This document shows, piece by piece, positions 1 through 64,000 of a stretch of 64,000 nucleotides of DNA. Location of the stretch: the NCBI GenBank assembly GCA_963826825.1, contig CAWGYV010000016.1, positions 414,771 to 478,770 on the forward strand, given 5' to 3'. The position numbers were made by a program, and so were the translations under genes. Within the stretch, counting starts at the first letter, position 1; each line of letters opens with the position of its first letter. Below the pieces are notes generated by a model. The model saw only the letters and a list, made by a program, of their open reading frames with translations, had not been told where the DNA came from and ran no database searches. Source of the stretch: an uncultured Acidimicrobiia bacterium (GTDB taxonomy: Bacteria > Actinomycetota > Acidimicrobiia > Spongiisociales > DATADW01).

Positions 1-520
1 TGACGAACTCCTGCTCGTAGAGGACGTTTTGGCGCAGGAACTGCTGGATCTTCCCCTCGACTATCCGGGGGACGACGTGCTCGGGCTTCCCTTCGTTCTC
101 GGCCTGGACGGTGGCCACCCGGCGCTCCTCCTCGAGTCGGTCCTCGGGGACGTCCTCGTTGCGGAGCCATGTGGGGTTGGCCCAAGAAACGTGTTTGGCG
201 ATCTCGTCGGCCGCGGCCATGAACTCCTCGCTCTTGGCGACGAAGTCGGTCTCCGCAGCCAATTCGACCATGGCCCCGATGGTCACCCGTCCTGCCTGAC
301 GGTGCAGGTAGGCACCGACCGCGCCCTCTGATGCCATCCGGTCGGCTCGCTTGGCCGAGGCGGCCAGCCCGCGCTCTCTCAACAACTGAAAGGCCCTGTC
401 GAAGTCGCCGCCCGCCTCGGTGAGCGCCGCCTTGGCATCCATCATCCCGACCGATGCGGTCTGTCGAAGCCGCTGGACGTCCTTGGCGGACACCGCCGGC
501 GCGCTGGTCTGCTCGGCCAT
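1..520 (-). CDS. tsf: Elongation factor Ts, N-terminal ~173 codons (3' end lies beyond the window start)
   Basis: My own minus-strand translation from ATG 520..518 reads [53 protein letters not shown]...VELAAETDFVAKSEEF, which matches the EF-Ts N-domain and core. The start overlaps the rpsB stop (TGATG), as expected for the canonical rpsB-tsf pair. It is missing from the ORF track because there is no stop inside the window. Confidence 0.93.
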   Translation of the reverse strand, partial: MAEQTSAPAVSAKDVQRLRQTASVGMMDAKAALTEAGGDFDRAFQLLRERGLAASAKRADRMASEGAVGAYLHRQAGRVTIGAMVELAAETDFVAKSEEFMAAADEIAKHVSWANPTWLRNEDVPEDRLEEERRVATVQAENEGKPEHVVPRIVEGKIQQFLRQNVLYEQEFV

Positions 521-1335
521 CAGCCGGCCGCCCCGACATCCACCGCTGCGGTGACGGGCTCCGTGACAGCGATCGCATCGGGAGTCTTGGTGGGCTCGGT
601 CTCGAGTTCGAACTCGGCAGCCGGCTCCTCGAAGGCCTCGTCTTCTTTGGAGGCGATCCCGGCACCCTCGCGCAGAGCATCAGCGATGACGCCGGCGATG
701 AGGTCGACCGCCCGGATGGCGTCGTCATTGCCGGGTATGACGTAATTCACCGGGTCGGGGTCGCAGTTGCTGTCGACCAGGGCGATGATCGGCAACCCGA
801 GGCGCGCCGCCTCGCGGATGGCCGTGTGCTCCACATTGAGGTCCACCACGAAGAGGGCTTCTGGAAGTCGGGTCAGCGACCGCACCCCGCCGAGGTTCTG
901 TTGGAGCTTGAGCAGTTCGCGCCGCAAACGGAGACGCTCCTTCTTGGGCAGCGAGTCCATCTCCCCTGACGCCTCCATCCGTTCCAGTTCCTTCATGTAG
1001 AAGATTCGCTTCTGGATGGTGGCGAAATTGGTCAGCATGCCGCCCAGCCAGCGGAAGTTGACGTACGGCATCCCGGACCGATCCGCCGCCTCGGCGATCG
1101 CCCCCTGGGCCTGGCGCTTGGTCCCCACAAAGAGGATCACGCCGCCGTCGGCGCCCAGGTCGCGGGCGAACTCGGCGGAGCGTTCGGTGAGCTCCAGGGT
1201 CTGACGGAGGTCGATGATGTGGATCCCGTTGCGCTCGCCGTATATGTAGGGGCGCATCTTTGGGTTCCAGCGCCGGGTCTGGTGCCCGAAATGGACGCCA
1301 GCCTCGAGCAGCTGCTTCATGGTGACATAGGCCAC
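520..1335 (-). CDS. rpsB: 30S ribosomal protein S2
   Basis: An intact 271-aa ORF reads [43 protein letters not shown]. It has a GTG start with GAGGAG 5 nt upstream. Confidence 0.97.
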
Positions 1336-1525
1336 GTTGGCTCCTCGGTGTTTCGGTTTCGGTTCCTCCGCCCACCGGTGCCGTCTGAGCCCGCCGATGA
1401 CGGGCGCGATGCGACGCAGCCGGGCCTACCGGCTCCTCCACCGGAGCGTTGCCGCTCCGACCGCTGGAGGACGGCGGGCGTGTGTGATGACCGGGAGTGT
1501 AAGCCCTCGCCGCTGGCCGGTGAAG

Positions 1526-2308
1526 TCAGGCTGCCGGCTCGGCCATCCTCCCGCGGAGGCTCATCACCGATTTGGTGTGGATCTGACAGACCCGGCTCTC
1601 GGTGACACCGAGCACCTTTCCGATCTCGGCCAGCGTGAGTCCCTCGAAGTAGTAGAGACCGAGCACGAGCCTTTCCCGTTCGGGGAGCCGGGATATGGCG
1701 TCATGCAGCATCTGGCGCGTTTCCTCGTCCTGGAACGCCGCCTCCGGCGTGATCCCACGGCGGTCGGGCACCATGTCGCCCGCCGATGCCCCGCCCCGCT
1801 CCGGTGAGAGCATCTGGTCGAGAGCCACCATCCCGAGATTGGAGATCTCGGCGAGGGCGTCTTGGAGGCCGTCCAACGGCATCGTCATGTGCTCGGCCAG
1901 CTCCTCCTCGCTGGGGGTGCGCTGCAGCCGGTGCTCCAACTCTGTCAGCGACCGCTCGATCTCGCGGGCACGTGCCCGCACCGACCGCGGAACCCAGTCG
2001 AGGGCCCTCAACTCGTCCAAGATCGCCCCACGGATCCGGTTTATGGCATATGTCTCGAACTTGAAGCCTCGGCTGAGGTCGAACTTGTCGATGGCATCGA
2101 TCAGACCGAACACGCCGTAGCTCACCAGGTCGGAGTTCTCGACGTTGGCCGGCAACCCGGCACCGACCCTGCCGGCGACGAACTTGACCAAAGGGGCGTA
2201 GTGGATGATCAGAGCCTCGCGCGCATGGGCGTCCGCTTTCGACTTCCACTGCTCCCAAAGGCTGCTGACCGGGTCGCTCACTTCATGCTCTCGGATGGGT
2301 GCGCTCAT
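1526..2308 (-). CDS. FliA/WhiG-family (sigma-28 type) RNA polymerase sigma factor
   Basis: Regions 2-4 are readable: [44 protein letters not shown] and [24 protein letters not shown]. The ORF-track start at 2566 is too long. The likely start is ATG 2308 ([10 protein letters not shown]), or the GTG 2 nt after the xerC stop. Confidence 0.88.
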
Positions 2309-3173
2309 AGGTGGATCTGAGATGGTGGCGGGTGACGGCAGTGTAAAGCTGTGTCGTCCCCAGTTCGCGATGGCCCAGCATCTCCTGGACGGCGCGCAGG
2401 TCGGCCCCACCCTCGAGCAGGTGGGTTGCGAATGAATGGCGGAGGGCATGGGGGAAGGTGGCCGCCCTTCGTTGGACAACCCTGCGGACTCCCCGCGAAC
2501 CGAGCGGGCCGCCGCGCTGGCCGAGCCATAGGGCATCGCCGCTCGCTGCCGACACCAAACGGCCACGGGCCGAGCGGAGGTAGGTGCTCACGGAGTCCTG
2601 GGCCGGGATGCCAAGGGGCACCACCCTCTCGGTCCCTCCCTTGCCGACAACCCTCACCCGGTCTGCACCGTGGACATCACCCACGGTCATCCCGGAAACC
2701 TCCGAGACACGCAGCCCGGTTGCGTAGAGCACCTCGAGAAGCGCTCGATCGCGCAAAGTCACCGGGTCATCGCCATCGATCTTCTCCAGCATCTCGCGGA
2801 CGGCCCGCTGAGGGAGAGCGTGCGGCAGCGAGGTGGGACGCTTTGGCCTGGCGACCTGGTCCGCCGGGTTTAGGGGCAGTTCGCCACGGCGAGTGGCGTC
2901 GGCGAAGAAGGCGCGCACCGCCGAGGCCTTGCGGGCGATCGAGCGGCGGGCGTACCGCCTCGTGTCGAGGTGAGCCAGGAAGCGTCGAACGTGCCGCCGA
3001 TCGATGTCGGCGAGCGACGCCACGCCTGATCGGTCGCAGAAGGCGAGGAATTGCGCCAGGTCGCCCCGGTAGGCGGCGACCGTGTGCGCCGACAGCCGTC
3101 GGTGGTGCCGCGCCCTGTCGAGATATGCCTCCACCGGGGACTCAGCCCACGGCGGGATAGCGGGGATGGCCAC
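2283..3173 (-). CDS. xerC: Tyrosine recombinase XerC/XerD family
   Basis: An intact 296-aa ORF carries [47 protein letters not shown] and a C-terminal LYT motif. It sits in the conserved position next to dprA. Confidence 0.9.
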
Positions 3174-3182
3174 GCCGCCATG

Positions 3183-4264
3183 CTACGGCGCACCTTCGCC
3201 TCCAGCCTGCCTCGCTCTCGCCTTGCCCGCCGTCGCCACGACCAGATCGGCCTGTCGCCGCACCCGGCCCTCCAGCTCCAGTTGCGTGATCCGGGTCAGC
3301 AGGTCAGAGATCGGCCACCCCAACTCGCCCGCCATCCAATCGACCGGTCGTCCCACCGGGCCGGCCAGCCGAACCACTGGGTCGGTGTCGGCCTCGATCC
3401 CGATGGGTGGTGGAGCCCCGGTGAGCAGCGAAAGCGCCTCGACCAGGTCTGCCTCACCGAGAACGGGATGGGCTCCGTCGCGAATGAGGAGGTTGCACCC
3501 CACCGACGTGTCGCGGTCGATGTCGCCGGGCAGGGCAAGAACCTCACGACCCTGTTCGAGCCCATATCGGGCGGTTATCAATGCCCCGCCGTCGGGCCGA
3601 GCCTCGACGACCACGACGGCGACGGCCAGCCCCGAGATGATCCGGTTGCGCAAAGGAAACCGCCAAGGCTCGGGGCGGGTGCCAGGCGGATACTCGCTCA
3701 CCACGGCCCCACCGGCGGCGAGCAGGTCCTCACCGAGCGAGCGGTGACCAGCCGGGTACCAGACGTCCACACCCGAGCCGAGAACGGCGACACCCGGCGT
3801 GGGGCCGTGAAGTCCGCCGCTGTGTGCTGCGCCGTCGACCCCACGCGCCAGGCCACTGATCACCGGCCAACCGGCCTCCGACAACGCAGCGCCGAAACGC
3901 TCCGCCAGCCGCAACCCGTAGCCCGTGGGTGTGCGAGTGCCCACGACGGCCACCCCGGGCAGTTCGGGCAACCGACCCTTGACGAAGATGACGTCCGGGG
4001 CGCCGGGGAGCGACGACATCCAGGGCGGGTACTCGGGGTCTTCCTTTGTCAGCACCGAGCAACGCGCCAATGGCGAGCCGCCGGCGCCATTCGGGTGACA
4101 TTCACCGAGGCAGCCTCACGGACTGGTTGCGTCGCTTTCACCCGCCCCGCCCGGAGCGCAGCGACCACAGCGTCCGGAGACCCGAGTGATGCCACCAGTG
4201 CCGCCGACCTCTCCGGGTGCAGCCCCACACAGGCGAGCACGAGCCGGGCGTCGGAGATCACCAC
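3183..4264 (-). CDS. dprA: DNA-processing protein DprA (frame broken once near 4050-4075 in this sequence)
   Basis: The Rossmann core lies in ORF 3183..4070: VAVVGTRTPTGYG, ISGLARGVDGAAH, FPLRNRIISGL. A SAM-like N-domain (VISDARLVLACVGLHPERSAALVASLGSPDAVVAAL) lies in the frame of ORF 4049..5125, starting at GTG 4264/4261 and overlapping the comM stop. Confidence 0.85.
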
Positions 4265-5738
4265 GACTCCCGAAAGGAGAGTGCTTCGGCGATGTGCGCC
4301 TCGGTGACGGCATCGCTGGCGGACAGGTCGGCCAGAGTGCGCGCCACCCGCCGCACCCGGTCGTAACCGCGTCCGCTGAGGGCGCTCCTCTCCACTGCTC
4401 GCTCGAGCAGACCGACACCGGCCGATTCCCAGGGGAGGGCGTCGAGGCGGCGCCGATCGAGCGACCGGTTGAGCGACCCTCTGTGCGGCTTGCCGCCGAC
4501 GTGCGGCGATCACCCTGCTTCTGACATCGGCGCTGCTCTCCCCTGCCGGGCCGGAGAGCGCCGACGAGCCGGGGCGGCTGACCGCAACCCTGAGGTCGAA
4601 CCTGTCGAGCAGCGGCCCCGAGAGCCGTCTCCGGTAGCGCTCCACACCACTCGGCCGGCAGCGGCACGCCACCGCACGATCACCTTCGAACCCACAGGGG
4701 CAGGGATTGGTGGCGGCGACGAGTTGGACATTGGCCGGGAACGTGACCGACCTTCCCGAGCGGGCGACCGTCACCCAGCCCTCCTCGACCGGCTGGCGGA
4801 GGGCATCGAGCAGGTTGGTCGGGAACTCACCCAACTCGTCGAGGAACAACAACCCATGGTGGGCGAGCGAGATCTCTCCGGGGGTGACGATGCCGCTCCC
4901 CCCTCCCACCAGCGCCGCAACCGTTGCGGTGTGGTGAGGGGCGCGGAACGGCGGGTACCGGCGTGGAGCGTCGCTCCTCCCCGCGGCCGACCAAACCTGG
5001 GCCACCTCGACCGCTGCATCGGGCGTCAACTCGGGGACCAGCCCAGGCATACACCGTGCGAGGAGCGTCTTCCCCGAACCGGGAGGTCCCCACATCAGAA
5101 GGTGGTGCCCCCCCGCCGCCGCCACCTCCAGGGCCCGGCGCGCCAGTGGCCTGACCCCTCACTACCGCCAGGTCGGGTGGGTCGGGTGGCTGGTCAGACG
5201 TCGGCACCATCGGTGGGGGCCGCCGATGAAGGCGCACCCAACGCCACGGCGACCGCTTCGGCCAAGGAGGTCACCGCCCTGGTGTCGGCACCCACCACCA
5301 GCGCGCCCTCCGCCATCAGCGCCGGTGGGAGCAGACAGGGCCGGCCGAGACCGGGCGGCCACCACCGCCGCCGCCATCCCTCCCCTGGCCGGGCGGACGG
5401 TCCCGTCGAGTGCCAGCTCTCCCAGCGCAACCACGTCGGCCAACCCCGGGGGTGCCCCGCCCGATGCCGCGATCACCCCAAGCGCGATGGGCAGGTCATA
5501 TGCCGAACCCGCCTTCGGCAGATCGGCCGGGGCGAGGTTGACCGTGACCCTGCGGTCCGGCATTCGGAACCCGGACGACTGGAGAGCCGCCTGCACCCGG
5601 TCTTTCGCCTCGCGGACCGCCGTATCGGGCAGCCCTACGAGACGAAGTGATGGGAGCTGACCGCCGACGTGGACCTCCACCCGGACCGGCCGTGGTTCCA
5701 CGCCGACCAATGGTCGCTGAGGTGACTGCGGCGAACAT
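4258..5738 (-). CDS. comM: YifB/ComM-family Mg-chelatase-like AAA+ ATPase (about 5 frame breaks at ~5710, 5345, 5215, 5150, 4480)
   Basis: Pieces lie in five frames. They read MFAAVTSAT / LVGVEPRPVRVEVHVGGQLPSLRLVGLPDTAVREAKDRV / CLLPPALMAEGALVVG / PDLAVVRGQ / ALEVAAAGGHHLLMWGPPGSGKTLLA...LFLDELGEF / RGYDRVRRVARTLADLSASDAVTEAHIAEALSFRESW-stop at 4258. Confidence 0.85.
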
Positions 5739-5868
5739 GGCGGCAACGTATGACCCACCTGCGACATTCTCCGTGGCCCCGGCGTCAACCGCTCACTGCC
5801 AGCGCGACGGGTCCACGGTGAGCGGGCGAGTGCTGTCCACACCCGTGGGCAACGACTTCTTCGCTGCC

Positions 5869-6495
5869 TCACGTATCGGCTTGGGCGCCACCTGACCGAG
5901 GCGGAGTCTCCCGTGCACCCAACGCCCCCAGTTCGAGAGCTGCGAGCGCCTCGATGACCTGGGTATCGCCCCGCAGCAATGCCGAGCCAGGGGCTGAGTC
6001 GATGGCGGCGAGCTGGCGGATCGGGCGGTTGGCCAGCGCTCGGATGGCGAAGAGGGTCGTGTCGTCGCGCATGGCGTTCGCCGCCTGGGAGGCCCGGATC
6101 CAGATCAGGCGGCCCGGCAGCCACAGGATGAGAGCGAATGCAATGGGGAGTGCGGCTACGACCACCCCGACCCAACGGGCGAGACGGACCGCCGCCTCCT
6201 GTTGTGACTCGCCGGCGTCTGCGATACCGGCAACAGCGGACTGCGCAGACTCGAAGGGGGTGGCGAGGGCATCGCCGAGCAGCGGCGCATCGGCCAAGGT
6301 GTCCGCCACAGTTCCAAACGCACCCGCGACCTCCTGGGCGGCGTCTTCGAGGAGCTCACCGGGGATCGCCAGTTGAGCGACCAACTCGTAGAGATTCACG
6401 CCGACCCAGATCCACAGGATGATCCAGCCCAAGACGATCAGGTCCACGATGATCTGGCGCCGGCGCACGGTGGGGAGATCGGCATACAGTCTCAT
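5869..6495 (-). CDS. Hypothetical membrane protein (2 predicted TM helices)
   Basis: The ORF is 5869..6567. The likely start is MRLYADLPTVRRRQIIVDLIVLGWIILWIWVGV at 6495, and a second hydrophobic span reads WVGVVVAALPIAFALILWLPG. I recognise no family. Confidence 0.55.
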   Translation of the reverse strand: MRLYADLPTVRRRQIIVDLIVLGWIILWIWVGVNLYELVAQLAIPGELLEDAAQEVAGAFGTVADTLADAPLLGDALATPFESAQSAVAGIADAGESQQEAAVRLARWVGVVVAALPIAFALILWLPGRLIWIRASQAANAMRDDTTLFAIRALANRPIRQLAAIDSAPGSALLRGDTQVIEALAALELGALGARETPPRSGGAQADT

Positions 6496-6591
6496 CCGCC
6501 CATTGTGCGCCGATGTGACCGACGCCGTCGTGCTGGGTCCAATCGCCGGCGGCGGGTCCGCCGGCAAGCTCCAGCCTCGTAGACTGCTGTC

Positions 6592-7479
6592 ATGCCGGAT
6601 CGTCCCCCGTTGACGTCACGCGCCCGCGACGCGCTCAGGGAACGGCTCTCGTTCACTGCTCGGCGGAGGATCGCCATCGCTCGGGTGACGGCGCGCCGTC
6701 CCACCTCGACGTGGCGGGCGCTCCCCGGGCTCTTGGTGATCGGCACCCAGCGGGGTGGCACCAGTTCTCTCTACCGATACCTCGGGTCTCACCCGCAGGT
6801 GGTGCCCTCGCTCCGCAAGGAGGTCGAGTACTTCACGCGGCGCTACACCGAAGGCGATGGTTGGTACCGGGCGCACTTCCCGCTTGCTACAGCCGAGGGA
6901 CCATGACCTTCGAGGCCGACCCGTACTACATGTTCCACCCCCTCGCCGCCGAGAGGGCGGCGAAACTGCTCCCAGACGCCCGGCTCGTGGTGATGCTGCG
7001 CGACCCGGTCAAGCGCGCCTTCTCCCATTGGCAGCACAACCGAAGGCTCGGTGTCGAGCCGCTCGACTTCGCCGCCGCGATCGAAGCGGAGCCCGAGCGG
7101 CTTGCCGGCGAGGAAGAGCGGATCATGGCCGACCCCGGCTACGACCCGTGGAACCACAACATGCTGTCCTACTCGGGTCGGGGCCGTTACGCCATCCAGC
7201 TGAAGAAGTGGCTGGAGCACTATCCCGAAGACCATCTTCTCGTGATTCGGAGCGAGGACTTCTACGCCGACACACCCGCCACCTTCGACCGAGTGGTGAG
7301 TTTCCTCCAACTGGAGCCGTGGCGGCCGTCCGAGTTCGCCAACTGGAGCTATTCGAGTAGCGGTGGACCGGCGAAGGAGAAGATCGACCCGGAGATCGCC
7401 ACGGCGCTCGCCGAGATCCTTCGCCGCCGACAACCGGGAGTTGGAGGCGATGCTGGGGTGGGATGCCAAATGGACCTGA
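6592..7479 (+). CDS. Sulfotransferase-family protein (frame breaks ~6900 and ~7425)
   Basis: A PAPS 5'-phosphosulfate loop (LLVIGTQRGGTSSLY), then LVVMLRDPVKRAFSHWQH and RGRYAIQLKKW. The C-terminus is recovered by shifting frame: FAADNRELEAMLGWDAKWT-stop at 7477..7479. Confidence 0.8.
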
Positions 7480-7483
7480 CCGC

Positions 7484-8754
7484 TCAGACGTGATGACTCA
7501 GACCTGACCGCTCAGCTACCACGTCGAGCGCTCGCAGGTAGAACCGCTCCACCCTCGCCGCCACCTCGTCGGCGTCGTACACGCTTGCCACCTCGTGGCG
7601 GGCGGCTGCGCCAAGCCGGTTCCGCTCCGCCGGGTCGGCGAAGAGTCGCGTCACCATCGCCGCGATCGCCGCCGGATCCTCTGCGGGAACGAGCACCCCG
7701 GTCTTGCCGTCGTCCACCACATCGCTCATCGGACGCCGGTCGGTGGTCACGACGGGGAGCGCCCGGCCCATCGCCTGGAGCAGCGAGACACCCAGACCCT
7801 CGAACAGCGAGGGGAAGACGAACACGTCGGCGGCGCCCAACAAGCCGGGGCACATCGGAACGCCGATCGAGGAGCATGACCCGGTCGGCGAGACCGAGTT
7901 GTTCGATGAGGGACTCCACCATCGGGCTGGATGCCCCGGGCCGACCCGCCACCAGGAGCACGGCGCCCGGAACCTGCTCCAAGATCGCCGGCATCGCCTC
8001 GATCAGGTAGCGGTGTCCCTTCTGAGGCTCGACCCGGCCCACGGCGAGCACGACGAAGGCATCGTCGGCCAAGCCCAGCTCGGAGAGGATCGATCGCCTC
8101 GCCTCGTCGCGGGAGCCGCCGGCGTCGAGCTCGGCCAGGTCGATCCCCCGCGGGATGACATCGATCCGTTCGGGGCGCAGCCCGACGACGCTCTGCCACG
8201 ACTCGGCAACCGCCGGGGTGAGCGCCTGGAAGCGCCTCACTGTTCTCATCGTGATCCGATCGAGCAGCCGGTGACCCTCCAGCTTGAGCTTGGTCACCCC
8301 CGGGTTGTCGGTCACCCGCACCGGCTCGTGGCTTATGTTGACCAGGCTCTCCACCACCGGGATTCGACGCCGGGCTCCGACCAGCCGGGCGGCCAGCCCG
8401 GCGTTGGCCAGCGAACCGTGGATCAGGTGGGGCCGGATCTCGGCGACCGCCCGGTCGAAGGTCCGCACCAGGTCCCAGCGGCCCGACGGCCGGGCGTCGC
8501 CCTGGTAGAGGAGGTGTATCGGCACCGTTCTCGGGCACTTCGTCGCTCCGGCTCCCGACTGTGTCCTCGTAGACCACGGCCAGGGCGTGACGGAGGCGCG
8601 GGTCGGTGAACCGGCGCAGGTTGGCGACGAGCTGCTGTTCAGCGCCGCCAACCGTGCCGAGCGAGTCGATCACGTGCAGTACGAGCCGGGGACATCGGGC
8701 GGCGAGGGTAACCCGGGGGATGTCCGCCGCGAGCCCGTCGAGGTCGCTTGACAC
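7484..8754 (-). CDS. Glycosyltransferase family 4 / group 1 (frame breaks ~8530 and ~7850)
   Basis: The N-terminus reads RLVLHVIDSLGTVGGAEQQ. The middle reads VLAVGRVEPQKGHRYLIEAM...LLVAGRPG. The C-terminus reads LLGAADVFVFPSLFEGLGVSLLQAMGRALPVVTTD (the EX7E region). The three parts lie in three frames. Confidence 0.85.
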
Positions 8755-8780
8755 CGGTCCGTCCTACCATCGCTCCGCCA

Positions 8781-9576
8781 ATGCGCTGGAAGTCCGCTCG
8801 TCCACTGCTCACAGCCGGGCTTGTCCTGGCGCTGGTGGCGTGCAGCGGTGGGGGCGCGGGCCCCACCGAGTTCAACCAGGCCGACGGACCGTCCCCGGGA
8901 CTCCATCACCCGGCCAAGCAGGCCGTCGACGACGCTGCCCACCAGGCCCTCGAGGACGACGGTTCCCTCGGCGACGCCAACCACCGCGGGCGGCCCGACC
9001 CCAACGGCGCCCGTCGGTGAGCCCACCGACGTAGACGGCCTGGTCGGTTTTGTGGGGTGCTCGATGACCGAGAACGCGGTGGACGGCTACGCCGCGCTGG
9101 GCGGAGACAAGTTCTGGCCCAGGTTCGGTCGCTACGGCGGGGGCACGGTGGGACGCTGGGCGTTCGGCGCCGAGGCCGGCAGCCGTCTGTGGGCCATTTT
9201 CCGCGGCCAGTTGAGGGATCAGCCCGACACCGCCGCCATCTGGTGGCAGCTGTGCACCTTCGCCGGAGGTGCTCAGGACGACCTCGACCGGGCGCTCGCC
9301 GTGCTCGAGGAGATCAAGGCCTCGGCGCCGGGCCTCCCCATCTACGTCTCACCCCAGCCTTCCTACACCGACGGCCACGTGTGCGAGATCGCGGGCGACG
9401 GCGGGCCTGAGCGCATGGCGCAGTTGGCCGCAGACGTGGTCGCAACCGGCGAGGTCATGGCTGGTCCTCCTCAAGGCCCTCTGCCCTCCGACGTGACCCG
9501 CGACGGTTGTCATGCCGATACCGCCGGCCAGGAGATCCTCGGTGAACAGCTCGAGGCGTTCTTCGACGCAGGATGA
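8781..9576 (+). CDS. Lipoprotein with SGNH-like C-terminal domain (one frame break ~8850-8950)
   Basis: A signal peptide plus lipobox (MRWKSARPLLTAGLVLALVAC-SGG) is followed by a Pro/Thr linker. Then come a block-I-like GFVGCSMTEN and a block-V-like RDGCHADTAGQ. The domain is homologous to the C-terminal domain of the 17329..18497 protein. Confidence 0.6.
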
Positions 9577-9721
9577 CGGGCGAATCTGTGCTCAGGAGGG
9601 TGGGGACTGCCGCCGATATACTCATCTGCTGGGTTGATCGTCGGCGCGACGCGCCGTGACCCCGTCCCGGCCGGCGATCTAGTCGCCGAGTGCCACCATC
9701 GTGAGCAGGGAGACCCCAACA

Positions 9722-10728
9722 ATGGCCGATGTCCCAGTCGGCGAGATACTCGTGTCCGTCGAGGACGTCTCCAAGGTGTATATCCCCTCGCCCACCTGGC
9801 TCCGGGTACTCATCCGTTCCTCGAGCAAGGAGGCGGTGACCGCGCTCGACCGGGTCAACCTGAAGGTCGGTGCAGGCGAGATATGCGCTGTCGTCGGCCC
9901 CAATGGCGCAGGCAAGTCGACCCTCTTCCGCATCCTCACCGGTCTCACCACCCCGAGCAGGGGCCGTGCATTGGTGGGCGGGCTCGACGCCACCCGCCAG
10001 TCGTCGCGGGTACGGCGGATTGTCGGCTTCATGCCCGCCGACGACCGCTCGCTCTACCTCCGCAACACCTGCGTCGAGAACTTGAGGTTCCACGGGCGTC
10101 TCCAGGGGATGGACTCCGGCGATATCGAGCGACCGGATCGACGAGGTCCTCGAGATGGTGGATCTGAGCTACGCCCGCGACCGTGTCGGCTTCGCCCTCT
10201 CCTCGGGGATGCGAGCCCGTCTCCAGTTGGCGCGTGCCCTCCTCCACCGGCCCCGGGTCCTGATCCTCGACGAGCCGACCTCATCGGTCGATCCGGTCGC
10301 CGCCTACGGGTTGGTCCAGCTGATCAAGCGGGTGGCAGAGGAGGGCAAGGTCGCCGTTCTCATCAGCTCGCACCGGCTGGAGGAGGTCGAGGAACTCCAT
10401 GACAACGTGGCCATGCTCAACAAGGGTCGGATCATCTACTGGGGCGACCTGGACGTGATGCGATCCAAGTGGGAGGAGTCGACGGTCGAGATCGAGTTCG
10501 TCACCGAGGCCATGGCGACCGAGGCCAGCATCCGGCTCGCTGCCATGGAAGGTCTGGAGCTCATCGAGTTGGATGGCACCCAGTTGACGGTGGCCACGCG
10601 CCGCCCCCACCGGAGCGCTGCTCGCCAGGCTCGACGGCCAGGTAGATGGGATCGTTTCCCTCCGTCACACCAAGATGCCGCTGCTCCGTCTCTTCAGCAA
10701 GATCGTCGCGGACGAGGTGACGGAATGA
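9722..10728 (+). CDS. ABC transporter ATP-binding protein, DrrA/ABC-2 type (frame breaks ~10125 and ~10605)
   Basis: Walker A is GPNGAGKST, the signature is LSSGMRARLQLARAL and Walker B is VLILDEPTSSVD. ATG 9722 is preceded by AGGGAG; the ORF track starts at GTG 9701. The stop overlaps the permease start (ATGA). Confidence 0.88.
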
Positions 10729-11562
10729 GCGCTCTCGCCACCGTCGGGGTCAGCACGCGCCGCGCCGCCGGCATCTCCGGGGCCTTCTTCCGGATGGGGT
10801 GGAACTACTCCACCAACTACCCACTCGGTTTCTGGCTCGGCCAGGTCAGCCAGTTGCTCCCGGTGGTGATCTTCTACTTCATCTCCCAGCTCAACGTGAA
10901 CTCACCGGCCGTCGGAGGCGACTACTACACCTTCGTCGTGCTCGGCTTCGTGGGGATGATGATCATGGCCCCGGGAGTCAACGGGCTGAGCTTCGAGCTA
11001 GAGGCGGCGATGCTCCACGGCCACTGGGAGATGCTCCTGGTGGAGCCGGTCCCCTGGCGACTCCTGCCTTTCACCATGGTTGTCTGGCCCACCGGTCTCC
11101 GGCTTCTCCTCATCATGGTGATGGTCGTCCTCTCGACCGTGCTCGGTGCGGTCTACGACCCATCGGGGCTCGGTGTGGCGATGCTCATCCTGCGTGCTCG
11201 GTCTCGGCACCGGGCTGGCCATCGGTGTGCTCTCCGCCAGCATCAAGGTGCTGGCCAAGAAGGGCGATCCGGTGCTCACGCTCTACATGCTCGCCACGCA
11301 GGTGCTGTCCGGGCAGTTCTTCAACATCGAGGCGCTACCCACGCCGCTCCGGATCCTGGCCTATGCCATCCCCCAGACCTACGTCAACCAGGGGCTGCGC
11401 AAGGCATTGATGCCGTCGGGTGACATCATCCCCGGATTCGGGATCCCCGAGTCGCTCATCGCCCTGGCCGCGTTCAACCTGCTGCTGCTCCCGGTGGCGA
11501 TATGGCTGTTCGGACGGTCGATGGAGTACGGGCGGTCGATCGGCGTCCTCAGCGGGTACTGA
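10725..11562 (+). CDS. ABC-2 type transporter permease (frame break ~11190)
   Basis: MSALATVGVSTRRAAGISGAFFRMGWNYSTNYPLGFWLGQVSQLLPVVIFYF begins a multi-TM protein. It continues in ORF 11146..11562 (GLGTGLAIGVLSASIKVLAK...LLLLPVAIWLF). Confidence 0.8.
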
Positions 11563-11565
11563 TCC

Positions 11566-12742
11566 TCACGAACTGAGTTCTCGCTCCAGAGGCGTCCGAA
11601 ACGCGACGTCACGCGCAAGGCTCCGAGGACGCCAGCGACCCGCTCGGCCTCGCAGGCCCACCGCCTCGGCGCCCTCAGTCGGGACATCCTCCAGAAACCG
11701 GATGGCGATCTCGCCATCCTTGCGTTGCGCCCATCCCCCCACGACCCGCCCCTCCCACCAGATCGTTGGGCCGGCGTTGCCGTTCCGGTCGAACAACTGT
11801 GGGCGATGATCGCCCAGGTACCAGGACCGCTCCGACCAGCCCATGATGGTGGAGTCGAGGGCGGGGAGAAGCGCCGCCCACGGTTCGACCTCGGCCACCT
11901 GGTCGGCGTCGTCGGCGAGCACCACACCGGTTCCGGTGTCGAGTGCCACCTCGACCAGTTGCAGCCCGGCGAGGGCGGCAGTGGTCTGTCGGGCCGTCCA
12001 CCCCGTCCACCAGGTGAGGTCGCTGACCGGTGCCGGACCGAAGGCGGCGAGCCAGCGGCGGGCAAGCTCGGTCCTCGCCTCGTCCACGGCAATCTCGGGG
12101 ATGCCCCCGGGCACCCAGGTTTCGCTCGGCGCCCATCGATAGAGGGTGCTCAACCATGTCCCCTTGGGGCGACCCCTCACGATCCGGCCGTCGGCCCCGA
12201 GAAGGAACAGGACCTGGGTGGACATCCCGATCTTCCCCGCGTAGTTCTTCCCCTGGTTGACCTCGACCTGCACTCTCAACTCGGGCACATCCGAGGACAG
12301 CTCGGCCGCGGTCGCCTCACCCCGGGCGGAGAGGGCCTCGAGTGTCGCCTCTTCGACACGGGCCAGCCACGCCCCTGGGTCGTCCCCCACGCCGGCCTGG
12401 GCGACCAGTTGGACGATGCGGCGCCGTTGCTTGACCGCGATATCGGCGGTGACCGCCGACTGGATCACTCCAGCCAGATCCGCTGGGTACCACGAACACG
12501 GTGCGGCGCATCCCGAGTAGCCGCACAAGCGAGCGGTCCTCGTAGAGAGCCCTCTCCAGCGCCGAAACGTCCGGCGGGTTCATCCGGGCGGTCGCACCGA
12601 GGAGCACCGTTGCCGGGTCGGTGGCGTGGAGCCCGACGAGAGCAGCGGCGACCGCAACCGGGTCGTCGGTTCTCTTGGCGAGCAGGTGCCGTCTCGCCAG
12701 CCGGGCGCGCCGCTGCTCCACGGTGATGCGGAGGGTGGTCAC
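11566..12742 (-). CDS. Winged-helix AlkZ/YcaQ-like (HTH_42) protein, putative DNA glycosylase (frame break ~12490)
   Basis: The N-terminus is VTTLRITVEQRRARLARRHLL...LVGLHATDPATVLLGATAR. The C-terminal part carries FGPAPVSDLTWWTGW and GNAGPTIWWEGRVVGGW. The GTG start overlaps the stop of the upstream hydrolase (GTGA). Confidence 0.7.
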
Positions 12743-13593
12743 AGCCTCCGGCGCACTATCGCGGTGATCAGTTCTATCGCGGTTTGCTGCGCCTCGAGCG
12801 AGCGGAAGCTGCTCAGATCGCCCCGCTCGGTGACCGCCACCTCGATCCCGGGTCGAGAGCGCTCCAGGTAGTCCCCGAGCGGACCCTGGCGGAGTGACTC
12901 GAACGAAACGAGTTCGAGGTCGTCCGCTCCGAAGACGAGATCGACGGTGACCCCTCGATCGCGAAGCTCGCCCATATCCGCTCGGAACGACCCCGGGGTG
13001 AGGCTGATGTCGCGCGCTTTGGGGCCGGCCGGGGCGGGGCGGAGTCGCCGTGTGGCCCACCTCGCCGCCGGCCGCCACAACTCGGGGTTGGTGGCGACGT
13101 TGGCCACACCCCGCCATCCCATCTTGCGGGCCCTCCAGTCGGCCTTGGTCTGCTCGGCGGGGAAGGGGAAGGAGACAAGCACCAGCCCGGAAAGGTTCTC
13201 CAACTGCGACGCCGCCGCCAGCGCCGATCGTCCGCCGAAACAGACACCGATCACTAGAAGCCGGTCGGCGGCCCCACTCAGCGTGTCGCACACCGCCACC
13301 ACATCGCCGACAAAGGGCCGGTCGAGCACGAAACGGTCGATCTCACCGCTGCTGTCTCCGACACCATGCCAGTCGAACCTGACGACGGTGTGCCCGAGAG
13401 CGGCTATCTCCCTCGCCAGCCTCACCACGACACGGTTGCGGTTGGTCGAGGTCCCGTACCAACCGCCCGGGCAGATCACCACTCCGGTGCCGGTGGGCAT
13501 CTCGGGTCTCGTGACCACCGCCGCCAGGGCACCCTCGGGACCATCGACGAACATCGCCTGCTCGTTGGCGATGATGCCGTCACCATGCGCCAT
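12739..13593 (-). CDS. Alpha/beta-hydrolase-fold protein with a Cys at the nucleophile elbow
   Basis: Intact, 284 aa. It carries VVICPGGWYG, RFDWHGVGDSSG and the elbow LLVIGVCFGGRSAL (G-x-C-x-G rather than G-x-S-x-G). Confidence 0.7.
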   Translation of the reverse strand: MAHGDGIIANEQAMFVDGPEGALAAVVTRPEMPTGTGVVICPGGWYGTSTNRNRVVVRLAREIAALGHTVVRFDWHGVGDSSGEIDRFVLDRPFVGDVVAVCDTLSGAADRLLVIGVCFGGRSALAAASQLENLSGLVLVSFPFPAEQTKADWRARKMGWRGVANVATNPELWRPAARWATRRLRPAPAGPKARDISLTPGSFRADMGELRDRGVTVDLVFGADDLELVSFESLRQGPLGDYLERSRPGIEVAVTERGDLSSFRSLEAQQTAIELITAIVRRRL

Positions 13594-14458
13594 CCCCGAG
13601 CAGGAACCCGAGGGTGAGGGTCACCGCCTCGGTGGCGGTCACCTCGACCTCGAGACGACCACCCTTGCCCGCCGACCCGAACCACCAGGACTCGGCAGCC
13701 GCCACCGTGTCGATCCGCACATCCGCTCCGTCGCCGCGCCATTGCTCGGCGAGGTCGAGGACGGCCGGACGCGGAGTCCCCTTGCGTGACATCTCCACGA
13801 TCTGGATCCGCCTGGCCACGTTCTCGACCCCCGACAACGGTTGCGACCTCGCCTCGTCGAGCAGCGTCCTGTCGACCGGATAGCCGACAACGTCCACCGG
13901 CCCATCGTCGGCCTGGTTCTCATCCTTGACGGATTCACCCGAGGCGAGTTCGGACAGCCTCCGGGCCCGCATCACCTCTTTTTCGTACGTCGCGCCGTCC
14001 ACCACCGGGTCCCAGAGAACCAGCGTCCCTCCGGCAGGGATGGTCCGAGCCGCCACCACTGCGGCCAGCCGGGTCCCGACGAGGGCAACCGGGAGGTCGC
14101 CGAACTGGGCGAGAAGCGCCCCCATGGCGTTGGAGGCGTCGGCCGACATCGAGGTCGAGCGTGAACGGGCCGTCTCCGAACTCTGCCCACTCCCGATGGG
14201 GTGAAATCGCATCGCAGCCACCCCACCTTCGGCCAGACCGGCGGCGAGTTGGTACTCGCGCCGGTAGTTGCGGGGTCCCTCGGCAAGGGGAGGCGGGCAG
14301 ATCAGGGCGACCCCTCTGGGCTCGCCGGTGGGGCCGTGCACCGCGGCGAACAGATCGCCGGTCGCCGTCTCGATGAAGCCGACCCGAACCCAGGCCCCGT
14401 CGGGTCTCTCGATACGATCGGGTGCTACCGATTTCCAGACATGATCGGAGTTCGCCAT
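13580..14458 (-). CDS. Alpha/beta-hydrolase-fold protein lacking an obvious Ser nucleophile
   Basis: The likely start is MANSDHVWKS at 14458. It carries VALICPPPLAEG, and the elbow position reads VALVGTRLAAVVAA. It overlaps the next hydrolase by 14 nt. Confidence 0.6.
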   Translation of the reverse strand: MANSDHVWKSVAPDRIERPDGAWVRVGFIETATGDLFAAVHGPTGEPRGVALICPPPLAEGPRNYRREYQLAAGLAEGGVAAMRFHPIGSGQSSETARSRSTSMSADASNAMGALLAQFGDLPVALVGTRLAAVVAARTIPAGGTLVLWDPVVDGATYEKEVMRARRLSELASGESVKDENQADDGPVDVVGYPVDRTLLDEARSQPLSGVENVARRIQIVEMSRKGTPRPAVLDLAEQWRGDGADVRIDTVAAAESWWFGSAGKGGRLEVEVTATEAVTLTLGFLLGDGAW

Positions 14459-14498
14459 GTCCAGAGGGTGGTCATCACCCCCTGAGGAGATGGTCACG

Positions 14499-14772
14499 TC
14501 AGCCCGGCTGCCGCCGGGTCTCGACCAGCCGGGCGATGGCTCCAACGGATTCGAAGTTGGCCACGGCCAGATCCTCGTCGGCGACCTCGATGTCGAATTC
14601 CTCCTCGATGAACGCCACCATCTGCTGGATTCCCATCGAGTCGAGGATCTCGGCCTCGAACAGAGATACGTCGTCGGTCAGCTCCTCGGAGGACCCCTCC
14701 CAGCCGAGGTCCTCGACGATGAAGGCTCGGATCGCGTCGGCGGTGCTCATCGACGACGTCATGGCTGCTGCT
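14499..14772 (-). CDS. Acyl carrier protein (standalone)
   Basis: MTSSMSTADAIRAFIVEDLGWEGSSEELTDDVSLFEAEILDSMGIQQMVAFIEEEFDIEV carries the phosphopantetheine Ser motif (L-D-S-M-G). The ORF-track N-terminal extension to 15311 is rejected. Confidence 0.8.
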
Positions 14773-14987
14773 GCTCTCCCAGATGGCTGCGCGGGCATGG
14801 TACCGCCTCGCAGACCGCAGGCCTCTTGTCCATGGTGGTTGCCGGTAATGGGTAAGGTGCCTTGCCCGCTCTCAAGCTTCTGGCTCTTACCGCCGATTAT
14901 GGCAACTAGGTCACACCGAGCCTGCCGCAATCGGTTCGGGCGGTGCCTTTGAGGGGCGGTCCAAAGATCAATGAGTGGTTTTAGATC

Positions 14988-15227
14988 ATGAGCGATGTCG
15001 GTGATGAGATCCTTCGGTTCGTCCAGTCCGAATTGTCGGACGGTTCGTTTCCGGTCGGCGTTGAGACCGACCTCCTGCAAGAGGAGATAATCGACTCGCT
15101 CGGGGTGTTCACCCTGATCGGGTTTCTCGAGCAGCGGTTCGGCGTCAAGATCGATGCGTCCGAGGTGGACCTGGACAACTTCCGCAACGTGACCGCCGTC
15201 GAGCAGTTGGTGGAGCGGTCGCGATGA
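14988..15227 (+). CDS. Acyl carrier protein (standalone), divergent from the first ACP
   Basis: Intact, 79 aa. LQEEIIDSLGVFTLIGFLEQRFGVKID carries the D-S-L-G motif. Confidence 0.85.
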   Translation: MSDVGDEILRFVQSELSDGSFPVGVETDLLQEEIIDSLGVFTLIGFLEQRFGVKIDASEVDLDNFRNVTAVEQLVERSR

Positions 15228-15865
15228 GCGAAGGCGAGATCCTCGGCGGCATGGACCCATTCCGGATCGCGGTGGCACAGGCCCCCGACACCGCCGCCGC
15301 CCTGCTCCCACCCGACGCTGCCGACCGTCTCACCGACCGGATCTACCGTCTGAGGGGATCGGCCCCCACGGTCGAAGTGGTGACGGTTCCCGACGTCGCT
15401 CTCGACCGCCTCGATCCCGCCGCCCTCATCGGGAGCGGCGCCCACGCCGTGATCCTCTCCGTCGCATCGGAGATCGATACCCCGGCGACAGAATTCGCCG
15501 CAGCCGCCGACCGCATCATCACGGCTGTCCGCAACGAGGACGGACCGCATCTCGCCTGGTTCACCGCCTCGACCGTCGAACCGGAAGGGGGCGATGCCTA
15601 CCGCACCCGACCCGAACGCTTCGCCCTCCGGGCGCTGCGGCTCGACGCCGAATTGGTCAGGCTTTCCAAGACTCGGGGGGTGGCGCTCATCGACGCCGAC
15701 CGGATCGTGGCGGAACTCGGTGGAGCCGACCATGTCGTGGCACCGCTCCACTACTCGCTGGCCGCTTCCGAGGCGCTTGCCGAGGAGACGGTGCGCGTGC
15801 TCGACGACATCGGGTTCTTCGAACCGCGCCCTCTGGTCGCCCAGATCGGCGCCGCTGGAGGCTGA
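15224..15865 (+). CDS. Hypothetical protein, paralog of the C-terminal half of the 16279..17316 protein (SGNH-like?)
   Basis: Intact, 213 aa, overlapping the ACP stop by 4 nt. AHAVILSVASEID...GVALIDADRIVAELGGADHVVAPLHYS aligns by eye with TVVVLSIAADLS...ASVVDVDRVLKLEGVKEQIDFAHFP. Confidence 0.5.
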   Translation: MSEGEILGGMDPFRIAVAQAPDTAAALLPPDAADRLTDRIYRLRGSAPTVEVVTVPDVALDRLDPAALIGSGAHAVILSVASEIDTPATEFAAAADRIITAVRNEDGPHLAWFTASTVEPEGGDAYRTRPERFALRALRLDAELVRLSKTRGVALIDADRIVAELGGADHVVAPLHYSLAASEALAEETVRVLDDIGFFEPRPLVAQIGAAGG

Positions 15866-15866
15866 G

Positions 15867-16268
15867 ATGCGCTACGACCTGAACCTTCCTCATCTCGACC
15901 GCAGAGTCGGACAAGCGCGACTTCTGGAGTGGCACGTCGCCGAAGGCTCCGAGGTCGGCTACGGGGACCCCCTGGTCGACATCCAAGCCGATGAGCTCAC
16001 CACGCTCGAGGTTCACCGTTCGGCCAAGTACCTGACCAAGCTGGCGGGACGCAAGGTGGCAACCGGAACCAAGACCACCCGGGTGAGTCTGGTGTGGCGG
16101 CTGGTTTCATCCGACCGCGGGGTGGTACGCCATCTGGTGGCAGCACCGGGCGACATGATCGAAATCGGTGACTCGCTCGCCGTGCTCACCACCACTACCG
16201 ATGAGGATCCCGCCGCGGGGCCCTCAGGGAAGTTCCGCGTGGTAACCGAGCCGGTGGCCCAATCGTGA
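15867..16268 (+). CDS. Biotinyl/lipoyl-like domain protein lacking the modifiable Lys
   Basis: MRYDLNLPHLDRRVGQARLLEWHVAEGSEVGYGDPLVDIQADELTTLEV...VAAPGDMIEIGDSLAVL. The position of the E-T-D-K motif reads Q-A-D-E. GGAG lies upstream of ATG 15867. Confidence 0.55.
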   Translation: MRYDLNLPHLDRRVGQARLLEWHVAEGSEVGYGDPLVDIQADELTTLEVHRSAKYLTKLAGRKVATGTKTTRVSLVWRLVSSDRGVVRHLVAAPGDMIEIGDSLAVLTTTTDEDPAAGPSGKFRVVTEPVAQS

Positions 16269-16278
16269 GGAGAGCTAG

Positions 16279-17316
16279 ATGAGCGCCGTGGCGCGCAACG
16301 TGCAGCGGCTTGTCCGCAAGATCGCCGGTGAGAACTCGGCGATCGAGCGCCGGCTACGCGGCACATACCGGCAGGCAGCGCTTCGCAACGAGGCCGGCGA
16401 TGACTCGAAGACCGAGCGTGCGATGCGCGGCGTGGTCTCCAGCGCACGGTTCCGCCTCCGCGGCGAGCTCACCACCCGCAGCGCCACCGTCTTCCGCCGA
16501 GGCAAGAGCGAAAACCGGTTGGGCATCTACATGCTCGGTGCCTGTGACCTTCCCACCGTCTTCGCAGCAAAGCCCTTCATCGAGCAAGACCTCAACGGGG
16601 TGTGCGCCATCATGCGCGACGGTGAGGTGGCAGATGCTCGTTCGGATTTTCTGCTCCAGGCACTCGACGGTGTAGACCCGGCTGCGGTCGCCGAGGCCGG
16701 TCAGTATCTCAAGCTGCCGCCCGATGCCTTCGAGCCGCGCCTGTTCAGACCCGAGTTCCGCATCCCGGCGGTTCCGTCTCTCGGCAGCTTCCCCAAGACC
16801 GTGGTGGTTCTGTCCATCGCCGCCGACCTGAGCCGCAGCCTGTACCGCAACAACGAGCACGGCTACCTGGTGGACCCGGGGGGTTGGTGGTTGACCACGC
16901 CGATGGGAGAGGTGATGGAGCACCTCGACAGGGTGGCGTGGATGAGGGAGAACTTCACCGCCATGGGCAAGATCCCCGTCGAGGAATTCCATCACAACAT
17001 GGGCCGGATCGTCACCGAGGTCAAGCAGCGAACCGGGGCGCATGTCGTGGTTTTCAACACCCTGACCGTGAGCCCGGGCGACCTGACCCACACCTACCAG
17101 TTCGTCAGAATCCCCCAGAACCTGAGACGTATCGAGTTCGACCTGGCCCTGGCCGACATCGCAGCCCAACACGACGCATCGGTGGTGGATGTCGACCGTG
17201 TGCTCAAGCTCGAGGGTGTCAAGGAGCAGATCGACTTCGCCCACTTCCCCATGGACCGGATGATCCCAATCGCCCGCGAGTTCCACCGCGTGCTGCGCGA
17301 TAGGGAGATCATCTGA
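16279..17316 (+). CDS. Hypothetical protein (345 aa), SGNH-like C-terminal region
   Basis: The ORF is intact. It has a D-x-x-H-like motif near the C-terminus (IDFAHFP). I recognise no family with confidence. Confidence 0.5.
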   Translation: MSAVARNVQRLVRKIAGENSAIERRLRGTYRQAALRNEAGDDSKTERAMRGVVSSARFRLRGELTTRSATVFRRGKSENRLGIYMLGACDLPTVFAAKPFIEQDLNGVCAIMRDGEVADARSDFLLQALDGVDPAAVAEAGQYLKLPPDAFEPRLFRPEFRIPAVPSLGSFPKTVVVLSIAADLSRSLYRNNEHGYLVDPGGWWLTTPMGEVMEHLDRVAWMRENFTAMGKIPVEEFHHNMGRIVTEVKQRTGAHVVVFNTLTVSPGDLTHTYQFVRIPQNLRRIEFDLALADIAAQHDASVVDVDRVLKLEGVKEQIDFAHFPMDRMIPIAREFHRVLRDREII

Positions 17317-17328
17317 GAGGTAGGGCGG

Positions 17329-18481
17329 TCAGTCGGTGTAGAAGCGGGCGATCTCCTCACCGATCGGTCCAACTGCCGCCTCGGTGAGGTGGCCCAGGTC
17401 GTCTCTGTAGTCAGCGCAGCTACGCACCTCGGGCGAGGCGCCCTTTTCGACGCCAACCGTGAGTTCGATCGCCTGGTCGATGATCGGATGGTTGACCGAG
17501 GCCCTGACACTCTCCCTGCGGTCCCCCGGACATAGCTGCTCGTCGGGACCGCCGACGATTGGCTGAAGCACGATTGCCGCGCCGGGGTACTTGACCCTGG
17601 CGGTGGCTACCGCCGACGTGATGTCCTCGACCCACTGCGCCACCGGACGCTCGGCACCCGTCACCGTAAGCAACAGCCGGCTCGGGGTCCCGTCCGAGCA
17701 CCCGATACGACCTGATTGCTCCAACCGACGAAACCCGGATCGGCCCATTTCTCGATCGTTGCTCCCGACTCCCAGAGGAGGTCCCACCCGGCGTCGCCTG
17801 CCACCGGCTCGAAGCCACCGCCGGTGAACCACTGCTCGGTCTGACTGAACCCGACCACCCTGGTGCAGGAGAAGGGGCCTGTTGCCGACAAGCCGAGCGC
17901 CCGGGCCAGGAAGCTCGCCATCTGGTCGCGCCTCACCGCCTGTTCCGGGCAGAAACGGATCCCGGACTCGTCGCACCCGGCGGTGATTGCTGCTGCGGCG
18001 ATGGAGTTGATGGCCTCCTCGTGAACGCTCTCCTCGTCGTCCACGAAGATGTCGGCGCTCGAAGCGGGGAATGCAAAGCCCCGCACCAAGAGACTTGCCA
18101 TCTGCGCCCTACTGAGCGCCTCAGACGGGCAGAAGCGCGTTCCGGCCGGGTTGCAGCCGATGGTGATGCCCGCCTGGGCAATGGCGTTGATCGCCTCCTC
18201 GTGAACGCTCTCCTCGTCGTCACCAAAAGCATCGGTCCCGGATATGGGGAGGTCAAGCGCTCGCTGCAGGAAGCTCGCCATCTGCCCCCTGGTCACCGCG
18301 CGGCCGGGGCAATAGAGGTTCGTGCTGCAGCCAACGGTGATGCCTTCGGCGGCGATCGCCTCGATGGCCGCCTCGTGGACATTGCCATCGTCGTCATCAA
18401 AGGTCCCCGCTGCTGTCGCCGGCGCGGCGGGGATCAACCAAACCGTAACCGCCAGGATGGCGGCGCCGGCCAGGCGGATCC

Positions 18482-18497
<16 letters not shown>
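17329..18497 (-). CDS. Secreted protein with 3 SLH repeats plus an SGNH-like C-terminal domain (frame break ~17705)
   Basis: A signal peptide (MRQPVRIRLAGAAILAVTVWLIPAAPATAAG) is followed by three copies of F.DD....H..AI.A.A..GIT.GC......FCP...V.R.QMASFL.RA. The C-terminal domain (VVGFSQTEQW...DDLGHLTEAA) continues in ORF 17329..17976. Confidence 0.8.
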
Positions 18498-20259
<1,762 letters not shown>

Positions 20260-20278
<19 letters not shown>

Positions 20279-20904
20279 TCGAGCGCCCGGACCAGGAATG
20301 AGGCCATCTGTCCCCTGGTCACCGGCTCATTTGGGCAAAAGCTGGTGCCGCCGCATCCCTGGGTGATCCCCGCTTCGGCCAGCGCGTTGATCTCCGCCTG
20401 GAACGTGCTGGTGCCGTCATCGGTGAAACGGTCGGGGCCGGGGGGGAGGTCCAGAGTTCGGGCGAGGAAGGCTGCCATCTGCCCGCGGGTCACCGAACTG
20501 TCGGGGCAGTAGGAGGATCCGCTGCCGCACCCGGTGGTGATCCCCACCGATGCGATCGAGTTGATCGAATCCTCGTGGGTGTTCCCCGAGTCGTCCCCGA
20601 AGTAGTCGAACTCGGCGTCGGGGGTGACGAACGATCGGGCGAGGAACGACGCCATCTGTGCCCTGGTCACCGGCTCCTCCGGGCAGAACAGTGTCCCTGC
20701 GTCGTTGCAACCCTTGGTGATCCCCCATTGGGCGAGGGCGACGATCGAGTCGGCGTGCACCGATCCTGCGATGTCGACGAACGGCTGGGGCTGCTGGGCG
20801 AGGGCCGGTGAGGGCGCCATCGTCATCGAGGTGACTGCGGACAGCGTCAGCCAGAGCACCCAACAACGCGGCCGCCTGGCTAGGCCCCTTCGGGATGTGG
20901 TCAC
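20260..20904 (-). CDS. Secreted protein consisting of 3 SLH repeats
   Basis: Intact, 214 aa, with a signal peptide ending ALAQQ. The three repeats include FVDIAGSVHADSIVALAQWGITKGCNDAGTLFCPEEPVTRAQMASFLARSF. The stop overlaps the beta-helix gene start by 19 nt. Confidence 0.85.
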
Positions 20905-20992
20905 AACTGACCCCCGATCCGCCGGCGCCTACTACCCCGCCGACAAGAGGCGGGAGTCAAACAACCTGAGACGCCGAGGTCAAATGGGACTT

Positions 20993-21021
20993 GAGTACTT
21001 AGTACTAAGTACTAAGTACTC
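20993..21021. promoter_or_regulatory. 29-bp AT-rich perfect palindrome made of four AGTACT hexamers at 7-bp spacing
   Basis: The sequence is gAGTACTtAGTACTaAGTACTaAGTACTc. The 14-bp arms are exact reverse complements around the central A at 21007. It lies 10 nt downstream of the methyltransferase stop and ~90-115 nt upstream of the SLH operon start. Confidence 0.8.
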
Positions 21022-21030
21022 AGACGAATC

Positions 21031-22257
21031 TCACACCGATACCACCTCAGGGTCGAGACCCATCTCTGTGAGCTGATTCGTGATCTCCTCTTGGTAGATC
21101 TGGTTCATCAGTACCACCAGGTCGGGCTTGAGCTCGATGAGACTCTCGGGGGCGAGCACCTCGTGGCCGGTCCCGGGGAGGAACATCCCCTGCTTGTAGG
21201 GGTTGATGTCTACCACTGCCGACACGCTGTCGCCGAGGCCGATTGTGGTGAGGAAGGCGACCGCCTTGGACCCGCCACCCCAGATGGCGACACGCTCGCC
21301 GCGTTCGGCCGAACCCTCTAGCCGTTGGCGCCAGCTCTCGATGTGGCGGTTGGCGCCGGAGGCGAAGGCGAGCACCATCTCGCCGACTTCGTCGGGTGAC
21401 TCCTCGACCGGCAGCGGATCGACTGATCCGCCGATGACCGAGTCGGCCAGCAGGTACTGGTCACCGAACCCGAGTGCGATATCGGTGACGGTGAACCCCG
21501 CTTCCCTGAGGGCTCGCCCCAGCGAGCCGGGTGTGTAGTACGAGCAGTGCTCGTAGTAGATGTCCCAGAAGGCGAACTCCCTCAAGACCCGTCCCGTGTC
21601 GGGGACCTCGGTGAACATCGCTGCTCCGTCGGTTGCCTCCACGGACCGTCGCAGCAGCCTGAAGAAGTCGCCGACCGGGGCGATGTGCTCCATGGTGTGG
21701 CGGGTGATGACCAGGTCGCCGGTCAGCGGGGTGTGCTCCTCACCGTAGAAAGCGCGGATCAGCTCAACCGAGCCATCGCCCGCTTCCCCAACCGGCGGCC
21801 TCCCGAATCCTGGGTCGATCCCAATGCCCCGGCCGATGCCGAGCTCGGCCAGGAGCATCAAGAAGTCCCCCTTGCCGCTCCCCACCTCGAGCACGGTCCG
21901 CCCTTCGAGGCCGTACCTCTCGACGAGATCGCCGGCGAGTCGGCGGGCGAAGTTGGTGAACAGCGGCGAGAAGGCCTGCGACTCCTCGGTGGGCTGTCCG
22001 TAGTCCACCTTGTCGGGCTCGAAGCAGATGTTGGTGATGAACCCGCAACGGGGGCACAGCCCGAGCACAAGATCGCCGATGGGGTAGGCAGACGCCGACG
22101 GTTGGTCGGGCAGCAACACACAGCTTTGTGTCGGGATCTCCCCCGCGGCGAAGAAGGAGAGCAGCCCGGTGGCGCCGCAACTCGGGCAGGTAGCTGAGGC
22201 ACCGAGATCGAGTAGGTCGTCGCCCACCAGAGGGCGCAGGTCGGTCGGGCCGATCAC
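21031..22257 (-). CDS. Class I SAM-dependent methyltransferase with N-terminal Zn-ribbon and C-methyltransferase C-terminal domain (NDP-hexose C-methyltransferase-like)
   Basis: The GTG start overlaps the upstream stop (GTGA). It carries CPSCGATG...CPRCGF, the SAM motif VLEVGSGKGDFL and the C-terminal domain VAIWGGGSKAVAFL. In the ORF track it is fused to the next gene as one 829-aa ORF. Confidence 0.8.
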   Translation of the reverse strand: MIGPTDLRPLVGDDLLDLGASATCPSCGATGLLSFFAAGEIPTQSCVLLPDQPSASAYPIGDLVLGLCPRCGFITNICFEPDKVDYGQPTEESQAFSPLFTNFARRLAGDLVERYGLEGRTVLEVGSGKGDFLMLLAELGIGRGIGIDPGFGRPPVGEAGDGSVELIRAFYGEEHTPLTGDLVITRHTMEHIAPVGDFFRLLRRSVEATDGAAMFTEVPDTGRVLREFAFWDIYYEHCSYYTPGSLGRALREAGFTVTDIALGFGDQYLLADSVIGGSVDPLPVEESPDEVGEMVLAFASGANRHIESWRQRLEGSAERGERVAIWGGGSKAVAFLTTIGLGDSVSAVVDINPYKQGMFLPGTGHEVLAPESLIELKPDLVVLMNQIYQEEITNQLTEMGLDPEVVSV

Positions 22258-23520
22258 AGGATGGTGGGTTGCGGCACAGGGACGATGAAACGCCCGCCCC
22301 TTGCGGCGTACTCCGCTTGCTGGCGCATGATCTCGTCCCTGAAGTTCCAGGCGAGTATCAGCAGATAGTCGGGCGGGTCGTCGAGAAGCCGCTCCGGGGA
22401 AAAGATGGGCAGCCGCACTCCTGGCATATGCAGTCCGTGTTTGTGGTCGTTCCGATCCACAACGTAATTCGAGGTACTCCGCCGCCCCGGTGTAGTTGAG
22501 AAGCGTGGCGCCCTTGGCCGCGGCGCCGTAGGCAGCGATTTTTGCCCCCTCGGAGGTGAGCCTGGAGAGGAGGTCGATCAGGTCCTGGCGGACCTGTTCG
22601 ACCCGATCGGAGAAGGCGGCGTAGTACGCAGCCTCTGTGAGCCCGATCCTTCGCTCCTCCTCGAGGTACTCCTCCACCGACGGCTCGGCTTCGGCCACCG
22701 CCGAGAAGGTCACACGGAGCGACCCACCGTGGATGGGGAAGTGCCTCACCCGGATCAAATCGAGTCCGTGTCTGCCAAAGAGAGCGGCGAGCGCGGTGAC
22801 GGAGAAAATGCAGTGGTGCTCGTGATAGATGGTGTCGAACTCGCAGTTATCCACCATGTCGCGCACGTAGGGGACCTCGATCTCGACCCTCCCCTCGGGG
22901 GCGAGGATCGTCGCGATGCCGGCGACGAACCGGTTCTGGTCGGGGACATGGGCGAGGACGTTGTTGCCCAGGACCACATCCGCCCTCACTCCGTCCGCCA
23001 GCAATCGATGCGCCAACTCGGGCGTGAAGAAGTCCCTGATCGTGGGGATGCCCCTCTGCTCGGCAGCGGCTGCAGGACCGGGCGCCGGGTCGATCCCGAG
23101 GACGGGCACCCCGGCCTTGAGGAACCATTGGAGCAGGTAGCCGTCATTGCTGGCCAGCTCCACCACCAGGTTGTGGTCGCCAAGGCCGAGCTCGTCGACC
23201 AATCCTTCGGCATGGGTCCGGGAGTGCTCCAGCACCTGATCGGAGAAGGAGGAAAAGTAGGGATAGTCCTCGTCGAAAAGCACGGTGGGTGGCACTGTCT
23301 CCTTGATCTGGACGAGCGAGCACCGCGGGCAAAACACCACGGTGAGCGGATAGTGGTGCTCGTCGGCGGCGGGGAGACCCGGTGCCACCAGCTCGTCGGC
23401 CAGCGGGACCATCCCGAGATCCAGCACGGGGACCAGATCGGTCGCCCCGCAGCTGCGGCACCCGGCTATTACCTCATGCACAGGTACATCATGCACGGGC
23501 ACATCATGCACGGGCATCAC
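22254..23520 (-). CDS. Class I SAM-dependent methyltransferase with Zn-ribbon, paralog of the previous gene (frame break ~22465)
   Basis: It carries CRSCGATD...CPRCSLVQ, VVELASNDGYLL and AAYGAAAKGATLLNY. The C-terminus (VVDRNDHKHGLHMPGVRLPIFSPERL...FIVPVPQPTIL) lies in ORF 22254..22460. Confidence 0.8.
23471..23515 (-). repeat. 3 x 15-bp tandem repeat encoding (VHDVP)-type pentapeptides at the methyltransferase 5' end
   Basis: The units acctcatgcacaggt / acatcatgcacgggc / acatcatgcacgggc give the protein N-terminus MMPVHDVPVHDVPVHEV. Confidence 0.9.
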
Positions 23521-24547
23521 CCGTCGAGCTCATGAGACGGAGATCCTGGCCCAGCACGCCGGCGTCCTGGAGCGACCTCACGTGTTTGACGCGGAGGAGC
23601 TTCCCCAAGAAGGCGTCGGTCCCGATACCGTAGTTGACGAAAGCTTCGTGAAGCTGCTCGGCACCACGCCTCACCGTCCACTGCGTGGCGAAGGCGGGTA
23701 GGACTTCCTCGATCTTCGAGCAGTCGACCCGGTAGTCCCTGATGTCGGGCCCCGCGGTGTCGGAGAGGACTATTTCGCTCCCCGGCACCATCTCCTGGAC
23801 TATGTCGGCCACATCGCGGATCTGGTAGTTCTCCTCCGAGCTTCCCACGTTGAGCACCTGGTCGTGGATCCGTTCCCGCGGCGCTTCGACGGCAGCGACA
23901 AATGCCCGGGAGATGTCCTCGATGTGCACCAGCGGTCGCCAGGGACTGCCATCGCTCTTCATCAACACCCGACCCTCGGTCACCGCAAAGCCCACGAGAT
24001 TGTTGACGACCAGGTCGGCCCTGACCCGCGGCGAGTAGCCGTATGCGGTGGCGCTTCGCAGGCAGGCGGGGCTGAACGAGGTCGAGGCCAGCGCCCGGAT
24101 GTCTCCCTCTGCATTGATCTTGGAGAACCCGTATGGAGTCACCGGGTTTATCTCCGACTCCTCGGTCACGAACGCTCCCGGTGACGCGCCGTAGATGCTG
24201 CACGACGATGAGAAGACGAAGCGCTCGACACCCACGGCGGCGGCGATCTCCGCCAAGCGCGCTGCCGCATGGTGGTTGATGGCATAGGTCGTGTCGGCGT
24301 CGAGGTCTCCCACCGGGTCGTTGGAGATCCCGGCGAGATGGCAGATCGCCTCCACACCGGCGATGTCGTCCGGCTCGACGTCGCGCAGGTCCTTGCGGAC
24401 CGCGGGAATGTCGGGCCAGTCGGGGCCGAGAGTGCAGTCGGCGAACATGTAGCTGTCGAAGCCGACGACCTCGTGGCCGGCCTGCTGCAACAGTCGCACC
24501 AGCACCGTTCCGATATAGCCGTTGTGGCCGGTGACCATGACCCGCAT
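23504..24547 (-). CDS. NAD-dependent epimerase/dehydratase family (extended SDR)
   Basis: MRVMVTGHNGYIGTVL is the Rossmann GxxGxxG motif and YGFSKINAE is the YxxxK catalytic motif. The protein is 347 aa from ATG 24547; the ORF-track extension is rejected. Confidence 0.85.
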   Translation of the reverse strand: MRVMVTGHNGYIGTVLVRLLQQAGHEVVGFDSYMFADCTLGPDWPDIPAVRKDLRDVEPDDIAGVEAICHLAGISNDPVGDLDADTTYAINHHAAARLAEIAAAVGVERFVFSSSCSIYGASPGAFVTEESEINPVTPYGFSKINAEGDIRALASTSFSPACLRSATAYGYSPRVRADLVVNNLVGFAVTEGRVLMKSDGSPWRPLVHIEDISRAFVAAVEAPRERIHDQVLNVGSSEENYQIRDVADIVQEMVPGSEIVLSDTAGPDIRDYRVDCSKIEEVLPAFATQWTVRRGAEQLHEAFVNYGIGTDAFLGKLLRVKHVRSLQDAGVLGQDLRLMSSTGDARA

Positions 24548-24552
24548 GGCCT

Positions 24553-25323
24553 TTAGTCCCAGATCTTCCAGGGCGGGTCGCCGCCATCCCAGAGCCGCTC
24601 CAACAGTGCCTTGTCCCTCATGGTGTCCATGCACTGCCAGAAGCCCTCGTGGCAGTAGGCCATCAACTCGCCGTCCGCGGCCAGATTCTCCATCGGCTCC
24701 CGCTCCCAGAGCGTGTCGTCGCCCTCGATGTAGTCGAAAACCCCGGGCTCGAGGACGAAGAATGCTCCGTTGATCCACCCGACGTCGAGCGGCTTCTCCG
24801 AGAAGTCCACCACCCGATTCCCCTCGATATGGAGGCCGCCAAATCGAGCGGGTGGGTGGACCGCGGTCACAGTGGCGAGCCTGCCGTGTGATCGGTGGAA
24901 GGCGAGCAGCCGGGAGAGGTCGATGTCGGACACCCCGTCTCCCCAGGTGAGCATGAATGTCTCATCTCCCAGCCAGGGCGCCAGCCGCTTGATCCGCCCG
25001 CCCGTATCGGTCCACCGGCCGGTCTCGATCAGGTCGACCACCCACTTCTCGGCCGCACCACCGTCGTGGACCCTGACATCGCCTGTGGAGACATCGACGC
25101 GGAGGCTGGAGGTCGTGGTGAGGTAGTCGGTGAAGAACAGCTTTATTTGATCGCCCTTGTAGCCGAGGGCAATGACGAATTGGTTGTACCCGAAATGGTC
25201 GTATTGGCGCATGATGTGCCACAGGATCGGATGGCCGCCGATCTCCACCATCGGCTTGGGCCTGATCTCGGTCTCCTCCGCCAGACGGCTTCCCAGACCG
25301 CCGGCGAGGATCGCCACCTTCAT
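24553..25323 (-). CDS. rfbF: Glucose-1-phosphate cytidylyltransferase
   Basis: Intact, 256 aa. MKVAILAGGLGSRLAEETEIRPKPMVEIGGHPILWHIMRQY...FWQCMDTMRDK is the typical RfbF sequence. Confidence 0.9.
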   Translation of the reverse strand: MKVAILAGGLGSRLAEETEIRPKPMVEIGGHPILWHIMRQYDHFGYNQFVIALGYKGDQIKLFFTDYLTTTSSLRVDVSTGDVRVHDGGAAEKWVVDLIETGRWTDTGGRIKRLAPWLGDETFMLTWGDGVSDIDLSRLLAFHRSHGRLATVTAVHPPARFGGLHIEGNRVVDFSEKPLDVGWINGAFFVLEPGVFDYIEGDDTLWEREPMENLAADGELMAYCHEGFWQCMDTMRDKALLERLWDGGDPPWKIWD

Positions 25324-25401
25324 GACGCAGTCATCGCGATGCGCTCCCCTCCCTCACTCAGCGTGGCGATCGTACCACTCGGGGCGACTCGTCGTTTCTG
25401 T

Positions 25402-26253
25402 ATGGGCCCGCCTACGCTCCCGGCCCTCATGCCCACAAACCAGCGGCCCACGAAGTTTCAGAAGCGCGTCACCGCGCTCAAACGCAAGGCACACCTCGGT
25501 GTCGAGCATCGCTCTGAATTCGACAATATCTACCATTGCTGTGTCCAGCGGACCGCCAGCCAGTGGCTCCGCAACATCTACAACGACGAGGTCTTCTATC
25601 GAAACACCGGACTGCGAGCCATCCCATACAAGGAGATGGGTTTGGCCGGTGCCCACATCGACGGACCATTCCCCAAGCGGACGATCGTCACCCACCTCTA
25701 CATCTCCTACCCAACCTACCTCTCGATCCCTAAGCCACGAGCGCACCGGTTCTTCTTCGTCCAGCGCGATCCGAGGGATGCGGTGGTCTCTTGGTACTTC
25801 GCTGCCCGCTACTCGCACAAGCCGATGGGGGCGATCCCGGAGATGCGCCGCGACCTGTCGTCCATGTCGCAGGAGGAGGGCATCCACTACATGATCGACG
25901 CCATCAGCGCACGCGGCTACTTCGATGCGCTCCGCTCGTGGACGGAAGTCGAGCCATCGGATTCGTTCCGTATCTTCCGCTATGAGGACATCGCCCTCGA
26001 CCTCCGCGGCTTCCTCGGCGATCTGTTCAAATTCCTCAAGATTCCGGCGCAATCTGCCGAGTTGGATTCGTTGGCGGAGCGCAAGAGCTTCCAGCAGGCG
26101 AGCGGCGGCCGCCAACAAGGCGAAGAGGACATACACGCCCATTTGAGGAAGGGAACTCCGGGCGACTGGCGGACCGCGCTCAATGACAGCGCCCTCGACC
26201 ACCTGCGCCGGGTATCGGGTGACCTGGTGGAGGTTCTGGGGTACGAGACATGA
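25402..26253 (+). CDS. Sulfotransferase-domain protein
   Basis: It carries FFFVQRDPRDAVVSWYF and the C-terminal HLRKGTPGDWR motif. Only the C-terminal ~280 aa of ORF 24895..26253 is credible. The start is ATG 25402 or 25429. Confidence 0.75.
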   Translation: MGPPTLPALMPTNQRPTKFQKRVTALKRKAHLGVEHRSEFDNIYHCCVQRTASQWLRNIYNDEVFYRNTGLRAIPYKEMGLAGAHIDGPFPKRTIVTHLYISYPTYLSIPKPRAHRFFFVQRDPRDAVVSWYFAARYSHKPMGAIPEMRRDLSSMSQEEGIHYMIDAISARGYFDALRSWTEVEPSDSFRIFRYEDIALDLRGFLGDLFKFLKIPAQSAELDSLAERKSFQQASGGRQQGEEDIHAHLRKGTPGDWRTALNDSALDHLRRVSGDLVEVLGYET

Positions 26254-26280
26254 CCGTCGGGTCGCCCGTTTCGGAGAGGG

Positions 26281-27198
26281 ATGGGAATGACCCCACTACC
26301 CAAAGTGTCTATCGGCTTACCGGTCTACAACGGCGAGAACCACATCGGTGATGCCATCGAGTCGATCGCATCGCAGTCTTTCGCAGACTTCGAACTGATC
26401 ATCTCCGACAACGCATCCACCGACTCCACCAGCGAGATCTGTCGGGGGTGGGCCGAGCGGGACGGACGGATCCGCTACTTCCGCAAGCCCACGAACATCG
26501 GGGCCGCGCCCAATTACCACCACGTCTTCCGGATGGCACGGGCCGATCTCTTCAAGTGGTCGGCGCACGACGACATGCTCGACCCGGGCTTCCTCGAGTC
26601 TTGCGTCGCCGCCCTCGACGATGATGCCGGCGCGGTGCTCGCATACACGGCGGCACGTCAGGTGGACGGCGATGGGAAGCCGCTCGGTGACATCCCACGC
26701 TTCTCGCAGGTGGTCTCCGCCGATCCCGTGGAGCGGTTCCGCGAAGTGGTCCGCCGGGAGCGGCTCAACCTCCCCATTTTCGGGCTTGTCAGGTCAGCGG
26801 CTCTCCGGGAGACCGCGTTACCCGGCTCCTACCACGCCAGTGCCCGGGTCCAACTCGCAGAACTGGCACTGCGCGGCACGTTCGCCTTCGTGCCGACTGT
26901 TCACTTCATCCATCGCAACCACCCTGCGGGCTCGCTGCGCGCCTATGACTCGGTCCACGCCCTCCGCAGCTGGTACGACACCGGCCGATCGGCTGGGACG
27001 TACATGCCCAGGTGGGAGTACATGAGCGGTCTGATGGGCGCTGCAACCCGCGCACCACTGTCGTGGCGGCAACGGGTCGACTGCTACGGAGAGGCCTTCA
27101 GGTGGGCGTTTGAGAAGCGCCGCAGCCTGGCATTGGATGTGGCCGAGGCGGGACGGCAATTGCTCGGCGGAGCAGTGCCTCGCCTCCGTCGCACCTGA
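26281..27198 (+). CDS. Glycosyltransferase family 2
   Basis: Intact, 305 aa. VSIGLPVYNGENHIGDAIESIASQSFADFELIISDNASTDST includes the D-x-D type region. Confidence 0.88.
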   Translation: MGMTPLPKVSIGLPVYNGENHIGDAIESIASQSFADFELIISDNASTDSTSEICRGWAERDGRIRYFRKPTNIGAAPNYHHVFRMARADLFKWSAHDDMLDPGFLESCVAALDDDAGAVLAYTAARQVDGDGKPLGDIPRFSQVVSADPVERFREVVRRERLNLPIFGLVRSAALRETALPGSYHASARVQLAELALRGTFAFVPTVHFIHRNHPAGSLRAYDSVHALRSWYDTGRSAGTYMPRWEYMSGLMGAATRAPLSWRQRVDCYGEAFRWAFEKRRSLALDVAEAGRQLLGGAVPRLRRT

Positions 27199-27226
27199 GC
27201 CGGGTCCCCCATTTAGACCCGGCTCA
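27196..27226. terminator. GC-rich hairpin between convergent GT2 and LPXTG-A genes (no U-tract)
   Basis: The sequence is tgagccgggtc-ccccattta-gacccggctca, an 11-bp stem. It includes the GT2 stop codon. Confidence 0.6.
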
Positions 27227-27259
27227 CTGTACGGACTACCCCTCAGCCGGCGGGCGTTA

Positions 27260-28145
27260 TCAGCCGGATGACCAGGGCTTGTCGGGGGCACCGTCTTCGC
27301 TCCGCCGACGCGTAGCGCCCAGCGCCACCGCGCCAGCCACCACTAGCGCCGCTCCCAGGCTCAGCCAACCACCACCGGCCCCGGGCCCGGTAAAGGGCAG
27401 GGTCTGCGCCACGGTGGTGGCGGAAATCGAGGTGCTGGTTATCTGAATCGAGGTGGTCGGCGTCGTTGGGTCGGTTGTCGAGGTGGTGGTCCGTCGGCGT
27501 GGTCTCCGGTGTCGTAGTCGTGGTCTCCGATGTTGTGGTCGTGGTCTCCGATGTTGTGGTCGTGGCCTCCGATGTTGTAGTCGTGGCCTCCGATGTCGTA
27601 GTCGTGGCCTCCGATGTTGTAGTCGTGGTCTGTTGAGCGGTGCAGGTGGCGGTCACCGAGTAGTCCACAGAGGTGGCAACAATCCCATTGGCGTCGGGAA
27701 CCATCACGTTGTACAGCTCGATGGTTGCGCCAAGCACCAGCGTGGCGTCCTGGAGGACGGTCTCGACAACATTGGGTAGCGACTCGGTCTGGAGAACGTC
27801 GGTCTCGTTGACGCCGGTGGCGATCACCCCGAAGTTGTTGAGATGGACGCTCTGGCCATTGGCGGCCGCCACGCTGAACGTGCACGTCCTCCCAATCAGG
27901 TCCCCATAGCCGTTGGCCGCCAGGTCGAAGGTGGTGAGCAGCCGCCTTACCCCCTCTTGGTCGGTCTGGTCCACCGGACGTGGGACGGAGAAATCCGCCC
28001 CGGTGAAGCTGAAGCTGACCGTCTGAGCCATGGCCGGTACCGCCAAAACGGCAGGCACCGCCACCAGCGCGGCCACGAACACTGCTCCGAGACGCCTTTT
28101 CAGCCCGGACAGGTTGAAAGAACCCCGGCTGCGTGATGCACGCAC
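27260..28145 (-). CDS. LPXTG-type cell-wall-anchored surface protein, copy A (frame break ~27480)
   Basis: The signal peptide is LGAVFVAALVAVPAVLAVPAMAQ. The N-domain reads FSFTGADFSVPRPVDQTDQEGVRR, followed by (TTTTSEx)6. After a frame shift the C-terminus reads ...TLPFTGPGAGGGWLSLGAALVVAGAVALGATRRRSEDGAPDKPWSSG-stop at 27260. Confidence 0.8.
27499..27624 (-). repeat. 6 x 21-bp tandem repeat encoding TTTTSE(A/T) heptads
   Basis: Six units of gtggtctccgatgttgtggtc and close variants are head to tail, in frame within LPXTG-A. Confidence 0.95.
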
Positions 28146-28158
28146 GACAAATCTCCCT

Positions 28159-28197
28159 CGTCAACCCCTTGTCCCCTTCCTACCGGGACGGTTGACG
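28159..28197 (-). promoter_or_regulatory. Conserved 5'-leader hairpin of LPXTG-A (paralogous element at 29646..29683 upstream of LPXTG-B)
   Basis: The stem cgtcaacc ... ggttgacg (8 bp, 23-nt loop) lies just upstream of the GAGGGAG Shine-Dalgarno. Copy B has cgtcacc ... ggttgacg. Confidence 0.5.
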
Positions 28198-28280
28198 ACC
28201 CAGGCGTTGAGGCAACTTAGATAGATCCCAAGGGAAACGCATCGCAAACCGACTGACTTCTTTAGCCAATTCGGTTATTG

Positions 28281-28386
28281 CAGATCCTGATCGGTGAAGC
28301 GGCGCACCATTAGTTCGAACCGGGGTAGCACGTTCCGAAGACGGCAGCTGCTCGGGGGCGCCGTCCCCCGGCTGCGCCGCACCTGA
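28281..28386. other. Duplication junction: degenerate copies of the CapK/PaaK-like gene 3' end and the GT2 gene 3' end
   Basis: 28281..28345 resembles 29775..29850 (gatcc..tcggtgaagcggcg..g.tcgaaccgggg.agc). 28346..28386 resembles 27150..27198 and still reads LGGAVPRLRRT-stop. Confidence 0.8.
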
Positions 28387-28411
28387 GCCGGGTCTCCCTA
28401 GACCCGGCTCA
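28384..28411. terminator. Second copy of the GC-rich hairpin, downstream of LPXTG-B
   Basis: The sequence is tgagccgggtc-tcccta-gacccggctca. It is a paralog of 27196..27226. Confidence 0.6.
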
Positions 28412-28461
28412 ACGTACGGACTACCCCTCAGCCGGCCAGCGTTCTAGCCGGACAAACTCGC

Positions 28462-29598
28462 TCAGCCGGAGGAGAAGGGCTTGTCGGGAGCGGTGTCCTC
28501 GCTCCGGCGCCTGGCCGCTCCTAGCGCCACTGCGCCCGCAATCAAGAGCGCCGCACCCAGGCTCAGCCAACCACCGCCACCGGGCCCGGTGTTGGGCAAC
28601 GTCGGGGGCACCGTCGTCACGACCGGGATGGTCGTGGGTGTGGTGGTGACGGTCGTCTGGAAGGGGGCGTTGCAAAGCGTCGACGCAGGCGGGTAGGGCA
28701 CCTCGAACACCTCGGTCTGAGGGTTGAGCGTGAGCTGGATGAAGATTGGCCGGTAACTCTCGGGCGGCCACGTGATCGGGTCGGTCGAGTCGTCGTAGCC
28801 CGGCCAGAGGCGGTTGACCGACACGTTCCCCTGGGCATCGGCGTTGACCGTCATCACCTCGATCTCGTTCATGTCACGGTCGTAGATGTGGAGCTGGATC
28901 CCGGTGGCGTTTGCCGGCCAGCCGCTCGACTCGACCACCAGGTGGGGTACGGCGTTGATGCACTCGCCGGTTGCCACCGGGACCGTGGGCGGCGCCGTCG
29001 TGGTCGTAGGCACCGTGGTTGATGTGGTAGTGGTTGACGAGGTGGTGGACGTGGTCGTGGTCGATGAGGTTGTCGATGTGGTCGTGGAAGTTGTCGTTGT
29101 GGTGGTCTGGTCTGCGCAGAACACCAACACCGTGTAGTCCACGGAGGTGCCCACGATGTCATCGTCATCGGGCATCCATGATGTTGTAGAGCTCCATCGT
29201 CTCGCCGAGGACGAGGGTGGGGTCGTCGAGCACGGTTCTCAGGACATTGGGCTCCGATTCCGTCTCGAGGACGTCGGTCTCGCTGCCCCCGGTCACGATC
29301 AGCCCGAGGTTGTTGACGTGGACGCTGTCGCCATTGGCCGCCAACACGATGATCCTGCAGGTCTGTCCGACCAGGTCCTCGAACCCGTTGGCCACCAGGT
29401 CAAAGCTGGCGACAAACCGCTGCACGCCTTCCTGGTCGGTCTGATCGGCGTCACGGGGGATGAAGAAGTCCGACCCCGTGAAGGTGAAGTCGGGAGTGGG
29501 AGCTGAGCCTGAGCCGGCACTGCCAGCACGAGAGGCACCGCCACCAACGCGGCAACCACGACTGCCGCCAAACGTCTTCTCAGCCCCGAAGCGGACAA
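28462..29598 (-). CDS. LPXTG-type cell-wall-anchored surface protein, copy B, with an extra middle domain (frame breaks ~29500 and ~29170)
   Basis: The signal peptide is LAAVVVAALVAVPLVLAVPAQAQ and the N-domain reads FTFTGSDFFIPRDADQTDQEGVQR. A Thr/Ser-rich linker and an extra domain follow. The anchor reads LPNTGPGGGGWLSLGAALLIAGAVALGAARRRSEDTAPDKPFSSG-stop. Confidence 0.85.
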
Positions 29599-29768
29599 GC
29601 CGCCATAACCCTATCGTGCGAACTCCACCCACGTCGCTCTCCCTTCGTCACCCCTTGCTTTCGCCTACCGGGCACGGTTGACGACCCTGGCGTATAAAGC
29701 CAATCTAGACAGACCCAAAAAGAAACGCGTGCACGCCGGTCCTTTTCCGCCAGCCGGCTGAGATCTCC

Positions 29769-31077
29769 TTACCGGAGATCCTTGCGGTGGTCGGTGAAGC
29801 GGCGTGCCTTGAGGTCGAACCGGGGAAGCGTCCCCATCGGAACCGTCGTGGCCAGCGGCCGGACTCCGATCCCGGTGTGGATCTCGCGGGCTACGGCGGC
29901 GGCGAGGGCGTCGGGATCACCCGTGGTGACCTCGATGCGCAGCTCCATCACGTCGAGCTCTTCCTTGCGGTAGACGTCGACAGCGAACTCGCCGATCTCG
30001 GGGAAGCGCCGCACCAGGTTCTCCACTGCGCTGGGGAAGATGTTGACGCCGCGCACGATGAGCACGTCGTCGACCCTCCCGGTGACACCACCCTCGAAGC
30101 GCATGAAGGTCCTGCCGTCCTCGCTGGGTTCGGAGGCGACGACCACATGGTCGCCGGTGCGGTAGCGGATCACCGGGAACCCGGGGCGACCCAGGTTGGT
30201 GATGATCAGCTCGCCGTCGTTCGACTCCTCACCGGTGGCGGGATCGATCACCTCGGCGAGGAACTCCGCCTCGTTGACGAACAGCCCGTTCTGGAGTTGT
30301 GACTCGAAGCCCCAGGCACCGACCTCGGTTGCGCCGGCATGGTCGTAGGCCCGTGCCCCCCACGCCTCTTCGATCCTCGCCCGGGTCGCCGGGATCCCTG
30401 CCCCGGGCTCGCCGGCGTGGATGGCCACTCGCACACCCGAGTTGGCGATGTCGATCCCCTCCTCGGCTGCCACCTCGGCGAGGTGGAGGGCGTAGGTGGG
30501 GGTGCACACCAGCACCGAGATGTCGTTGACCAGGATCGCCTTGAGCCGCTGCAGCGACGACATCCCACCGCCGGGGAAGGCGAGGGCGCCGATGAGACGG
30601 GCACCTTCATAGGCGCTCCAGAAACCGATGAACGGCCCGAACGAGAAGGCGAAGAAGATGCGGTCCATCGAGGTGACACCGGCACTGCGGTACACCTGCG
30701 ACCAGCAGCGGGCCCACCACCGCCAGCTGTCCTCGGTGTCGAGGCAGCGCAGCGGCTCACCCGTGGTACCGGACGTCTGATGGATCCGGGTGTACCGGGT
30801 GCGGGCATAGGTGAGGTTGGTCCCGTATGGCGGATTGGAGATCTGGTCGGTGGCCAGTTCCTGCTTGGTGGTGAACGGGATCTTCTTCAGGTCGTCCATG
30901 GTGCGGACGTCGTCGGAGCTGCGAATGCCGGCACGACCCAGCTTGCCCCGGTAGAAGGCGTTGCCGTCGAGCACCTCGTCCAGCAGAAGCTGAAAGCGGC
31001 GCAAGCTGGACCTCCTGCAAGGCGTTGCGGCCCAGCGTCTCGGCGAACCCGGTCGAAAACTCGAACTCCATCGTCAT
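29769..31077 (-). CDS. Adenylate-forming enzyme of the phenylacetate-CoA ligase / CapK / F390-synthetase-like family (frame break ~31004)
   Basis: It carries IHQTSGTTGEPLR, DHAGATEVG, RYRTGD and VDDVLIVRGVNIFP. An extra N-terminal 24 aa (MTMEFEFSTGFAETLGRNALQEVQ) lies in the adjacent frame, with GGAGGG upstream. Confidence 0.82.
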
Positions 31078-31103
31078 CCCTCCATGTCTCCTTGACCCCG
31101 CCC

Positions 31104-31716
31104 TCAATCGAGCGACGGAGCGGGGTCCACCCCCACTGGAAACTTCTCGTTTATCAGCATGAACGGCAGCCCATCGTGGACCACCCGGTAGGTGCGGGCG
31201 ATGAACTCGCCCAGCCCTCCGAGCCCTTCGGGCGGAACGGCATTGCGCTCCCGCCCGTACCAGAGGATGTCGCGCCTCGTCTCGAGACCGGCATCGTTCA
31301 TGATCCTGCCGAGCCCACCGGGGTGGGTGGCCAGTTCATCCTGGACGCTGCTCGGAAGCCGCTCGGCGACCAGGAGCGAGGCGGCGTGGGCGAACACGAC
31401 ACCACGCAATGTGCCTCGTGAGCAGCACCTCGCGGGCGATCACCCTTGTCCCGGCGGGAGCCTCGAGCCATTCGTGGTCGGCAGGGAGGACCAACTCCTC
31501 CTGCGACAACCGCTCGACCACGACCGGCTCCATGGTGAAGGCCTCGATGAACTTCGTCACCGTGCCGTCGATCACCAGCAGCGACCGGTAGAAGGGGCTC
31601 AACGCCCTGAAATTGACCGGCTGAAGCGTCTCCGGCCGGGCGAACTGGGCGACGAACACCTCGGCGGCGGGATCGAACCCGGCGGTGGTGCCGACAGCGG
31701 AGCTTTGGTGACCCAT
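31104..31716 (-). CDS. Chorismate pyruvate-lyase family protein (DUF98, Rv2949c-like; frame break ~31400)
   Basis: LLVIDGTVTKFIEAFTMEPVVVERL, VFAHAASLLVAERLP and FIARTYRVVHDGLPFMLINEKF align by eye with my memory of the mycobacterial chorismate pyruvate-lyase. Confidence 0.65.
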
Positions 31717-31717
31717 C

Positions 31718-33435
31718 TCAGCTCACCTGAACCTGCTGAAGCTCACCCGACTGGTACATCCGCTTGAAGTGGCTGTGACGGCGCTTGCCGCTCGAGGTCT
31801 TGGTGAGCGTGCCCGTCGGGACCAGCACGACGTCGACATTGATGCCCAGCCTGAGGAAGCTCTGGCGGCGAATCTCGCCGGCGATCTCGTCGGCGGGACG
31901 GGGCATGGGGTCGGTCACCTCGCTGACGACGACGACCCGCTGCGTCCCTTGGCCGCTCTCGTCCATACCAAAGGCGGCGAAACACCCCTTGCGCAGCCCC
32001 TGCACCTCGAGGAGGAAAGGCTCGAAATCGCTCGGGTCGAATTTCTTCCCCCGGACCGTGATCCGCTCCCGGACCCGACCGGCCCAGTAGAGCTCGTCGT
32101 CGCGCATGTAACCCAGGTCGCCTGTACGGAGAAGTTCGCCATGGATCGCCCGCTTGGTGGCCTCGGCGTTCTTCAGGTAGCCGTTCATCCGGGAAGCGGT
32201 GTCGAGGGCGATCTCGCCGACGTGACCCTCGGGGAGTGGCTCGCCGCGGGGCGAGAGGATCTGGATCTTGATCCCCGGATGGGGCTCGACCCGATCCGAC
32301 GATGCTCACCGCCTTCTCGTCGGTGGGGTCGACGATCCGCGCCGTCCGCGCCTCCGGCCAGGGCGTCGCGGTCCACGAACTCAACCCGGTACGGCTCCCC
32401 GGGACGGGTGAAGGTGGCACCGCCGATGTTCTCGGCGCAGCCGAAGTTGGTGCGCAGCCGGTCCCATGGCACTCCGAAGCTCTCGAACCGGCGGTGGAAC
32501 TCGACGAACGTCTCGTGGTGGATGCGCTCGGCGGCGTTCCACCAGCCGCGTACCCCGCTGAGATCGACACCCTCGATATCGCTGTCCTTGACCCTCTGTG
32601 CCGCCAGGGCGTACCCGAAGTTGGGCGACCAGGTGACGGTCGCGCCGGTGCGCTGCACTCCCTGGAGCCATGCCGCCGGCGACTTGACGAAGTCGTGGGG
32701 GCTCATCAACACCAGGGGGATGCCGGTGGCCATGCAGGTGAGGAAGTTGTTGACCAGACCCATGTCGTGATACAGCGGGGTCCAGTTGAAGAAGACGTCC
32801 TGGTCGGTCAGCTCCATGGCGGCCACCATCCCGTCGATGGCGGCGGTGAGCGCATGGTGCTCCCAAACACAGACCTTGGGGAGACCGGTCGTCCCCGAGG
32901 TGAGCTGGTACGCAACGACCTCGGAGGGGTCGGGGAGGTGACGGGGGACGGCGTCCACGTCGGGAGCGCCCAGCGCCTCGTCCTCGGAGAAGAGCCAGCG
33001 CGTCGAGCGTCGGACCCGTTCCAACTGATCGCGGTCGCGGGCCATCGAAGCCGGCGCCACCACCAGTTGCGCCTCGGTGCGGCGCACCGTCGCCGAGAGC
33101 ACCCTGGGCAGGTCGGAGTTGGCACCGAGCAGCGAAGGTGGCGCCACCAGAAGAGGACGGGCGCCCAGGAGCAGCGAGCCGAGCACCAACGTGGCCGCCG
33201 GCTCTGCGCTGCTGAGCACGATGACGACGGCGTCGCCCTGGCCTACACCTAGCTCTGCCATTCGCCCCGCCGACCCGGCGGCGGCAGCGTGGACCTCGGA
33301 GTAGGTGCGCCAGGTGGTCGTGCCGTCGGGTTGGTAGAAGGCGAGGGCGCGCTGCTCGGGAGCGCGCTCCAGACGCTCGTAGAGCCGCGCCGGCACGGTC
33401 TCGGGGAGGATGCTTGTGCGTATCACGGGGCTCAC
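31718..33435 (-). CDS. Fatty-acyl/aryl-AMP ligase (FAAL-like adenylating enzyme; frame breaks ~32345 and ~32283)
   Basis: It carries YQLTSGTTGLPKV and the FAAL-typical WTPLYHDMGLV. Shifted frames give ARIVDPTDEKAVSIVGSGR and PHPGIKIQILSPRGEPLPEGHVGEIAL. The C-terminus carries TGDLGY and TSSGKRRH. Confidence 0.82.
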
Positions 33436-33439
33436 CTCG

Positions 33440-34456
33440 TCAAAGGGTCCGGCCGATGGCCACCGATATCCGGCGGCACTCCTCGACCAGGTTGGAAAGC
33501 TGATCGGGGGTCACCGACTGGTCACCGTCGGACAGAGCCTGCTCCGGGTTCTGGTGCATCTCGATGAGCAGCCCGTCGGCCCCGCTGGCGATGGCGGCAC
33601 GCGCCATGGCCGTCACCAGCGAGCGCCGTCCGGTGGCGTGGCTCGGGTCGACCACCACCGGGAGGTGGCTCAACTCCTTGAGCACCGGGATGGCGTTGAG
33701 GTCGAGAGTGTTGCGGGTCGCCGTCTCGAACGTGCGGATCCCCCTCTCGCAGAGGATCACGTTGGTGTTCCCCTGCGACATGATGTACTCGGCGGAGAGC
33801 AGCAGCTCCTCGATCGTGGACATCATGCCCCGCTTGAGCAGGACCGGCTTGGGCTGACGGCCCGCAGCGAAGAGCAGATGGAAGTTCTGCATGTTGCGGG
33901 TACCGATCTGGAGGATGTCGGCGTACTCGGATACCAGCGGTACCGTCTCGGATGACATCACCTCGGTGATCACCGGCATCCCGGTGAGGTCCCGCGCCTC
34001 GGCGAGGATCTTGAGCCCCTCCTCGGCCATGCCCTGAAAGCTGTATGGCGAGGTTCTGGGCTTGAAGGCGCCGCCGCGGAGGACGGTGGCGCCGGCCTTC
34101 TGGGCGTGGATGGCGGCCTCGATCAGCAGGTCGCGGCTCTCGACCGAGCATGGCCCGGACATCACCACAACCTCTTCTCCGCCGATGACGACGCCGCCGC
34201 CGAGATCGATCTGGGTGGGCTCGGGCCGGTATTCACGGCTGGCCAGCCGGTAGGCGCGCTTGGTTGGGAGCACCCGCTCCACACCGCGCAACCCGGTGAA
34301 CGCCGACGGCGTCGCGTCGTCGAAGGAGCCCAGGATTCCGATGAGGACCTGGCCGCCGTCCTCGGAAACATGCGACTTGAGACCGAGGCTGTGGACCCGG
34401 GCCACGACGTACTCGACGTCCGCACGGGTCGCCGCCATCTTCATCTTGATGATCAT
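33440..34456 (-). CDS. aroF: 3-deoxy-7-phosphoheptulonate (DAHP) synthase, type I-beta with N-terminal regulatory domain
   Basis: The ORF is intact. It carries [38 protein letters not shown] and [11 protein letters not shown]. The start is [17 protein letters not shown] at 34456. Confidence 0.88.
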
Positions 34457-34675
34457 GCTTGCCGTTCTCCCCGACACTCGGACCCGGTCCGGTCCGCTCC
34501 ATTGGCATGCCCTCTCCGGGCATCCTGGAGCCGGCCGAAATGCCGGATCGCCCCTTCCCCGCAGTCATCGACTTGCGGGGGTCGGACCGGCTGCTGCTGC
34601 CACGCGCCCCGACCGTTGTCGATATCGGCACCGTCAGCGGGCAACTGAACAGGAAACTCCTGGTCAGGTCACACC

Positions 34676-35159
34676 CTATTCGACCGGGCAGGCCCGTTGC
34701 TCGGGGCCTCGTTGGGCGTGGTCTTCCCAGAACCTGGCGATGGCCGCGGTGTCGGCACCGTCGAGCCGCAGCATCACCGTCCACGCGGTGGCGACCACCG
34801 GCGCCGGCATGCCTGCCCTCGGGGCGATGATGACGTGGCTGCCCAGGTCGTCGGCGAGGCCCCGCAGCGCGGCGAGATCCTCTTCGTGCCAGGTCCGGGT
34901 CGTGCTGCACCACGACGACCCCGTGCTCCAGATCGTGCACCTGGACCACGTCGGGTATCGGCTCATCGTGTACCCCGCAACGCGACCACACCGGAGCGTG
35001 CGCCCCGCTCGTGGGTGGATCCGTCCCGTACTCAGGGAGAGGGTCACCGGCGGACAGGTGGTCGCGGCCCTCGTCGGGAAACTGCTCCACCGAACCGCTC
35101 GCAGCGCTGGCGGAACAGGCGGCGACTGCGACCAGCAGAATCGCCCCGAGGCGGATCAC
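34676..35159 (-). CDS. DUF3105-like secreted protein (frame break ~34890)
   Basis: A signal peptide (MIRLGAILLVAVAACSASA) is followed by YGTDPPTSGAHAPVW and VHDLEHGVVVVQHDP. After a shift it reads LGSHVIIAPRAGMPAPVVATAW. Confidence 0.6.
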
Positions 35160-35934
35160 CGGCCGCGAAAGGCCGGGTCACGCCCTTCGAGAAAGGCGGC
35201 GACACCTTCCGCAACGTCCTCCGTGCCGAGGCTGATCGCCTGGGCATGGGACTCGTGGGCCAGCATCTGCTCGAAGGTGGCGCCGAGCGAGCGGTCGAGT
35301 CCCTGCTTGATGAAGGATTGCGCCAGCGGGGCGCCTGCGGCGAGGCTCTCGGCCAGCTCGGTCACCACGACCTCCAACTCCCCTGGCTCCACGACCTCGA
35401 GCACCAAGCCGATTCGGCGCGCCTCGTCGGCCTCGACCATCCGACCGGTCAGCGCCAGTTCCTTGGCTCGTCTGCAGCCCGACGATCCGGGGCAGCAGCC
35501 AGGTGCCCGCGAAGTCGACCGCAAGACCGCGCTGGACGAAGAGCTCGGCGAACCGGGCCCGAGACGAGGCGACGACGAGGTCGCACCCCAGTGCCAGGTT
35601 CATCCCGGCACCAACGGCAGCACCATCGACCGCCGCCACAGTCGGCTTGGTCAGCCGGTGCAGCGATCGCGCCGCTGCGGCCACGGTCTGCAGCCGCTCG
35701 TAACGGTCTCGGTGCGAACCGAGCCCACTGCTGATGCCCGAGGCGGACAAGTCGGCGCCCGAGCAGAAGGCTCCACCTGCTCCGGTGATGACGAGCACAC
35801 GCTGGTCGGCCCGAGGAGAAGTCGTCGAACGCCTCGGCCAGTCCCACCCACCCGTCGGGCGGTATGGCGTTGCGGCGCTCCGGTCGGTCGAGGGTGAGCC
35901 ACCGCACAGGTCCGCGGTCCTCGATGGTCAGCAT
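35156..35934 (-). CDS. Enoyl-CoA hydratase/isomerase family (frame breaks ~35800 and ~35490)
   Basis: MLTIEDRGPVRWLTLDRPERRNAI / VLVITGAGGAFCSGADL...KPTVAAVDGAAVGAGMNLALGCDL / AKELALTGRMVEADEARRIGLV lie in three frames. Confidence 0.82.
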
Positions 35935-35940
35935 GGCTGG

Positions 35941-35989
35941 GACGGTAGACGGCGGACGGCGGACGGCGGACGGCGGACGGCAGACGGCG
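35941..35989. repeat. 7 x 7-bp tandem repeat GACGG(C/T)(G/A) in a divergent intergenic region
   Basis: The units are gacggta gacggcg gacggcg gacggcg gacggcg gacggca gacggcg. The array lies 7 nt from the enoyl-CoA hydratase ATG (minus strand) and 34-82 nt upstream of the CMD-family TTG start (plus strand). Confidence 0.95.
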
Positions 35990-36022
35990 GCCAGAATCGG
36001 ACAATACGGACAAGGAGGGTCT

Positions 36023-36607
36023 TTGGCCTTCATCGACTTGCTCTCGGAACGGAGCAGGCGGCTGACGCGGTTGGGGCTGCCTGCCGGGGAGGAGGTGCCC
36101 AATTACGCACGGTTGGGCGCGCTCCATCCCGATGCTTATGCGGGGTGGGAGGCGCTGATCGCCGCCATCAGGGAGGGAATGGACCGGCGGCGTTACGAGC
36201 TCGCCACGGTGGCGGCGGCGAAGCGACTCGGCTCGAGTTACTGCTCGCTTGCCCATGGCAAGGTGCTCGCTGAGCGGTTCTACGACCCCGATCAGGTACG
36301 CGCCATCTACTCCGATCGGACATCCGCTGGGCTCGACGAAGTGGACGTGGCGGTGATGGATCTTGCCGAGAAGGTGGCCGCCGATGCGACCTCGGTCGGC
36401 GAGAGGGACATCAAGCTGCTGTTGGAACTCGGGCTGAGCGAGCGTGACGTGCTCGACGTCGTGCTCGCCGCCGCCGCACGCAGCTTCTTCACCAAGCTCT
36501 TGGACGCCATGGGTGTCGCCCCGGACGGCTCATACCGCCGGCTCGACGCCGACCTCGTCGAAACACTCACCGTGGGACATCCCATCGAAGGGGCTGCTCC
36601 CCTCTAA
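36023..36607 (+). CDS. Carboxymuconolactone decarboxylase (AhpD-like) family protein
   Basis: TTG start at 36023, 4 nt after AAGGAGG (36012..36018). RYELATVAAAKRLGSSYCSLAHGKVL and DVVLAAAARSFFTKLLDAMG are present. The longer ORF-track N-terminus is rejected. Confidence 0.6.
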   Translation: MAFIDLLSERSRRLTRLGLPAGEEVPNYARLGALHPDAYAGWEALIAAIREGMDRRRYELATVAAAKRLGSSYCSLAHGKVLAERFYDPDQVRAIYSDRTSAGLDEVDVAVMDLAEKVAADATSVGERDIKLLLELGLSERDVLDVVLAAAARSFFTKLLDAMGVAPDGSYRRLDADLVETLTVGHPIEGAAPL

Positions 36608-36616
36608 CCTCTGCCT

Positions 36617-36730
36617 GTGGGCTTCAACCCGTTCCGTCAGCAGCGGCACAACGGCGCCGATGTGGCGATCGTCGTCATGGCGGTTCTGGTCACGGCGGCA
36701 GTGGTGGCGTGGGCGCTGCTCGGAGGGTGA
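36617..36730 (+). CDS. Possible 37-aa single-TM small protein
   Basis: My own translation is VGFNPFRQQRHNGADVAIVVMAVLVTAAVVAWALLGG-stop. The stop overlaps the next GTG (GTGA). It is not in the ORF track because it is under 60 aa. Confidence 0.35.
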   Translation: MGFNPFRQQRHNGADVAIVVMAVLVTAAVVAWALLGG

Positions 36731-36945
36731 GCGGGAAGGGCTGGCCCCAAGCCGAGGTGGTCACGCCGGTCCAGCCGCACGCCGCCCGAAAGTCGTACGT
36801 CTGCCCGGGTTGCGAGAGCCTCATCCCCCCCGGGACCTACCACGTGGTGGTGGTCCCCGAGGACGCACCCGACCTGCGCCGTCACTGGCATCGGGGCTGC
36901 TGGTACCGGGAGCAAAGGCGGCGGCACGGGACCGCTCCCAGCTAG
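36727..36945 (+). CDS. Small Cys-rich zinc-ribbon-like protein
   Basis: VSGKGWPQAEVVTPVQPHAARKSYVCPGCESLIPPGTYHVVVVPEDAPDLRRHWHRGCW contains the pattern CPGC...H..C. The ORF track gives the start at 36709. Confidence 0.5.
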   Translation: MSGKGWPQAEVVTPVQPHAARKSYVCPGCESLIPPGTYHVVVVPEDAPDLRRHWHRGCWYREQRRRHGTAPS

Positions 36946-37273
36946 CCCACCCCGGGGACCCAGCGCAACTCCACCGATTCTTCTCCCATCGTCACCGCCA
37001 ACAGGTCGATCCGGGTCGCCCCGAGCGCCGGGCGAGGGCGCGCAGCCGGTCGAGTTTGGTCGGAGTGATATGGGCCGCAGCGGTGATCCCCCCCTCTGTC
37101 CGGGAGACGGTCTTCACCTCGACCACCACGGTGGCATTGCCGATCCTGGCGAGGAGATCCACCTCGGACCTGCCGACCCTCCTGTTCCGCTCCACGATGG
37201 CGGCGCCGCGGCGGATCAGGAAGTCGGCGGCGAGCGTCTCGCCGATCGCACCGAGCTCGGTGCGCCCCCGGAT
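36942..37273 (-). CDS. yraN: YraN-family (UPF0102) endonuclease-like protein (frame break ~37030; start codon not identified)
   Basis: It carries ELGAIGETLAADFLIRRGAAIVERNRRVGRSEVDLLAR and VVVEVKT. The C-terminus, recovered by a shift, reads GATRIDLLAVTMGEESVELRWVPGVG-stop at 36942. There is no canonical start downstream of the DUF2469 stop. Confidence 0.7.
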
Positions 37274-37278
37274 GCCGG

Positions 37279-37575
37279 TTAGAGCCGGACCCCTGGCTCG
37301 AGCTGCTCGATGTTGACGTCGCGAAAGGTCATCACCCGGACGTTCTGGAGGAATCTGGCCGGGCGGTACATGTCCCAGACCCAGGCATCCTCCAATTCGA
37401 TCTCGAAGTACGTGGAGCCATCGACGTGGCGGGTGTTGATATCCACCTTGTTGGCCAGGTAGAAGCGCCGCTCCGTCTCGACCACGAACTTGAACATCGG
37501 GAGGACGTCGCGGTACTCCTTGTAGATCTGGAGCTCGACCTCGGTCTCGTACCTCTCCAGGTCCTCTTCGTTCAT
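37279..37575 (-). CDS. DUF2469 family protein (actinobacterial conserved)
   Basis: Intact, 98 aa: MNEEDLERYETEVELQIYKEYRDVLPMFKFVVETERRFYLANKVD. It sits in the conserved position beside yraN. Confidence 0.85.
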   Translation of the reverse strand: MNEEDLERYETEVELQIYKEYRDVLPMFKFVVETERRFYLANKVDINTRHVDGSTYFEIELEDAWVWDMYRPARFLQNVRVMTFRDVNIEQLEPGVRL

Positions 37576-37763
37576 CCCGCTTCTCCCGCGCCCCGTCTAA
37601 TCCTCCCCGTACACGCATCGCGCCCGAGCCGGGGTGGTGACCACGATCGTGGTCGGCGTTGCTGATACTACCCGCCGGCGGCTGGTTCGACCGCCTCGAT
37701 GGGGGGTTCATACCGGCAACCTCTACCACCGTGGTGCGACATCATCGGTACGGTGCGGCGCTC

Positions 37764-38983
37764 ATGGTCGTGACCGGCGAATCCACCGGCCGCCGCTTCG
37801 CCCTGGTGACCCTGCTCGCCCTGACGATGGCGGCGGGAACCTTCATCATCCCCGCCGTCGGCGTCCTCGCCTCCTCCGTCCGCCAGGATCTCGGGCTCGA
37901 GCTGTGGCAGGTCGGTCTGCTGGTCACCGGATCGCCGCTGGTCGGCGCCCTGCTTGCGCCGTCCTTGGGGAGAGTCACCGATCGGGTGGGAGGCAAGACG
38001 TCCATGGTTGCCACGTTGGGGCTGGGCGCGCTCACGCTCGCCCTGTTCGCTGCCAGCCCCACATTCCTGATCCTCGTCGGCGCCGCCCTCCTGACCGGGG
38101 TGAGCCAGGGTTGGGCCAACCCGGCGACCAACAAGGTCATCTCCCGCCACTACCCGCCTGGCGGCCGTGGCGTCGTCATCGGCATAAAGCAATCGGGGGT
38201 GCAGTTCGGCTCATTCCTCGCCGGGCTCGCTCTGCCGGCCGCGGCGCTCGCCCTGGGTTGGCGTGGGGCGTTGTTGGCGGCTTCGACCATCCCGCTGCTC
38301 GGGACGCTGTTGGCAACCATTTTCGTGCCCAACCGATCCGCCGGCGCCGCCGCTGGCCGACCGTGGCGAACGCCCTCCCCTCCCAGGCGAGGTCCGTTTC
38401 CTCGCCATCTACGGCTTTCTGCTGGGACTCACCGCCAGCGCCACCATCGCCTACACGGCGCTCTTCGCCGAGGACGTGCTCGGGCTGTCGCCGGCGACCG
38501 CCGGCGTGGTCGTCGCCGTTGCTGGGCTGGTGGGCGTTCTGGGACGGGTGGTGTGGGGAGGAGTCGCCGACGTTCGCGGTCGGCACATCGGAATCCTCGG
38601 GCTGCTCGGAGTCGATCGGGGCCGTCGCCGGATTGCTCATGGTCGGCGCCGCCACGATCGATCCGCGGCTCGTGTGGCCGGCAGCGGTAGCCACGGGTGC
38701 CGGGATCAACGCGTGGAACGCCGTGGGGATGCTGGCAGTGGTCTCGGTGGTGCCCGAGGAGGCGGCCGGCCACGCCTCGGGTGTGGTCCAGTTCGGTTTC
38801 CTCATGGGCCTCGCCCTCGGCGCCCCGATCTTTGGTGCCGTGGTCGACGCCACCGGCTCCTACCTGCCCGGTTGGCTCGGGGTGGTCTTCATCTGCCTGG
38901 TGGCATCGCTTCTGACCTTGCTCCGGCGCTCGCGCCGCTCGGCAGCTCTGAGTGGCCCGGCGGCTCAGGAGAATGGCCGCTGA
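37764..38983 (+). CDS. MFS transporter (frame breaks ~38350 and ~38590)
   Basis: TM-rich pieces lie in three frames: FALVTLLALTMAAGTFIIPAVG..GRVTDRVGGK; FLAIYGFLLGLTASATIAYTALF; GAVAGLLMVGAATI...GWLGVVFICLVASLL. Confidence 0.78.
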
Positions 38984-38994
38984 GCTGCAAAGGC

Positions 38995-39709
38995 TCAGAG
39001 CCCTCCCCATCGAGATGGGGGCCAGATCCGGACGAAGGCCCGGCCGATCACCTCTTCGACCGGGATCGGGCCGAAGACCCGGCTGTCCTGTGAGTGCTCT
39101 CTGTTGTCACCCATGACGAACAACTCGCCGGGGCCGATCCGAACCGCCCGCTCGTTCGGGCATCACGGTCCCCGGTGGCAGGTACGGCTCATCGATCGGT
39201 TCCCCGTTCACCAGCACCCGGTTCCCGCGATCCTCACCGTGTCGCCTTCCACCGCGATCACCCGCTTGATGAAGTCGTCGGTGGCGGCGGTCCGCAGCCC
39301 GATGGCTTCAGCTATGTGCCGCAGGACCCCCTCGACCACCGACTCGTCGACTTCGGGGCCGTTGCTGTCGAAGACCACCACGTCCCCCCGCTGTGGGTTC
39401 GCCAAAGCGGTAGGCCAGCTTGTTGACCAGCACCCGGTCGTTGATCTCGAGCGTGGGGATCATCGAGCCGGACGGTATGTAGAACGCCTGGACCAGGAAG
39501 GTCTTGATCAAGACGGCCACGGCCAATGCCACCAGCACCAGGATGGGAAGCTCGGTGAGGAAGGACTTGGCACCCGACCGCTGTGGTTTCTCGTCCACGC
39601 GGACATGCCTGCCCGGGCCGGTGCGATCGGTGCCCTGCTCGGGTGTCACCACCCCGCCGGGTGCGGGCTCAGGTGGTGCGTCGCTCACGGATTCGAGCCG
39701 ATTTCCCAA
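38995..39709 (-). CDS. lepB: Signal peptidase I (at least 3 frame breaks)
   Basis: It carries [23 protein letters not shown] (catalytic Ser box), RGDVVVFD and [11 protein letters not shown]. My own translation of the C-terminus is [44 protein letters not shown]-stop at 38995. Confidence 0.85.
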
Positions 39710-40016
39710 CCCGATCGCGCAAGTAGTAGAGCTTGCCGCGCCGCACCGCTCCGTCGACGTGTCACCTCGATCTTCTGGATGATGGGGGCGTGCACCGGGA
39801 AGATCCGCTCGACACCGACGCAGAAGCTGATCTTGCGGACGGTGAAGGTGGCGTTGAGCCGGCTGCCGTCACGGGCGATGACCACCCCCTCGAACACCTG
39901 GACCCGTTCGCGTCCACCCTCGACCACTCTCACGTGCACCTTGACGGTGTCGCCCGGTCTGAAGTCGGGGACGTCGTCGCGCAGTTGCGCGCTCTGCACG
40001 TGCTCGAGGTCGTTCA
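39669..40016 (-). CDS. rplS: 50S ribosomal protein L19 (frame break ~39735)
   Basis: [85 protein letters not shown]. After a shift it reads [23 protein letters not shown]. The ORF track fuses it to trmD. Confidence 0.92.
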
Positions 40017-40151
40017 TCGGGGGAGGCTCCTTCGGGACGCGGCAGACAGGAGCGCCGCGGCGGGATCCAATGTTACCAGGTCGCCCACAAGCACCTTTCT
40101 GCGGCGCCTTTCGGCGACACCTTTCGGCGGCATCACGGTTTCGGCATCGCA

Positions 40152-40818
40152 TCAGGTTCCAAGGTCGGGACGGCGTTGCTCGGTCCGCTCGTTCCTCTGC
40201 TGCTACCCGCCACCGCTCGATCCTCCCGTGGTCGCCGCTGAGCAGCACCTCGGGGACCGCCCAGCCTCGATACTCGGCGGGCCGGGTGTACTGCGGCTCT
40301 TCCAACAGACCGGAGCGGAACGACTCGGTCTCTGTCGACACCGGGTTCCCGACGACACCAGGGAGCAATCGGGCGATGCCCTCGATCACCGCCATCGCCG
40401 CCGGCTCGCCGCCGGCGATGACGAAGTCGCCGAGGGAGATCTCCTCGTCGACCAGGTTGTCGGCCACTCGCTGGTCGACACCTTCGTAACGGCCGCAGAC
40501 CAGGGCGATGTGCTCGAGCCCGGCCCAGCGGTCGAGCGTCGCCTGGTCGAGCCTGGCACCCGCCGGCGAGAAGAGCACCTTGTGGGCATCCTCGAGACCG
40601 GCGAGGGCGAGGTCGATCGGCTCGACCATCATCACCATCCCGGCCCCGCCACCGAACGGGGCGTCGTCCACCTGACGGTGCCTGCCCAACCCGTGCTGGC
40701 GAAGATCGAGCAGATCCACCTGGAGAGCGCCGTGGGCGATCGCCCGGGCGACGACGCTCACACCGAGCGGCGATTCGAACCACCCGGGGAAGATGGTGAC
40801 CACCGAGACCCGCACCAT
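40152..40818 (-). CDS. trmD: tRNA (guanine37-N1)-methyltransferase (frame break ~40205 removes the native stop)
   Basis: [53 protein letters not shown] and [20 protein letters not shown] are present. The shifted tail [16 protein letters not shown] ends at a stop at 40152. Confidence 0.92.
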
Positions 40819-41371
40819 GCCGACGGTAGCGGCGGTAGGCTCGCCGTCCCGAAGCGGAGCAGCCAGGTGGAACCCGACGATCGAGACCCGATCAGCTGAG
40901 ACGGGAGACGAGGAAGCGCCAAGAGGCTGTCGAGACCGACGACTCTGCGGTCACCGCCGAGCCCGATTCGGCCACCTCCGGACCAGTCGTCTCAGGCATC
41001 GAGCAGATCGCCCACCGAAGCTTCCGAGACCGGTCTCACAGCCGCCGATGGCGGACACGACCTACCGGCGGTGACCGGCGTGCAGGTCGACGACCCCACG
41101 GTTCCGACACCCCTCCAGGATGACCAAACCAGCCCGGCCGCCGACGTCCCGGTGACCCCACGGCGAAGTGGCTGCCCCGACAGGCCGAACCCAGGCGACC
41201 TGACGGCGCACGCCGGCCGGCACGACGAGCCTCGGGGCCGGCGACGACGTCACCGTTGCGGCACCAGCGAGCAAGGACTGCCGCCCACGCAGCCGGCACC
41301 GATCGACCTTCCCTGGCCGAGCGCCGCCGAGGCACCCGCCGCCAGCAGCGAGGCGGCGGCTTGGAGCATGG

Positions 41372-41734
41372 GTGCCGACAGATCGGGTACCTCCGGGATG
41401 GGGTGCGCTCTGGCGGCAGTCGGCACAGGGCTGGGTGGAGGATCCGGCGGGTCGAGCCGTGTGGCGTCCCATCGTCACCACCTCCGCCACGCTCTCCGAG
41501 TGGGAGGTCGACACCTATCTCGGACTGGTCACCGGGGAGCTGGCCGTCTCCGTCGACAACCTGGAGGGCGGTCTCCGCTCCGCCCGACAGGACGCGGTCG
41601 AGCGGATGGTCGACGATGCCCTGGCACGGGGAGCCCACGCCGTGATCGGCGTGTCTGTGGACCTGGTCGAGGTTGCCGGGAGGGTGGTCGTGTCGGCCGC
41701 GGGCACCGCGGTCACTCTCAAGACCAGCGAGTGA
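41372..41734 (+). CDS. YbjQ-family (UPF0145) domain protein; true N-terminus uncertain
   Basis: IVTTSATLSEWEVDTYLGLVTGE...ARGAHAVIGVSVDLVEV...VSAAGTAVTL. The upstream 40.9-41.37 kb shows acidic/Pro-rich coding-like signal in shifting frames. Confidence 0.65.
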   Translation: MPTDRVPPGWGALWRQSAQGWVEDPAGRAVWRPIVTTSATLSEWEVDTYLGLVTGELAVSVDNLEGGLRSARQDAVERMVDDALARGAHAVIGVSVDLVEVAGRVVVSAAGTAVTLKTSE

Positions 41735-41736
41735 GG

Positions 41737-42965
41737 TCAGGTCCGTAGCTGCAAAGGGCAGGTCCCGGTCGGGACGCGGTTCGCCGGGCAGGCCCAGGAT
41801 CCTCTCGGCGATGATGTTCTTCTGCACCTCGTCGGTGCCCCCGCCGATCCGCAGATCCGGGCGCTCCGAGGAATGCCGAGATCCACTCTGCCGGCCTCGT
41901 CTCGCCCTTCGAGCGTTCCGAAGGGACCGAGCAGGTCGAGTCCCAGGTCGTATGCCTCGCTCGAGGAACCTCGTAGCGGCCAGTTTGACCACCGAGCCCT
42001 CTGGGCCCGGGGGTCCGGCCCTGGGCGAGTGAGGTCAGCAGGCGCAGCTTGTGGAACTGGAGGAGCCGCGACCCAATGGCGACCTGGGCGAACCGCTCCC
42101 GAACCGTGCGACGGTCCGCCGGTGCCGGTCTCGCCGATGAGTGCCTTGAGCGCCTCCACGACGCCCTCGGTGTCGAAGATGATCCCCATCCTCTCGAACA
42201 TGAAGGTGGTGATCACCACCGCCCACCCCTGGCCGACTCCTCCGACCACCCGGTCATCGGGCACCGACGACCTCGTCGAGGAACACCTCGTTGAAGTTGG
42301 ACGACCCTGTCATCTGGACGAGCGGGTTGCAATCGCACCCCGGGGTGGCGCATGTCCACCACGAAGGCGGTCAGCCCGCGGTGCTTGGGGACACCGGGAT
42401 CGGTTCGGGCGATGCAGAGCCCCCAATCGGAGCGGTGGGCGAACGTGGTCCAGACCTTCTGGCCGGAGAGCACCCATTCCTCGCCGTCACGAACCGCCCG
42501 GGTCCTCAGCCCGGCGAGGTCGGAGCCGGCGTCGGGCTCGGAGAACAGCTGACACCACACCTCGTCGCCGCGCAGCAGGGGTGGCAGAAACCGGTCGCGC
42601 TGCTCGTCGCTCCCGTGGACGAGTATCGCCGGACCGCACCACCCAGCCCGACCGCAGAGCGCATCGCGGGGCAGATCGAACCGGGTCTCCTCCTCGTCGA
42701 AGATGACCGATTCGACGAACCCGGCACCGCGGCCCCCGTATCGGGTCGGCCAAGCGATCCCTGCCCAACCCTCGCTCGGCTTTGAGACGCTGCCAGTCGA
42801 TGGCTGCGCCGGAATCGGGCCTCCTCCTCTTCAGGAGACCATTCGGCGACTATCGCCGACGGAGCTATCGGCGGGCCGAGGCCGCGTCAGGGCGTGATTC
42901 TCGAGCCAGCTTCGTGCCTCGGCGCGGAAGGCGGCTTCCTCGGCCGAATCCCTGGGGTCCACCAC
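41737..42965 (-). CDS. Acyl-CoA dehydrogenase family protein (at least 5 frame breaks; 3' end uncertain)
   Basis: The reconstruction reads VVDPRDSAEEAAFRAEARSWLENHA / IDWQRLKAE / GWAGIAWPTRYGGRG...GPAILVHGSDEQRDRFLPPLLRGDEVWCQLFSEPDAGSDLAGLRTRAV / QGWAVVITTFMFER / LRIGGGTDEVQKNIIAERILGLPGEPRPD. Confidence 0.8.
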
Positions 42966-44209
42966 AGGGAGGGTAGAGCCGGCTTCGCGATGGCGGCGTA
43001 CGCGGAGGTCCCCGGACACCGATTTGAAGTTGAGCCGGGCCGAGCGCTCGACCGGCTGCTCGGCGGGTGCGGGATCGGGGAGAACCACCCGGCCCGACAT
43101 CGTGTCGGCTTCGAAACCCAACTCGGTGCCGGTCGGGATCCCCACGGTGAAGTCGCCGCTCACCGTCTTGACCGATAGACCGGCGCCGGTGAACCGCGAC
43201 ACGCGGACATTTCCGCTCGCAGTCTTGATCTCGCTGTTGCCGTCGGCCTCGTCGACCACCACGTCGCCCGACGCGGTCTTGCAGCCAACCGCTCCCGATG
43301 CGGCCGACTCGCAGCTCGCCGGATGCAGACGAGAAACGGAGCTCGCCACCGACCTCCTCGACCCTCACGTCACCCGAAGCCGTCTTCACCGCGGCATCGC
43401 CGATGACCGACCCGAGCCGAACATCACCCGAAGCGGTATCCGCCTGGAGCGATTCCAGTCGAAGCTCCACCACCAGGTCGGCCGAGGCGAGCGACGACTC
43501 CAAGCCGCGACCCCGTCCGGGGCTGTGATCGACACCCGGTGGGCGCCGCGACTGACCCGTTATGCCACGACCCGGTGAACTCCTGTCGCACGACGACCGA
43601 AGAGCCGGTCTGACTGACGACGAACTGCTCGGGGTGGGGGCCGTCGATCGTTACTTCGACCCATTCCTCGGCGCCCTCGACGATCTTGACCTCGCCAGAG
43701 CGGAGCGAGATCTCGATCCGTGGCGGCGCCTCGACCGTGAACTGTTCGTGCCTCACAGCCGGATCGTCCCCTTCATGCTCCTCCCTGATCCGGTCTGGCT
43801 GCTCGACTTCACGTTGCTGGGCCGCCAGGGTCCGCACGACGAAGGAGTTGACCGAGTCGCCAAGCTGCTGGGCAGCGGACTCCACGGCCAGCTTCAGGTT
43901 GGCGGGGACGCGCAGCGTGATCCGGGCGTCGAGGTCATCGGGGTCGACAACCTCATCGGTGACGGCGTGCCGGATACGGAGTACCGGCTCCCCTTCCTCG
44001 AGGACCACGTCCACCTCTCTGCCGGGAAGCTGGGCGGCCACCTCGTGGGCGGCTTGCTGGGCCAACTCGTAGGCCACCTGTCGGAACGCCGGCCGGAGGG
44101 CGGTGAGCAGGGCCTGCGAAGCCTGCTCGACCGATGGGTCGCTCCCGGTCAGGGCGAGATGGTCGGCCACTGCCCCCTCGATCTGGGTGAGTGCACCCGC
44201 TGTGTCCAT
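42831..44209 (-). CDS. Ribbon-helix-helix (Arc/CopG-like) N-domain fused to DUF4097 beta-strand-repeat domain (frame breaks ~43500 and ~43340; stop not resolved)
   Basis: ARITLRVPANLKLAVESAAQQLGDSVNSFVVRTLA has an RHH pattern. Repeated TASGDVRV / SASGELRV / TASGNVRV / TVSGDFTV / SVSGDLRV units follow. The frame runs without a stop into the ACAD N-terminus. Confidence 0.65.
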
Positions 44210-44413
44210 CGCTCAGTTCCCCCGACCCGCCGTTCCCGGCACCGCCGGGCGACGGTCGGCTGGGCGGGTGGCGTCCGAACGACGTGATGCCGGCCTGCTG
44301 TCTCGTCCCCGGGGACGCTGGCCCCTCGCCGCGGTGAACTGCCTCACCTTCTCTGCGTGGAAACGATCGCTGAATCCCAGGTACATGACTACTCCTCCCG
44401 CTATCGACATTGC

Positions 44414-44443
44414 TGACATCACTATGATGTCATAGTGATGTCA
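44414..44443. promoter_or_regulatory. Operator-like nested inverted repeats of the octamer TGACATCA in an AT-rich spacer
   Basis: The sequence is TGACATCA-cta-TGATGTCA-tag-TGATGTCA. The outer 11-mers TGACATCACTA and TAGTGATGTCA are exact reverse complements. It lies ~205-235 nt upstream of the RHH-DUF4097 start, in the region downstream of the M15 peptidase gene stop. Confidence 0.7.
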
Positions 44444-44465
44444 TCTTGTCAAGAGGATTTTGTTG

Positions 44466-45305
44466 TCACATGTCGAGGAGCGCCCTCCACGTATTCGGGC
44501 CGACAACACCGTCCACATCGATGGCGGCGGCGCCTTGGATCGAACGCACCGCTGCGTCTGTGTTCTTACCAAAGGAACCGTCGATTTCGAGCGGTGATCT
44601 GACGCTGAGCAGAGCCTGGAGCGATCGCACCGCGGTCCCCTTGTCCCCCTTTCTCAGGTATGGCAACTGGACCTCGACCGAGGCCTTCTTGGTCGATGCG
44701 ATTTCCGACACCATGGTGCTGTCGCTTTTGACAGCGCGTTGCCCGGCGATTCCGTGTCGCAGCTCGTCGGGATGACAGTCGATCTGAAAGTGCATCAGAT
44801 CGGCGTCTGGCCGCCAGTGGCCGCCCCACTTCCACACCCTCACCCCCCGTGTGGTGACGATGGCGTCCACCGCGCCGATCTGATCGGGGGTGAACCTGGT
44901 CTGGTGCCAGCCCGACCAGGGCACGTAGGGATTGGCCGCCGGGTCGAGGTCGATGGCGATCCCATAGCTGTGCAGGCTGGGCAGATCGCTGCCGGCGATG
45001 TTGCGCACGTTGAACGCCCATGAGGACTGCGGGGTGTAACCGCCGGCCCGTAGCGCCTGCTCGAGGGCGGCATAGGCCGGCGCGGCCAGGGTCGGGACAC
45101 CTCCCACTCCCCTACCGAAGAACTTGACGTCGGCGAACTCGGATTTACCTGCGTACCAGGGAGCCCACCAGGAGCGGAGCGTCGATGTCGGCGCCCGGTG
45201 CTCATCCTCCAACCACTTCTTGACCTCCGGATCGGAGCGCTCGGCGCCATCCGGGTCCATCTGGCCCGCCAGGTCGGCGGGCGGTTCCAAGGGAACATCA
45301 GCCAC
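44466..45305 (-). CDS. M15-family (VanY/D-Ala-D-Ala carboxypeptidase-like) peptidase with C-terminal peptidoglycan-binding domain
   Basis: Intact, 279 aa. It carries SLHSYGIAIDLD and ADLMHF (Zn ligands). The PG_binding_1 pattern is LRKGDKGTAVRSLQALL...IDGSFGKNTDAAVRSIQ...GVVGPNTWRAL. Confidence 0.8.
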   Translation of the reverse strand: MADVPLEPPADLAGQMDPDGAERSDPEVKKWLEDEHRAPTSTLRSWWAPWYAGKSEFADVKFFGRGVGGVPTLAAPAYAALEQALRAGGYTPQSSWAFNVRNIAGSDLPSLHSYGIAIDLDPAANPYVPWSGWHQTRFTPDQIGAVDAIVTTRGVRVWKWGGHWRPDADLMHFQIDCHPDELRHGIAGQRAVKSDSTMVSEIASTKKASVEVQLPYLRKGDKGTAVRSLQALLSVRSPLEIDGSFGKNTDAAVRSIQGAAAIDVDGVVGPNTWRALLDM

Positions 45306-45423
45306 GGGTCACCTCCCCACGAACGGAACGATACGCCCCAGGGCAGCCTGATACCCCGTCATCCGGTTGAGAACGGGTTGACGACATGTTCGCTCGAGAG
45401 ATCGGCGTGATCGGGGCAATACC

Positions 45424-47329
45424 CTATCGAGTCGGCGGGACCGTCACCTCGTCGAGGATCTCGTATGTGGTCGATCGCCTGGCAGGGACGCGGTTGGCGG
45501 CGATGATGGCCGTCTCGAAGTCGGAGGGGGTGACCTCCTGACCGTGAGCAGCGCCTGCGGAGCGGGTGATGATCTCGTTCATCAGTGTCCCGCCGAGGTC
45601 GTTGCAACCGGCGTCGAGCAGCCGGGCCCCCCCGTCGAGCCCGAGCTTGACCCACGAGGCCTGGATGTTCGGGATGAGGCCGTCGAAGGCGATGCGGGCG
45701 ACAGCGTGCACCAGCACCACCTCGTCCCAGGTCGGGCCGGGCCGCGACCGACCGCGCAGGAAGATCGGCGCCCCCATGTGGACGAACGGCAGCGGGACGA
45801 ACTCGGTGAAACCACCGGTGCGCCGCTGGATTGCCCGCAGCACCTCGTAGTGCTCCGCCCACGACGCCGGCCCGTCGATGTGACCGAACATCAGCGTCGA
45901 TGTGGCACGCAGACCCAACTCGTGGGCGGTGACCATCACCTCGGCCCACTCGGCGGTCCTCACCTTGTCCGGGCAGAGGTGGTGGCGGACACGGTCGTCG
46001 AGCACCTCAGCCGCGGTACCGGGGAGGGTTCCCAACCCGGCGTCGCGCAGCCTGGTGAGGAACTGCCGCACCGGCACGCCGAGCGTCTCGGCGCCCTGCC
46101 ACACCTCGAGCGGCGTGAAGCCGTGGATATGGATGTCGGGAAGCTCCGCCTTGATCGACTCGACCACGTCGGAGTAGAAGTCGCCGGTGAAGTCGGGGTG
46201 GATACCGCCTTGGAGACACACCTCGGTCGCCCCGCGCTCCCACGCCTCGCGGGCTCGCTCCACGATCTCCTCGACACCCATCAGGTAGGGCTCGCCCCTC
46301 AGGTTGAGCGAGCGGGGGCCCTTGGAGAAGGCGCAGAACCCGCAGCGGAAGTAGCAGAGGTTGGTGTAATTGATGTTCCGGTTGACCACATAGGTCACCC
46401 GGTCGCCGTTGGTCTGTTGCCGCAGCAGGTCGGCCACCCAGGCGACTGCGTCCACCTGGTCGCCACGGGCGCGGAACAGCGCCTCCACCTCCGACTTTGT
46501 CGGCGTCATGCCATCGAGCGACCGCTCCAAGATGGGGGCGAGGTCACCGGCGCCGTCCAACTCCTCCGGCGGCCGGCCCTCCACCCAGAGGGCGTCACCC
46601 CACTCCGCCGAGAGGCGCCGTCCCGGTACCGGGAGCGGTTCCTCGAGCCCAGGCGCCCACCGGTAGCGGGGTCGGGCGGCCCCCGACCCGTCCACCTGGC
46701 CAAGCCAGGCGGTGAAGAGCGGCGCGGGAAGCTCCGCCCGGACCTGATCCACGTCCGCCCCGACGGGGAGAGCGGTTCGCTCCACCAGGGCGTCGGGGGC
46801 GAGCGCAACGCGCAGCGCCGCCAGTTGCTCCACCCCCCAGTCGCGCAGGAGCAGATCCCCAGCCCCCGAGCGCAACCGCCGTCACGGCGTCCTCGATGGT
46901 GTCCACGAAAACCGAGACGGTGGCGACCAGACCGGGGAGCCCGGCGAGATCCGCGGCGTCGGCAACGCGGCTCCTCCCGGTCCGGAGGAAGACTGCCTGC
47001 GACCGGGCCAGCGCATCGAGCACGATCTCGCGGGGGCCCTCGTCAGCAACCGTCAAGCGGAAACCGGGTATCCCGTCAGCGGAGAGCGCCAGTGCCGTCG
47101 CCGGGAGCGCCACCCAGGCCGCCGGGACCGCCCCGACGAAATCGACACTGTCCGCCGGATCGCCGACCTCCACCGGGAGGATCCCGCCCGATCCGGCGGC
47201 AGCGACGTCGACCTCGCTCAAACCGGCCACCTCGAGCGTGGTGGTCCCCTCGCGCCTCCGGGTGGAGGCGGCGAGCTCGATTATCCGTTCGGCGGGGCGG
47301 ACACGCAGATAGCTGATGGTCCGGGGCAT
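45424..47329 (-). CDS. cofH: FO synthase subunit CofH (radical SAM) with an unusually long N-terminal region (frame break ~46870)
   Basis: VTYVVNRNINYTNLCYFRCGFCAFS (the CxxxCxxC motif), EVCLQGGIHPD, STLMFGHID and NDLGGTLMNE are present. The ATG at 47329 overlaps the cofG stop (TGATG). Confidence 0.85.
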
Positions 47330-48468
47330 CAAGCCGCTCCTTCCAGTTGCGGGGCCGCGGCATATCCCTCGGCGTCGATCGCTCCCCGAACCTTTTCGAG
47401 CAGCGAAGCGTCGATCCACGACGGGCGGATGTACTCCGGATAGACGGGCAGGCGTGGCATCAGACGGAAACCGGCGGCCTCGGTCCGCTCCCGCAACTCC
47501 TCGAGGTGCGGCCACGGGGCTTCCGGGTTGACCCAGTCGATGGTGAGCGGCGAGACGCCTCCCCAGTCGTTTATCCCGGCGTCGAGGTACTGCTCGAAAC
47601 GCTCGGTGAGGTTGGGCGGGACCTGGAGGTTCATCTCCGGGCCGAGGATCCAACGGGCGACGGCGACCACCAAGGCGAACCAAGCCGGGACCGGCTCGGC
47701 ATGCCGGCGCATCGGGGTGTCGGCCTTCGCCCTGAAGTTCTGGACGATCACCTCCTGGATGCACCCCCAGCGCTGCTGCAACTGGGCGAGGGCGAAGAGC
47801 GATTCGATCACCTCGTCGCGACGCTCCCCGATCCCGACCAGGATCCCGCTGGTGAACGGCACGCCCGCTCTCCCGGCGGCCTCGATGGTGGCCACCCGGA
47901 GACCAGGGTCCTTGTCGGGGCAGTCGTGATGGGGCATCCCTGGCTCCATCAGCCGGGGTGAGATGTTCTCCAGCATCAACCCCATCGACGGGTTGAAGGG
48001 ACGGAGCGAGAGGATCTCCGGTTCGGTCATCACACCAGGGTTGGCGTGGGGAAAGAGAGAGGTCTCGGCCGACACCCGCTGTGACATGGCGATGACGTAT
48101 TCCATCGTCGTGGCGTGGCCGTTCCGGTCGAGGAACGCCCGAGCCTGTGGCCAGCGCTCCTCGGGGCGGTCGCCGAGGGTGAAAAGCGCCTCGGTGCACC
48201 GGTGGGCCTCGCCCGCCCGCGCCACGGCCATCACCTCTTCGGGTTCGAGGTAGACGCCACCTGCACCGGGAGGTTTGGCGAACGTGCAGTAGGAGCAGCG
48301 GTCGCGGCAGAGAGTCGTGAGCGGGATGAAGACCTTGCGGCTGTAGGTGACCGTCCGACCTCTCCCCTCGTCGCGCAGCCGTCTCGCTTCGGCGAGGAGC
48401 GGTCCGGAGGGACGGGCACCCTCGAGGTACTCCAAGGCGAGCCCGGGGTCGGGGGCGGGGTGGGCCAT
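47329..48468 (-). CDS. cofG: FO synthase subunit CofG (radical SAM)
   Basis: Intact. VTYSRKVFIPLTTLCRDRCSYCTFA and GILVGIGERRDE are present. The likely start is MAHPAPDPG at 48468; the ORF track gives 48537. Confidence 0.88.
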   Translation of the reverse strand: MAHPAPDPGLALEYLEGARPSGPLLAEARRLRDEGRGRTVTYSRKVFIPLTTLCRDRCSYCTFAKPPGAGGVYLEPEEVMAVARAGEAHRCTEALFTLGDRPEERWPQARAFLDRNGHATTMEYVIAMSQRVSAETSLFPHANPGVMTEPEILSLRPFNPSMGLMLENISPRLMEPGMPHHDCPDKDPGLRVATIEAAGRAGVPFTSGILVGIGERRDEVIESLFALAQLQQRWGCIQEVIVQNFRAKADTPMRRHAEPVPAWFALVVAVARWILGPEMNLQVPPNLTERFEQYLDAGINDWGGVSPLTIDWVNPEAPWPHLEELRERTEAAGFRLMPRLPVYPEYIRPSWIDASLLEKVRGAIDAEGYAAAPQLEGAA

Positions 48469-48501
48469 GAGAGGCGGCACGCTAGTCCCGGCACCGGTGC
48501 C

Positions 48502-48536
48502 GGCCGACCAATCTGGCCGACCAATCTGGCCGACCA
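48502..48536. repeat. 2.7 x 13-bp tandem repeat GGCCGACCAATCT in the cofG/lipoprotein divergent intergenic region
   Basis: The sequence is ggccgaccaatct ggccgaccaatct ggccgacca. It lies 34 nt upstream of the cofG ATG (minus strand) and 43 nt upstream of the lipoprotein ATG (plus strand). Confidence 0.9.
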
Positions 48537-48578
48537 CCGTGGCACCACGCTCGAGGACGGCGCTTTACCCTCGGCACG

Positions 48579-49470
48579 ATGGCGATCCGGCTTCTCGCCC
48601 TCCTGATCCTGCTTGCCGGGTGCGTCCCCGACGGCGCCGCCCAGACGACCGATGTCCCGGCGAGCACCACGACCACCAGCCAGGTGACCACCACCACCGA
48701 CCCGGGCCCGCCCCCGACGACCGCGGCCGCCGCACCCCCGTGCCTCGCCGGTGACGAGCCGTTCACCTCGCGGACGACCGGCGTGGTCGGGCGGCCCGAC
48801 GGCGATGCCGCCGCCATCGCCGGGCTGCGATGGGAGGACTTCGATGGGTGCCAGCGTGTGGTCGTCTCGCTCGCCACCGCCGACCAGGCACCGGCAACCC
48901 GCAGCGGTCAGGTCGAGGTGTCGGTCCGCTCCGACCTGGGGGTGGTTCGGATCGACTTCGGCACAGAGGTGGAGCACACCGCCGTCGCCGACGCGGTGAT
49001 GGACACAAGCCTCGTTGCAGGCGCCTATGTGGTTCGCGACATCGAGGGCGGTCTCTTCCTCGACCTGCATACCGAGACCAGCGTCGAGGTGAGGGCGATG
49101 ACCCCGAGTGCGCCCGCCCGCGTCGTGGTGGACCTGCGGCCCGTCGGCGAGCGAGGGCTCAGGTTCGGCGGCCACCGGACCGCTTGCGGTCCTGATGACA
49201 CCCAACCAGCCGGCGACGTCCTACCCCATCGAGGTGAGCGGCTACGCCAGGACGCCCGAAGCGGCGGTGGTGATCCGCCTCACCGTGGACGGGGAGCAGG
49301 TGGCCACTCTCGGTACCCCCGCCACCGACTGGCTGGAGACGTGGGGGGTCTTCGCCGCCACCATCCAGGACGGGCCGCCCGGTGAAGGCGAGTTGATGGT
49401 GGGGGACGGGTCGGAGTTGGACACCGTCTTCGGATTCACGATTCGAGAAGGCCCGGAAGCGGAGCGATGA
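48579..49470 (+). CDS. Lipoprotein with Thr-rich linker and Ig-like (Gmad2-like?) C-terminal domain (frame break ~49160)
   Basis: The lipobox is MAIRLLALLILLAGC. It is followed by TTTTSQVTTTTDPGPPPTT. After a shift the C-terminus reads SYPIEVSGYARTPEAAVVIRLTVDGEQVA. Confidence 0.6.
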
Positions 49471-49943
49471 CCACCGACCCCGAGTCGAGATCCACCTCGG
49501 GGACGAGCGGTTCGACGAACGGGACCTCGAAACGGTCTTCTCCCCGCTCGATGACAAGCCGGTCCTGGGCGCCACCGACGATCACGTCGACGACGCGGCC
49601 GACCACCTGGCCGTCGCCGGTGTGCGCCTCGAGCCCGACCAGGTCCTCCGGCCAGTACTCCCCTGCCTCCAGCGGCCGCAGCTCGTCTTCCTCGATGGTG
49701 AGCTCTACGTTCGCCAGGTCCTCGGCTGCGGTGATGGTCGCCACGCCGGCGAAGCTGACCAGCATCGCTCCTCGATGGGGGCGGACGTCGGACGACCGTG
49801 AGCTGACGCGGCGGCTGTGTCGCCGCCGTGAGGCGCGCTCCGGCCACGAAGCGCTGCGGATTGTCGGTGTCGGGGAAGAGAACGAGTTCGCCGTTGAGAC
49901 CGTGCGGCCGGCCCAACCGGCCCACCGTCACCGGCTGGCCCAT
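49436..49943 (-). CDS. rimM: Ribosome maturation factor RimM (frame break ~49770)
   Basis: The N-terminus is MGQPVTVGRLGRPHGLNGELVLFPDTDNP. The PRC-barrel C-terminus is EYWPEDLVGLEAHTGDGQVVGRVVDVIVGGAQDRLVIE. Confidence 0.88.
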
Positions 49944-49947
49944 CGCC

Positions 49948-50203
49948 TCACTCGTCGAGGAATTCGACTCCCGCTTGGAGCCCTTCCTCGTCTGCTGCAG
50001 CTTGGGCGAGGGTGCGGATGGCCCTGCGCCACGCGGCCGCGCCGCCCGATGACCCTGCCCATGTCGCCGCGTGCGGTTGTCACCTCGACCACGACGTCTT
50101 CCGGGCCCTGCTCGACAACATCGAGGCGCACCGCCTCCGGTTTGGAGACGATCTGTGAGACGACGTAGCCCACCACGCGCTCGGTTATGTCGCTCCGGCT
50201 CAC
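49948..50203 (-). CDS. KH-domain RNA-binding protein (KhpA/UPF0109; frame break ~50040)
   Basis: [52 protein letters not shown]. The shifted tail ends ...GVEFLDE-stop at 49948. It lies between rpsP and rimM, as in other actinobacteria. Confidence 0.82.
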
Positions 50204-50490
50204 GATCCCGCCACGGTGTGGATCTCGCCCTTTGCCACCTTGAAGCGCGACCAGGCACCCGACGACTCGAGCAGCCTGCGGACCGGCTCGGTTGGCTGGG
50301 CTCCCTTGCGGAGCCAGTCGACCGCTTTGTCGTTGTCGATCTCGATGAGAGTCGGCTCCTGGCGGGGGTCGTACCGCCCGATCTGCTCGATGTACCGGCC
50401 GTCCCGCGGGGTGCGGCCATCGGCGACGACCACCCGGTACACCGGCTGCTTCTTCTTACCCATTCGGATGAGGCGGATCTTCACCGCCAT
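50200..50490 (-). CDS. rpsP: 30S ribosomal protein S16
   Basis: [42 protein letters not shown]. The ORF-track start at 50511 is trimmed to ATG 50490. Confidence 0.95.
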
Positions 50491-50511
50491 CGCATCACCA
50501 TCCTGTCCCAA

Positions 50512-51893
50512 TCAGTCAGCGCTGTCCATCAGCGCTTGCCGCGCTCGGTCCATCAGCGCTTGCCGACGCTTGCCGCCGAGCAACCCGGGTAGCCCGGGTA
50601 TGCCCTTTCCCTCCGCCACCATCTTCATGAGCCGCTGTGTCTCTCCGAACTGCTTGAGCAGCCCGTTGACCTCCTGCGACGTTGTGCCCGAGCCCGACGC
50701 GATTCGCCGCTTCCTGCTGCCGTTGATCAGCTTGGGATTTTGGCGCTCCTCGAGCGTCATCGATCGGATGATCGCCTCGACCCGTCCCACGTCGCGGTCC
50801 GAAACCTCGACATTGCGGAGGAGGGACCCGGCGCCGGGAAGCATAGCAACCACCTGGTCGAGCGACCCCATCCGTCTTCACCTGCTGGAACTGATCGAGG
50901 AAGTCGTCGAAGGTGAAGCTGGCGGTCCTCATCTTGTCGGCGAGCTTCTCTGCCTGCTGGGCATCCCAGGTCTGCTCCGCCTTCTCGATCAGGGTGAGCA
51001 CATCGCCCATGCCCGAGGATCCGCGAAGCCATGCGATCGGGGTGGAACACCTCGAAGTCGTCGAGCTTCTCCCCCACTCCGGCGAACTTGATCGGGCTCC
51101 CCGTCACCTCGCGCACAGATATGGCCGCCCCGCCCCTCGCATCCCCGTCGAGCTTGGAGAGAACGATCCCGGTCAAGTCGACGTACTCGAGAAAGCCCTT
51201 GGCGACGTTTACCGCGTCCTGGCCGGTCATGGCGTCGACGACGAGCAGCGTCTCGGTGGGGTTGGAGGCCTTGTCCAGATCGGAGAGCTCGCCCATCAGC
51301 TGGCGGTCGATCTGCAGTCTCCCCGCGGTGTCAACCACCACGACGTCGCGGCCCAATCGGTTGCCTCCTTGAGGGCCGCCTTGACGAGACGGGCGGGTCG
51401 CTGGGTGCGGTCGGTGAACACCGGGAACGCCGGCACGCTCGCCGAGCGTCTGCAGTTGCTCGATCGCCGCCGGACGCTGCAGGTCGGCTGCCACCAGCAT
51501 CGGCTGCTTTCCCTGGCGGACCAGATGGCGCGAGAGCTTGGCCGCGGATGTGGTCTTTCCCGACCCCTGCAGGCCGACCATGAGGATCACGGTGGGAGGG
51601 GAAGGGGCCATGGATAGCCGCGCCGGTTCGGTCCCGAGAGTCGCCACCAACTCCTCGTTGACGATCTTCACCACCTGCTGACCGGGGGTGAGGCTCTTGG
51701 TCACCTCGGCGCCGACGGCACGTTCCTTCACCCGGTTGAGCAGATCGCGGGCCACGACGACGTTGACGTCCGCTTCGAGCAGGGCCAGCCTGATCTCGCG
51801 CAGCGATGCGTCCACGTCGGCCTCGGAGAGCCGGCCCTTGCCGCGCATCCGGTCGAAGATCCCGCCGAGCCGATCGGTGAGTGTGTCGAACAC
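50512..51893 (-). CDS. ffh: Signal recognition particle protein Ffh (frame breaks ~51422, ~51361, ~51005, ~50875)
   Basis: MFDTLTDRLGGIFDRMRGKGRLSE, MVGLQGSGKTT, DTAGRL and LSKLDGDARGGAA are present. The M-domain reads GDVLTLIEKAE...FTFDDFLDQ / MGSLDQVVAMLPG...MTLEERQNP in other frames. Confidence 0.93.
50524..50565 (-). repeat. In-frame 24-bp-period tandem duplication at the ffh 3' end
   Basis: gtccatcagcgcttgccg occurs at 50524..50541 and 50548..50565. It encodes RQALMD twice (..KRRQALMDRARQALMDSAD-stop). Confidence 0.9.
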
Positions 51894-51999
51894 GGTCGAG
51901 ATGTTACGGGTATCGCGAAACTGACCGAATTGTGCTAATAATTGAGGGCTTGACCGCGGCCGTCAGCCGCGGGTTGCCTGGGGGGAATCGTGGAGATCT

Positions 52000-52878
52000 A
52001 TGGATAACCTCTGGGTGGTCGTTCTATCGGCCGTGGTAGCGCTCGTTGTTGGGGGCATAGCGGGCTATTCACTGGCCTACTTCCGACTCCGGCGTCTCGA
52101 AGAGCGCTGGCGATCATTCGTTGCCAGGCACAAGCATGAGGCTGAGATCGCCCAGGGGCGCGCCACCGAGCTGGCCAACCGTCTGGAGGCGGTTCAATCG
52201 GGCGCCGAAACGGGCGAACTGCAGACCGCCCTCGATGAGGCGCAGCGCGAGCTGGCCAGAGCGGAGGGACAGGCCGCTCTGCTCAGACCCGAGGTCGATG
52301 CCCTCCACCGCCTGCTCACCGAGAAGGAGCAGGAGATCCTCCTGCTCAAGGAGTCCATCAGGGAGTCGGCGGGACCGACGGCCATCGAAGGATCAACGAG
52401 GCAGCCGGTGGCTGCGCCGGTCGATGCCGGTCATCGGAGGTGGCCGAGCCGGTGACAGCGCCCGTCGTCGAGGAGGTGGCCGAGGAGGTGAGGGAGCCGG
52501 TGGCTGCGCCGGTCGTCGAGGTCGAGGATGATGTGTCCGAGATCGTCGCGCCCCCCGAAGCAGATCCCGTCCTCCCACCGCCCAACGAGTTGCCCCCCGA
52601 GTTCGCCCCACCCGTGTCACCTGTCCCGAGCGCACGGCGAGGAAGCGGCAAGGCTCAACGGGGAAGTCGAGGATGATCTCACCGCCATTTCCGGGATAGG
52701 CCCGGCAACGGCCCGCCGGCTCCGCCACGAGGGACTCACCAGCTTCGCCCAGATCGCCGAGCTCAACGACGAGGCGATCGACGAGCTCGCACCCAAGCTG
52801 AAGAACAGGGCCGAACGCATCAGACGCGACCGCTGGGTGGAGCAGGCGAGAAAGCTGGCCGCGGAACGCGCCGATTGA
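52000..52878 (+). CDS. Membrane-anchored coiled-coil protein with C-terminal helix-hairpin-helix-like domain (frame breaks ~52440 and ~52640)
   Basis: The N-terminal TM is MDNLWVVVLSAVVALVVGGIAGYSLAYF. The coiled coil reads ELQTALDEAQRELARAEGQAALLRPE, followed by an acidic Pro-rich spacer. The C-terminus reads DDLTAISGIGPATARRLRHEGLTSFAQIAELNDEAIDEL. Confidence 0.55.
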
Positions 52879-52906
52879 ATCTCGCCGCTCTTCACCCAGA
52901 TCCCAG

Positions 52907-55642
52907 ATGACGGGTCCGCCGGCGGTCGACCGCGACGAGGCGCTGCGAGCCGACATCCGCCGCCTCGGCACCCAGCTTGGCGAGGCGCTCGCCCGCCAAC
53001 ACGGCACCGAACTGCTCGACCTGGTCGAGCACGTGCGAGCGCTCTGCAAATCGATACGACACGACCACGACCCAGAAGCGACCAAGCAACTCGATGCGAC
53101 GCTTGAGCTCGCTCGATCTCGGGACCGTCATCCAACTGGTACGAGCCTTCACCGCCTACTTCTATCTGGCCAACGTCGCCGAGCAGACCCATCGGGTTGG
53201 TGAGATGGTCGACGAGGACCGCCGCTTCGAAGCCACGGTTGATCGCATCATCGAAGCCGGACTCGACAAGGACCTGATCGCGTCGGTCGTGTCCAGGCTC
53301 GAGCTGCGCCCCGTCTTCACCGCCCACCCGACCGAGGCCGCCCGCCCGACCACGCTCAACAAGCTGCGCACAGTGGCCGACCTGCTCGACGACCGGCTCG
53401 ACCCACGGGCAACCGAAGCCGACCGGGTGCGGATCGACCGCAGGGTCGCCGAGGTGATCGACCAGATCTGGGAAACCGACGAGCTACGCATGGACAAGCC
53501 CGAGCCGGTGGACGAGGCCCGCTCGGCGATCTTCTACTTCGACCGGTTGGAAAGCGACGTCTTTCCTGATCTGGGCGAGGAGTTGGCGCTCCAGTTGGAA
53601 CGGCTCGATCCCAACCGGGACCGCACCCAGACACCGATCCGATTCGGGACCTGGGTTGGTGGCGACCGCGACGGCAATCCCTCGGTCACCGCAGATGTCA
53701 CCCGGCGGGTTCTCGAACTGCAGCACGACCATGGTCTTACGGCGGCTGATCGAGGCGGTCGAGCGGCTCGCCGAGGATCTGTCGATCTCCGACAGGACGT
53801 GGAATGTCTCCGCCGAGTTGATGGCATCCCTGGAGCGCGACCGCGAGATGCTCCCTCTCACCTGGCAGCGTTTCCACGGACTCAACGCCCACGAGCCCTA
53901 CCGGCTAAAGCTCGCCTACATCCACAGCCGGCTGGGCGCCACCAGAACGCGAATCCGCGAGGGCGCCCGGCATCAGCCCGGGGTCGACTATGCGGGGCCA
54001 TCCGAGCTGGCCGCCGAGCTCGAGTTGTTGCGCTCATCGCTGTGCGAGAACGCCGGTCTGCTCATCGCAGAGGGTTCGGTGATGCGGCTGATCAGGGTGG
54101 TGGCCACGTTCGGGTTCCACCTCGCCACGATGGATGTCCGCGAGCACGCCGACCGGATCCACGATGTCGTCGCTCAACTCCTCGACAGAGTCGGTATCGC
54201 GTATGCGGACCGCAGCTCCGAGGAGCGTCTCGAGTTGCTGGCCAGGGAGCTCGCCGAGGGCAGACCCTTGGCAACCGCGGCTGCCCGCCTTGGTGAAGGT
54301 GCCGAGGAAACCATGGCCACTTTCGCAGGCATCGCCTCCGCCCTCGACCGGTATGGGCCCGCGGTCATCGAGTCGTACATCGTCTCGATGACGAGGGGAG
54401 CCGACGACATCCTCGCCGCGGCGGTGCTGGCTCGTGAGGCCGGGACTGATCGACCTCCACGACGGTCTTGCCCGGGTGGGGTTCGTGCCGCTCTTCGAGA
54501 CCATCGACGAGTTGAGACGCTGCGGCGAGATCCTCGACCAGTTGCTCTCCGACCTCTCCTACCGCCAGGTGGTCTCGCTGCGGGGCGATGTCCAGGAGGT
54601 GATGCTGGGGTATTCCGACTCGAACAAGCAGGGCGGGATAACCACCAGCCAGTGGGAGATCTACAAGGCGCAGCGACAGCTGCGGAACACGGCGCGCCAC
54701 CACGGGGTCACGCTCCGGCTATTCCACGGACGCGGCGGCACCATCGGCCGGGGTGGAGGCCCGACCCACCAGGCGATCCTCGCCCAGCCATTCGGCACAA
54801 TCGACGGGCCGCTCAAGGTGACCGAGCAGGGCGAGGTCATCTCCGACAAGTACGGGCTCCCCGGGCTGGCGGCGCGCAACCTCGAGCTGGCAGCGGGCTC
54901 GGTGCTCGAGGCGTCGCTGCTCCACCGGTCGTCGCGCCAGCCCAAGGAGGTGCTCGACCGCTGGACCGAGGCGATGGAGGTGGTGTCCGATGCGGCGTAC
55001 TCGTCATACCGCACCCTGGTTGACGACCCCGGGATGGTGCGGTTCTTCCTCTCCGCCACCCCGGTCGAGGAGTTGGCATCGATGAACATCGGGTCGCGTC
55101 CCTCGCGACGTCCCGGCAGCGGAACGGGGCTCGACGACTTGCGCGCCATACCTTGGGTCTTCGGATGGACCCAGTCACGCATGATCATCCCCGGCTGGTA
55201 CGGGGTGGGCACCGGTCTCGTCGAGGCACGCAAACGCGGTTACGGGGAAGTGCTCGACGAGATGCACGAACAGTGGTGGTTCCTCCAAACCTTCGTCTCG
55301 AACGTCGAGATGACGCTGACCAAGGCCGACCTGGGGATCGCCCGACGGTACGTGGAGGAACTGGTCGACCCCGAAGTGCAACAGCTACTCGACATGATCC
55401 TCGAGGAGCACGACACGACCATGGGCGAGGTCCTCCGGCTCACCGACCGGCCCGGGCTGCTCGCCGGCAACCCATTGCTCCGCCGCACCCTCGAGGTGCG
55501 CGACGTCTACCTCGACCCGCTCAACTACCTCCAGATCGCCCTCCTGGCGAGAAGCAGGGCGGGCGAGACCGATCCACTTCTGCAACGGGCCCTCCTGCTC
55601 ACTGTGAACGGAATCGCCGCTGGGATGCGCAACACCGGCTGA
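52907..55642 (+). CDS. ppc: Phosphoenolpyruvate carboxylase (frame breaks ~53120, ~53740, ~54440)
   Basis: [47 protein letters not shown] and the C-terminal [11 protein letters not shown] are spread over four frames. Confidence 0.93.
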
Positions 55643-55666
55643 CGTTGAAGAGCCGCTATCTCGCTG

Positions 55667-55696
55667 CCGTCCGACTTCCGCCGTCCGTCTTCCGTC
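55667..55696. repeat. Cluster of four CCGTC (= GACGG) motifs between ppc and upp, related to the 35941 heptamer array
   Basis: CCGTC starts at 55667, 55681, 55685 and 55692 (spacings 14, 4 and 7). The reverse complement reads gacagacggaagacggacggcggaagtcggacggc. Confidence 0.6.
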
Positions 55697-55734
55697 TGTC
55701 TCGGTAGCCTGCCGCAGCCGAGGAGTCGAGGCCT

Positions 55735-56355
55735 GTGCCCCTTACCGTCGTCGAGCACCCATTGACGCGTCACTACCTGTCGATCCTCCGTCGCGCCGAC
55801 ACCGGGTCGGAGCTGTTCAGGGAGACCACCCGCCGTCTCGCGTACACCCTGGTGATGGAGGCAACATCGGATCTTCCCGTGGAAGAGATCTCCATCGAGA
55901 CCCCGCTCGAGCAGGCAGCCGGCCACCGTTTGGGGAAGGACCTGGTGGCGGTGGCGGTGCTGCGCGCCGGTCTTGGACTGCTCCAAGCGGTGCTCGACCT
56001 CCTCCCCGGGGTCAAGGTCGGATACGCCGGAGTCCAGCGCGACGAGGAGACCGCGCTCCCACTCGAGTACTACACCAAGCTCCCCAAGCTGGCCGAGGCT
56101 CGCGTCCTGGTGCTCGAGCCGATGCTGGCCACGGGCGGGTCGCTGTCATGGGCCATCGGGAAGGTCAAGGAGGGTGGCGCCCGTGACATCGTGGCTCTTT
56201 GCGTGGTTGCGGCGCCACAGGGTGCCGCCGTCATCGAGCGTGACCACCCCGATGTCCGGGTCGTGGCCGCCTCGCTCGACCGCGACCTCGACGACCACTT
56301 CTACATCCGTCCCGGCCTCGGCGACATGGGCGACCGGCTGTTTGGGACGCTGTGA
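55735..56355 (+). CDS. upp: Uracil phosphoribosyltransferase
   Basis: Intact, 206 aa. VVEHPLTRHYLSILR, VLVLEPMLATGGS and YIRPGLGDMGDRLFGT are present. Confidence 0.92.
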   Translation: MPLTVVEHPLTRHYLSILRRADTGSELFRETTRRLAYTLVMEATSDLPVEEISIETPLEQAAGHRLGKDLVAVAVLRAGLGLLQAVLDLLPGVKVGYAGVQRDEETALPLEYYTKLPKLAEARVLVLEPMLATGGSLSWAIGKVKEGGARDIVALCVVAAPQGAAVIERDHPDVRVVAASLDRDLDDHFYIRPGLGDMGDRLFGTL

Positions 56356-56639
56356 GCTCGTCGTTCCGCGAAACCGTCATCGGCGTGGTGAGATCCTTGA
56401 GCCCAGGCGAGGTCGTCTCCTACGGCGAGGTGGCGGCCCAGGCGGGCCGGCCAGGTGCCGGCCGGGCCGTTGGCCGCATCCTCGCCGAGGTCGAGAGCCC
56501 CATCCCCTGGTGGCGAGTGGTCGGCCACGATGGGCGGCTCCGGTCGCCGTCGGTACATCGCCAGGCTGAAAGGCTGGCCAGCGAGGGCGTCATCGTGACC
56601 GAAGGGCGGGTGCGCATCGTCTCGCCCTCCGGCCGCTGA
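56352..56639 (+). CDS. MGMT-family DNA-binding protein without the catalytic Cys (alkyltransferase-like, ATL)
   Basis: Intact, 95 aa. VVSYGEVAAQAGRPGAGRAVGRIL...PIPWWRVV has P-W-W-R where methyltransferases have P-C-H-R. It overlaps the upp stop by 4 nt. Confidence 0.75.
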   Translation: MSSSFRETVIGVVRSLSPGEVVSYGEVAAQAGRPGAGRAVGRILAEVESPIPWWRVVGHDGRLRSPSVHRQAERLASEGVIVTEGRVRIVSPSGR

Positions 56640-56710
56640 TCCAACGTCTCCCGATCGCAATCCGACCGTGGTCCGATGACACCCACCCTACGATCGTCCA
56701 TGGTTCCCCT

Positions 56711-58554
56711 ATGACGACTAGAGAGTCGCCCCTTCAGGTCTTGCGCGACGGCTACCGACTGGTCGCCGGGTTCGTGCGCGTCCACCCTGTCTCGTTCCTG
56801 GTGGCCGTGAGCGGGGCAGCCATCTTCGCCTCAGGCGTGATTCTCTCGGCGTGGGTCATCGGCCGGGCAACCGATCAGCTCATCATCCCCGTGCTCGACG
56901 AGGGAGCCTCGCCCTCCGGTCTGGTCCTCCCCGTCGTACTCGCAATATTGGCGGTGGCGGTGTGGAAGGCGGCCGGGATCGTGCTCCGCCGTACCGGTGC
57001 GGGGTGGCTCCAGTTCCAGACAAGGGCCGATGTCCGCAAGAAGCTGATCTCCCACCAGCTTCGGCTCGGGCTGAGCTGGTTCCGTCGCCAGTCGGTGGGC
57101 GATCTCCTCGCGGTGAGCGAGACCGACGCCAACCAGGGCACCTTCATCCTCGCTCCGCTCCCCTTCGGCACCGGCGCCGTCCTACTCCTGGTGGGCACGA
57201 TCGTCGTGATCTTCGCCCTCGACCCGATCCTCGCCCTGCTCACGTTTGTCGCGCTCGTTGTGGTGACGGCGGTGGACGTGCGCGGCTCGTGGAAGTTGTT
57301 CGAGGCCTTCCAGGAGGTGCAGCGGCTGCGCGGCGAGACCAGCGCGGTAGCGCACGAGAGCTTCGACGGTGCCCTGACGGTCAAGGCGCTGGGAAGGGAG
57401 GACTTCGAGACCGAGCGGTTCTCTCGGGCAGCGCACAGGCTGCGTGACAAGGTGATCACCGTCGAGCGGGCCGCGGCGACATACCGGTCGGTGGTCGAGT
57501 CGTTTCCCGCCGTGACCACGGTTCTCGTGCTGACCTTCGGAACGATGCGGATCGCCGCCGGCGCCATCACGCCCGGCGAGTTGGTGTCGGTTGCCTATCT
57601 GCTCTCGCTCATCTCGGTCCCGATGCGGCTGATCGGCTACGTGTTGTGGGACCTCGCCGAGAGCCTGGCTGGCTGGCGGCGCGTTCGGGAGGTTCTCGAC
57701 GCCGACGAACTGGTGGAGCACGGCTCGCTGCTCGCAGTGGACGACGAGTCCGGGGCAAGGGTCGGAGGAGAGGGCATCGGGTTCGGGTACGACGAGGGTG
57801 AGCACCATCATCTCCGAGCTCGAGCTGGACGTCCCACCGGGAAAGGTGGTGGCGATGGTGGGCCGCACCGCTTCGGGCAAGTCCACCCTCGCCGTTCTGC
57901 TCGCTCGGCTTTGGGATCCCTCCACCGGAACCATCCATCTCGACGGTCGCGACTTGAGATCGTTCGCCCGCTCCGAGCTGGCTAGAGAGGTCGCCTTCGT
58001 TTCCCAGGAGACTTTCCTCTTCGACGACACGGTGCGGGGCAACATCACACTCGGCCTCACCATCCCCGACGACGAAGTCAGAGAAGCCGCCCGTCTCGCC
58101 GGTGCCGACGAGTTCATCAACGAGTTGCCCGCTGGCTTACGACACCCGGATCGGGGAACGCGGCACCTCGTTATCCGGTGGCCAGCGGCAACGTCTGGCG
58201 CTGGCACGTGCCCTGGTCCGCCGTCCCCGGCTCCTCATCCTCGACGACGCCACCTCGGCGGTGGACCCCTCGGTCGAGTCCGAGATCCTGCGGGGACTGC
58301 GCCGAGCCGGGCTGCCGTCCACCGTCGTGGTGGTCGCCTACCGGCGCTCGAGCATCGTGCTGGCCGACGAGGTGATCTACGTCGAGGACGGCCGGGTCGT
58401 GGCGCAGGGAAGCCATGCCGAACTGCTGGATAGGGCCCCCGGGTACGCCCGATTGCTGCGCGCCTATGACGAAGATGCCGCAGTCCGCAAACAGGAGGCC
58501 GAGGAGCGAAGGCTTGACCGGGCTCATCGGGCGCCCGACGAGGTGCGCACGTGA
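56711..58554 (+). CDS. ABC transporter permease/ATP-binding fusion protein, exporter type (frame breaks ~57810 and ~58150)
   Basis: A six-TM N-domain is followed by Walker A GRTASGKST, the signature LSGGQRQRLALARAL and Walker B LILDDATSAVD. It overlaps the start of its partner gene. Confidence 0.85.
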
Positions 58555-60329
58555 GCACCATCGCCCCTTCCGCGACGACGACCTCGGCCCTGGCGCGCGC
58601 CTTCCGACTGGCGCCGGCACTTGGCCGCGGACTCTGGTTCACGATCGTGCTCGCTTTTGCCGGCACCGCCTCGCAGGTGGTGGTGCCGATCCTCATCCAG
58701 CAGATGACCGACAACGAGATCCTCGCCGAGGGCGGCGTGGACGTTCAGGGCGCAGTCACCCTCGGCGGTATCGCCCTTCTCGCCATCGCTGCCGGGGTGG
58801 CTGCGCAACGAGCGGCATTGGCGCGGCTCGCCACCTCGTCGGCCACCGGGCTGGCCGACCTCAGGGTCGGCACCTTCCGCCATCTCCACCAACTTTCGAT
58901 GCTCCATGTCCAGTCGCAGCGCCGTGGTGCCCTCGTGGCGCGGGTGACGTCGGACCCGGAAACCATCCAGGACTTCATGGGTTGGGGCGGCGTGGGCATG
59001 TTGGTCGGATCGGCGCAGGTGGTCCTCGCCTTCACGGTGATGGCCATCTACCGCTGGTACCTGGCGCTGCTCGTCCTCGGTGGTGTGGTGCTCTACGCAC
59101 TCCTCCTCCTCTGGTTCCAACGCATACTCCGCCGGGCACACGATCACGTCAGGGAACGGGTCGCCGACAGCCTCTCGGCATTGAGCGAGGCGATCGCCGG
59201 TCTCCCGGTGGTGCGCGCCTATGGGGCAGAGAGGGCCACCACCGCCAAGGTGGAGGGGGCGCTCGACGCCCAGTTCGAGGCCGAGTTCCGCACCGCTCGG
59301 CTCGGCGCCGGGCTGTTCTCCTCGGCCGACCTCTTCGCCGGGACACTCACCGCGGCGGTGGTTGCGGTCGGGGTGATCAGCGGTGTCGCCGACGGGACAT
59401 CTGCCGGGACGCTTCTCGCCTTCCTCTTCCTTCTCAACCTCTTGGTGGAGCCGGTCCAGATCCTGGTGGAGACGCTCGATCAGGCACAGACCGCAGGTGC
59501 CGGGTTGCGACGCATCCTCGGGGTCCTCGACACTCCGGTGGATGTGGCCGACCCCCCCGGCGGGGTGGACCTGCCCGATGGCGGGCTCGATGTCCAGATG
59601 GAGGCGGTCAACTACCGCTATCCCGATGGGGCCGAGGATGTCCTCAGCGACGTATCGGTGCAGATCGACTCGGGGCGGCGGGTCGCCGTGGTGGGCGAAA
59701 CCGGATCGGGGAAGACCACGTTCGCCAAGCTGGTCACCAGGCTCTTCGACCCTATCGGGGGCGAGGTCATCGTGGGGGGAATCCCGGTGGACCGGGTCAG
59801 GTTCGCATCGCTCCGCTCCCGCGTGGCATATGTCCCCCAGGAGGGCTTTCTCTTCGACGCCTCGGTAGCGGACAACGTCCGCTACGGGCGTCTCGCCGCC
59901 AGTGACGACGGCGTGCGGGCCGCCTTCTACGACCTCGGTCTCGACGAGTGGATGGATTCACTGCCTGAGGGGTTGGACACCTTCGTCGGCGAACGGGGTG
60001 GCCGATTGTCCGCCGGGGAGCGGCAGCTTGTCGCCCTTGTGCGCGCCTGGATCACCGACCCCGACCTGCTCGTCCTCGACGAGGCAACCTCTGCGGTGGA
60101 CCCAGCCCTCGAGGTCCAGCTCCGACGTGCCATCGAACGCCTCACCGCCGGCCGGACCTCGATAACCGTCGCCCACCGCCTGTCGACGGCCGAGGCCGCC
60201 GACGAGATTCTGGTATTCGACCAGGGGCGTCTCGTGGAGAGGGGCAACCACGCCGAGCTGCTCGAAGGGGGCGGCGTCTACGCCCGTCTCCATGCCGACT
60301 GGGCGGCAGGCACCGTCAGCGTCGCCTGA
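58551..60329 (+). CDS. ABC transporter permease/ATP-binding fusion protein, exporter type (heterodimer partner)
   Basis: Intact, 592 aa. It carries GETGSGKTT, LSAGERQLVALVRA and LLVLDEATSAVD. Confidence 0.9.
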   Translation: MSTIAPSATTTSALARAFRLAPALGRGLWFTIVLAFAGTASQVVVPILIQQMTDNEILAEGGVDVQGAVTLGGIALLAIAAGVAAQRAALARLATSSATGLADLRVGTFRHLHQLSMLHVQSQRRGALVARVTSDPETIQDFMGWGGVGMLVGSAQVVLAFTVMAIYRWYLALLVLGGVVLYALLLLWFQRILRRAHDHVRERVADSLSALSEAIAGLPVVRAYGAERATTAKVEGALDAQFEAEFRTARLGAGLFSSADLFAGTLTAAVVAVGVISGVADGTSAGTLLAFLFLLNLLVEPVQILVETLDQAQTAGAGLRRILGVLDTPVDVADPPGGVDLPDGGLDVQMEAVNYRYPDGAEDVLSDVSVQIDSGRRVAVVGETGSGKTTFAKLVTRLFDPIGGEVIVGGIPVDRVRFASLRSRVAYVPQEGFLFDASVADNVRYGRLAASDDGVRAAFYDLGLDEWMDSLPEGLDTFVGERGGRLSAGERQLVALVRAWITDPDLLVLDEATSAVDPALEVQLRRAIERLTAGRTSITVAHRLSTAEAADEILVFDQGRLVERGNHAELLEGGGVYARLHADWAAGTVSVA

Positions 60330-60351
60330 TCAACCGGATAGCTTCCGGGGG

Positions 60352-61658
60352 ATGAACGCCGTCGAGTTGATAGAGCGGAAGCGCGACCGGGGGGCGCTCA
60401 CCGCCGACCAGATCCGATGGTTCATCGCAGGGGTCGCCGATGGGAAGATCCCCGACTACCAGGCGGCGGCGATGCTCATGGCGGTGTTCATCAACGGGAT
60501 GGATCCCGACGAGCTGGCGACCTGGACCGACGCCATGCTCCACTCCGGAGAGGTGCTCGACCTCTCCTCGATCGAGGCGCCGAAGGTGGACAAGCACTCG
60601 ACCGGTGGCGTGGGTGACAAGGTGAGCATCCCGCTCGCACCAATCGTGGCCGTCTGCGGCGCCGCGGTCCCCATGATGAGCGGGAGGGGGCTGGGGCACA
60701 CCGGTGGCACCCTGGACAAGCTGGAGTCGATCCCGGGCTTCACCACCGCTCTCGAGCCCGACCGGTTCAACCAGGTGCTCGCCGCCGAGGGTCTCGTCCT
60801 GGCGGGCCAGTCGGAAAGCCTGGTCCCCGCCGACAGGCGGCTCTATGCGCTGCGAGACGCCACGGGCACCGTCCCTTCGATCCCTCTGATCGCTTCGTCG
60901 ATCATGTCGAAGAAGCTCGCCGAGGATCTCGACGCCCTCGTGCTCGATGTCAAGGTGGGGTCGGGTTCGTTCATGGGCGACATCGAGCGTGCCCGCCTGC
61001 TGGCCACCACCATGGTCGGGCTGGGGGCGGCACACGGGCTGACCGTCGAGGCGGTCCTCACCGACATGAGCGAGCCGCTCGGGGTGGAGGTGGGCAACGC
61101 CAACGAGGTCGCAGAGTCGATCGAGGTTCTGCGCGGGGAAGGGCCCGACGACCTCATCGAGTTGGTCACCGACCTCGCCGCCCGGATGCTCACCGCGGCG
61201 GGCATCACCGGCTCGGCGGACGAGGCGGCGCTCTCGGTTGCAGGCGCCATCGAGTCGGGTGCTGCGCTCGACGCCTTCCGCCGCGTCGTCGCCGCCCAAG
61301 GCGGTGACACCTCGGTGGTGGACGATCCGGCCGGCCTCCCATCGGCACCCGAGATCGCCGAGGTGACGGCCGGACGTGCAGGCTGGGTGACGAGGTGCGA
61401 TGCCCGTACCGTGGGCGTGGCTGCGATGCGGCTAGGTGCCGGGAGAGAACGCAAGGAGGACGAAGTGGACCATGGTGTCGGGATCACGCTCCTCGCCAAG
61501 GCGGGCGACCCGGTGGACAAGGGACAGCCAGTGGCCAGGGTTCGCTACCGGTCCCGAGGAACGGTGGGAGGACACGGCTCCGTTCCTCGCCGGGGCCTGG
61601 CAGGTTGGTGACGACGCCCCGAGCACTCAGCCCTCTCGTGATCGAACGGGTCGGCTGA
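60352..61658 (+). CDS. deoA: Thymidine/pyrimidine-nucleoside phosphorylase (frame breaks ~61545 and ~61625)
   Basis: MNAVELIERKRDRGALTADQIRWFI, KHSTGGVGDKVS, SGRGLGHTGGTLDKLE and SIMSKKLAE are present. The shifted tail is ...PLVIERVG-stop at 61656..61658. Confidence 0.9.
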
Positions 61659-62509
61659 TGCCACCTGAGCTACATCCCGCCGGCACGATTCGAGACGGTC
61701 CGGGCCGGCGCCGACCTGATCGCCGAGCGCACCGGGCGCACCAGGCACGATCTCGCCCTGGTCTTGGGTAGCGGACTCGGCGGCTATGCCGCCACGCTGT
61801 CCGATCCGGTCGAAGTTGGGCTACGACGAGATTCCGGGGATGCCGGTCCCCGCGGTGGAAGGGCACGGCGGCGTCCTCGTGTCGGCGATGGCAAATGGTT
61901 ACCCGGTGCTTGCCTTCACCGGGCGGGTACACGCCTACGAAGGGTGGGACCTGGCGGAGGTCGTCTTTGGGGTGCGGGCCGCAGTCCTCGCCGGTTGCCG
62001 CACGGTTGTGCTCACCAACGCCGCCGGCGGTATCGGCGAAGGGCTTTCGCCGGGAGACCTGGTCGTGATCCGAGACCACCTCAACCTCACAGGACGCACC
62101 CCGCTCCAGGGCCGCAACGACGAAAGGCTCGGGCTGCGGTTCCCCGACATGACCGAGGTGTACACCGCCGGGCTGCGCCAACGCCTGGCCGAGACCGCTG
62201 CGGGTCTCGGCGAGTCACTCGGAAGCGGTGTCTATGCCTGGCTGCTCGGTCCCGCATACGAGACGCCCGCCGAGGTGGAGATGGCGCGCCGTCTCGGCGC
62301 CGACCTGGTGGGCATGTCAACGGTGCCCGAGGCGATCGCGGCCCGTCACATGGGTGCCAGGGTGGTCGGTATCTCGCTGGTGACCAACCTCGCCGCCGGG
62401 ATGTCGGCCAACCCGCTGTCACACGACGAGGTGCAGGAGACCGCCACCGCCGCCCAAGGAGCGGTTCACGCGGCTGCTCGACGCCGCCCTCCCCGTCCTC
62501 GTCCCCTGA
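61658..62509 (+). CDS. punA: Purine nucleoside phosphorylase, PunA (trimeric PNP) type (frame breaks ~61690, ~61830, ~62455)
   Basis: LALVLGSGLGGYA / VEGHGGVLV..FTGRVHAYEG..VLTNAAGGI..GMSTVPEAIAARHMG / KERFTRLLDAALPVLVP-stop at 62507..62509. The ATG overlaps the deoA stop (TGATG). Confidence 0.85.
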
Positions 62510-62511
62510 TC

Positions 62512-63299
62512 TCAGATACCGAGCACCTGATCGAGCCCGACAGTCGACGCCGACGGCTCCCACCACATGCCGGATGGACAGAACCGCACCTAGGGCGAAC
62601 GACGCATAGGTGGTGCTCTGGTGGATCACCGAGAACAACTCACCGCTGTTGGAGAAGGCGACCTCCTGTTGCGAGATGACACCTTCGAGGCGGACGAGTG
62701 GACTCGCACCCCGCCGACATCGGCACCCCTCGCCCCGGCGACGAGTTCCGAGGAGGCGGTCGAGGACGACCCTCCTGCAGCGGCGATCCGTGAGGCGGTG
62801 TTCAAAGACGTGCCCGACGGGGCGTCGGGCTTGTCGGCGTGGTGGCGCTCGATCACCTCGGCCTGCTCGAAGTGGGGCGCAGCCAGCTCGGCGAAAGCGC
62901 GCCATCAGCACCGCTCCCACCGAGAAGTTGGGCACCACCAGACAGCCCGGTCTTTCGTCCCCCCAGAGCCGGCGCAGCTCGTCGAGCCGTTCCTCGGTGA
63001 ACCCGGATGTCCCGACCACGGCTCCAAACCCCCGCCGGCGCCAAGCGCGCAGGTTGTCCATGACCACCGTCGGGTTGGTCGACTCGACCATCACGTCGGC
63101 CTCGACCTCATCGGGATCGGCAACCACCTCCAAACCGGCGAAATGAACTGCCCCCGCGGTTCGGGTTGTAGGCGCCGGTGAGCTCGAGGTCGTCGGCGGC
63201 CTCGACGGCCTCGGCCACCGCGGTGGCGAGACGACCAGGCGCCCCGGAGATCGCGACACGTATCAGACAGGAGCCCCCATCGGCGGCCGACAGTACCAT
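62512..63299 (-). CDS. dapB: 4-hydroxy-tetrahydrodipicolinate reductase (about 4 frame breaks)
   Basis: [16 protein letters not shown] / [27 protein letters not shown] / [14 protein letters not shown] / [33 protein letters not shown] lie in different frames. The shifted tail is VGLDQVLGI-stop at 62512. Confidence 0.85.
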
Positions 63300-63328
63300 C
63301 CGGCGTCCTCCCCACCCGGAGCCTCCTG

Positions 63329-64000
63329 GTGCCCGATCTCCCGCAAACCGCTGCCGTCGTCGTCGTCGGTGGAGGCGTGACCGGTACCAGTGCCCTCTAC
63401 CACCTGACGGCGGCTGGGTGCCAGGACGTGCTGTTGCTGGAAAGGGACACGCTCTGCGCGGGCTCCACCAGCAAGGCGGCAGGGGGCATCCGCGCCCAGT
63501 TCTCCGACGAGCTCAACATCAGGATGGCGCTGGAGAACATCCGTCGCTTCGAGCGATTCGGTGACGAGATCGGGGTGGACATCGACTTCAAGCAGTGGGG
63601 CTACCTGATCATGGTCGGATCGGGCTCGCTGCCGCAGTTCCGGGAGGCGCTCGACCTGCAGCACCGGCTCGGCGTCCCGTCGGAGCTGCTCGGTCCCGAC
63701 GAGATCGCCCGGATCGTCCCCCAACTGGCCACTGACGATCTGGCTGGAGCCACCTTCTGTCCCATAGACGGTTACGCCACCCCCGAGAGCGTGGGCCAGG
63801 GATATGCCGGAGCCGCGACCCGCCGCGGGGCTCGGGTGATCCAGGGCTGCGAGGTCACCGTCGGTGACCGTCGAGGAAGGAAGCGTCACCGGAGTGGCCA
63901 CGACGATGGGCACGATCTCGTCACCTCTTGTGATCCTCGCCGCCGGTGTGTGGTCGGTGGATCTGGCCGCGGCGGCGGGGCTCCACCTCCCGGTGACACC
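63329..64000 (+). CDS. FAD-dependent oxidoreductase (DAO / sarcosine-oxidase-beta-like), 5' part running off the window end (frame break ~63860)
   Basis: My own translation from GTG 63329 (GGAG upstream) is VPDLPQTAAVVVVGGGVTGTSALYHLTAAGCQDVLLLERDTLCAGSTSKAAGGIR (dinucleotide-binding GxGxxG). Confidence 0.75.
   Translation, partial: MPDLPQTAAVVVVGGGVTGTSALYHLTAAGCQDVLLLERDTLCAGSTSKAAGGIRAQFSDELNIRMALENIRRFERFGDEIGVDIDFKQWGYLIMVGSGSLPQFREALDLQHRLGVPSELLGPDEIARIVPQLATDDLAGATFCPIDGYATPESVGQGYAGAATRRGARVIQGCEVTVGDRRGRKRHRSGHDDGHDLVTSCDPRRRCVVGGSGRGGGAPPPGDT

Follow-up and report, generated by a model that had tools for sequence, protein, structure and literature searches.

We propose that the perfect palindrome between a sugar-methyltransferase gene and an operon for S-layer-homology (SLH) proteins in an uncultured Acidimicrobiia bacterium is probably a heptanucleotide simple sequence repeat (SSR), (AGTACTN)4, which is driven by slippage, owes its palindromy to its core and to chance complementarity of its outer spacers, and has no sequence-specific regulatory role. 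A slippage-prone heptanucleotide repeat is the simplest reading of the element, and one left out of the preliminary description of this DNA, which had entertained a multi-dimer operator, a hairpin terminator or both. For the window, by which we mean the whole stretch of 64,000 nucleotides that was analysed, the result is mostly corrective, and the palindrome is best not annotated as an operator. The new points lie in a family of repeats with a palindromic core that extends across soil phyla and some viruses, in the preference of this family for sites just past stop codons, and in its quick turnover at a fixed locus.

Under this proposal the array would gain and lose units by slipped-strand mispairing in replication or repair. 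With an AGTACT core that is its own reverse complement, every such array would be quasi-palindromic, and the copy in the window would be perfectly palindromic only since its outer spacers are complementary (T...A) and the flanks extend the match. Where constraint on the intergenic DNA would be weakest, just past the stop codon and ahead of the promoter/leader block, the array may be tolerated and might even confer a slight benefit, and any effect on expression would come from an RNA or DNA hairpin, or from AT-rich and easily melted DNA, rather than from a dedicated binding protein.

The array and its genomic setting

Positions 20993-21021 of the window read gAGTACTtAGTACTaAGTACTaAGTACTc, letter for letter as first described, and hold a tandem array of four AGTACT hexamers at a 7-bp period (20994..21020, no strand assigned), which was delimited by hexamer count and by TRF (period 7, 3.9 copies, 95% matches). 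The spacer bases are T, A and A on the plus strand, or T, T and A in the sense of the flanking genes. The exact arms around one central base that had been noted earlier are confirmed and are slightly longer than given: a repeat finder places a perfect 31-bp palindrome at 20992..21022 (no strand assigned), with 15-nt arms at 20992-21006 and 21008-21022 and its centre at A21007. This is the longest perfect palindrome of the 64-kb window, the runner-up having arms of 9 nt. The claim that such an element is very unlikely to arise by chance also holds, in that AGTACT occurs seven times in the window as against 1.9 expected, a count reached by none of 100 shuffles; four of the seven copies are located in the array. 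No second AGTACT array was found within the window even with three mismatches allowed, which bears out the earlier remark that the copy is single. The site had further been called the most AT-rich spot, and this is true of the overlapping segment 20989-21017, whose G+C fraction of 0.31 is tied for the minimum of the window, but not of the 29-mer 20993-21021 as given, which stands at 0.34 with seven other segments lower.

The array is non-coding, with stop codons in all six frames, and lies between the stop codon at 21031 and the start codon at 20904 of two genes that are both on the minus strand. The upstream gene (21031..23520, minus strand) encodes an 829-aa fused NDP-sugar-type C-methyltransferase with the Pfam Methyltransf_13 zinc domain, Methyltransf_14 and Methyltransf_23, and is the final gene of a run that includes a nucleotidyltransferase and an epimerase/dehydratase; its stop codon (21031-21033) is 9 nt from the array. 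The downstream gene (20260..20904, minus strand) encodes a 214-aa secreted protein with S-layer-homology repeats (Pfam SLH), begins with a GTG at 20904, 88 nt from position 20993, and is followed by the genes for a beta-helix protein (18482-20278) and a second SLH protein (17661-18497). These Pfam matches agree with the labels “sugar methyltransferase” and “SLH” that had been assigned by eye, and the placement of the array between two operons stands, with the distances refined from 10 to 9 nt on the side of the stop and from 90-115 to 88 nt on the side of the SLH start. Other neighbouring genes code for a family-2 glycosyltransferase, a sulfotransferase and further enzymes. No DNA-binding domain was found in a Pfam scan of 18 neighbouring window proteins, and exact-protein look-ups for three window proteins returned no record. 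The SLH gene at 20260-20904 is itself repetitive: a segment of about 170-180 nt occurs in it three times (D1-D3), in correspondence with the three SLH-type repeats of the protein.

The array lies immediately upstream of a non-coding block of 83 nt (20905..20987, minus strand), which runs from CCATTTGACC to the SLH start codon and is near-invariant in an alignment of five sequences, though the accompanying methyltransferases are just 83-94% identical. Within the block are a GC hairpin at 20936-20954 and two TTGAC motifs with a spacing of 23 nt. The block occurs once in the window and probably serves the SLH operon as promoter, as structured leader or as both. A consensus scan of 20500-21500 found no sigma-70-type promoter. 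When the array and the block were searched against Rfam 15 nothing scored above the gathering threshold; the sole match, to livK, reached 27.6 bits where 65 are required, and falls in the block and outside the array. Two metagenome scans for the block gave no matches. The truly conserved and presumably regulatory sequence at this locus is this 83-nt block, next to the array.

Turnover of the array at orthologous loci

We compared the spacer that separates the methyltransferase stop from the SLH start in ten versions, the window included. The orthologs were gathered by a methyltransferase search, by a pattern scan for the conserved block, and from contigs encoding members of the 90% cluster of the SLH protein; their hosts are uncultured soil Actinomycetota, in records labelled “Actinomycetes” or “Acidimicrobiia”. 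In the direction of the genes, the window has the TGA stop, gattcgtctg, the four units AGTACTT, AGTACTT, AGTACTA and AGTACTC, then aagtc and the start of the conserved block. The version with a methyltransferase 94% identical to that of the window (L121) has three units, AGTACTT, AGTACTC and AGTACTT, followed by aacccacatccct, with T and C as spacers and without an overall palindrome. Two units are seen in L204 (AGTACTT, AGTACTG), where they are followed by the GC hairpin GGAGGCGCtctGCGCCTCC, and in L259 (GGTACTG, AGTACTG), where one of them is degenerate and a GC hairpin like that of L204 comes next. A single allele shared by three samples (L260, L261 and L262) has about three units with G spacers (GGTACTG, AGTACTG, AGTACTG, AG), after which come stretches of TCCGTCC/TTCCGTC-type and ...ACCCA... 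heptamers, and L263 has four units in an interrupted array (AGTACTT, AGTACCT, acttc, AGTACTC, AGTACTG), then (TTCCGAC/TTCCGTC)n and (NAACCCA)n. The two remaining versions have no such array: in L201 there are zero AGTACT units, and only the 9 nt gaaatggca separate the TGA stop from the conserved block beginning CCATTTGACC, and in L122 the place of the array is taken by (GGGTTCT)4, a 1.9-kb insertion coding for an HNH-type protein, and then (CAACCCA)3.

The conservation check that the preliminary description had called for in orthologous intergenic regions hence came out negative, the locus holding 0, 2, about 3, 3 or 4 units, or another heptamer, with spacer bases that vary. Because the adjoining 83-nt block is near-invariant in the five aligned sequences, this variation is specific to the array. 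Among the orthologous arrays the overall palindrome is a property of the window copy only. Within populations, the record of array length consists of assembled contigs of related strains, those from public sequencing runs being of low depth, comprising one longer variant, on a soil-metagenome contig from a related strain (X3) where the array continues ...GAGTACCAAGTACTCA, and the three samples that share one allele. The stretch from the methyltransferase stop to the array (21021..21030, minus strand) differs in each of the ten orthologs compared; on the minus strand it ends in ...CTG, as it does in six of the eight versions that keep an array, and by its letters this end resembles what a further unit would leave behind on decay.

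The element accordingly has the hallmarks of a heptanucleotide SSR, namely a 7-nt unit repeated head to tail in at least three copies, a non-coding site, and a copy number that differs between close relatives at a locus where the adjacent 83-nt block is conserved. Against this reading, at least two AGTACT units are found at the same spot in eight of the ten orthologs, across 6-17% protein divergence, a persistence longer than a short neutral repeat might show.

Further heptamers populate the same spacer in other strains. In L260-L263 (at about 900-1040) the zone from the stop codon to the conserved block is a composite of AGTACTN, TTCCGTC/TTCCGAC and NAACCCA units; the latter two families have been lost from the window, and L121 retains one AACCCAC. 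The insertion in L122 (8468-10300) lies between the methyltransferase gene and the SLH promoter block, its Pfam HNH match being weak (20.8 bits against a cut-off of 21.4), and the (GGGTTCT)4 and (CAACCCA)3 that flank it are near reverse complements of one another.

AGTACTN arrays in other bacteria and in viruses

When one genome per species was searched for runs of at least three AGTACTN units, at least 120 loci were uncovered, often several per genome, whose hosts among the matches listed include Acidobacteriota, Planctomycetota, Gemmatimonadota, Actinomycetota, Bacteroidota, Chloroflexota, Saccharibacteria and others; array size among these matches ranges from 3 to 10 units. Cultured carriers among them are Maribacter spongiicola DSM 25233 and Nafulsella turpanensis ZLM-10. 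In viral contigs 23 stretches with at least three AGTACTN units were found, as against 9, 13 and 9 for three composition-matched control hexamers with palindromic cores, so that in these contigs AGTACT occurs about twice as often as the controls and is recurrent, not uniquely favoured. A single spacer base, which makes the array a plain direct repeat, characterizes 116 of the 153 distinct arrays listed, in many phyla. Many arrays shade into heptamers that are one mutation off, such as ACTCAGC, ACTCAGA and GGTACTN, and some adjoin unrelated heptamers.

Selection for palindromy of the whole array was considered and rejected, as 12 of the 37 mixed-spacer arrays among those listed are palindromic where 9.3 are expected (P = 0.2), and among the 153 arrays listed the window copy is the only full palindrome with four or more units. 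A mobile composite element likewise gained no support, since arrays at other loci of related genomes are not accompanied by the same neighbouring heptamers.

In an unbiased sample of 1.06 Mb, period 7 is the commonest among perfect repeats with long units, with six arrays as against one or two for each of the periods 5, 6, 8 and 9, and this excess matches the over-representation of heptamers reported in PMC4692102. Within one lineage a few heptamer families recur at several loci, which pure local slippage fails to explain and which therefore counts against the SSR reading.

Two sets of loci show further features of these arrays. In a MAG of the Acidimicrobiaceae (L037, at about 4640-4700) two unrelated arrays are adjacent, (ACGTATC)6 directly after a stop codon and directly before (AGTACTT)4. 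Near-identical IMG/VR contigs from three samples (L208/L212/L214 and L216/L220/L226) each carry three AGTACTN arrays, of 8, 7 and 3 units, with equal copy numbers in all samples, so that AGTACTN arrays are not hypervariable everywhere.

Placement relative to genes and a possible role at 3' ends

We then examined where these arrays sit relative to genes, using a crude gene caller based on third-position G+C that was checked on the window. With gene calls that are approximate, and start calls that are the longest possible and so work against a stop-proximal bias, the arrays listed that fall between co-directional genes have a median distance of 24 nt to the upstream stop and 67 nt to the downstream start, 36 of them being closer to the stop and 17 closer to the start (p = 0.013). 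Arrays are enriched in convergent intergenic regions (26% as against 15.5% expected) and depleted in divergent ones (11.5% as against 29%), a bias in orientation with a chi-square p of 2e-4 relative to array-free intergenic DNA of the same loci. At the Actinomycetota loci, nine of ten arrays lie 3-16 nt past the stop codon of a Pfam-confirmed gene, and the genes that precede them include those for a biotin carrier, YebC, DapB, CheA, an acyl-CoA dehydrogenase and a zincin peptidase. Because these genes are unrelated, there is no AGTACTN regulon, and the earlier proposal to chart AGTACT arrays against genes leads only to arrays that follow unrelated housekeeping genes in related genomes.

This non-random placement is a further point against a purely slippage-driven repeat. 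Two readings fit it: selection excludes the arrays from promoter and leader regions, so that they build up just past stop codons, or the arrays serve at 3' ends, and their post-stop position at nine of the ten Actinomycetota loci could reflect a 3'-end function rather than mere tolerance. The idea that the arrays supply backup stop codons was discarded, as spacers that create a stop on the sense strand (G, T, A) make up 76% as against 75% expected; on that strand G exceeds C and T exceeds A among the spacers, which matches the ordinary strand composition skew. The host range of AGTACTN and its bias towards gene ends are not described in the literature that was found, and the literature search turned up no paper on AGTACT arrays.

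An alternative to the SSR reading, which we regard as unlikely, is that the array is a selected 3'-end element, whose hairpin terminates or pauses transcription or blocks 3' exonucleases and thereby insulates the glycan-modification operon from the SLH operon, with a copy number that is free to vary while a hairpin can form. Minus-strand RNA of the array is predicted to fold into a hairpin of 14 bp with a 3-nt loop at -19.5 kcal/mol (shuffles, -6.6 +/- 2.2; z = -6), and into a smaller one at -16.7 kcal/mol in L121. The position 9 nt past the methyltransferase stop, the stop-proximal and convergent-enriched placement of arrays across phyla, the self-complementary core and the retention of two or more units in most orthologs all speak for such an element. 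The stem, however, is A+U-rich, with 34% G+C, and is followed by CAAGUCCCAUUU, without a U-tract; a consensus scan of 20500-21500 found no intrinsic terminator. The hairpin is also dispensable, with L201 lacking the array and the heptamers of L122 failing to fold (-6 kcal/mol, no better than shuffles). A separate G+C-rich hairpin comes after the array in L204 and L259 and before it in L029, which suggests that the array itself is not the terminator. Moreover, the identical spacers of three quarters of the arrays listed (116/153) permit only A+U-rich stems of 5-6 bp, and in metatranscriptome contigs from related strains coverage extends to part of the SLH gene but never to the array. The hairpin terminator of the preliminary description thus survives in part: the RNA hairpin is strong and its site is post-stop, but the U-tract and the G+C-rich stem are missing, and the hairpin is not found in all relatives. 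Intrinsic terminators, and the hairpin-only (“I-shaped”) terminators proposed for Actinobacteria, share with the array a stem-loop a few nucleotides past the stop and an enrichment between convergent genes; the array differs from them in its A+U-rich stem, in having neither a U-tract nor a match to the consensus, and in being dispensable in two orthologs.

A broader version of this idea, to which we give still less credence, is that AGTACTN arrays form a cross-phylum class of post-stop elements, kept or spread by a conserved factor and acting as 3'-end punctuation in soil bacteria that lack U-tract terminators. The factor could be a heptad-reading DNA- or RNA-binding protein or a nuclease, and the class could perhaps take in the other recurrent heptamer families. 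Such punctuation could act in termination, in RNA stabilisation or in operon insulation, and the copy in the window could then be one working instance between two operons. If the bias in position does reflect function, it would bear on the marking of transcript ends in high-G+C bacteria.

Improbable readings: a tuning repeat or an operator

It is very improbable, in our view, that the SLH operon is tuned by the array as a contingency repeat, one in which changes by 7-bp units alter the strength or phasing of a promoter and produce heritable but reversible surface variation. The genes on either side specify enzymes for surface glycans and SLH proteins, which is the classic setting for phase variation. 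Nine nucleotides separate the end of the array from the TTGACC with which the conserved block opens, a place suited to an UP element or an activator site, and the array is the most A+T-rich DNA of the window (tied for lowest G+C). Its copy number varies among relatives, and others carry more heptamer arrays in the same upstream zone. There is also a documented precedent in the (ATCTTTC)n repeat upstream of the hmw1A and hmw2A adhesin genes of Haemophilus influenzae, a tract of at least 11 units in a mapped 5'-UTR, which is transcribed, forms part of an RNA hairpin, varies in copy number between strains, and has a demonstrated effect on expression through RNase III (PMC12721329). Both are 7-bp tandem units of variable copy number beside surface-protein genes. 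The array, however, has four units, few for slippage at a high rate when compared with the 11 or more of the hmw tracts (PMC12721329), and lies upstream of the conserved leader block rather than in a mapped 5'-UTR. The long tract and high switching rate expected of phase variation are accordingly not seen, and the occurrence of one allele in all three of the samples L260-L262 argues that switching is not fast. A consensus scan did not recognise the promoter that the repeat would tune, there is nothing conserved upstream to phase, as the methyltransferase gene ends there, and arrays elsewhere go with gene ends and not with starts.

The multi-dimer operator, in which each AGTACT, or each 9-bp TACTNAGTA, would bind one repressor dimer with cooperation between neighbours, can be dismissed almost entirely. 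The model is drawn by analogy with MetJ on tandem metboxes and the omega protein of plasmid pSM19035 on heptads, both ribbon-helix-helix repressors whose neighbouring dimers bind cooperatively; the metboxes are 8-bp repeats of AGACGTCT, and the omega heptads are 7 bp long. The array shares with these operators its contiguous short units, each fit for one dimer, its period in the range of 7 or 8 bp and, with those of MetJ, the palindromy of its units; tandem palindromic units at a fixed short period are typical of such repressors, and the array borders directly on the conserved block ahead of the SLH gene. The MetJ and omega operators, however, show conservation along with their regulons, and each is served by a cognate repressor, whereas conservation is lacking in the array, no repressor gene lies near it, and at other loci such arrays come after genes that are unrelated. 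The observation that the preliminary description had itself named as fatal to an operator, an array that is absent where the spacer is otherwise conserved, is provided by L201, and by L122 with its replacement, in both of which the promoter block is conserved. The variable number of units and spacer bases, the lack of a DNA-binding protein gene among the 18 neighbours scanned and of a second site in 64 kb, the position of arrays in related genomes past the stops of unrelated housekeeping genes, and the failure of the literature search to find any operator built of AGTACT arrays point the same way. We therefore reject the operator on the orthologs and on the absence of a regulator gene among the neighbours scanned or of a regulon.

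Comparison with known heptameric repeats

Returning to the heptanucleotide SSR, we note that heptameric repeats are over-represented in bacteria according to Mrazek and co-workers (2007), as cited in PMC4692102, where polymerase slippage is also proposed as their origin. Examples of the class are GGGAATC in Xanthomonas, GGGGA(T/C)T in Nostoc and the STRR heptamers of heterocystous cyanobacteria. The array has in common with them a period of 7, an intergenic location, a length of a few to tens of units and an occurrence at several loci per genome. It differs in its palindromic hexamer core, in being A+T-rich within a genome of 65-70% G+C, and in that no G-quadruplex is possible. On this basis the array is a new case of the bacterial heptameric SSR class, real and non-random but ordinary.

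A parallel in distribution is the TAACTGA repeat of marine Beggiatoaceae, cyanobacteria and some Bacteroidetes (MacGregor 2015; PMC4679880), which occurs as 2-6 repeats at many intergenic sites in distant phyla with no known mechanism of spreading (PMC4679880). The two sequences are related, as can be seen when TAACTGA is rotated to ACTGATA and AGTACTG to ACTGAGT. Most TAACTGA sets precede a start codon by a few nucleotides and have been proposed to act in translation (PMC4679880), whereas most AGTACTN arrays follow a stop codon by a few nucleotides. AGTACTN offers testable handles on the origin and the role of heptameric repeats in bacteria.

Other repeats in the window

The same genome carries a second, G+C-rich heptamer array at 35940-35990 of the window, where about seven copies of GGACGGC occupy the intergenic DNA of a divergent gene pair; a likely start codon, with AAGGAGG in front of it, lies about 30 nt downstream of them. 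A degenerate array at 55666-55697 (GCCGTCC, GACTTCC, GCCGTCC, GTCTTCC, GTCTGTC) lies 24 nt past the stop of the gene at 54434-55642; its unit is the reverse complement of that at 35940 and is similar to the TTCCGTC arrays that precede the SLH gene in L260-L263. At 44419-44447 there is an A+T-rich 20-bp palindrome, TCACTATGA-tg-TCATAGTGA, followed by repeated TGTCAT; it is situated about 20 nt past the stop of the gene at 44466-45305 (minus strand) and about 210 nt upstream of that at 43424-44209, and could be an operator or a terminator. Lastly, a 21-nt unit is repeated 6.4 times (92% matches) at 27498-27631, within the open reading frame 27243-28145 (minus strand), which has a weak mucin-like Pfam match and probably encodes a repetitive surface protein.

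What the first reader, a model, noticed from the sequence alone, without database searches (positions are those of the whole stretch)
21031..26253. CDP-hexose branch with two Zn-ribbon C-methyltransferases plus two sulfotransferases predicts a C-methylated, sulfated glycan
The minus-strand operon reads rfbF (CDP-glucose formation), an extended SDR, methyltransferase 1 and methyltransferase 2, with overlapping or nearly abutting junctions. Both methyltransferases have the Cys4 ribbon, a SAM domain and the C-methyltransferase C-terminal domain, the architecture seen in NDP-hexose C-3 methyltransferases. A sulfotransferase (25402..26253) is transcribed divergently and a GT2 follows it. A second sulfotransferase and a GT4 lie at 6.6-8.8 kb. 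No classical CDP-glucose 4,6-dehydratase motif set was recognised, so the SDR may fill that role. Sulfated glycans are uncommon in bacteria outside a few lineages.
Basis: partly seen in the sequence, partly recalled or inferred. Interest (0 to 1): 0.6.

Follow-up and report, generated by a model that had tools for sequence, protein, structure and literature searches.

The report
Dehydratase-free CDP-glucose C-methyl sugar cassette plus sulfotransferase
A soil actinobacterium carries a compact gene set, shared by hundreds of species in many phyla but never studied, that most likely turns glucose into a methyl-branched sugar for a cell-surface glycan, and in this lineage a sulfate-adding enzyme sits inside the same locus.

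Summary
On the minus strand lie rfbF (24553-25323), an extended SDR (23504-24547), MT1 (22254-23520) and MT2 (21031-22257), with tight or overlapping junctions. A sulfotransferase (ST1) and a GT2 run divergently. A second sulfotransferase and a GT4 lie at 6.6-8.7 kb.

Both methyltransferases are full-length relatives of NDP-sugar C-3 methyltransferases. MT1 scores 1e-91 against MtmC. The MT2 model matches MtmC, KijD1 and TcaB9 at TM about 0.8.

Three points change the reading.
- The SDR is not a 4,6-dehydratase. It lacks the Asp-Glu pair, and its nearest structures are C-4 oxidising enzymes (Cj1427, MoeE5, TunA).
- rfbF-SDR-MT1-MT2 is a conserved cassette. It appears in the same order in 64 of 67 informative loci across more than ten phyla, often with a third methyltransferase and a GT2, and never with a dehydratase or reductase.
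- The sulfotransferase link is confined to this clade, apart from one Terriglobales locus.

MT1 is frame-broken by one extra base at 22467. Four related sequences lack it, and housekeeping genes in the window are also broken, so it is probably an assembly error. PAPS-binding motifs are intact, but PAPS synthesis could not be checked. Verdict: partly supported, and a new variant of a known kind.

The parts
24553..25323 (-). rfbF, glucose-1-phosphate cytidylyltransferase (makes CDP-D-glucose); first gene of the operon
   Evidence: TIGR02623 equivalog at 353 bits against a cutoff of 300, covering 1-255 of 255. Pfam NTP_transferase. Homologues at 59-99% identity lead the cassette in 64 of 67 loci.
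23504..24547 (-). Extended SDR of the GalE/Cj1427 type; proposed CDP-glucose C-4 oxidoreductase, not a 4,6-dehydratase
   Evidence: Pfam Epimerase 3e-40. No TIGR02622 hit; the best NCBIfam match is GalE, below its cutoff. The best PDB sequence hit is 6vo6/6vo8 at 7.8e-27. The closest folds are MoeE5, Cj1427 and TunA at TM 0.81-0.85, and the first 4,6-dehydratase ranks 31st. FSSSCSxYG and YGxSK are invariant in the family, with no Asp-Glu.
22254..23520 (-). MT1, an NDP-hexose C-3-methyltransferase homologue (Zn ribbon + SAM domain + Methyltransf_14), frame-broken by one extra base at 22467
   Evidence: Repaired protein scores 1.1e-91 to MtmC (4rv9), 6e-77 to KijD1 and 8e-74 to TcaB9 over its full length. 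Pfam Methyltransf_13, _23 and _14. The extra T in CTCGAA[T]TACG is absent from L004, L005, L001 and a soil metagenome contig.
21031..22257 (-). MT2, a distant full-length paralogue of sugar C-methyltransferases (Cys4, SAM motif, YxEH)
   Evidence: 7.8e-19 to MtmC across residues 20-393. AlphaFold model pLDDT 92; Foldseek TM 0.76-0.81 only to MtmC, KijD1 and TcaB9, with the next methyltransferases at 0.37 or below. Invariant in the family: C24, C27, C68, C71, G126, G128, D148, H187, E190, H191, E236, H237. 1575 cluster representatives at E<=1e-30.
25324..25428 (.). Divergent intergenic region between rfbF and ST1 (presumed promoters)
   Evidence: Gene arrangement. No sigma-70 consensus match, which says little for this phylum.
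25429..26253 (+). ST1, a PAPS-type sulfotransferase (an alternative start is at 25402); sits 27 nt upstream of GT2 on the same strand
   Evidence: Sulfotransfer_1 3e-20. Family motifs CCxQ[K/R]TASQW, RDPRDxVVSWY and RKGxxGDW are conserved. The family is small, with 56 proteins found. Other members lie in polysaccharide loci.
26281..27198 (+). GT2 glycosyltransferase, the cassette-associated transferase
   Evidence: Glycos_transf_2 4e-25. Homologues at 33-49% identity fall within 10 kb of the cassette in 43 loci, or 24 of the 42 loci with full flanks.
6592..7493 (+). ST2, second sulfotransferase, frame-broken near 6900
   Evidence: Three-frame reading recovers GTQRGGTSSL (5'-PSB) upstream of the frameshift. 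The repaired protein matches Sulfotransfer_3 at 2e-15 and Sulfotransfer_1 at 6e-11.
7484..8651 (-). GT4 glycosyltransferase, convergent with ST2, frame-broken near 7.84-7.93 kb
   Evidence: Pfam Glyco_transf_4 and Glycos_transf_1. The coding frame switches between 7846 and 7936.

Best explanation
The minus-strand operon is one copy of a widespread, uncharacterised cassette that makes a C-methyl-branched CDP-hexose from glucose-1-phosphate without removing the 6-hydroxyl.

Proposed steps, each marked by how well it is supported:
1. RfbF makes CDP-D-glucose. This is shown at the level of an equivalog HMM.
2. The GalE/Cj1427-type SDR oxidises C-4 to give CDP-4-keto-glucose. This is inferred from the missing dehydratase residues, the nearest structures, and the fact that it is the only redox enzyme in the cassette.
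3. MT1 methylates C-3 of the 4-keto sugar, as its close relatives MtmC, KijD1 and TcaB9 do. This is inferred from homology and conserved catalytic residues.
4. MT2 adds a second C-methyl group, most likely at C-5, the other carbon next to the ketone. This is inference, and the position is speculative.
5. The ketone is reduced back, either by NADH retained on the SDR (a ping-pong cycle like that of Cj1427) or by an MtmC-like reductase activity of MT1. This is speculative.
6. The cassette-linked GT2 transfers the sugar to a cell-envelope glycan. This is inferred from co-occurrence.

In this clade a PAPS-type sulfotransferase (ST1) sits between rfbF and GT2, immediately upstream of GT2 on the same strand. 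The glycan is therefore probably sulfated as well (inferred from gene position only). The MT1 frameshift is most likely an assembly error.
For: - RfbF is above the TIGR02623 cutoff.
- The SDR does not hit TIGR02622. Its family has invariant SSSCSxYG and YGxSK with no Asp-Glu. Its nearest sequences and folds are Cj1427 (C-4 dehydrogenase), MoeE5 (4-epimerase) and TunA. Cj1427's ping-pong chemistry with tightly bound NADH is described in PMC10680097.
- MT1 scores 1e-91 to MtmC over its full length and keeps the Cys4 motif, the ExxxNDG SAM motif and FDTIYHEH.
- The MT2 fold matches only the three known sugar C-3 methyltransferases (TM about 0.8). Its Cys4, SAM-motif, His and E-H residues are invariant.
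- In 64 of 67 informative loci from Actinomycetota, Cyanobacteria, Planctomycetota, Acidobacteriota, Chloroflexota, Patescibacteria, Proteobacteria and Bathyarchaeia, RfbF, SDR and MT1 lie upstream of MT2 on the same strand.
- ORF clustering found no other conserved neighbour except GT2. Only 7 other SDR-like ORFs occur in about 80 loci, and none has a dehydratase motif.
- Fused MT2-MT3 proteins exist.
- ST1 is 27 nt upstream of GT2. In L024, a related Acidimicrobiia locus without ST1, the same GT2 lies directly divergent from rfbF.
- ST1's PAPS-binding motifs are conserved, and other family members sit in polysaccharide export loci.
- The extra base at 22467 is absent from four related sequences. 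ppc, ffh, comM and trmD/rplS are also frame-broken in the window.
Against: - There is no biochemical data for any member of the cassette.
- To my knowledge, every characterised enzyme of the MT1 family uses a dTDP- (or GDP-) 4-keto-6-deoxy sugar, not a CDP-4-keto-hexose.
- No 4-ketoreductase is present, so the last step relies on an unproven dual role.
- A dehydratase could be encoded elsewhere in the genome.
- About half of MT1 orthologues have Gln in place of the Glu of YxEH.
- Outside this clade, only one of about 80 cassette loci (L027) has a sulfotransferase nearby.
- No PAPS synthesis gene lies in the 64-kb window.
- ST1 has Arg where most of its family has Lys in the 5'-PSB motif.
- MT1 as sequenced is broken.
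Confidence: 0.5

Rival explanations
1. This is a classical 6-deoxy route. A CDP-glucose 4,6-dehydratase encoded elsewhere supplies CDP-4-keto-6-deoxyglucose, the methyltransferases methylate it, and the cassette SDR is the final 4-ketoreductase or epimerase. The product would be a 6-deoxy-3-C-methyl hexose of the vinelose, virenose or evalose type.
For: All characterised relatives of MT1 act on 4-keto-6-deoxy sugars (PDB descriptions). In Synechocystis (slr0983-slr0984-slr0985-slr1610) and S. meliloti (SMb21416-18), rfbF is coupled to a true dehydratase and a C-methyltransferase. This route also explains where the final reduction comes from.
Against: No dehydratase lies within 10 kb in about 80 loci from many phyla, although rfbF itself is always linked. 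None is present in the 64-kb window. The SDR's nearest structures are NAD+-dependent C-4 oxidising enzymes rather than reductases such as RMD, which ranks 44th.
Confidence: 0.2
2. The SDR is a plain CDP-glucose 4-epimerase. One or both methyltransferases then methylate oxygen, or another acceptor, so no branched-chain sugar is made.
For: The SDR is about as similar to 4-epimerases (MoeE5, BcUGAepi, GalE) as to Cj1427. MT2 is only 20-26% identical to known C-methyltransferases. Gln replaces the catalytic-site Glu in many MT1 orthologues.
Against: MT1 is about 45% identical to MtmC, by my reading of the alignment, and scores 1e-91. The catalytic His and the Tyr-x-Glu-His constellation are kept in MT1, MT2 and MT3. 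I know of no O-methyltransferase with this three-domain fold.
Confidence: 0.1
3. The sulfotransferases have nothing to do with the C-methyl sugar. ST1 and ST2 would sulfate a different glycan, lipid or small molecule, and their position is a local accident of this clade.
For: ST1 is found next to the cassette only in the window's own clade (L001, L004, L005), and one other locus (L027) has unrelated sulfotransferase ORFs. ST2 lies 14 kb away among housekeeping genes. Other ST1-family members lie in loci without the cassette.
Against: ST1 sits exactly between rfbF and the cassette's own GT2, 27 nt upstream of GT2 on the same strand, and this arrangement is kept in three relatives at 83-95% nucleotide identity. 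The other ST1-family loci are polysaccharide loci.
Confidence: 0.3
4. The locus is decaying. MT1 (together with ST2 and GT4) is a true pseudogene and the pathway is no longer functional in this organism.
For: Frameshifts occur in MT1 (22467), ST2 (about 6900) and GT4 (about 7.85 kb).
Against: Essential genes (ppc, ffh, trmD/rplS) are also frame-broken in the window, which points to sequence error. The relatives carry frameshifts in different genes: MT2 is truncated in L004, and ST1 and GT2 are split in L005. The closest genomes are long-contig MAGs from one project. The MT1 site is intact in four related sequences. The rest of MT1 is 97% identical to the L004 protein and has no other lesions.
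Confidence: 0.07

Closest known systems
NDP-hexose C-3-methyltransferases of the TylC3 family (solved: MtmC 4rv9, KijD1 5t64, TcaB9 3ndi)
   Same: They share the three-domain build: a Cys4 zinc ribbon, a class I SAM domain and the Methyltransf_14 C-terminal domain. The catalytic His and the Y-x-E-H motif are kept. MT1 scores 1e-91 and the MT2 fold matches at TM about 0.8.
   Different: The known enzymes use dTDP-4-keto-(2/3,)6-deoxy sugars from antibiotic pathways that begin with a 4,6-dehydratase. Here the nucleotide is CDP, no dehydratase is linked, and two (elsewhere three) paralogues act in series. MT2 is only 20-26% identical to the solved enzymes.
CDP-glucose + dehydratase + C-methyltransferase clusters (Synechocystis slr0983/slr0984/slr0985/slr1610; S. 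meliloti SMb21416-21418)
   Same: rfbF is coupled to a putative C-3 methyltransferase in a surface-polysaccharide context.
   Different: Those clusters carry a genuine CDP-glucose 4,6-dehydratase (and an RfbC-like epimerase) and a single methyltransferase. The present cassette instead has a GalE/Cj1427-like SDR and two or three methyltransferases. Neither system has been characterised biochemically.
Cj1427, GDP-D-glycero-D-manno-heptose C-4 dehydrogenase of Campylobacter jejuni (6vo6, 6vo8)
   Same: It is the best PDB sequence hit of the SDR (7.8e-27) and among its top fold matches (TM 0.83-0.85). It produces a free 4-keto NDP-sugar without dehydration, for downstream enzymes that work by enolisation.
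   Different: Identity is only 26%. Cj1427 acts on a GDP-heptose, recycles its bound NADH with alpha-ketoglutarate, and is followed by a separate C-4 reductase (Cj1428). The cassette has no such reductase.
CDP-3,6-dideoxyhexose pathway (RfbF/DdhA, RfbG/DdhB, and later steps)
   Same: The first enzyme and the first intermediate, CDP-D-glucose, are the same.
   Different: No DdhB, DdhC or DdhD homologues are present, and the SDR fails the dehydratase tests.
PAPS-dependent carbohydrate sulfotransferases (Sulfotransfer_1/3; for example cytosolic SULTs, and TPST, whose 5'-PSB motif PRSGTT uses Arg; that detail is from my own knowledge)
   Same: ST1 and ST2 have the 5'-PSB, 3'-PB and RKGxxGxW motifs. 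ST1 also has a THL(Y) segment matching the catalytic THLP of SULTs.
   Different: ST1 belongs to a very small family known only from metagenomes (56 proteins) with a CCxQ[K/R]TASQW motif. Similarity to solved sulfotransferases is weak (4e-6). The acceptor is unknown.

Membership tests
Glucose-1-phosphate cytidylyltransferase (TIGR02623) | Full-length match above the curated equivalog cutoff | tested here: met
   353 bits against a cutoff of 300.25, covering 1-255 of 255.
CDP-glucose 4,6-dehydratase (RfbG/DdhB, TIGR02622) | Match to the equivalog model | tested here: not met
   TIGR02622 is not among the 23 NCBIfam hits of the SDR. The best hit is GalE at 97 bits, below its cutoff.
CDP-glucose 4,6-dehydratase (RfbG/DdhB, TIGR02622) | Asp-Glu acid/base pair directly after the catalytic Ser/Thr (the S/T-D-E-x-Y-G motif of NDP-hexose 4,6-dehydratases; motif from my own knowledge) | tested here: not met
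   The window SDR reads FSSSCSIYG. SSSCSxYG is invariant in 26 and 66 family members.
NDP-hexose C-methyltransferase (TylC3/TcaB9 family) | N-terminal Cys4 zinc-binding domain | tested here: met
   MT1 matches Methyltransf_13 at 7e-20 and carries CRSCG...CPRCS. In MT2, C24, C27, C68 and C71 are invariant, and the model aligns with the zinc domain of the solved enzymes.
NDP-hexose C-methyltransferase (TylC3/TcaB9 family) | Class I SAM domain followed by the Methyltransf_14 C-terminal domain | tested here: met
   MT1 matches Methyltransf_14 at 5e-57 over 1-160 of 160 after repair. MT2 matches it at 4e-16, plus Methyltransf_23 at 7e-18.
NDP-hexose C-methyltransferase (TylC3/TcaB9 family) | Catalytic residues probed in TcaB9 (H181, Y222, E224, H225; mutant names appear in the PDB descriptions) | tested here: met
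   MT1 has NVLAHV and FDTIYHEH. MT2 has RHTMEHI and WDIYYEH, with H187, H191, E236 and H237 invariant. The Tyr76 equivalent in MT2 could not be aligned with confidence.
NDP-hexose C-methyltransferase (TylC3/TcaB9 family) | Methyl transfer to C-3 (or C-5) of an NDP-4-keto sugar | not testable with these tools
   This needs an enzyme assay and NMR.
Cj1427-type NDP-sugar C-4 dehydrogenase | Extended SDR with a Ser/Tyr/Lys triad, NAD-type Rossmann motif, and closest similarity to Cj1427 | tested here: inconclusive
   Cj1427 is the best PDB sequence hit (7.8e-27) and a top fold match. However MoeE5, TunA and the 4-epimerases score almost the same.
Cj1427-type NDP-sugar C-4 dehydrogenase | Release of a free 4-keto product and tightly bound NADH | not testable with these tools
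   This is a biochemical property (PMC10680097).
PAPS-dependent sulfotransferase (Sulfotransfer_1/3) | 5'-phosphosulfate-binding loop (PKxGTT-like) | tested here: met
   ST1 has VQRTASQW, where most of its family has QKTASQW. ST2 has GTQRGGTSSL after frame repair. Arg replaces Lys in both, as it does in TPST (from my own knowledge).
PAPS-dependent sulfotransferase (Sulfotransfer_1/3) | 3'-phosphate-binding motif (RDPxD..S) and the C-terminal RKGxxGxW motif | tested here: met
   In ST1, R113, D114, P115, R116, D117, S121, R240, G242, G245 and W247 are invariant in the family. ST2 has LRDPVKRAFSH.
PAPS-dependent sulfotransferase (Sulfotransfer_1/3) | A PAPS supply in the same genome (ATP sulfurylase and APS kinase) | not testable with these tools
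   None lies in the 64-kb window.

The most novel reading that the evidence does not exclude
rfbF-SDR-MT1-MT2(-MT3)-GT2 is a pathway found across many phyla, including some archaea, and never characterised. It would make a new class of sugar: a hexose that keeps its 6-OH and carries two or three C-methyl branches. The route would be redox-neutral, with a single SDR oxidising CDP-glucose at C-4 and later using the same bound NADH to reduce the methylated 4-keto product. In this soil actinobacterial clade the resulting surface glycan would also be sulfated.
Probability: 0.3. Interest if true: 0.75.

Novelty: new variant of a known kind. Interest (0 to 1): 0.55.

Why it matters
Branched-chain (C-methyl) sugars are known almost only from antibiotic pathways and a few lipopolysaccharides, and as far as I know always on 6-deoxy scaffolds made through a 4,6-dehydratase.

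This cassette suggests something different: a common but unnoticed surface sugar and a new way of feeding C-methyltransferases. It lacks the dehydratase and occurs in at least 595 species-level genomes, from soil Actinomycetota to cyanobacteria, Planctomycetota and Bathyarchaeia.

The question is directly testable, because cultured carriers exist. They include Gaiella occulta, Anabaena subtropica, Moorena producens and Thermanaerothrix solaris.

The added sulfotransferase would give a sulfated, methyl-branched glycan next to SLH-domain and Thr-rich LPXTG surface proteins in a little-known soil lineage. That bears on cell-envelope charge, and possibly on phage and predator recognition.

Tried and rejected
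- An exact-protein look-up of the window's RfbF found nothing on record.
- Literature searches found no paper on the dehydratase-free cassette. The term sets were: 'glucose-1-phosphate cytidylyltransferase' + 'C-methyltransferase'; 'CDP-glucose' + 'C-methyl' + 'branched'; 'C-methyltransferase' + CDP + sugar + TcaB9; and 'CDP-glucose' + methyltransferase + '4-keto'. They returned only annotations of the Synechocystis and Sinorhizobium clusters that do contain a dehydratase.
- A search for '6VO6' was useless and PMC7509852 is not held. The fold-search descriptions later confirmed that 6vo6 and 6vo8 are Cj1427.
- The promoter and terminator scan gave nothing above chance.
- My first repair of MT1 (deleting an A, giving L-D-Y) was replaced by the repair that the relatives support (deleting a T at 22467, giving L-E-Y).
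- My first regex-based motif counts for MT1, MT2 and MT3 were too strict. I replaced them with alignment-based consensus.
- The homologue search with the SDR returned only generic source names such as 'nucleoside-diphosphate-sugar epimerase'.
- I considered and rejected the SDR as UDP-sulfoquinovose-synthase-like, since only a weak N-terminal hit was found.
- I could not search the rest of the source genome for cysC, cysD, cysN or ddhB.

Full report
**The window.** The window is about 67% G+C. Its closest public relatives are long-contig metagenome-assembled genomes labelled 'uncultured Actinomycetes'. L004 is 95% identical in nucleotides over window positions 11.1-33.7 kb, and more distant homologues are mostly labelled Acidimicrobiia. 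A soil metagenome run holds related sequence.

**Sequence quality.** A codon-usage frame plot and Pfam scans show that many genes are frame-broken, housekeeping genes among them.
- comM is split in two.
- ppc is in three pieces.
- ffh is truncated.
- trmD and rplS read as one fused ORF.
- An ABC transporter is also broken.

The sequence therefore carries indel errors, and frameshifts in the locus have to be read with that in mind.

**Observation: the operon.** The described genes are present.
- rfbF (24553-25323, minus strand) passes the curated equivalog model for glucose-1-phosphate cytidylyltransferase.
- An extended SDR (23504-24547) starts 5 nt after rfbF ends.
- MT1 starts 14-17 nt before the SDR stop.
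- MT2 starts at a GTGA overlap with the MT1 stop.

MT1 and MT2 read as one 829-aa ORF only because of a single extra T at 22467 (CTCGAA[T]TACG). It shifts MT1 out of frame inside its C-terminal domain. L004, L005 and L001 lack this base and encode an intact MT1 of 416-421 aa. A contig from an independent soil metagenome, about 96% identical, also lacks it.

**Observation: the other genes.**
- ST1 (25429-26253; alternative start at 25402) runs divergently from rfbF, and GT2 (26281-27198) follows it.
- The second sulfotransferase is really 6592-7493. A frameshift near 6900 had hidden its PAPS loop (GTQRGGTSSL).
- The GT4 (7484-8651) is frame-broken too.

**The methyltransferases.** Repaired MT1 has all three domains of sugar C-methyltransferases. 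It aligns end to end with MtmC (1e-91), KijD1 and TcaB9, and keeps the Cys4 motif, the SAM motif and FDTIYHEH.

MT2 is much more distant, at 8e-19. Its high-confidence model (pLDDT 92) nevertheless superposes over the full length on those three enzymes alone (TM 0.76-0.81), while the next methyltransferases reach only 0.37 or less. Its four cysteines, its SAM-motif glycines and Asp148, H187, H191 and the E236-H237 pair are invariant in its family.

**The SDR.** This is where the interpretation changes.
- It does not match the CDP-glucose 4,6-dehydratase model.
- The segment that carries Ser/Thr-Asp-Glu in dehydratases reads SSSCS, and this is invariant across the family. YGxSK supplies the Tyr and Lys.
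- By sequence its best solved relative is Cj1427.
- By fold the top matches are MoeE5, Cj1427 and TunA, followed by 4-epimerases. The first 4,6-dehydratase ranks 31st.

All the top matches work by NAD+-dependent oxidation at C-4. Cj1427 releases the 4-keto sugar for downstream enzymes and recycles its tightly bound NADH in a ping-pong manner (PMC10680097).

**Comparative genomics.** In the 80 best loci, which span more than ten phyla including Bathyarchaeia, RfbF, SDR and MT1 lie upstream of MT2 on the same strand in 64 of the 67 loci with enough flanking sequence.
- A third, MT2-like paralogue follows in 39 of 65 loci.
- A GT2 homologous to the window's lies nearby in 24 of the 42 loci with full flanks.
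- All-against-all clustering of every ORF in these loci found no other conserved neighbour.
- An HMM of the cassette SDR found only seven other SDR-like ORFs, none with a dehydratase motif.
- Fused MT2-MT3 proteins exist, and the family has 1575 50%-identity clusters at E<=1e-30.
- Gaiella occulta, a cultured species, carries the cassette inside a typical Wzx-type polysaccharide locus.

Database names for all the components are generic, and I found no paper on the cassette. The nearest described arrangements are in Synechocystis (slr0983-slr0985 with slr1610) and S. meliloti (SMb21416-18). Both contain a true dehydratase and one methyltransferase, and both are known only from annotation and mutant phenotypes.

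**Mechanism.** C-methyltransferases of this family need a carbon next to a ketone. The cassette's only redox enzyme is a C-4-oxidising type of SDR, and no dehydratase or separate reductase travels with it. The most economical reading is as follows.
1. CDP-glucose is oxidised to CDP-4-keto-glucose.
2. MT1 methylates C-3.
3. MT2 methylates a second position, most likely C-5. Where a third methyltransferase is present, a third methylation follows.
4. The ketone is reduced, either by the NADH left on the SDR or by an MtmC-like reductase activity of MT1.
5. GT2 transfers the sugar.

Only the first enzyme's activity rests on an equivalog model. The rest is inference, and the methylation positions and the reduction step are speculative.

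**Sulfation.** ST1 belongs to a small family of 56 proteins, all from metagenomes. The family has a conserved 5'-PSB-like CCxQ[K/R]TASQW motif, an invariant RDPRDxVVSWY motif and an RKGxxGDW motif. The motifs are therefore not degenerate. More distant members lie beside a Wzx flippase or between wzm and wzt, which fits polysaccharide substrates.

Next to the cassette, ST1 occurs only in the window's own clade. One Terriglobales locus has other sulfotransferase ORFs nearby. In the window clade ST1 sits between rfbF and the cassette's GT2, 27 nt upstream of GT2. In L024, a related Acidimicrobiia locus, that GT2 lies directly divergent from rfbF. This position suggests functional coupling but does not prove it. 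No PAPS synthesis gene lies in the window, and the rest of the genome could not be examined.

**Verdict.** The most interesting result is the conserved dehydratase-free cassette itself, which I rate as a new variant of a known kind.

Noticed in passing
window 27243-28145 (-) and 28462-29175 (-): Two secreted Thr-rich repeat proteins (TTTTSEA repeats) lie directly beside ST1-GT2. The second has an LPNTG sortase motif followed by a membrane anchor, and the first seems frame-broken at its C-terminus. They are plausible O-glycosylation acceptors.
   Followed up: no
window 17661-20904 (-): Immediately downstream of MT2, two SLH-domain proteins flank a 598-aa beta-helix protein. That protein has a Tat signal, matches CEMIP_beta-hel and Beta_helix, and ends in a run of about 24 glycines. 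The arrangement is conserved in L001.
   Followed up: partly
window 4049-6175, 39685-40818, 50757-51893, 52977-55642, 9.7-11.56 kb: Housekeeping genes are frame-broken: comM is split, trmD and rplS read as one ORF, ffh is truncated, ppc is in three pieces, and an ABC-2 transporter is split. This points to indel errors in the assembly rather than gene decay.
   Followed up: partly
loci L015, L017, L023, L027 and others (39 of 65); proteins P0297, P0298: Most cassettes in other phyla carry a third methyltransferase, 31-40% identical to MT2, directly after MT2. It keeps the Cys4, RHxLEHI and WDIIYEHC motifs. Fused MT2-MT3 proteins of about 820 aa also exist. The window's clade lacks this third gene.
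   Followed up: partly
window 29769-34477 (-) and 12739-17316: One cluster holds two AMP-binding enzymes, a chorismate-pyruvate-lyase-like protein and a DAHP synthase. On the other side of the glycan genes lie two small PP-binding carrier proteins, alpha/beta hydrolases and a biotin/lipoyl-like protein. All are syntenic in L001. This looks like an aryl-acid or small-molecule pathway.
   Followed up: no
L027 2574-4454 (Terriglobales MAG): Two adjacent sulfotransferase-like ORFs lie 2.4 kb upstream of the cassette. This is the only association of a sulfotransferase with the cassette outside the window's clade.
   Followed up: no
L085 7136-10269: An ST1-family sulfotransferase sits between wzm (ABC2_membrane) and wzt (ABC_tran with Wzt_C). 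That position is typical of chain-terminating modifiers in ABC-transporter-dependent glycan export.
   Followed up: no
window 23476-23520 (-): The predicted MT1 N-terminus contains a short tandem peptide repeat (VHDVP VHDVP VHEV) ahead of the zinc ribbon. The relatives align only from residue 7 or 8, so the true start may lie further downstream.
   Followed up: no

Follow-up and report, generated by a model that had tools for sequence, protein, structure and literature searches.

Relationship to described systems

Surface proteins that Gram-positive bacteria anchor to the cell wall through an LPXTG sorting signal (sortase substrates, models TIGR01167 and PF00746) are the closest described counterparts of two adjacent genes, copies A and B, found in the 64-kb window, by which the whole stretch of DNA analysed (64,000 nt) is meant. 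As with these substrates, the products of A and B combine an N-terminal signal peptide, an LP(F/N)TG motif, a hydrophobic segment of ~20 aa and a basic tail, and carry an N-terminal globular domain on a low-complexity, Thr-rich, wall-spanning stalk. Unlike them, they are very small (~290-390 aa), have an N-domain that no Pfam or NCBIfam model matches, and end in an unusually long, conserved tail (RRRSEDxAPDKP[WF]SSG). The copy B anchor passes TIGR01167 (20.3 bits vs a cut-off of 15.9) and the LAXTG/LPXTG models match both copies, while the PF00746 scores, 18.4 and 17.6, fall just under the cut-off of 20. A weak motif scan of the 64-kb window found no sortase, which agrees, at the level of such a scan, with the initial annotation.

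Microhomology-mediated (RecA-independent) tandem segmental duplications consist of head-to-tail units whose junction forms between short direct repeats (at this locus 11 nt long) and contains truncated pieces of the genes on either side, and they later collapse by recombination between repeats; all of these features have parallels at this locus. However, the examples usually studied are unstable, recent amplifications, whereas the A/B duplication is old, fixed in several lineages and has both copies under purifying selection.

The N-domain is predicted to be all-beta with high confidence (AF2 pLDDT 95.4) and has no sequence similarity to any PDB chain; against PDB structures, it gives weak jelly-roll matches only. 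The best Foldseek matches of its model are TNF-like/jelly-roll lectins such as the BC2L-C N-terminal domain (PDB 2wq4/6tig), which are likewise compact beta-sandwiches of ~130 aa, but the match is weak (E 2e-3, TM 0.44-0.47, 13% identity), with similar scores for the jelly-rolls of viral capsids, the furin P-domain and Ena3A. Domain X, an extra segment of copy B, resembles CnaB/transthyretin-like stalk domains of Gram-positive adhesins (for example CnaB2, PDB 8bdw; UafA B region) in being a predicted beta-sandwich of ~100 aa within an LPXTG stalk, and CnaB2 is the best structural match of its model (E 8.8e-4, TM 0.39-0.48), the pLDDT of 73 being moderate. Unlike those domains, it lacks a Pfam match, is bounded by a Cys pair and has two homologues in 5.8e9 proteins, both C-terminal fragments of LPXTG proteins.

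The region can be read, with a probability of about 0.85, as two paralogous genes for small sortase-type (LPXTG) surface proteins that arose through a single old tandem duplication of ~1.3 kb, their frame-breaking indels being most likely Nanopore errors. The host is an uncultured soil actinobacterium, probably of the class Acidimicrobiia. The duplication is real and neatly reconstructable, yet it represents ordinary genome evolution and is of modest interest.

Organization of the locus

Both genes encode a signal peptide, a jelly-roll domain of ~130 aa, a Thr-rich stalk and an LPXTG anchor (Table 1), an architecture shared by 23 homologues. In copy B, the N-domain (aa identity of 87.5% with the L002 orthologue, which is intact) is followed by Thr-rich linker 1, domain X, Thr-rich linker 2, LPNTG, a TM segment and a RRRSEDTAPDKPFSSG tail. 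Its start, placed at TTG 29598 in the initial annotation, is corrected to GTG 29632, which aligns with GTG 28145 of copy A. The leader comparison comprised eight leaders from six genomes. The hairpin downstream of copy A folds at -37 kcal/mol (z -3.0, 0/200 shuffles as stable) and is probably a bidirectional terminator; its duplicate, folded over 28378-28465, reaches -46.6 kcal/mol (z -3.9). With regard to the flanking genes, the GT2 glycosyltransferase is 91-98% aa identical to that of L002, L003 and L014, and the N-terminal 25 codons of the ligase are put out of frame by a 1-nt insertion near 31004.

Table 1. Features of the duplicated locus and of its flanks, with the segments repeated between copies A and B (window coordinates).
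Feature	Position	Strand	Remarks
GT2 glycosyltransferase	26281..27198	+	PF00535 E 4e-25; convergent with copy A; parent of GT2 scar
GT2-side microhomology GAAGCGCCGCA, 11 nt	27114..27124	.	exact match to 30003
GC-rich hairpin (GAGCCGGGTC...GACCCGGCTC)	27197-27225	.	between GT2 and copy A
Copy A	27260..28145	-	three-frame translation, GC3 frame plot
A: TM segment + RRRSEDGAPDKPWSSG tail	to stop at 27260	-	
A: LPFTG	27386-27400	-	
A: Thr-rich linker	27413-27638	-	21-nt tandem repeats
A: jelly-roll N-domain	27639-28025	-	
A: signal peptide	28026-28145	-	
A: promoter + 5' leader	28146..28280	-	invariant block GGGTCGTCAACCGTCCCGGTAGG (28179-28201); GGGAG ribosome-binding site
Ligase 3' end scar	28281..28331	-	last ~50 nt of ligase + remnant of GGGGAAGCG repeat
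GT2 3' end scar	28332..28386	+	still reads ...LGGAVPRLRRT-stop
Duplicate GC-rich hairpin	28385..28410	.	downstream of copy B
Copy B	28462..29632	-	GTG start 29632
B: LPNTG	28585-28599	-	
B: domain X, 104 aa	28657..28968	-	Cys-bounded (GECINAV...TLCNAPFQ)
B: N-domain	29116-29491	-	
B: signal peptide	from 29632 to ~29500	-	
B: promoter + 5' leader	29633..29768	-	same invariant block as copy A, 29665-29688
PaaK/CapK-like adenylate-forming ligase	29769..31077	-	PF14535 E 3e-17; NF041878 E 3e-71; tblastn vs L002; parent of ligase scar
Ligase-side microhomology GAAGCGCCGCA, 11 nt	30003..30013	.	exact match to 27114
3' spacer repeat	27214-27258, 28399-28443		91%
Anchor repeat	27260-27376, 28462-28578		79%
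N-domain repeat	27696-27995, 29171-29470		73%
Signal peptide repeat	28023-28109, 29503-29589		76%
Leader repeat	28185-28207, 29671-29693		91%

The tandem duplication and its junction

Head-to-tail repeats extend over 27152-28329 and 28340-29829 (69-91% identity by segment). A blastn comparison of 27100-28400 with 28300-29900 gave two collinear matches, 27152-27418 with 28340-28617 (74%, E 4.3e-51) and 27519-28329 with 28984-29829 (69%, E 1.9e-116), and a repeat search returned the identical register. LPFTG/LPNTG anchors, GC-rich hairpins and Thr-rich linkers are present in both copies, as initially described. The proposed head-to-tail duplication of a unit comprising the GT2 3' end, hairpin, LPXTG gene, leader and ligase 3' end is borne out by these repeats and by the scars between the copies and, independently, by L001, where 6276-7540 matches 7581-8855 (75.7% identity) with a period of 1305 nt. 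The limits of the unit, from GT2 3' end through ligase 3' end, stand, but its original length is ~1.3 kb rather than the ~1.2 kb first given.

In the ligase scar, which was also aligned with the predicted junction, L001 and L003, 28288-28329 is 83% identical to 29788-29829, and 28340-28398, covering the GT2 scar and hairpin, is 81% identical to 27152-27210. The last 42 nt of the GT2 scar match the 3' end of the functional L002 GT2 gene ('type II') at all but one base. Local-alignment scores against the flanking gene ends are 28 for the ligase scar and 37 for the GT2 scar, beyond chance when set against 914 window segments used as a random control (mean ~10, sd 1.8, maximum 19, or 18 for the GT2 scar comparison). 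The outcome named in the initial annotation as a refutation, a similarity no better than random, was therefore not observed. The GT2 scar retains the reading noted at the outset, but it begins at ~28332 and not at 28346.

L001 keeps a far longer junction, in which a ligase 3' fragment of 76 codons (87% aa identity) adjoins ~55 nt from the GT2 3' end (what remains of 85 nt after an internal deletion of 30 nt), in the order ligase...GATCTCGGTG-GAAGCGCCGCA-GCCTGGC...GT2. When the ligase and GT2 sequences of the window itself are fused at the microhomology, the junction so predicted aligns with the L001 junction over its full length, and those of the window and L003 can be derived from it by nested deletions. 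The L001 junction places the breakpoint in the 11-nt microhomology, and the window junction appears to be a secondarily deleted remnant, ~200 bp having been lost later.

The single-copy ancestor would have had the order ligase <- gene <- | -> GT2 and would have contained GAAGCGCCGCA twice, ~85 nt upstream of the GT2 stop codon and ~235 nt upstream of that of the ligase. The two could have been joined through illegitimate recombination or by slippage during replication. All sequence between them would thereby have been duplicated, with GT2 and ligase left intact at the outer ends and a scar, [ligase 3' fragment | GT2 3' fragment], between the copies. Comparisons among the loci suggest several later events. 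A secondary deletion of 178 nt, common to the window and L003, would have occurred in the ligase scar between 9-nt GGGGAAGCG repeats, whose presence in the ligase at 29822-29830 and 30000-30008 explains it; ~22 nt would further have been lost from the window GT2 scar, the 3' flanks may have undergone gene conversion or allele exchange, an orphan beta-sandwich domain would have been inserted in the copy B stalk, and some lineages may have collapsed back to one B-type gene with loss of copy A.

Age, selection and distribution

The claim that the duplication is ancient agrees with dS between A and B, 0.77 (dN 0.22, omega 0.29; NG86), vs 0.12-0.31 between orthologues (omega 0.23-0.31); both copies are old and kept by purifying selection (omega about 0.3). 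In the tree, the A copies of three genomes form one cluster and the B copies of five another, each with 100% bootstrap, indicating a single duplication older than these genomes; the branching order of clades A, B and C has weak support (64%). The window was compared at this locus with L001-L004, L013 and L014. The pair is polymorphic, with A and B together in three of the seven syntenic loci (the window, L001 and L003) and a B-type gene alone in the other four. Among these loci, domain X, which the initial annotation took as a later gain of copy B, occurs in the window's copy B alone; tblastn did not find it in the B orthologues of the six relatives.

Alternative interpretations

The divergence of A from B is greater than that of the scars from their parents, the L001 ligase scar being 81-82% identical to every real ligase and the window GT2 scar ~98% identical to the L002 GT2 end, so that a simple clock fails without scar conversion or import of N-domain alleles. 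A and B may not have diverged in place: already divergent alleles or paralogues, A-type and B-type, from different strains could have been joined in tandem at the microhomology through illegitimate recombination, or one N-domain imported later from a diverged strain. At the aa level, copy A is nearer to clade C (70-72%) and to outgroup P0007 (68-72%) than it is to B (58-63%), GT2 3' end types I/II and spacer types criss-cross among the window, L003, L002 and L014, and the flanks switch nearest relative (ligase 99.8% aa identical to L003; GT2 98.4% to L014 but only 93.8% to L003), the latter two patterns indicating frequent recombination at the locus. Nevertheless, this origin seems unlikely, since an A-only arrangement occurs in 0/7 syntenic loci, the duplication covers not only the N-domain but also leader, signal peptide, anchor and 3' flank, and scar conversion by the nearby parents accounts equally well for the discrepancy.

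Neither copy is one intact ORF as sequenced: A has one frame-breaking indel, in the linker (~27485-27495), and B has three (~29600, ~29498 and 29175), that at 29175 being one extra base (T on the + strand, A in gene sense) outside any repeat. These breaks had been missed in the initial annotation. Eight 1-nt insertions occur in neighbouring ECH, DUF3105, FAAL, Rv2949c-like, ligase and methyltransferase genes, which share 88-97% aa identity with the intact orthologues of L002, and the closest relatives found are MFD MAGs, which are Nanopore-only assemblies with one Medaka polish (PMC12313526). On both grounds, the four indels in A and B are most likely Nanopore consensus errors and not pseudogenisation, and the window would, judging by its relatives, also come from a Nanopore MAG; two of its proteins gave no hit when looked up by exact match. 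Real decay of one or both copies, B above all, through frameshifts after the duplication made one copy redundant, is rather improbable. As sequenced, A has no anchor in frame and B is split by three frame changes; moreover, indels are ~3x denser than in the neighbours (4 in 2.06 kb vs 8 in 12.6 kb; Poisson estimate P ~0.04) and B copies are frame-broken in 3/3 pair-bearing genomes while A copies mostly are not (P0002 and P0003, those of L001 and L003, are intact), which leaves some room for recent decay of B. However, the positions of the breaks differ among the three genomes, which means that none was inherited, GC3 is 0.9 in the homologous frame either side of every shift, omega is 0.23 for copy B against the intact L002 orthologue, a 237-codon stretch with domain X is intact, conserved metabolic neighbours carry the same kind of insertion, and the related assemblies are Nanopore-only. 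A biological switch between anchored and released forms, with the repetitive Thr-rich linker subject to phase variation by slipped strands or to programmed frameshifting, is highly improbable. In its favour, the copy A shift lies inside the 21-nt repeats, and P0005, P0004 and P0009, which come from other assemblies, likewise go out of frame within the linker or directly after it. Against it, slippage by a unit that is a multiple of three would preserve frame, the shifts of copy B occur away from repeats, neither a slippery heptamer nor a stimulatory structure was seen, and housekeeping genes of the same assemblies contain random 1-nt indels.

Proposed function

Each protein would be exported, cleaved at LPXTG and linked to peptidoglycan by a sortase encoded elsewhere. 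It would then carry, at the end of a Thr-rich and probably O-glycosylated stalk, a jelly-roll domain with a disulfide. A role as an adhesin, lectin or envelope component is likely because the gene belongs to a conserved cluster for envelope glycans, and the extra domain of copy B would lengthen its stalk.

The Tandem Pair and Its Surroundings

The two side-by-side LPXTG surface-protein genes of the window, copy A and copy B, very probably derive from an old microhomology-mediated tandem duplication that was kept by selection, with later erosion of its junction, partial homogenisation, and, in some relatives, renewed loss. The ancient tandem duplication with junction scars claimed in the initial annotation is confirmed, and the reading given there is correct in its essentials, though open to refinement. 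The birth and editing of a bacterial gene pair can be followed here in a clean natural case: from a handful of related genomes one can read the microhomology, both scars, a second deletion (at 9-nt repeats), tracts of conversion, and the return to a single copy. Nothing in the mechanism or in the protein architecture goes beyond known kinds; what is new is the well-resolved history together with two domains that lack a family model, both from a poorly known soil lineage.

All relevant genes except the glycosyltransferase gene GT2 lie on the minus strand. The halves A and B give collinear blastn matches (E 4e-51 and 2e-116), and the repeat units run head-to-tail and collinear along their full length, both in the window and in the related locus L001. 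Identity between A and B is 91% in the 3' spacer and in the core of the leader, 79% in the anchor, 76% in the signal peptide, and 73% in the N-domain, while the junction scars show 81–83%. No Rfam family matched 27000-30000, even at E values as high as 1, a consensus sigma-70 scan detected no promoter, and a terminator scan returned only two terminator-like sites, both in genes and not above shuffles; the GC-rich hairpins escape the latter scan because they have no T tail.

Features of the LPXTG locus in the window
Feature	Position	Strand	Remark
GT2 glycosyltransferase	26281-27198	+	
GC-rich hairpin	27197-27225		between GT2 and copy A
Copy A	27260-28145	-	
Copy A leader	28146-28280	-	
Junction	28281-28386		
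Ligase scar	28288-28329		resembles final ~40 nt of ligase gene
GT2 scar	28340-28398		resembles final ~47 nt of GT2 plus hairpin
Second GC-rich hairpin	28385-28410		
Copy B	28462-29632	-	
Domain X of copy B	28657-28968		between two Thr-rich stretches
Copy B leader	29633-29768	-	
PaaK/CapK-like adenylate-forming ligase	29769-31077	-	

Junction Scars and Breakpoint

Truncated copies of both flanking genes were left at the junction, where the distal end of one unit was joined to the proximal end of the next. Their similarity to the real gene ends is above random, with local-alignment scores of 28 for the ligase scar and 37 for the GT2 scar, whereas 914 random window segments compared with the same targets had a mean of ~10, an sd of 1.8, and a maximum of 19. 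L001 carries the same B-A pair with a far better preserved junction and a repeat period of 1305 nt (6276-7540 against 7581-8855, 75.7%). This junction comprises a ligase C-terminal fragment of 76 codons, still open and 87% identical to real ligases, directly followed by ~55 nt of the GT2 3' end, which correspond to the 85 nt from breakpoint to stop minus an internal deletion of 30 nt particular to L001. The joint there reads ...CGCCGATCTCGGTG-GAAGCGCCGCA-GCCTGGCGCTGGATG..., and both window parents carry the same 11 nt, the ligase at 30003-30013 (...CGCCGATCTCGGG-GAAGCGCCGCA-CCAGG...) and GT2 at 27114-27124 (...TTTGA-GAAGCGCCGCA-GCCTGGCATTGGATG...); thus, the breakpoint lies inside the 11-nt microhomology GAAGCGCCGCA. 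Moreover, the junction predicted by joining the window's own ligase and GT2 at this sequence aligns with the L001 junction end to end. Exact matches of at least 11 nt occur in ~11% of random 300-nt segment pairs 1.3 kb apart, so that the repeat itself is not rare and the weight comes from the junction sitting on it.

From this primary junction, those of the window and of the related locus L003 differ by nested deletions. Each has lost the sequence separating two 9-nt direct repeats, GGGGAAGCG, which in the parent ligase lie at 29822-29830 and 30000-30008, and the GT2 fragment of the window is shorter by a further ~22 nt. The duplicated unit therefore extends, as first annotated, from the GT2 3' end to the ligase 3' end, whereas its length, given at that time as ~1.2 kb, is corrected to ~1.3 kb by junction comparison with related genomes.

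Age, Selection, and Alternative Origins

Syntenic loci were found through N-domain homologues in related metagenome-assembled genomes (MAGs). In the tree, the A copies group in one clade (window, L001, L003) and the B copies in another (window, L001, L003, L002, L004), both with 100% bootstrap. By the Nei–Gojobori method over 105 ungapped N-domain codons, A against B gave dS 0.77, dN 0.22, and omega 0.29, this dN/dS estimate being one of the checks proposed in the initial annotation, whereas dS was 0.12 for A and its L001 orthologue (dN 0.03, omega 0.25), 0.31 for A and its L003 orthologue (dN 0.095, omega 0.31), and 0.17 for B and its L002 orthologue (dN 0.04, omega 0.23). The age of the duplication is thus several times that of the divergence of these genomes, whose flanks are ~84–96% identical, in agreement with the ancient origin initially assigned to it, and purifying selection has maintained both copies.

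The longer stem in the tree belongs to B: copy A is 68–72% identical to the outgroup protein P0007 and 70–72% to clade C, a third paralogue at another locus, and copy B is 52–58% identical to P0007, with 56–68% between the B clade and clade C (62–68% for window B). Given the mosaic structure of the locus described below, a simple clock does not fit. The L001 ligase scar, with 81–82% identity to each of the five real ligases, has diverged less than expected from dS(A,B), and conversion of the scars or import of N-domain alleles has to be invoked. It is also conceivable that two already diverged alleles were fused to give the A/B pair, yet there is no A-only locus among the seven syntenic loci, which speaks against such a fusion. 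Independent duplications in L001 and in window/L003, considered in view of their different ligase breakpoints, are ruled out by the clustering of the A and B copies across genomes.

Copy-Number Polymorphism and Mosaic Structure

Copy number in related genomes, which had likewise been listed for checking, varies: the A/B pair is present at three of the seven syntenic loci (window, L001, L003/L007), and at the remaining four (L002, L004, L013, L014) the ligase and glycosyltransferase genes enclose just one gene, of B type. The final 42 nt of GT2 occur in two versions, types I and II, differing at 10 synonymous positions, and the spacer after the LPXTG gene is either A-like or B-like. These types are combined criss-cross, in real gene ends and scars of different genomes alike, and this distribution is evidence that the locus has undergone gene conversion and exchange of alleles.

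Combinations of spacer and GT2 3'-end types (sites compared: window 27190-27230 and 28378-28416; L003 7663 and 8891; L014 4758; L002 8928)
Site	Spacer	GT2 3' end	Origin of GT2 3' end
L003, B side	B-like	type I	scar
L003, A side	A-like	type II	real GT2
L014, single copy	B-like	type I	real GT2
L002, single copy	B-like	type II	real GT2
Window, B side	A-like	type II	scar
Window, A side	A-like	type I	real GT2

In L014, whose flanks are ~95% identical to those of the window, the single copy would be the product of a secondary collapse in which the scar recombined with the real GT2 end. Similarly, the 3' flank of window B could have been converted from the A side, from which the spacer identity of 91% would follow. 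The window GT2 may be an L014-like allele, with 98.4% amino acid identity to L014 against 93.8% to L003, and the window ligase is 99.8% identical to that of L003. Conversion or allele exchange would also account for the early remark that the GT2 scar still reads LGGAVPRLRRT-stop, since elsewhere in the population a functional GT2 gene has an end that is only one base away from this scar.

Two relatives carry an inserted GT4-family (Glycos_transf_1) gene that separates the LPXTG gene from GT2 (L001 8924-9748 and L013 4769-6040), so that the glycosyltransferase content of the cluster varies among close relatives. More distant Acidimicrobiia MAGs have adjacent family pairs of their own (L009 3911-5534, and also L010, L011, and L012), in which a-type (FSF...) and b-type (L-FT...) genes, 880–1025 nt apart, fall into two separate tree clades; tandem pairs are thus recurrent in the N-domain family.

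Frame Breaks: Consensus Error or Decay

As sequenced, copy A has one frame-disrupting mutation and copy B has three. The called ORF of copy A (27243-28145, protein P0001) goes out of frame within the Thr-rich linker and has no anchor at its end; LPFTG with the rest of the anchor is encoded in a different frame, at 27260-27412. A linker alignment of four genomes, whose array lengths differ, did not place this shift at a single base. The start codon of copy B is the GTG at 29632, in alignment with the starts of A and of the L002 gene. The frame of B is lost near 29600 and regained near 29498, and a third change, at 29175, is due to one inserted base (T on the plus strand, A in gene sense) that is absent from L002 and L014. 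GC3 is 0.86–0.94 in the homologous frame on either side of every shift.

Frame breaks in the neighbours were counted by tblastn/blastn against the clean relative L002, a GC3 hidden Markov model having been dropped as noisy owing to frame switches within intact ORFs. Alignment of the translated intact L002 genes to the window revealed eight further 1-nt insertions, two each in the enoyl-CoA hydratase (ECH) and fatty-acyl-AMP ligase (FAAL) genes and one each in the DUF3105, Rv2949c-like, PaaK-like ligase, and C-methyltransferase genes, which are 88–97% identical in amino acids to their L002 orthologues. Examples within 21000-37600, where such isolated insertions disrupt at least six conserved genes, are located at 22466, 31004, 31416-31420, 32286, 32357, 34890, 35472, and 35814. 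Owing to a frameshift near 22466-22550, an apparent 829-aa ORF (21031-23520, minus strand) is really two adjacent sugar C-methyltransferase genes (416 and 408 aa in L002).

Two observations speak against mere consensus error: the indel density of A and B (4 in 2.06 kb) is ~3 times that of the neighbours (8 in 12.6 kb; Poisson P ~0.04), and in each of the three genomes with the pair it is the B copy that is broken, albeit at differing positions. The relaxed selection expected of a pseudogene was not observed, with omega at 0.23–0.31 and the codon bias (GC3) retained. The relatives in GTDB are 'MFD' MAGs, which are Nanopore-only assemblies with one round of Medaka polishing (PMC12313526), and the window looks like a Nanopore-only consensus as well. 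Considering these relatives, of which L001, L003, L004, L013, and L014 are likewise full of frame breaks, together with the same kind of 1-nt insertions in conserved neighbours, consensus error is probably the best explanation, and any pseudogene call that rests on single-base frame breaks in the window needs support from reads.

LPXTG Proteins and the N-Domain

With frames restored, A has 294 aa and B ~390 aa from the GTG at 29632; the B reconstruction used in domain and tblastn searches had 378 aa, from an internal TTG at 29598. Six-frame translation of the window gave no motifs of this type other than their sorting signals, LPFTG-GPGAGGGWLSLGAALVVAGAVALGAT-RRR... in A and LPNTG-...-RRR... 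in B, and in both the LPFTG/LPNTG motif is followed by a hydrophobic segment and a conserved tail, RRRSEDxAPDKP(W/F)SSG. TIGR01167 matches B with 20.3 (cut-off 15.9), with A not listed, and PF00746 scores 18.4 for A and 17.6 for B, both below its cut-off of 20. By inspection, both show a Sec signal peptide: its n-region is basic, its h-region is rich in Ala, Val, and Leu, and its cleavage motif is AMA|Q or AQA|Q, features that are conserved in 23 homologues. Both also contain a Thr-rich linker, made in A of 21-nt tandem repeats encoding TSE(A/T)TTT. The copy A stalk (27472-27660) comprises seven to nine of these units, and the array length differs among the window, L001, L003, and L014. A weak motif scan for sortase found no TLxTC-type motif in a coding-like frame of the 64-kb window, and a literature search yielded no paper combining Acidimicrobiia, LPXTG, and sortase.

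The N-domain, of ~130 aa, has two invariant Cys and the motifs SDQ(E/V)GV, AANGxSVH, and ELYNVM. Pfam and NCBIfam matched nothing over it in both reconstructed proteins and ten distant homologues, and PDB sequence searches with profiles of this domain and of domain X, the extra domain of copy B, gave nothing below E 0.1. The search for other proteins with the same N-domain, suggested at the outset, retrieved 23 relatives, all of the same architecture, from 5.8e9 proteins by word indexing. A profile search of 1.84e9 cluster representatives gave 26 matches at E<=1e-30, 80 at <=1e-10, and 442 at <=1e-3, the last count being inflated by low-complexity sequence, as the weaker matches consist of the C-terminal half of the domain, linker, and anchor. 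The domain would be a confidently folding jelly-roll of a few hundred small LPXTG proteins, a number subject to the same inflation. The AlphaFold2 model from a 24-sequence alignment is all-beta and very confident (pLDDT 95.4, pTM 0.87), and Foldseek against PDB found only weak jelly-roll neighbours, none below E 1e-3, the best being the N-terminal TNF-like lectin of BC2L-C (E 2e-3, TM 0.44–0.47) and others Ena3A, FlhE, birnavirus VP2, and furin P-domains. The predicted fold class is jelly-roll, and the likeness to TNF-like jelly-roll lectins is a fold match alone. Surface display, a predicted conserved disulfide, and the lectin-like neighbours suggest that the domain serves on the wall in binding or as a structural part.

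Domain X of Copy B

Domain X (GECINAV...TLCNAPFQ) was not found in B orthologues by tblastn, in line with the later gain of a domain first proposed for copy B. Its only homologues among 5.8e9 proteins are two C-terminal fragments from JGI metagenomes, 69–77% identical and with the same LPNTG anchor and tail; thus, the B form with domain X is present elsewhere but rare, and the domain itself is a near-orphan stalk domain. Pfam gave nothing except FlgD_ig at E 0.09. The best structural match is CnaB2 (8bdw_A; E 8.8e-4, TM 0.39/0.48), from a model with a pLDDT of only 73, and this moderate-confidence model also resembles transthyretin-like sandwiches. CnaB and transthyretin-like sandwiches are common stalk modules in Gram-positive adhesins.

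Leaders and Gene-Cluster Context

A leader block, GGGTCGT(C/T)AACCGTCCCGGTAGG, is located at 28179-28201 and 29665-29688, with the minus strand as sense. It is near-invariant, with a single C/T position, in eight leaders of A- and B-type genes from six genomes, although the coding regions have dS 0.77; the block of window B has a 1-nt insertion. It may serve as an operator or as an RNA element, and the conserved TA(A/G)NTT upstream of it may be a -10 box. Folding of the leaders (z -2.5 for A, +1.5 for B) gave no consistent structure, and the block has no Rfam match.

In all clean relatives, the LPXTG gene is found in the same cluster, whose aromatic part encodes DAHP synthase, FAAL, an Rv2949c-like chorismate pyruvate-lyase, and the PaaK-like ligase. 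Besides one or more LPXTG genes, the cluster has a sugar part with glucose-1-phosphate cytidylyltransferase, an NDP-sugar dehydratase/epimerase, two sugar C-methyltransferases, a sulfotransferase, GT2, and SLH-domain proteins. In the window, this combination of chorismate-derived aromatic acid genes with a CDP-hexose pathway spans 20263-36000, is uncharacterised in this lineage, and resembles a pathway of the phenolic-glycolipid or S-layer-glycan type. It looks like an envelope glycoconjugate cluster, and we hypothesize that the Thr-rich stalks are its glycosylation targets. A bolder proposal, which we consider improbable, is that the N-domain founds an undescribed family of jelly-roll (TNF-like) surface modules of Acidimicrobiia-type actinobacteria, carried on Thr-rich stalks that are O-glycosylated by the CDP-sugar/sulfotransferase/C-methyltransferase/GT2 cluster, and that the A/B pair and the orphan stalk domain of B are a standing polymorphism under diversifying selection by phage or grazers, with frequent copy gain, conversion, and collapse.

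Repeated SLH-domain segments lie at 17889-18401 and 20263-20790 on the minus strand, which suggests that S-layer-type wall-binding proteins adjoin the cluster. A 166-aa SLH protein of L002 matches 20263-20760 with 96% identity and 17889-18401 with 48–57% in several overlapping registers.

Follow-up and report, generated by a model that had tools for sequence, protein, structure and literature searches.

In a 64,000-nucleotide stretch of DNA from an uncultured Acidimicrobiia bacterium (hereafter the window), four genes encoding a DAHP synthase, a stand-alone FAAL, a chorismate pyruvate-lyase homologue, and a PaaK-like ligase form an operon that is real and widely conserved. Judged from its sequence, the operon most likely makes 4-hydroxybenzoate (4-HBA) from chorismate and then activates it. 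The activated 4-HBA probably decorates a cell-surface sugar polymer, a modification of which we found no report for bacteria in the literature. Taken as a whole, the reading that we moderately favor is a make-and-activate cassette for 4-HBA, the product of which would aroylate a surface glycan.

Organization and conservation of the operon

The four genes all lie on the minus strand at the positions given by a first-pass annotation of the window, and their intergenic spacings of 4, 1, and 26 nt agree with the tight operon described there (Table 1). In particular, the ATG of the lyase gene is 1 nt past the FAAL stop codon. As the window stands, only the DAHP synthase gene is unbroken; four 1-nt insertions cause two frameshifts in the FAAL gene and one each in the lyase and ligase genes. 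Removal of these window-private bases yields full-length ORFs, and the translated products are referred to as repaired proteins.

Table 1 Features of the operon and the surrounding glycan island, in window coordinates
Feature	Position	Strand	Remarks
Sulfotransferase	6711-7493		Far end of the island (6711-11423)
GT4	7512-8651		Far end of the island
ABC-transporter ATPase	9701-11423		Far end of the island; frameshift-split
Two overlapping alpha/beta-hydrolase-fold genes	12739-13593, 13580-14545	minus	Downstream of ACP1
ACP1, free-standing acyl/aryl carrier protein	14502-14750	minus	83 aa; DSM serine motif; PF00550, 31.2 bits
ACP2, free-standing carrier protein	14988-15227	plus	79 aa; DSL motif; PF00550, 24.4 bits
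Uncharacterised protein	15224-15865	plus	213 aa; start overlaps ACP2 stop
SGNH/GDSL-fold protein, uncharacterised family	16279-17316	plus	Cys replaces nucleophilic Ser
SLH-domain proteins flanking the beta-helix gene	17661-18497, 20260-20904		PF00395
CEMIP/right-handed beta-helix protein	18482-20278	minus	PF24606
Sugar-nucleotide/glycan gene block	20929-27198		From Pfam of window ORFs and L001/L002 orthologues
Double C-methyltransferase	21031-23520		
NDP-sugar epimerase/dehydratase	about 23504-24545		
Nucleotidyltransferase	24553-25323		
Sulfotransferase	about 25331-26253		
GT2	26281-27198		
PaaK-like adenylate-forming ligase	29769-31077	minus	435 aa once repaired; inserted base 31004 T
Rv2949c-like chorismate pyruvate-lyase homologue, PF01947 (formerly DUF98)	31104-31716	minus	203 aa once repaired; inserted base 31420 C
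FAAL, stand-alone	31718-33435	minus	571 aa once repaired; inserted bases 32355 G and 32285 G
DAHP synthase Iβ with FXD domain	33440-34456	minus	338 aa, intact; first gene of the operon

Gene counts refer to a survey of 81 genome loci. Lack of co-conservation had been set beforehand as a ground for rejecting the first-pass interpretation; all four genes occur together at 13 loci, in Acidimicrobiia and Chloroflexota. The FAAL gene (21/81 loci, never without the ligase gene) and the DAHP synthase gene (orthologues of 58–68% identity within the module at 22/81) are accessory to a lyase–ligase core. The cassette is no peculiarity of actinobacteria: it is also present in Chloroflexota, Nitrospira, Gemmatimonadota, Acidobacteriota, Methylomirabilota, Rhodothermales, Proteobacteria, and others.

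DAHP synthase and the chorismate lyase homologue

Profile searches of the proteins, which had been proposed as a check, returned the expected families. The DAHP synthase matches PF00793 (268.9 bits) and NCBIfam NF006421 (478 bits, where the cut-off is 335), in line with its designation as a dedicated type I-beta enzyme, and carries an N-terminal ferredoxin-like (FXD) regulatory domain (PF18152, 44.3 bits).

The repaired lyase matches PF01947 (50.8 bits) and the profile of PDB 2nwi (E = 1.5e-27). Its AlphaFold model (pLDDT 81) retrieves 2nwi (E = 5e-13) and E. coli UbiC (1g1b, E = 1.2e-5) in Foldseek. Residues R95 and E190 are invariant; the comparison with the catalytic residues of UbiC is a motif-based alignment, with an hhalign probability of just 0.8%. 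The module proteins miss every curated equivalog cut-off for the chorismate lyase, PaaK, and FAAL subfamilies. Therefore, the lyase, ligase, and FAAL are assignable to family level only.

The PaaK-like ligase is the constant partner of the lyase

The repaired ligase matches PF14535 (62.9 bits) and the PaaK structure 4r1l (E = 3e-58). Its gene lies beside the lyase gene at 50/81 loci in many phyla, and immediately downstream of it at about 46 genome loci with 59–72% identity. In a reciprocal metagenome scan, the lyase gene is directly upstream of 13 of the 15 ligase homologues with at least 63% identity (one of the remaining two ends at a contig edge) and of none of the 65 homologues with 50–61% identity. 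A neighbor-joining tree places 45 of 48 lyase-linked ligases in one clade, with 2 intruders. The constant partner of the lyase is the PaaK-like ligase rather than the FAAL.

The sister clade of these ligases (about 55% identical) is located in operons resembling those of 4-hydroxybenzoyl-CoA reductase. The neighboring genes encode putative alpha (TIGR03194, 924 bits; next best XdhA, 577), beta (TIGR03195, 274 bits), and gamma (TIGR03193, 176 bits) subunits. Because the sister clade has this context, the module ligase is probably a 4-hydroxybenzoate-CoA ligase. Of the earlier label CapK/PaaK-like, the PaaK part stands and the CapK part most likely does not. BagE and AjiA1 are ligases that form an amide or ester directly, or load a carrier, with no CoA thioester; the module ligase could likewise perform carrier loading or direct amide or ester formation instead.

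FAAL and the free-standing carrier proteins

The repaired FAAL matches PF00501 (162.6 bits) and holds WTPLYHDMGLVNN. It has a FAAL-type insertion of ~26 aa relative to luciferase, and its best solved relatives are all FAALs (3kxw, 3pbk, McyG, FadD23, and FadD32), in agreement with its first identification. A fused carrier domain is absent from the repaired protein.

The two ACPs noticed ~15 kb from the module are genuine PP-binding proteins and turn out to be part of the system. They represent a small subtype that is found at 13/21 loci with a FAAL gene versus 1/60 loci without one (Fisher p = 7e-9). ACP1 is 40–51% identical to an ACP located after the ligase gene or before the FAAL gene in L005 and L057. 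ACP2, the opening gene of a divergent operon, has homologues adjoining the module in L041, L045, L005, L057, and L172. This co-occurrence shows the FAAL to be partnered with discrete ACPs.

A glycan island surrounds the module

The glycan-related character of the neighborhood, reported at first pass, is borne out. Among the products encoded there are glycosyltransferases and sulfotransferases, enzymes of sugar-nucleotide metabolism, an ABC exporter, and SLH-domain proteins. The SGNH-fold protein belongs to a family in which some homologues match PF13472. Residues C89, D319, and H322 are invariant among 30 sequences, and the best 15 Foldseek PDB matches of its AlphaFold model (pLDDT 86.8) are GDSL/SGNH esterases, acyl-hydrolases, or unassigned hydrolases. 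The protein is a candidate acyl-transfer enzyme, taking an acyl group off a carrier protein. The preceding 213-aa protein gave no match in a Pfam search; it shows a distant relationship to the C-terminal portion of SGNH-like family members, and its homologues sit between an ACP and an SGNH gene in L041, L171, and L172. The first of the two alpha/beta-hydrolase genes has Abhydrolase Pfam matches, and both have homologues, annotated Hydrolase_4, beside the module in L005, L006, L057, and L032.

In L172, genes for an ACP, the 213-aa protein homologue, the SGNH-fold protein, a sulfotransferase, the beta-helix protein, ligase, lyase, FAAL, and DAHP synthase all fall inside 11 kb, the beta-helix gene lying between the SGNH and ligase genes. 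The arrangement in L041 is similar, with the beta-helix gene beside the module; in both genomes the SGNH gene is contiguous with the four-gene module. Glycan context near the module recurs in several phyla (L003, L005, L006, L088, and L171). For example, Wzm/Wzt (Wzt_C) adjoins the SGNH gene in L171, DegT aminotransferase and dehydratase genes lie directly upstream in L006, and the neighbors in L088 include three Acyl_transf_3 genes, two ACPs, and Wzy_C. Families seen repeatedly in the 296 neighboring ORFs of the relatives include sulfotransferases, GT4, Acyl_transf_3, alpha/beta-hydrolases, and AAC(3)-like proteins. Lyase–ligase neighborhoods are nevertheless heterogeneous, and many loci have no glycan genes inside 5 kb.

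Proposed pathway

The DAHP synthase would supply extra shikimate-pathway flux, and the Rv2949c-like lyase would convert chorismate to 4-HBA and pyruvate, as its family, fold, and conserved Arg and Glu suggest. The PaaK-like ligase would then adenylate 4-HBA to give 4-hydroxybenzoyl-CoA, a step for which its fixed position by the lyase and the reductase-like operons of the sister clade argue. The FAAL would load the discrete ACPs with either 4-HBA (as with FadD22) or a fatty acid; use of CoA by the FAAL should not be assumed. Two activating enzymes for a single acid sit uneasily with this scheme. From genomic context, the Cys-His-Asp SGNH-fold protein and the alpha/beta-hydrolases would move the acyl or aroyl group onto a sugar of the surface glycan. 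The glycan itself would be built by the glycosyltransferases and sugar-nucleotide enzymes of the island, sulfated by the sulfotransferases, and exported by the ABC transporter.

Alternative explanations

The cassette might instead feed a small diffusible phenolic, for example a 4-HBA derivative of the ambigol or bmp type that bears halogen and/or sulfate groups, and the glycan genes would then be mere neighbors. Flavin-dependent halogenase-like genes (WxWxIP; best NCBIfam match CmlS) adjoin the module in L005, L032, L041, L033, L045, L035, L038, and L172, as well as sister-clade ligases, and a phenol is a possible target of the sulfotransferases. The halogenase-like gene by the module in these about eight relatives fits a small halogenated phenolic equally well, and the ambigol pathway is a precedent for handling 4-HBA without chain extension. 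However, the window ORFs scanned contain no halogenase homologue, P450, or other coupling enzyme, and the co-conserved partners are SGNH-fold, Acyl_transf_3, glycosyltransferase, Wzm/Wzt exporter, and sugar aminotransferase/dehydratase genes. We consider a diffusible product unlikely.

A mycobacterial-type phenolic-glycolipid or p-HBAD pathway, in which the FAAL is a FadD22 equivalent and the 4-HBA that it primes is extended to a lipid or polyketide by enzymes encoded elsewhere in the genome, is improbable. The adjacent, translationally coupled FAAL and lyase genes, the carrier proteins, and the nearby glycosyl- and methyltransferases fit such a pathway, but a fused carrier domain is missing from the FAAL, and most loci dispense with the FAAL but not with the ligase. 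Moreover, as first reported, no PKS/NRPS domain is found in any window ORF scanned (the largest is 829 aa), nor is a ketosynthase or PKS among the top families of the relatives' 296 neighboring ORFs.

Supply of 4-hydroxybenzoyl-CoA by the lyase–ligase pair to central or catabolic metabolism (benzoyl-CoA pathway or a quinone precursor), unrelated to the surface, is more doubtful still. It would suit the catabolic sister clade and those lyase–ligase loci without nearby glycan genes, but it would be futile to spend chorismate and an additional DAHP synthase on making 4-HBA that is then broken down, reductase subunits are absent beside lyase-linked ligases, and no prenyltransferase was seen.

The four frameshifts, which leave just one of the operon genes whole, could also mark a decaying pseudogene cluster. 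This is scarcely credible given that private indels differ among seven related assemblies (90–100%), that two assemblies have none, and that the essential ffh gene (two frameshifts), ppc, comM, and one ABC ATPase gene are split in the window too. In L009 (short-read) and L011, each of the four genes is in a single frame, with the FAAL gene intact in both. The GC3 coding signal carries on across every frameshift in the window, and the repaired proteins are 90–100% identical to intact orthologues. Because the indels differ across assemblies and ffh is also broken, the breaks are sequencing or assembly errors, not biology.

Comparison with known systems

The first-pass observation is confirmed, and its overall interpretation, glycan aroylation being our own preferred reading, is partly supported. 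Its analogy with mycobacterial Rv2949c–FadD22, which forms and loads p-hydroxybenzoate for phenolic glycolipids and p-HBADs, holds for a PF01947 lyase adjoining a FAAL-type adenylating enzyme, a possible aryl acid on a carrier, and nearby glycosyl- and methyltransferases. It fails in that the window FAAL has no fused carrier domain, Pks15/1 is lacking, and the lyase is paired with the ligase across many phyla. The analogy is therefore secondary, since the ligase, not the FAAL, is the obligate partner; we know of no mycobacteria in which a PaaK-like ligase has that role.

Priming with 4-HBA without PKS/NRPS is not new, as the ambigol and bmp pathways are precedents. The Fischerella ambigol (ab) cluster reportedly encodes a DAHP synthase isoenzyme, a chorismate lyase, a 4-HBA adenylating enzyme, a carrier, and a halogenase. 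The window shares the dedicated DAHP synthase, lyase, adenylating enzyme, free carrier, and lack of chain extension, and several of its relatives also carry a halogenase-like gene. In contrast, halogenase and P450 are missing from the window, a second ligase, of the CoA type, is present, and the setting is glycan biosynthesis instead of biaryl coupling.

PaaK-type 4-hydroxybenzoate-CoA ligases have been proposed in anaerobic phenol/4-HBA degradation clusters of Desulfatiglans anilini and Thauera (ORF14) (PMC6114531). The module ligase belongs to the same PaaK-like family, but it is tied to 4-HBA synthesis (lyase and DAHP synthase), not dehydroxylation, and falls in a separate clade.

In xanthomonadin and aryl-polyene starter formation (XanB2/XanA2/XanC; ApeH/ApeE), an AMP ligase puts a chorismate-derived hydroxybenzoate on a discrete ACP, as the FAAL may do here, but the chorismatase family is different and type II PKS/FAS enzymes, absent here, follow. 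D-alanylation of teichoic acids by Dlt uses the ligase DltA, the carrier DltC, the MBOAT DltB, and the SGNH-like DltD. The module is alike in logic only: an adenylating enzyme and a small carrier would serve an acyltransferase, SGNH-fold or membrane-bound, that modifies a surface polymer. It differs in the acid (aromatic, as proposed here), in its ligase family (FAAL), and in its type of SGNH protein (Cys nucleophile), and the window showed no MBOAT. The module falls outside the Dlt family, and the resemblance would be purely mechanistic.

Organization of the module and origin of its frameshifts

The module is an operon of four co-directional genes on the minus strand (29769-34456), in the order DAHP synthase, FAAL, lyase (a chorismate pyruvate-lyase homologue resembling Rv2949c) and PaaK-like ligase. 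Their coordinates and strand, first described from the sequence alone in the first-pass annotation, are reproduced by an ORF listing, a GC3 frame plot and a three-frame translation, as are the PLYHDMGL motif of the FAAL and the 1-nt gap between FAAL and lyase. The flanking intergenic gaps are 4 and 26 nt. In a promoter and terminator scan of 29.3-34.9 kb, sites are no commoner than in shuffled sequence, and an Rfam scan of the entire window gives no match. Exact-sequence look-ups with the window's own proteins give no match, probably because start codons or frameshifts differ.

Features of the window. Positions are those of the window; repair is the removal of four inserted bases from the FAAL, lyase and ligase genes.
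Feature	Position (nt)	Strand	Remarks
comM-like gene	4049-6175		split
ABC ATPase gene	9701-11423		split
Gene set after ACP1	12739-14545		alpha/beta-hydrolases; homologues beside the module elsewhere
ACP1	14502-14750	-	free-standing carrier protein
ACP2	14988-15227	+	free-standing carrier protein
Gene set after ACP2	15224-15865, 16279-17316		homologues beside the module elsewhere
SLH-domain proteins with CEMIP-type beta-helix protein	17661-20904	-	SLH-domain proteins on both sides of the beta-helix protein
Double sugar C-methyltransferase	21031-23520	-	829-aa ORF; two complete units (Methyltransf_13/14/23)
Tandem paralogous surface proteins	27243-28145, 28462-29632	-	directly downstream of the operon
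PaaK-like ligase		-	1 frame change (near 31004); 435 aa after repair
Lyase		-	1 frame change (near 31420); 203 aa after repair
FAAL		-	2 frame changes (near 32355, 32285); 571 aa after repair
DAHP synthase	33440-34456	-	intact
Two adjacent radical-SAM genes	45424-48537	-	unrelated to the module
ffh	50200-51900		two frameshifts within ~150 nt
ppc	52900-55642		split

The frameshifts in the module genes are artefacts, not biology. The DAHP synthase is identical in two metagenome contigs, both of which are syntenic with the window and ~94-95% identical to it at the DNA level. In a three-way alignment each assembly has private single-base indels; the four of the window are insertions absent from both other contigs, and all ORFs are restored once these are deleted. 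The break points differ in all of seven related assemblies. The relatives, uncultured Actinomycetota that probably belong to Acidimicrobiia, are represented by nanopore "MFD" MAGs. In addition, every module gene occupies a single frame in two comparison assemblies, L009 (a short-read MAG) and L011. Decay of the module into pseudogenes, the other reading of the interrupted frames, is rejected in view of the private indels, the intact genes of L009 and L011 and the broken copy of the essential ffh. At roughly one indel per kb in the assembly, apparent pseudogenes in this MAG are not trustworthy; in practical terms, many "pseudogenes" of this long-read MAG are assembly artefacts.

The DAHP synthase and the lyase

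Profile searches with the proteins, repaired where necessary, match the families that the first-pass annotation had led us to expect: PF00793 for the DAHP synthase (268.9 bits, cut-off 25.5), PF00501 for the FAAL (162.6 bits), PF01947 for the lyase (50.8 bits, gathering threshold 22) and PF14535 for the ligase (62.9 bits). The DAHP synthase is of type I-beta (NCBIfam NF006421, 478.2 bits, cut-off 335) and carries an N-terminal ferredoxin-like (FXD) regulatory domain of the Thermotoga type at residues 8-71 (PF18152, 44.3 bits, cut-off 27).

In the unrepaired window, the PF01947 score comes from the C-terminal fragment of the lyase only. By profile score, the lyase is classed as a member of the PF01947 family and not of the cyanobacterial chorismate lyase equivalog NF037993, which it misses (26.7 bits, cut-off 175). 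A PDB search with a lyase profile of 24 homologues has the DUF98 structure 2nwi as its sole match (E = 1.5e-27), and Foldseek with the AlphaFold model (pLDDT 81) returns 2nwi (E = 5e-13) and also UTRA domains. For comparison with E. coli chorismate lyase UbiC, the fold was used in place of hhalign, which yields a weak C-terminal match (probability 0.8%) that sets E190 opposite E155 of UbiC. The model adopts the UbiC/UTRA fold, matching UbiC (1g1b) with a Foldseek E-value of 1.2e-5. Residues R95 (AREV) and E190 (LINEKF) are invariant in the 24 homologues and may, judged by motif, correspond to the catalytic Arg76 and Glu155 of UbiC, for which the hhalign support is weak.

Conservation of the module

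The lyase subfamily (~50% identity) spans many phyla and is present in 274 or more species-level genomes. In a set of 81 non-redundant loci, 50 contain the ligase, and it lies directly downstream of the lyase in ~46 genome loci (59-72% identity). The DAHP synthase is found in 22 of the 81, and the FAAL in 21, never without the ligase. The full set of four is present in 13 loci (Acidimicrobiia, Chloroflexota and unclassified MAGs), so the lack of co-conservation that would have counted against the first-pass annotation is not observed. It is the ligase, not the FAAL, that forms the invariant core with the lyase.

The PaaK-like ligase and its sister clade

The repaired ligase matches the PaaK structure 4r1l with E = 3e-58. 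It misses the PaaK equivalog TIGR02155 (220 bits, cut-off 646), and there are no paa genes near it. A reciprocal metagenome scan with a ligase profile yielded 80 loci. Among the 15 homologues at least 63% identical to the window protein, 13 are immediately preceded by the lyase (one exception is at a contig end); of the 65 at 50-61% identity, none is. Neighbour-joining groups 45 of the 48 lyase-linked ligases in a single clade, which also takes in two intruders; members of this clade share 67% identity on average, and 55% with the other ligases.

Beside the sister-clade ligases, the genes that recur encode the three subunits of an enzyme of the xanthine oxidase family. The best model for the alpha subunit is that of 4-hydroxybenzoyl-CoA reductase alpha (TIGR03194, 924 bits; next best family, 577), and the beta and gamma subunits match TIGR03195 (274 bits) and TIGR03193 (176 bits), all three scores being slightly under the curated cut-offs. 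The family is thus coupled genomically to genes that would make 4-hydroxybenzoate (4-HBA) in one clade and to genes that would consume 4-hydroxybenzoyl-CoA in the other, and the simplest reading is that it consists of 4-hydroxybenzoate-CoA ligases. On this genomic evidence, the ligase of the window is probably a PaaK-type 4-hydroxybenzoate-CoA ligase, an assignment that would give a function to a large unannotated PaaK-like clade. Nothing specific favours a CapK-type capsule function.

A large clade of soil-metagenome PaaK-like ligases occurs inside operons of 4-hydroxybenzoyl-CoA-reductase-like alpha, beta and gamma subunits (loci L099-L170, e.g. L120:6001-12104, L142:229-1239 and L163:1693-2199); its members probably act in anaerobic aromatic degradation as PaaK-type 4-hydroxybenzoate-CoA ligases that have gone unrecognised. 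Separately, some loci have a second, divergent PaaK-like gene close to the lyase-ligase pair but on the other strand (L090:6523-7809, L020:6693-7982, L042:13229-14512).

The FAAL and the distant carrier proteins

The closest solved relatives of the FAAL are the bona fide FAALs 3kxw, 3pbk, FadD23 and FadD32, plus the aryl-loading McyG. Compared with firefly luciferase, it has the FAAL-specific insertion of ~26 residues in the N-terminal domain (ATFTRPGEPYRVEFVDRDALAEARTARIV), which is conserved in orthologues and aligns with 3kxw with no gaps over the region. The cut-offs of the NCBIfam models PRK09192, FadD32, FadD21 and FadD28 are not reached, the best score being 291 bits against 600 for NF006624. 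Judged by these profiles, it is a FAAL-like protein belonging to no curated subfamily. PF00501 is its only domain; there is no PP-binding domain, and a fused C-terminal aryl carrier domain of the FadD22 type is absent.

In several relatives a gene for a small ACP lies after that of the ligase or before that of the FAAL. ACP1 and ACP2, ~15 kb from the module in the window, are homologous to these (at most 51% identity, E = 6e-18). Of the 21 loci with a FAAL, 13 have this ACP subtype by HMM, as against 1 of the 60 others (Fisher p = 7e-9), a strong co-occurrence that links FAAL and ACP. In locus L172, an ACP, homologues of the genes at 15224 and 16279, a sulfotransferase, a beta-helix protein, ligase, lyase, FAAL and DAHP synthase are contiguous within 11 kb and adjoin a GT4 and a halogenase-like gene. 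The ligase, small carrier and SGNH-fold gene are contiguous with the module in L172 and L041 and split over two sites in the window.

A Cys-SGNH family beside the carrier proteins

The 16279-17316 protein belongs to an unannotated family, a few members of which match PF13472. Its AlphaFold model (pLDDT 86.8) has the SGNH/GDSL hydrolase fold, with GDSL/SGNH esterases and acyl-hydrolases as top Foldseek matches, and Cys89, Asp319 and His322 are invariant. The family comprises more than 120 unannotated proteins (P0121-P0240) in which an invariant Cys-Asp-His replaces Ser-Asp-His. Its genes are linked to the ACPs; their usual neighbours encode small carrier proteins, sulfotransferases and polysaccharide exporters, and in locus L171 Wzm/Wzt. 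With Cys as its nucleophile, such a protein would be suited to taking over acyl groups from a thioester. This uncharacterised Cys-His-Asp family is brought to notice here.

The surrounding island

The window from ~6.7 to 34.5 kb is an island between housekeeping genes (rpsB and dprA; lepB, rplS, trmD and ffh). It encodes two sulfotransferases, a GT4, a GT2, an ABC ATPase, a nucleotidyltransferase, an NDP-sugar epimerase/dehydratase, a double C-methyltransferase, SLH-domain proteins, beta-helix proteins and two Thr-rich LPXTG proteins. As the first-pass annotation held, the ORFs scanned in the window contain no PKS or NRPS domain; in particular, they include no Pks15/1-type PKS or ketosynthase, and the largest is a methyltransferase. 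A search of the window for homologues of the halogenase and of the AAC(3)-like protein found none. The ORFs scanned in the window also give no match to MBOAT (DltB), in place of which relatives have Acyl_transf_3.

In relatives, the lyase-ligase cassette adjoins a DegT aminotransferase and a dehydratase (L006), Acyl_transf_3 proteins, ACPs and Wzy (L088), polysaccharide deacetylases and a GT4 (L003), or an AAC(3)-like N-acyltransferase (Nitrospira). A Pfam census of 296 neighbouring ORFs is heterogeneous: sulfotransferases, GT4, Acyl_transf_3, alpha/beta-hydrolases and halogenase-like genes recur, with no universal partner besides the four genes. The AAC(3)-like gene (aminoglycoside-3-N-acetyltransferase-like, PF02522) is directly upstream of the pair, ~1 kb upstream of the lyase, in six Nitrospira-type loci (L044, L052, L058, L061, L071 and L073), which suggests amino-sugar N-aroylation from a CoA donor in these lineages. 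Flavin-dependent halogenase-like genes (WxWxIP; best NCBIfam match CmlS) adjoin the module in L005:10203-11933, L032, L041, L033, L045, L035, L038 and L172:6098-7513, and lie beside sister-clade ligases (L104:6418-7671). Their recurrence hints at chlorinated 4-hydroxybenzoyl units in some lineages.

Several other features of the window deserve mention. The tandem surface proteins have a common N-terminal domain, an LPXTG-type anchor and long mucin-like repeats rich in Thr (TTTTSEA). Their conservation does not extend to distant relatives. They may be targets of O-glycosylation by the island. The double C-methyltransferase, represented in relatives by two separate genes (421 and ~413 aa), represents either a genuine fusion or one more indel artefact. 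In L041 and L172 the beta-helix gene is conserved along with the module, and its product could be a glycan-processing or glycan-binding component. One of the two radical-SAM proteins has a CofH/MqnC C-terminal region, and the pair may be an FO synthase for F420 or futalosine-pathway enzymes.

Discussion

We propose that the lyase would convert chorismate to 4-HBA, the ligase would convert 4-HBA to 4-hydroxybenzoyl-CoA, and the FAAL would load 4-HBA or a fatty acid onto ACP1 or ACP2. The SGNH-fold and alpha/beta-hydrolase proteins would then transfer these groups to a sulfated, C-methylated, deoxysugar-containing surface glycan. Synthesis and activation of 4-HBA by the operon are likely; whether the destination is a surface glycan is evenly balanced. 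More speculatively, and with the greater weight against it, there may be a widespread system that joins 4-HBA to surface polysaccharides or S-layer glycans through ester or amide bonds, with a CoA-linked donor from the dedicated lyase-ligase pair and, in some lineages, a FAAL/ACP/Cys-SGNH relay as well. Such a system would extend over Acidimicrobiia, Chloroflexota, Nitrospira, Gemmatimonadota, Acidobacteriota and others.

The enzymes are ordinary; their combination, breadth and likely destination are undescribed in the literature searched, which holds no description of the lyase-ligase cassette or of aroylated bacterial glycans. A literature match to notonesomycin is unrelated to the cassette. 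If correct, the proposal would add aromatic acylation of surface glycans, a cell-envelope chemistry for which we found no bacterial report, in abundant yet poorly cultured soil and marine lineages. Such acylation would alter the hydrophobicity and UV absorbance of the surface, its recognition by phages and antibodies and its resistance to glycosidases, and would be an aromatic counterpart of cell-envelope D-alanylation or O-acetylation.

The cassette differs from each of the known systems that it resembles. Unlike in Rv2949c-FadD22, the FAAL has no fused carrier domain and there is no PKS; in the mycobacterial PGL/p-HBAD locus, it is a Pks15/1-type type I PKS that elongates 4-HBA. The ambigol starter module has a halogenase, which the window lacks. 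Compared with Dlt, the MBOAT is missing, and the ligase/carrier/SGNH logic is alike in mechanism only, so the cassette is not a member of that family. Nevertheless, a common logic unites the cassette with Rv2949c-FadD22, the ambigol starter module, the xanthomonadin and aryl-polyene starters, and Dlt.
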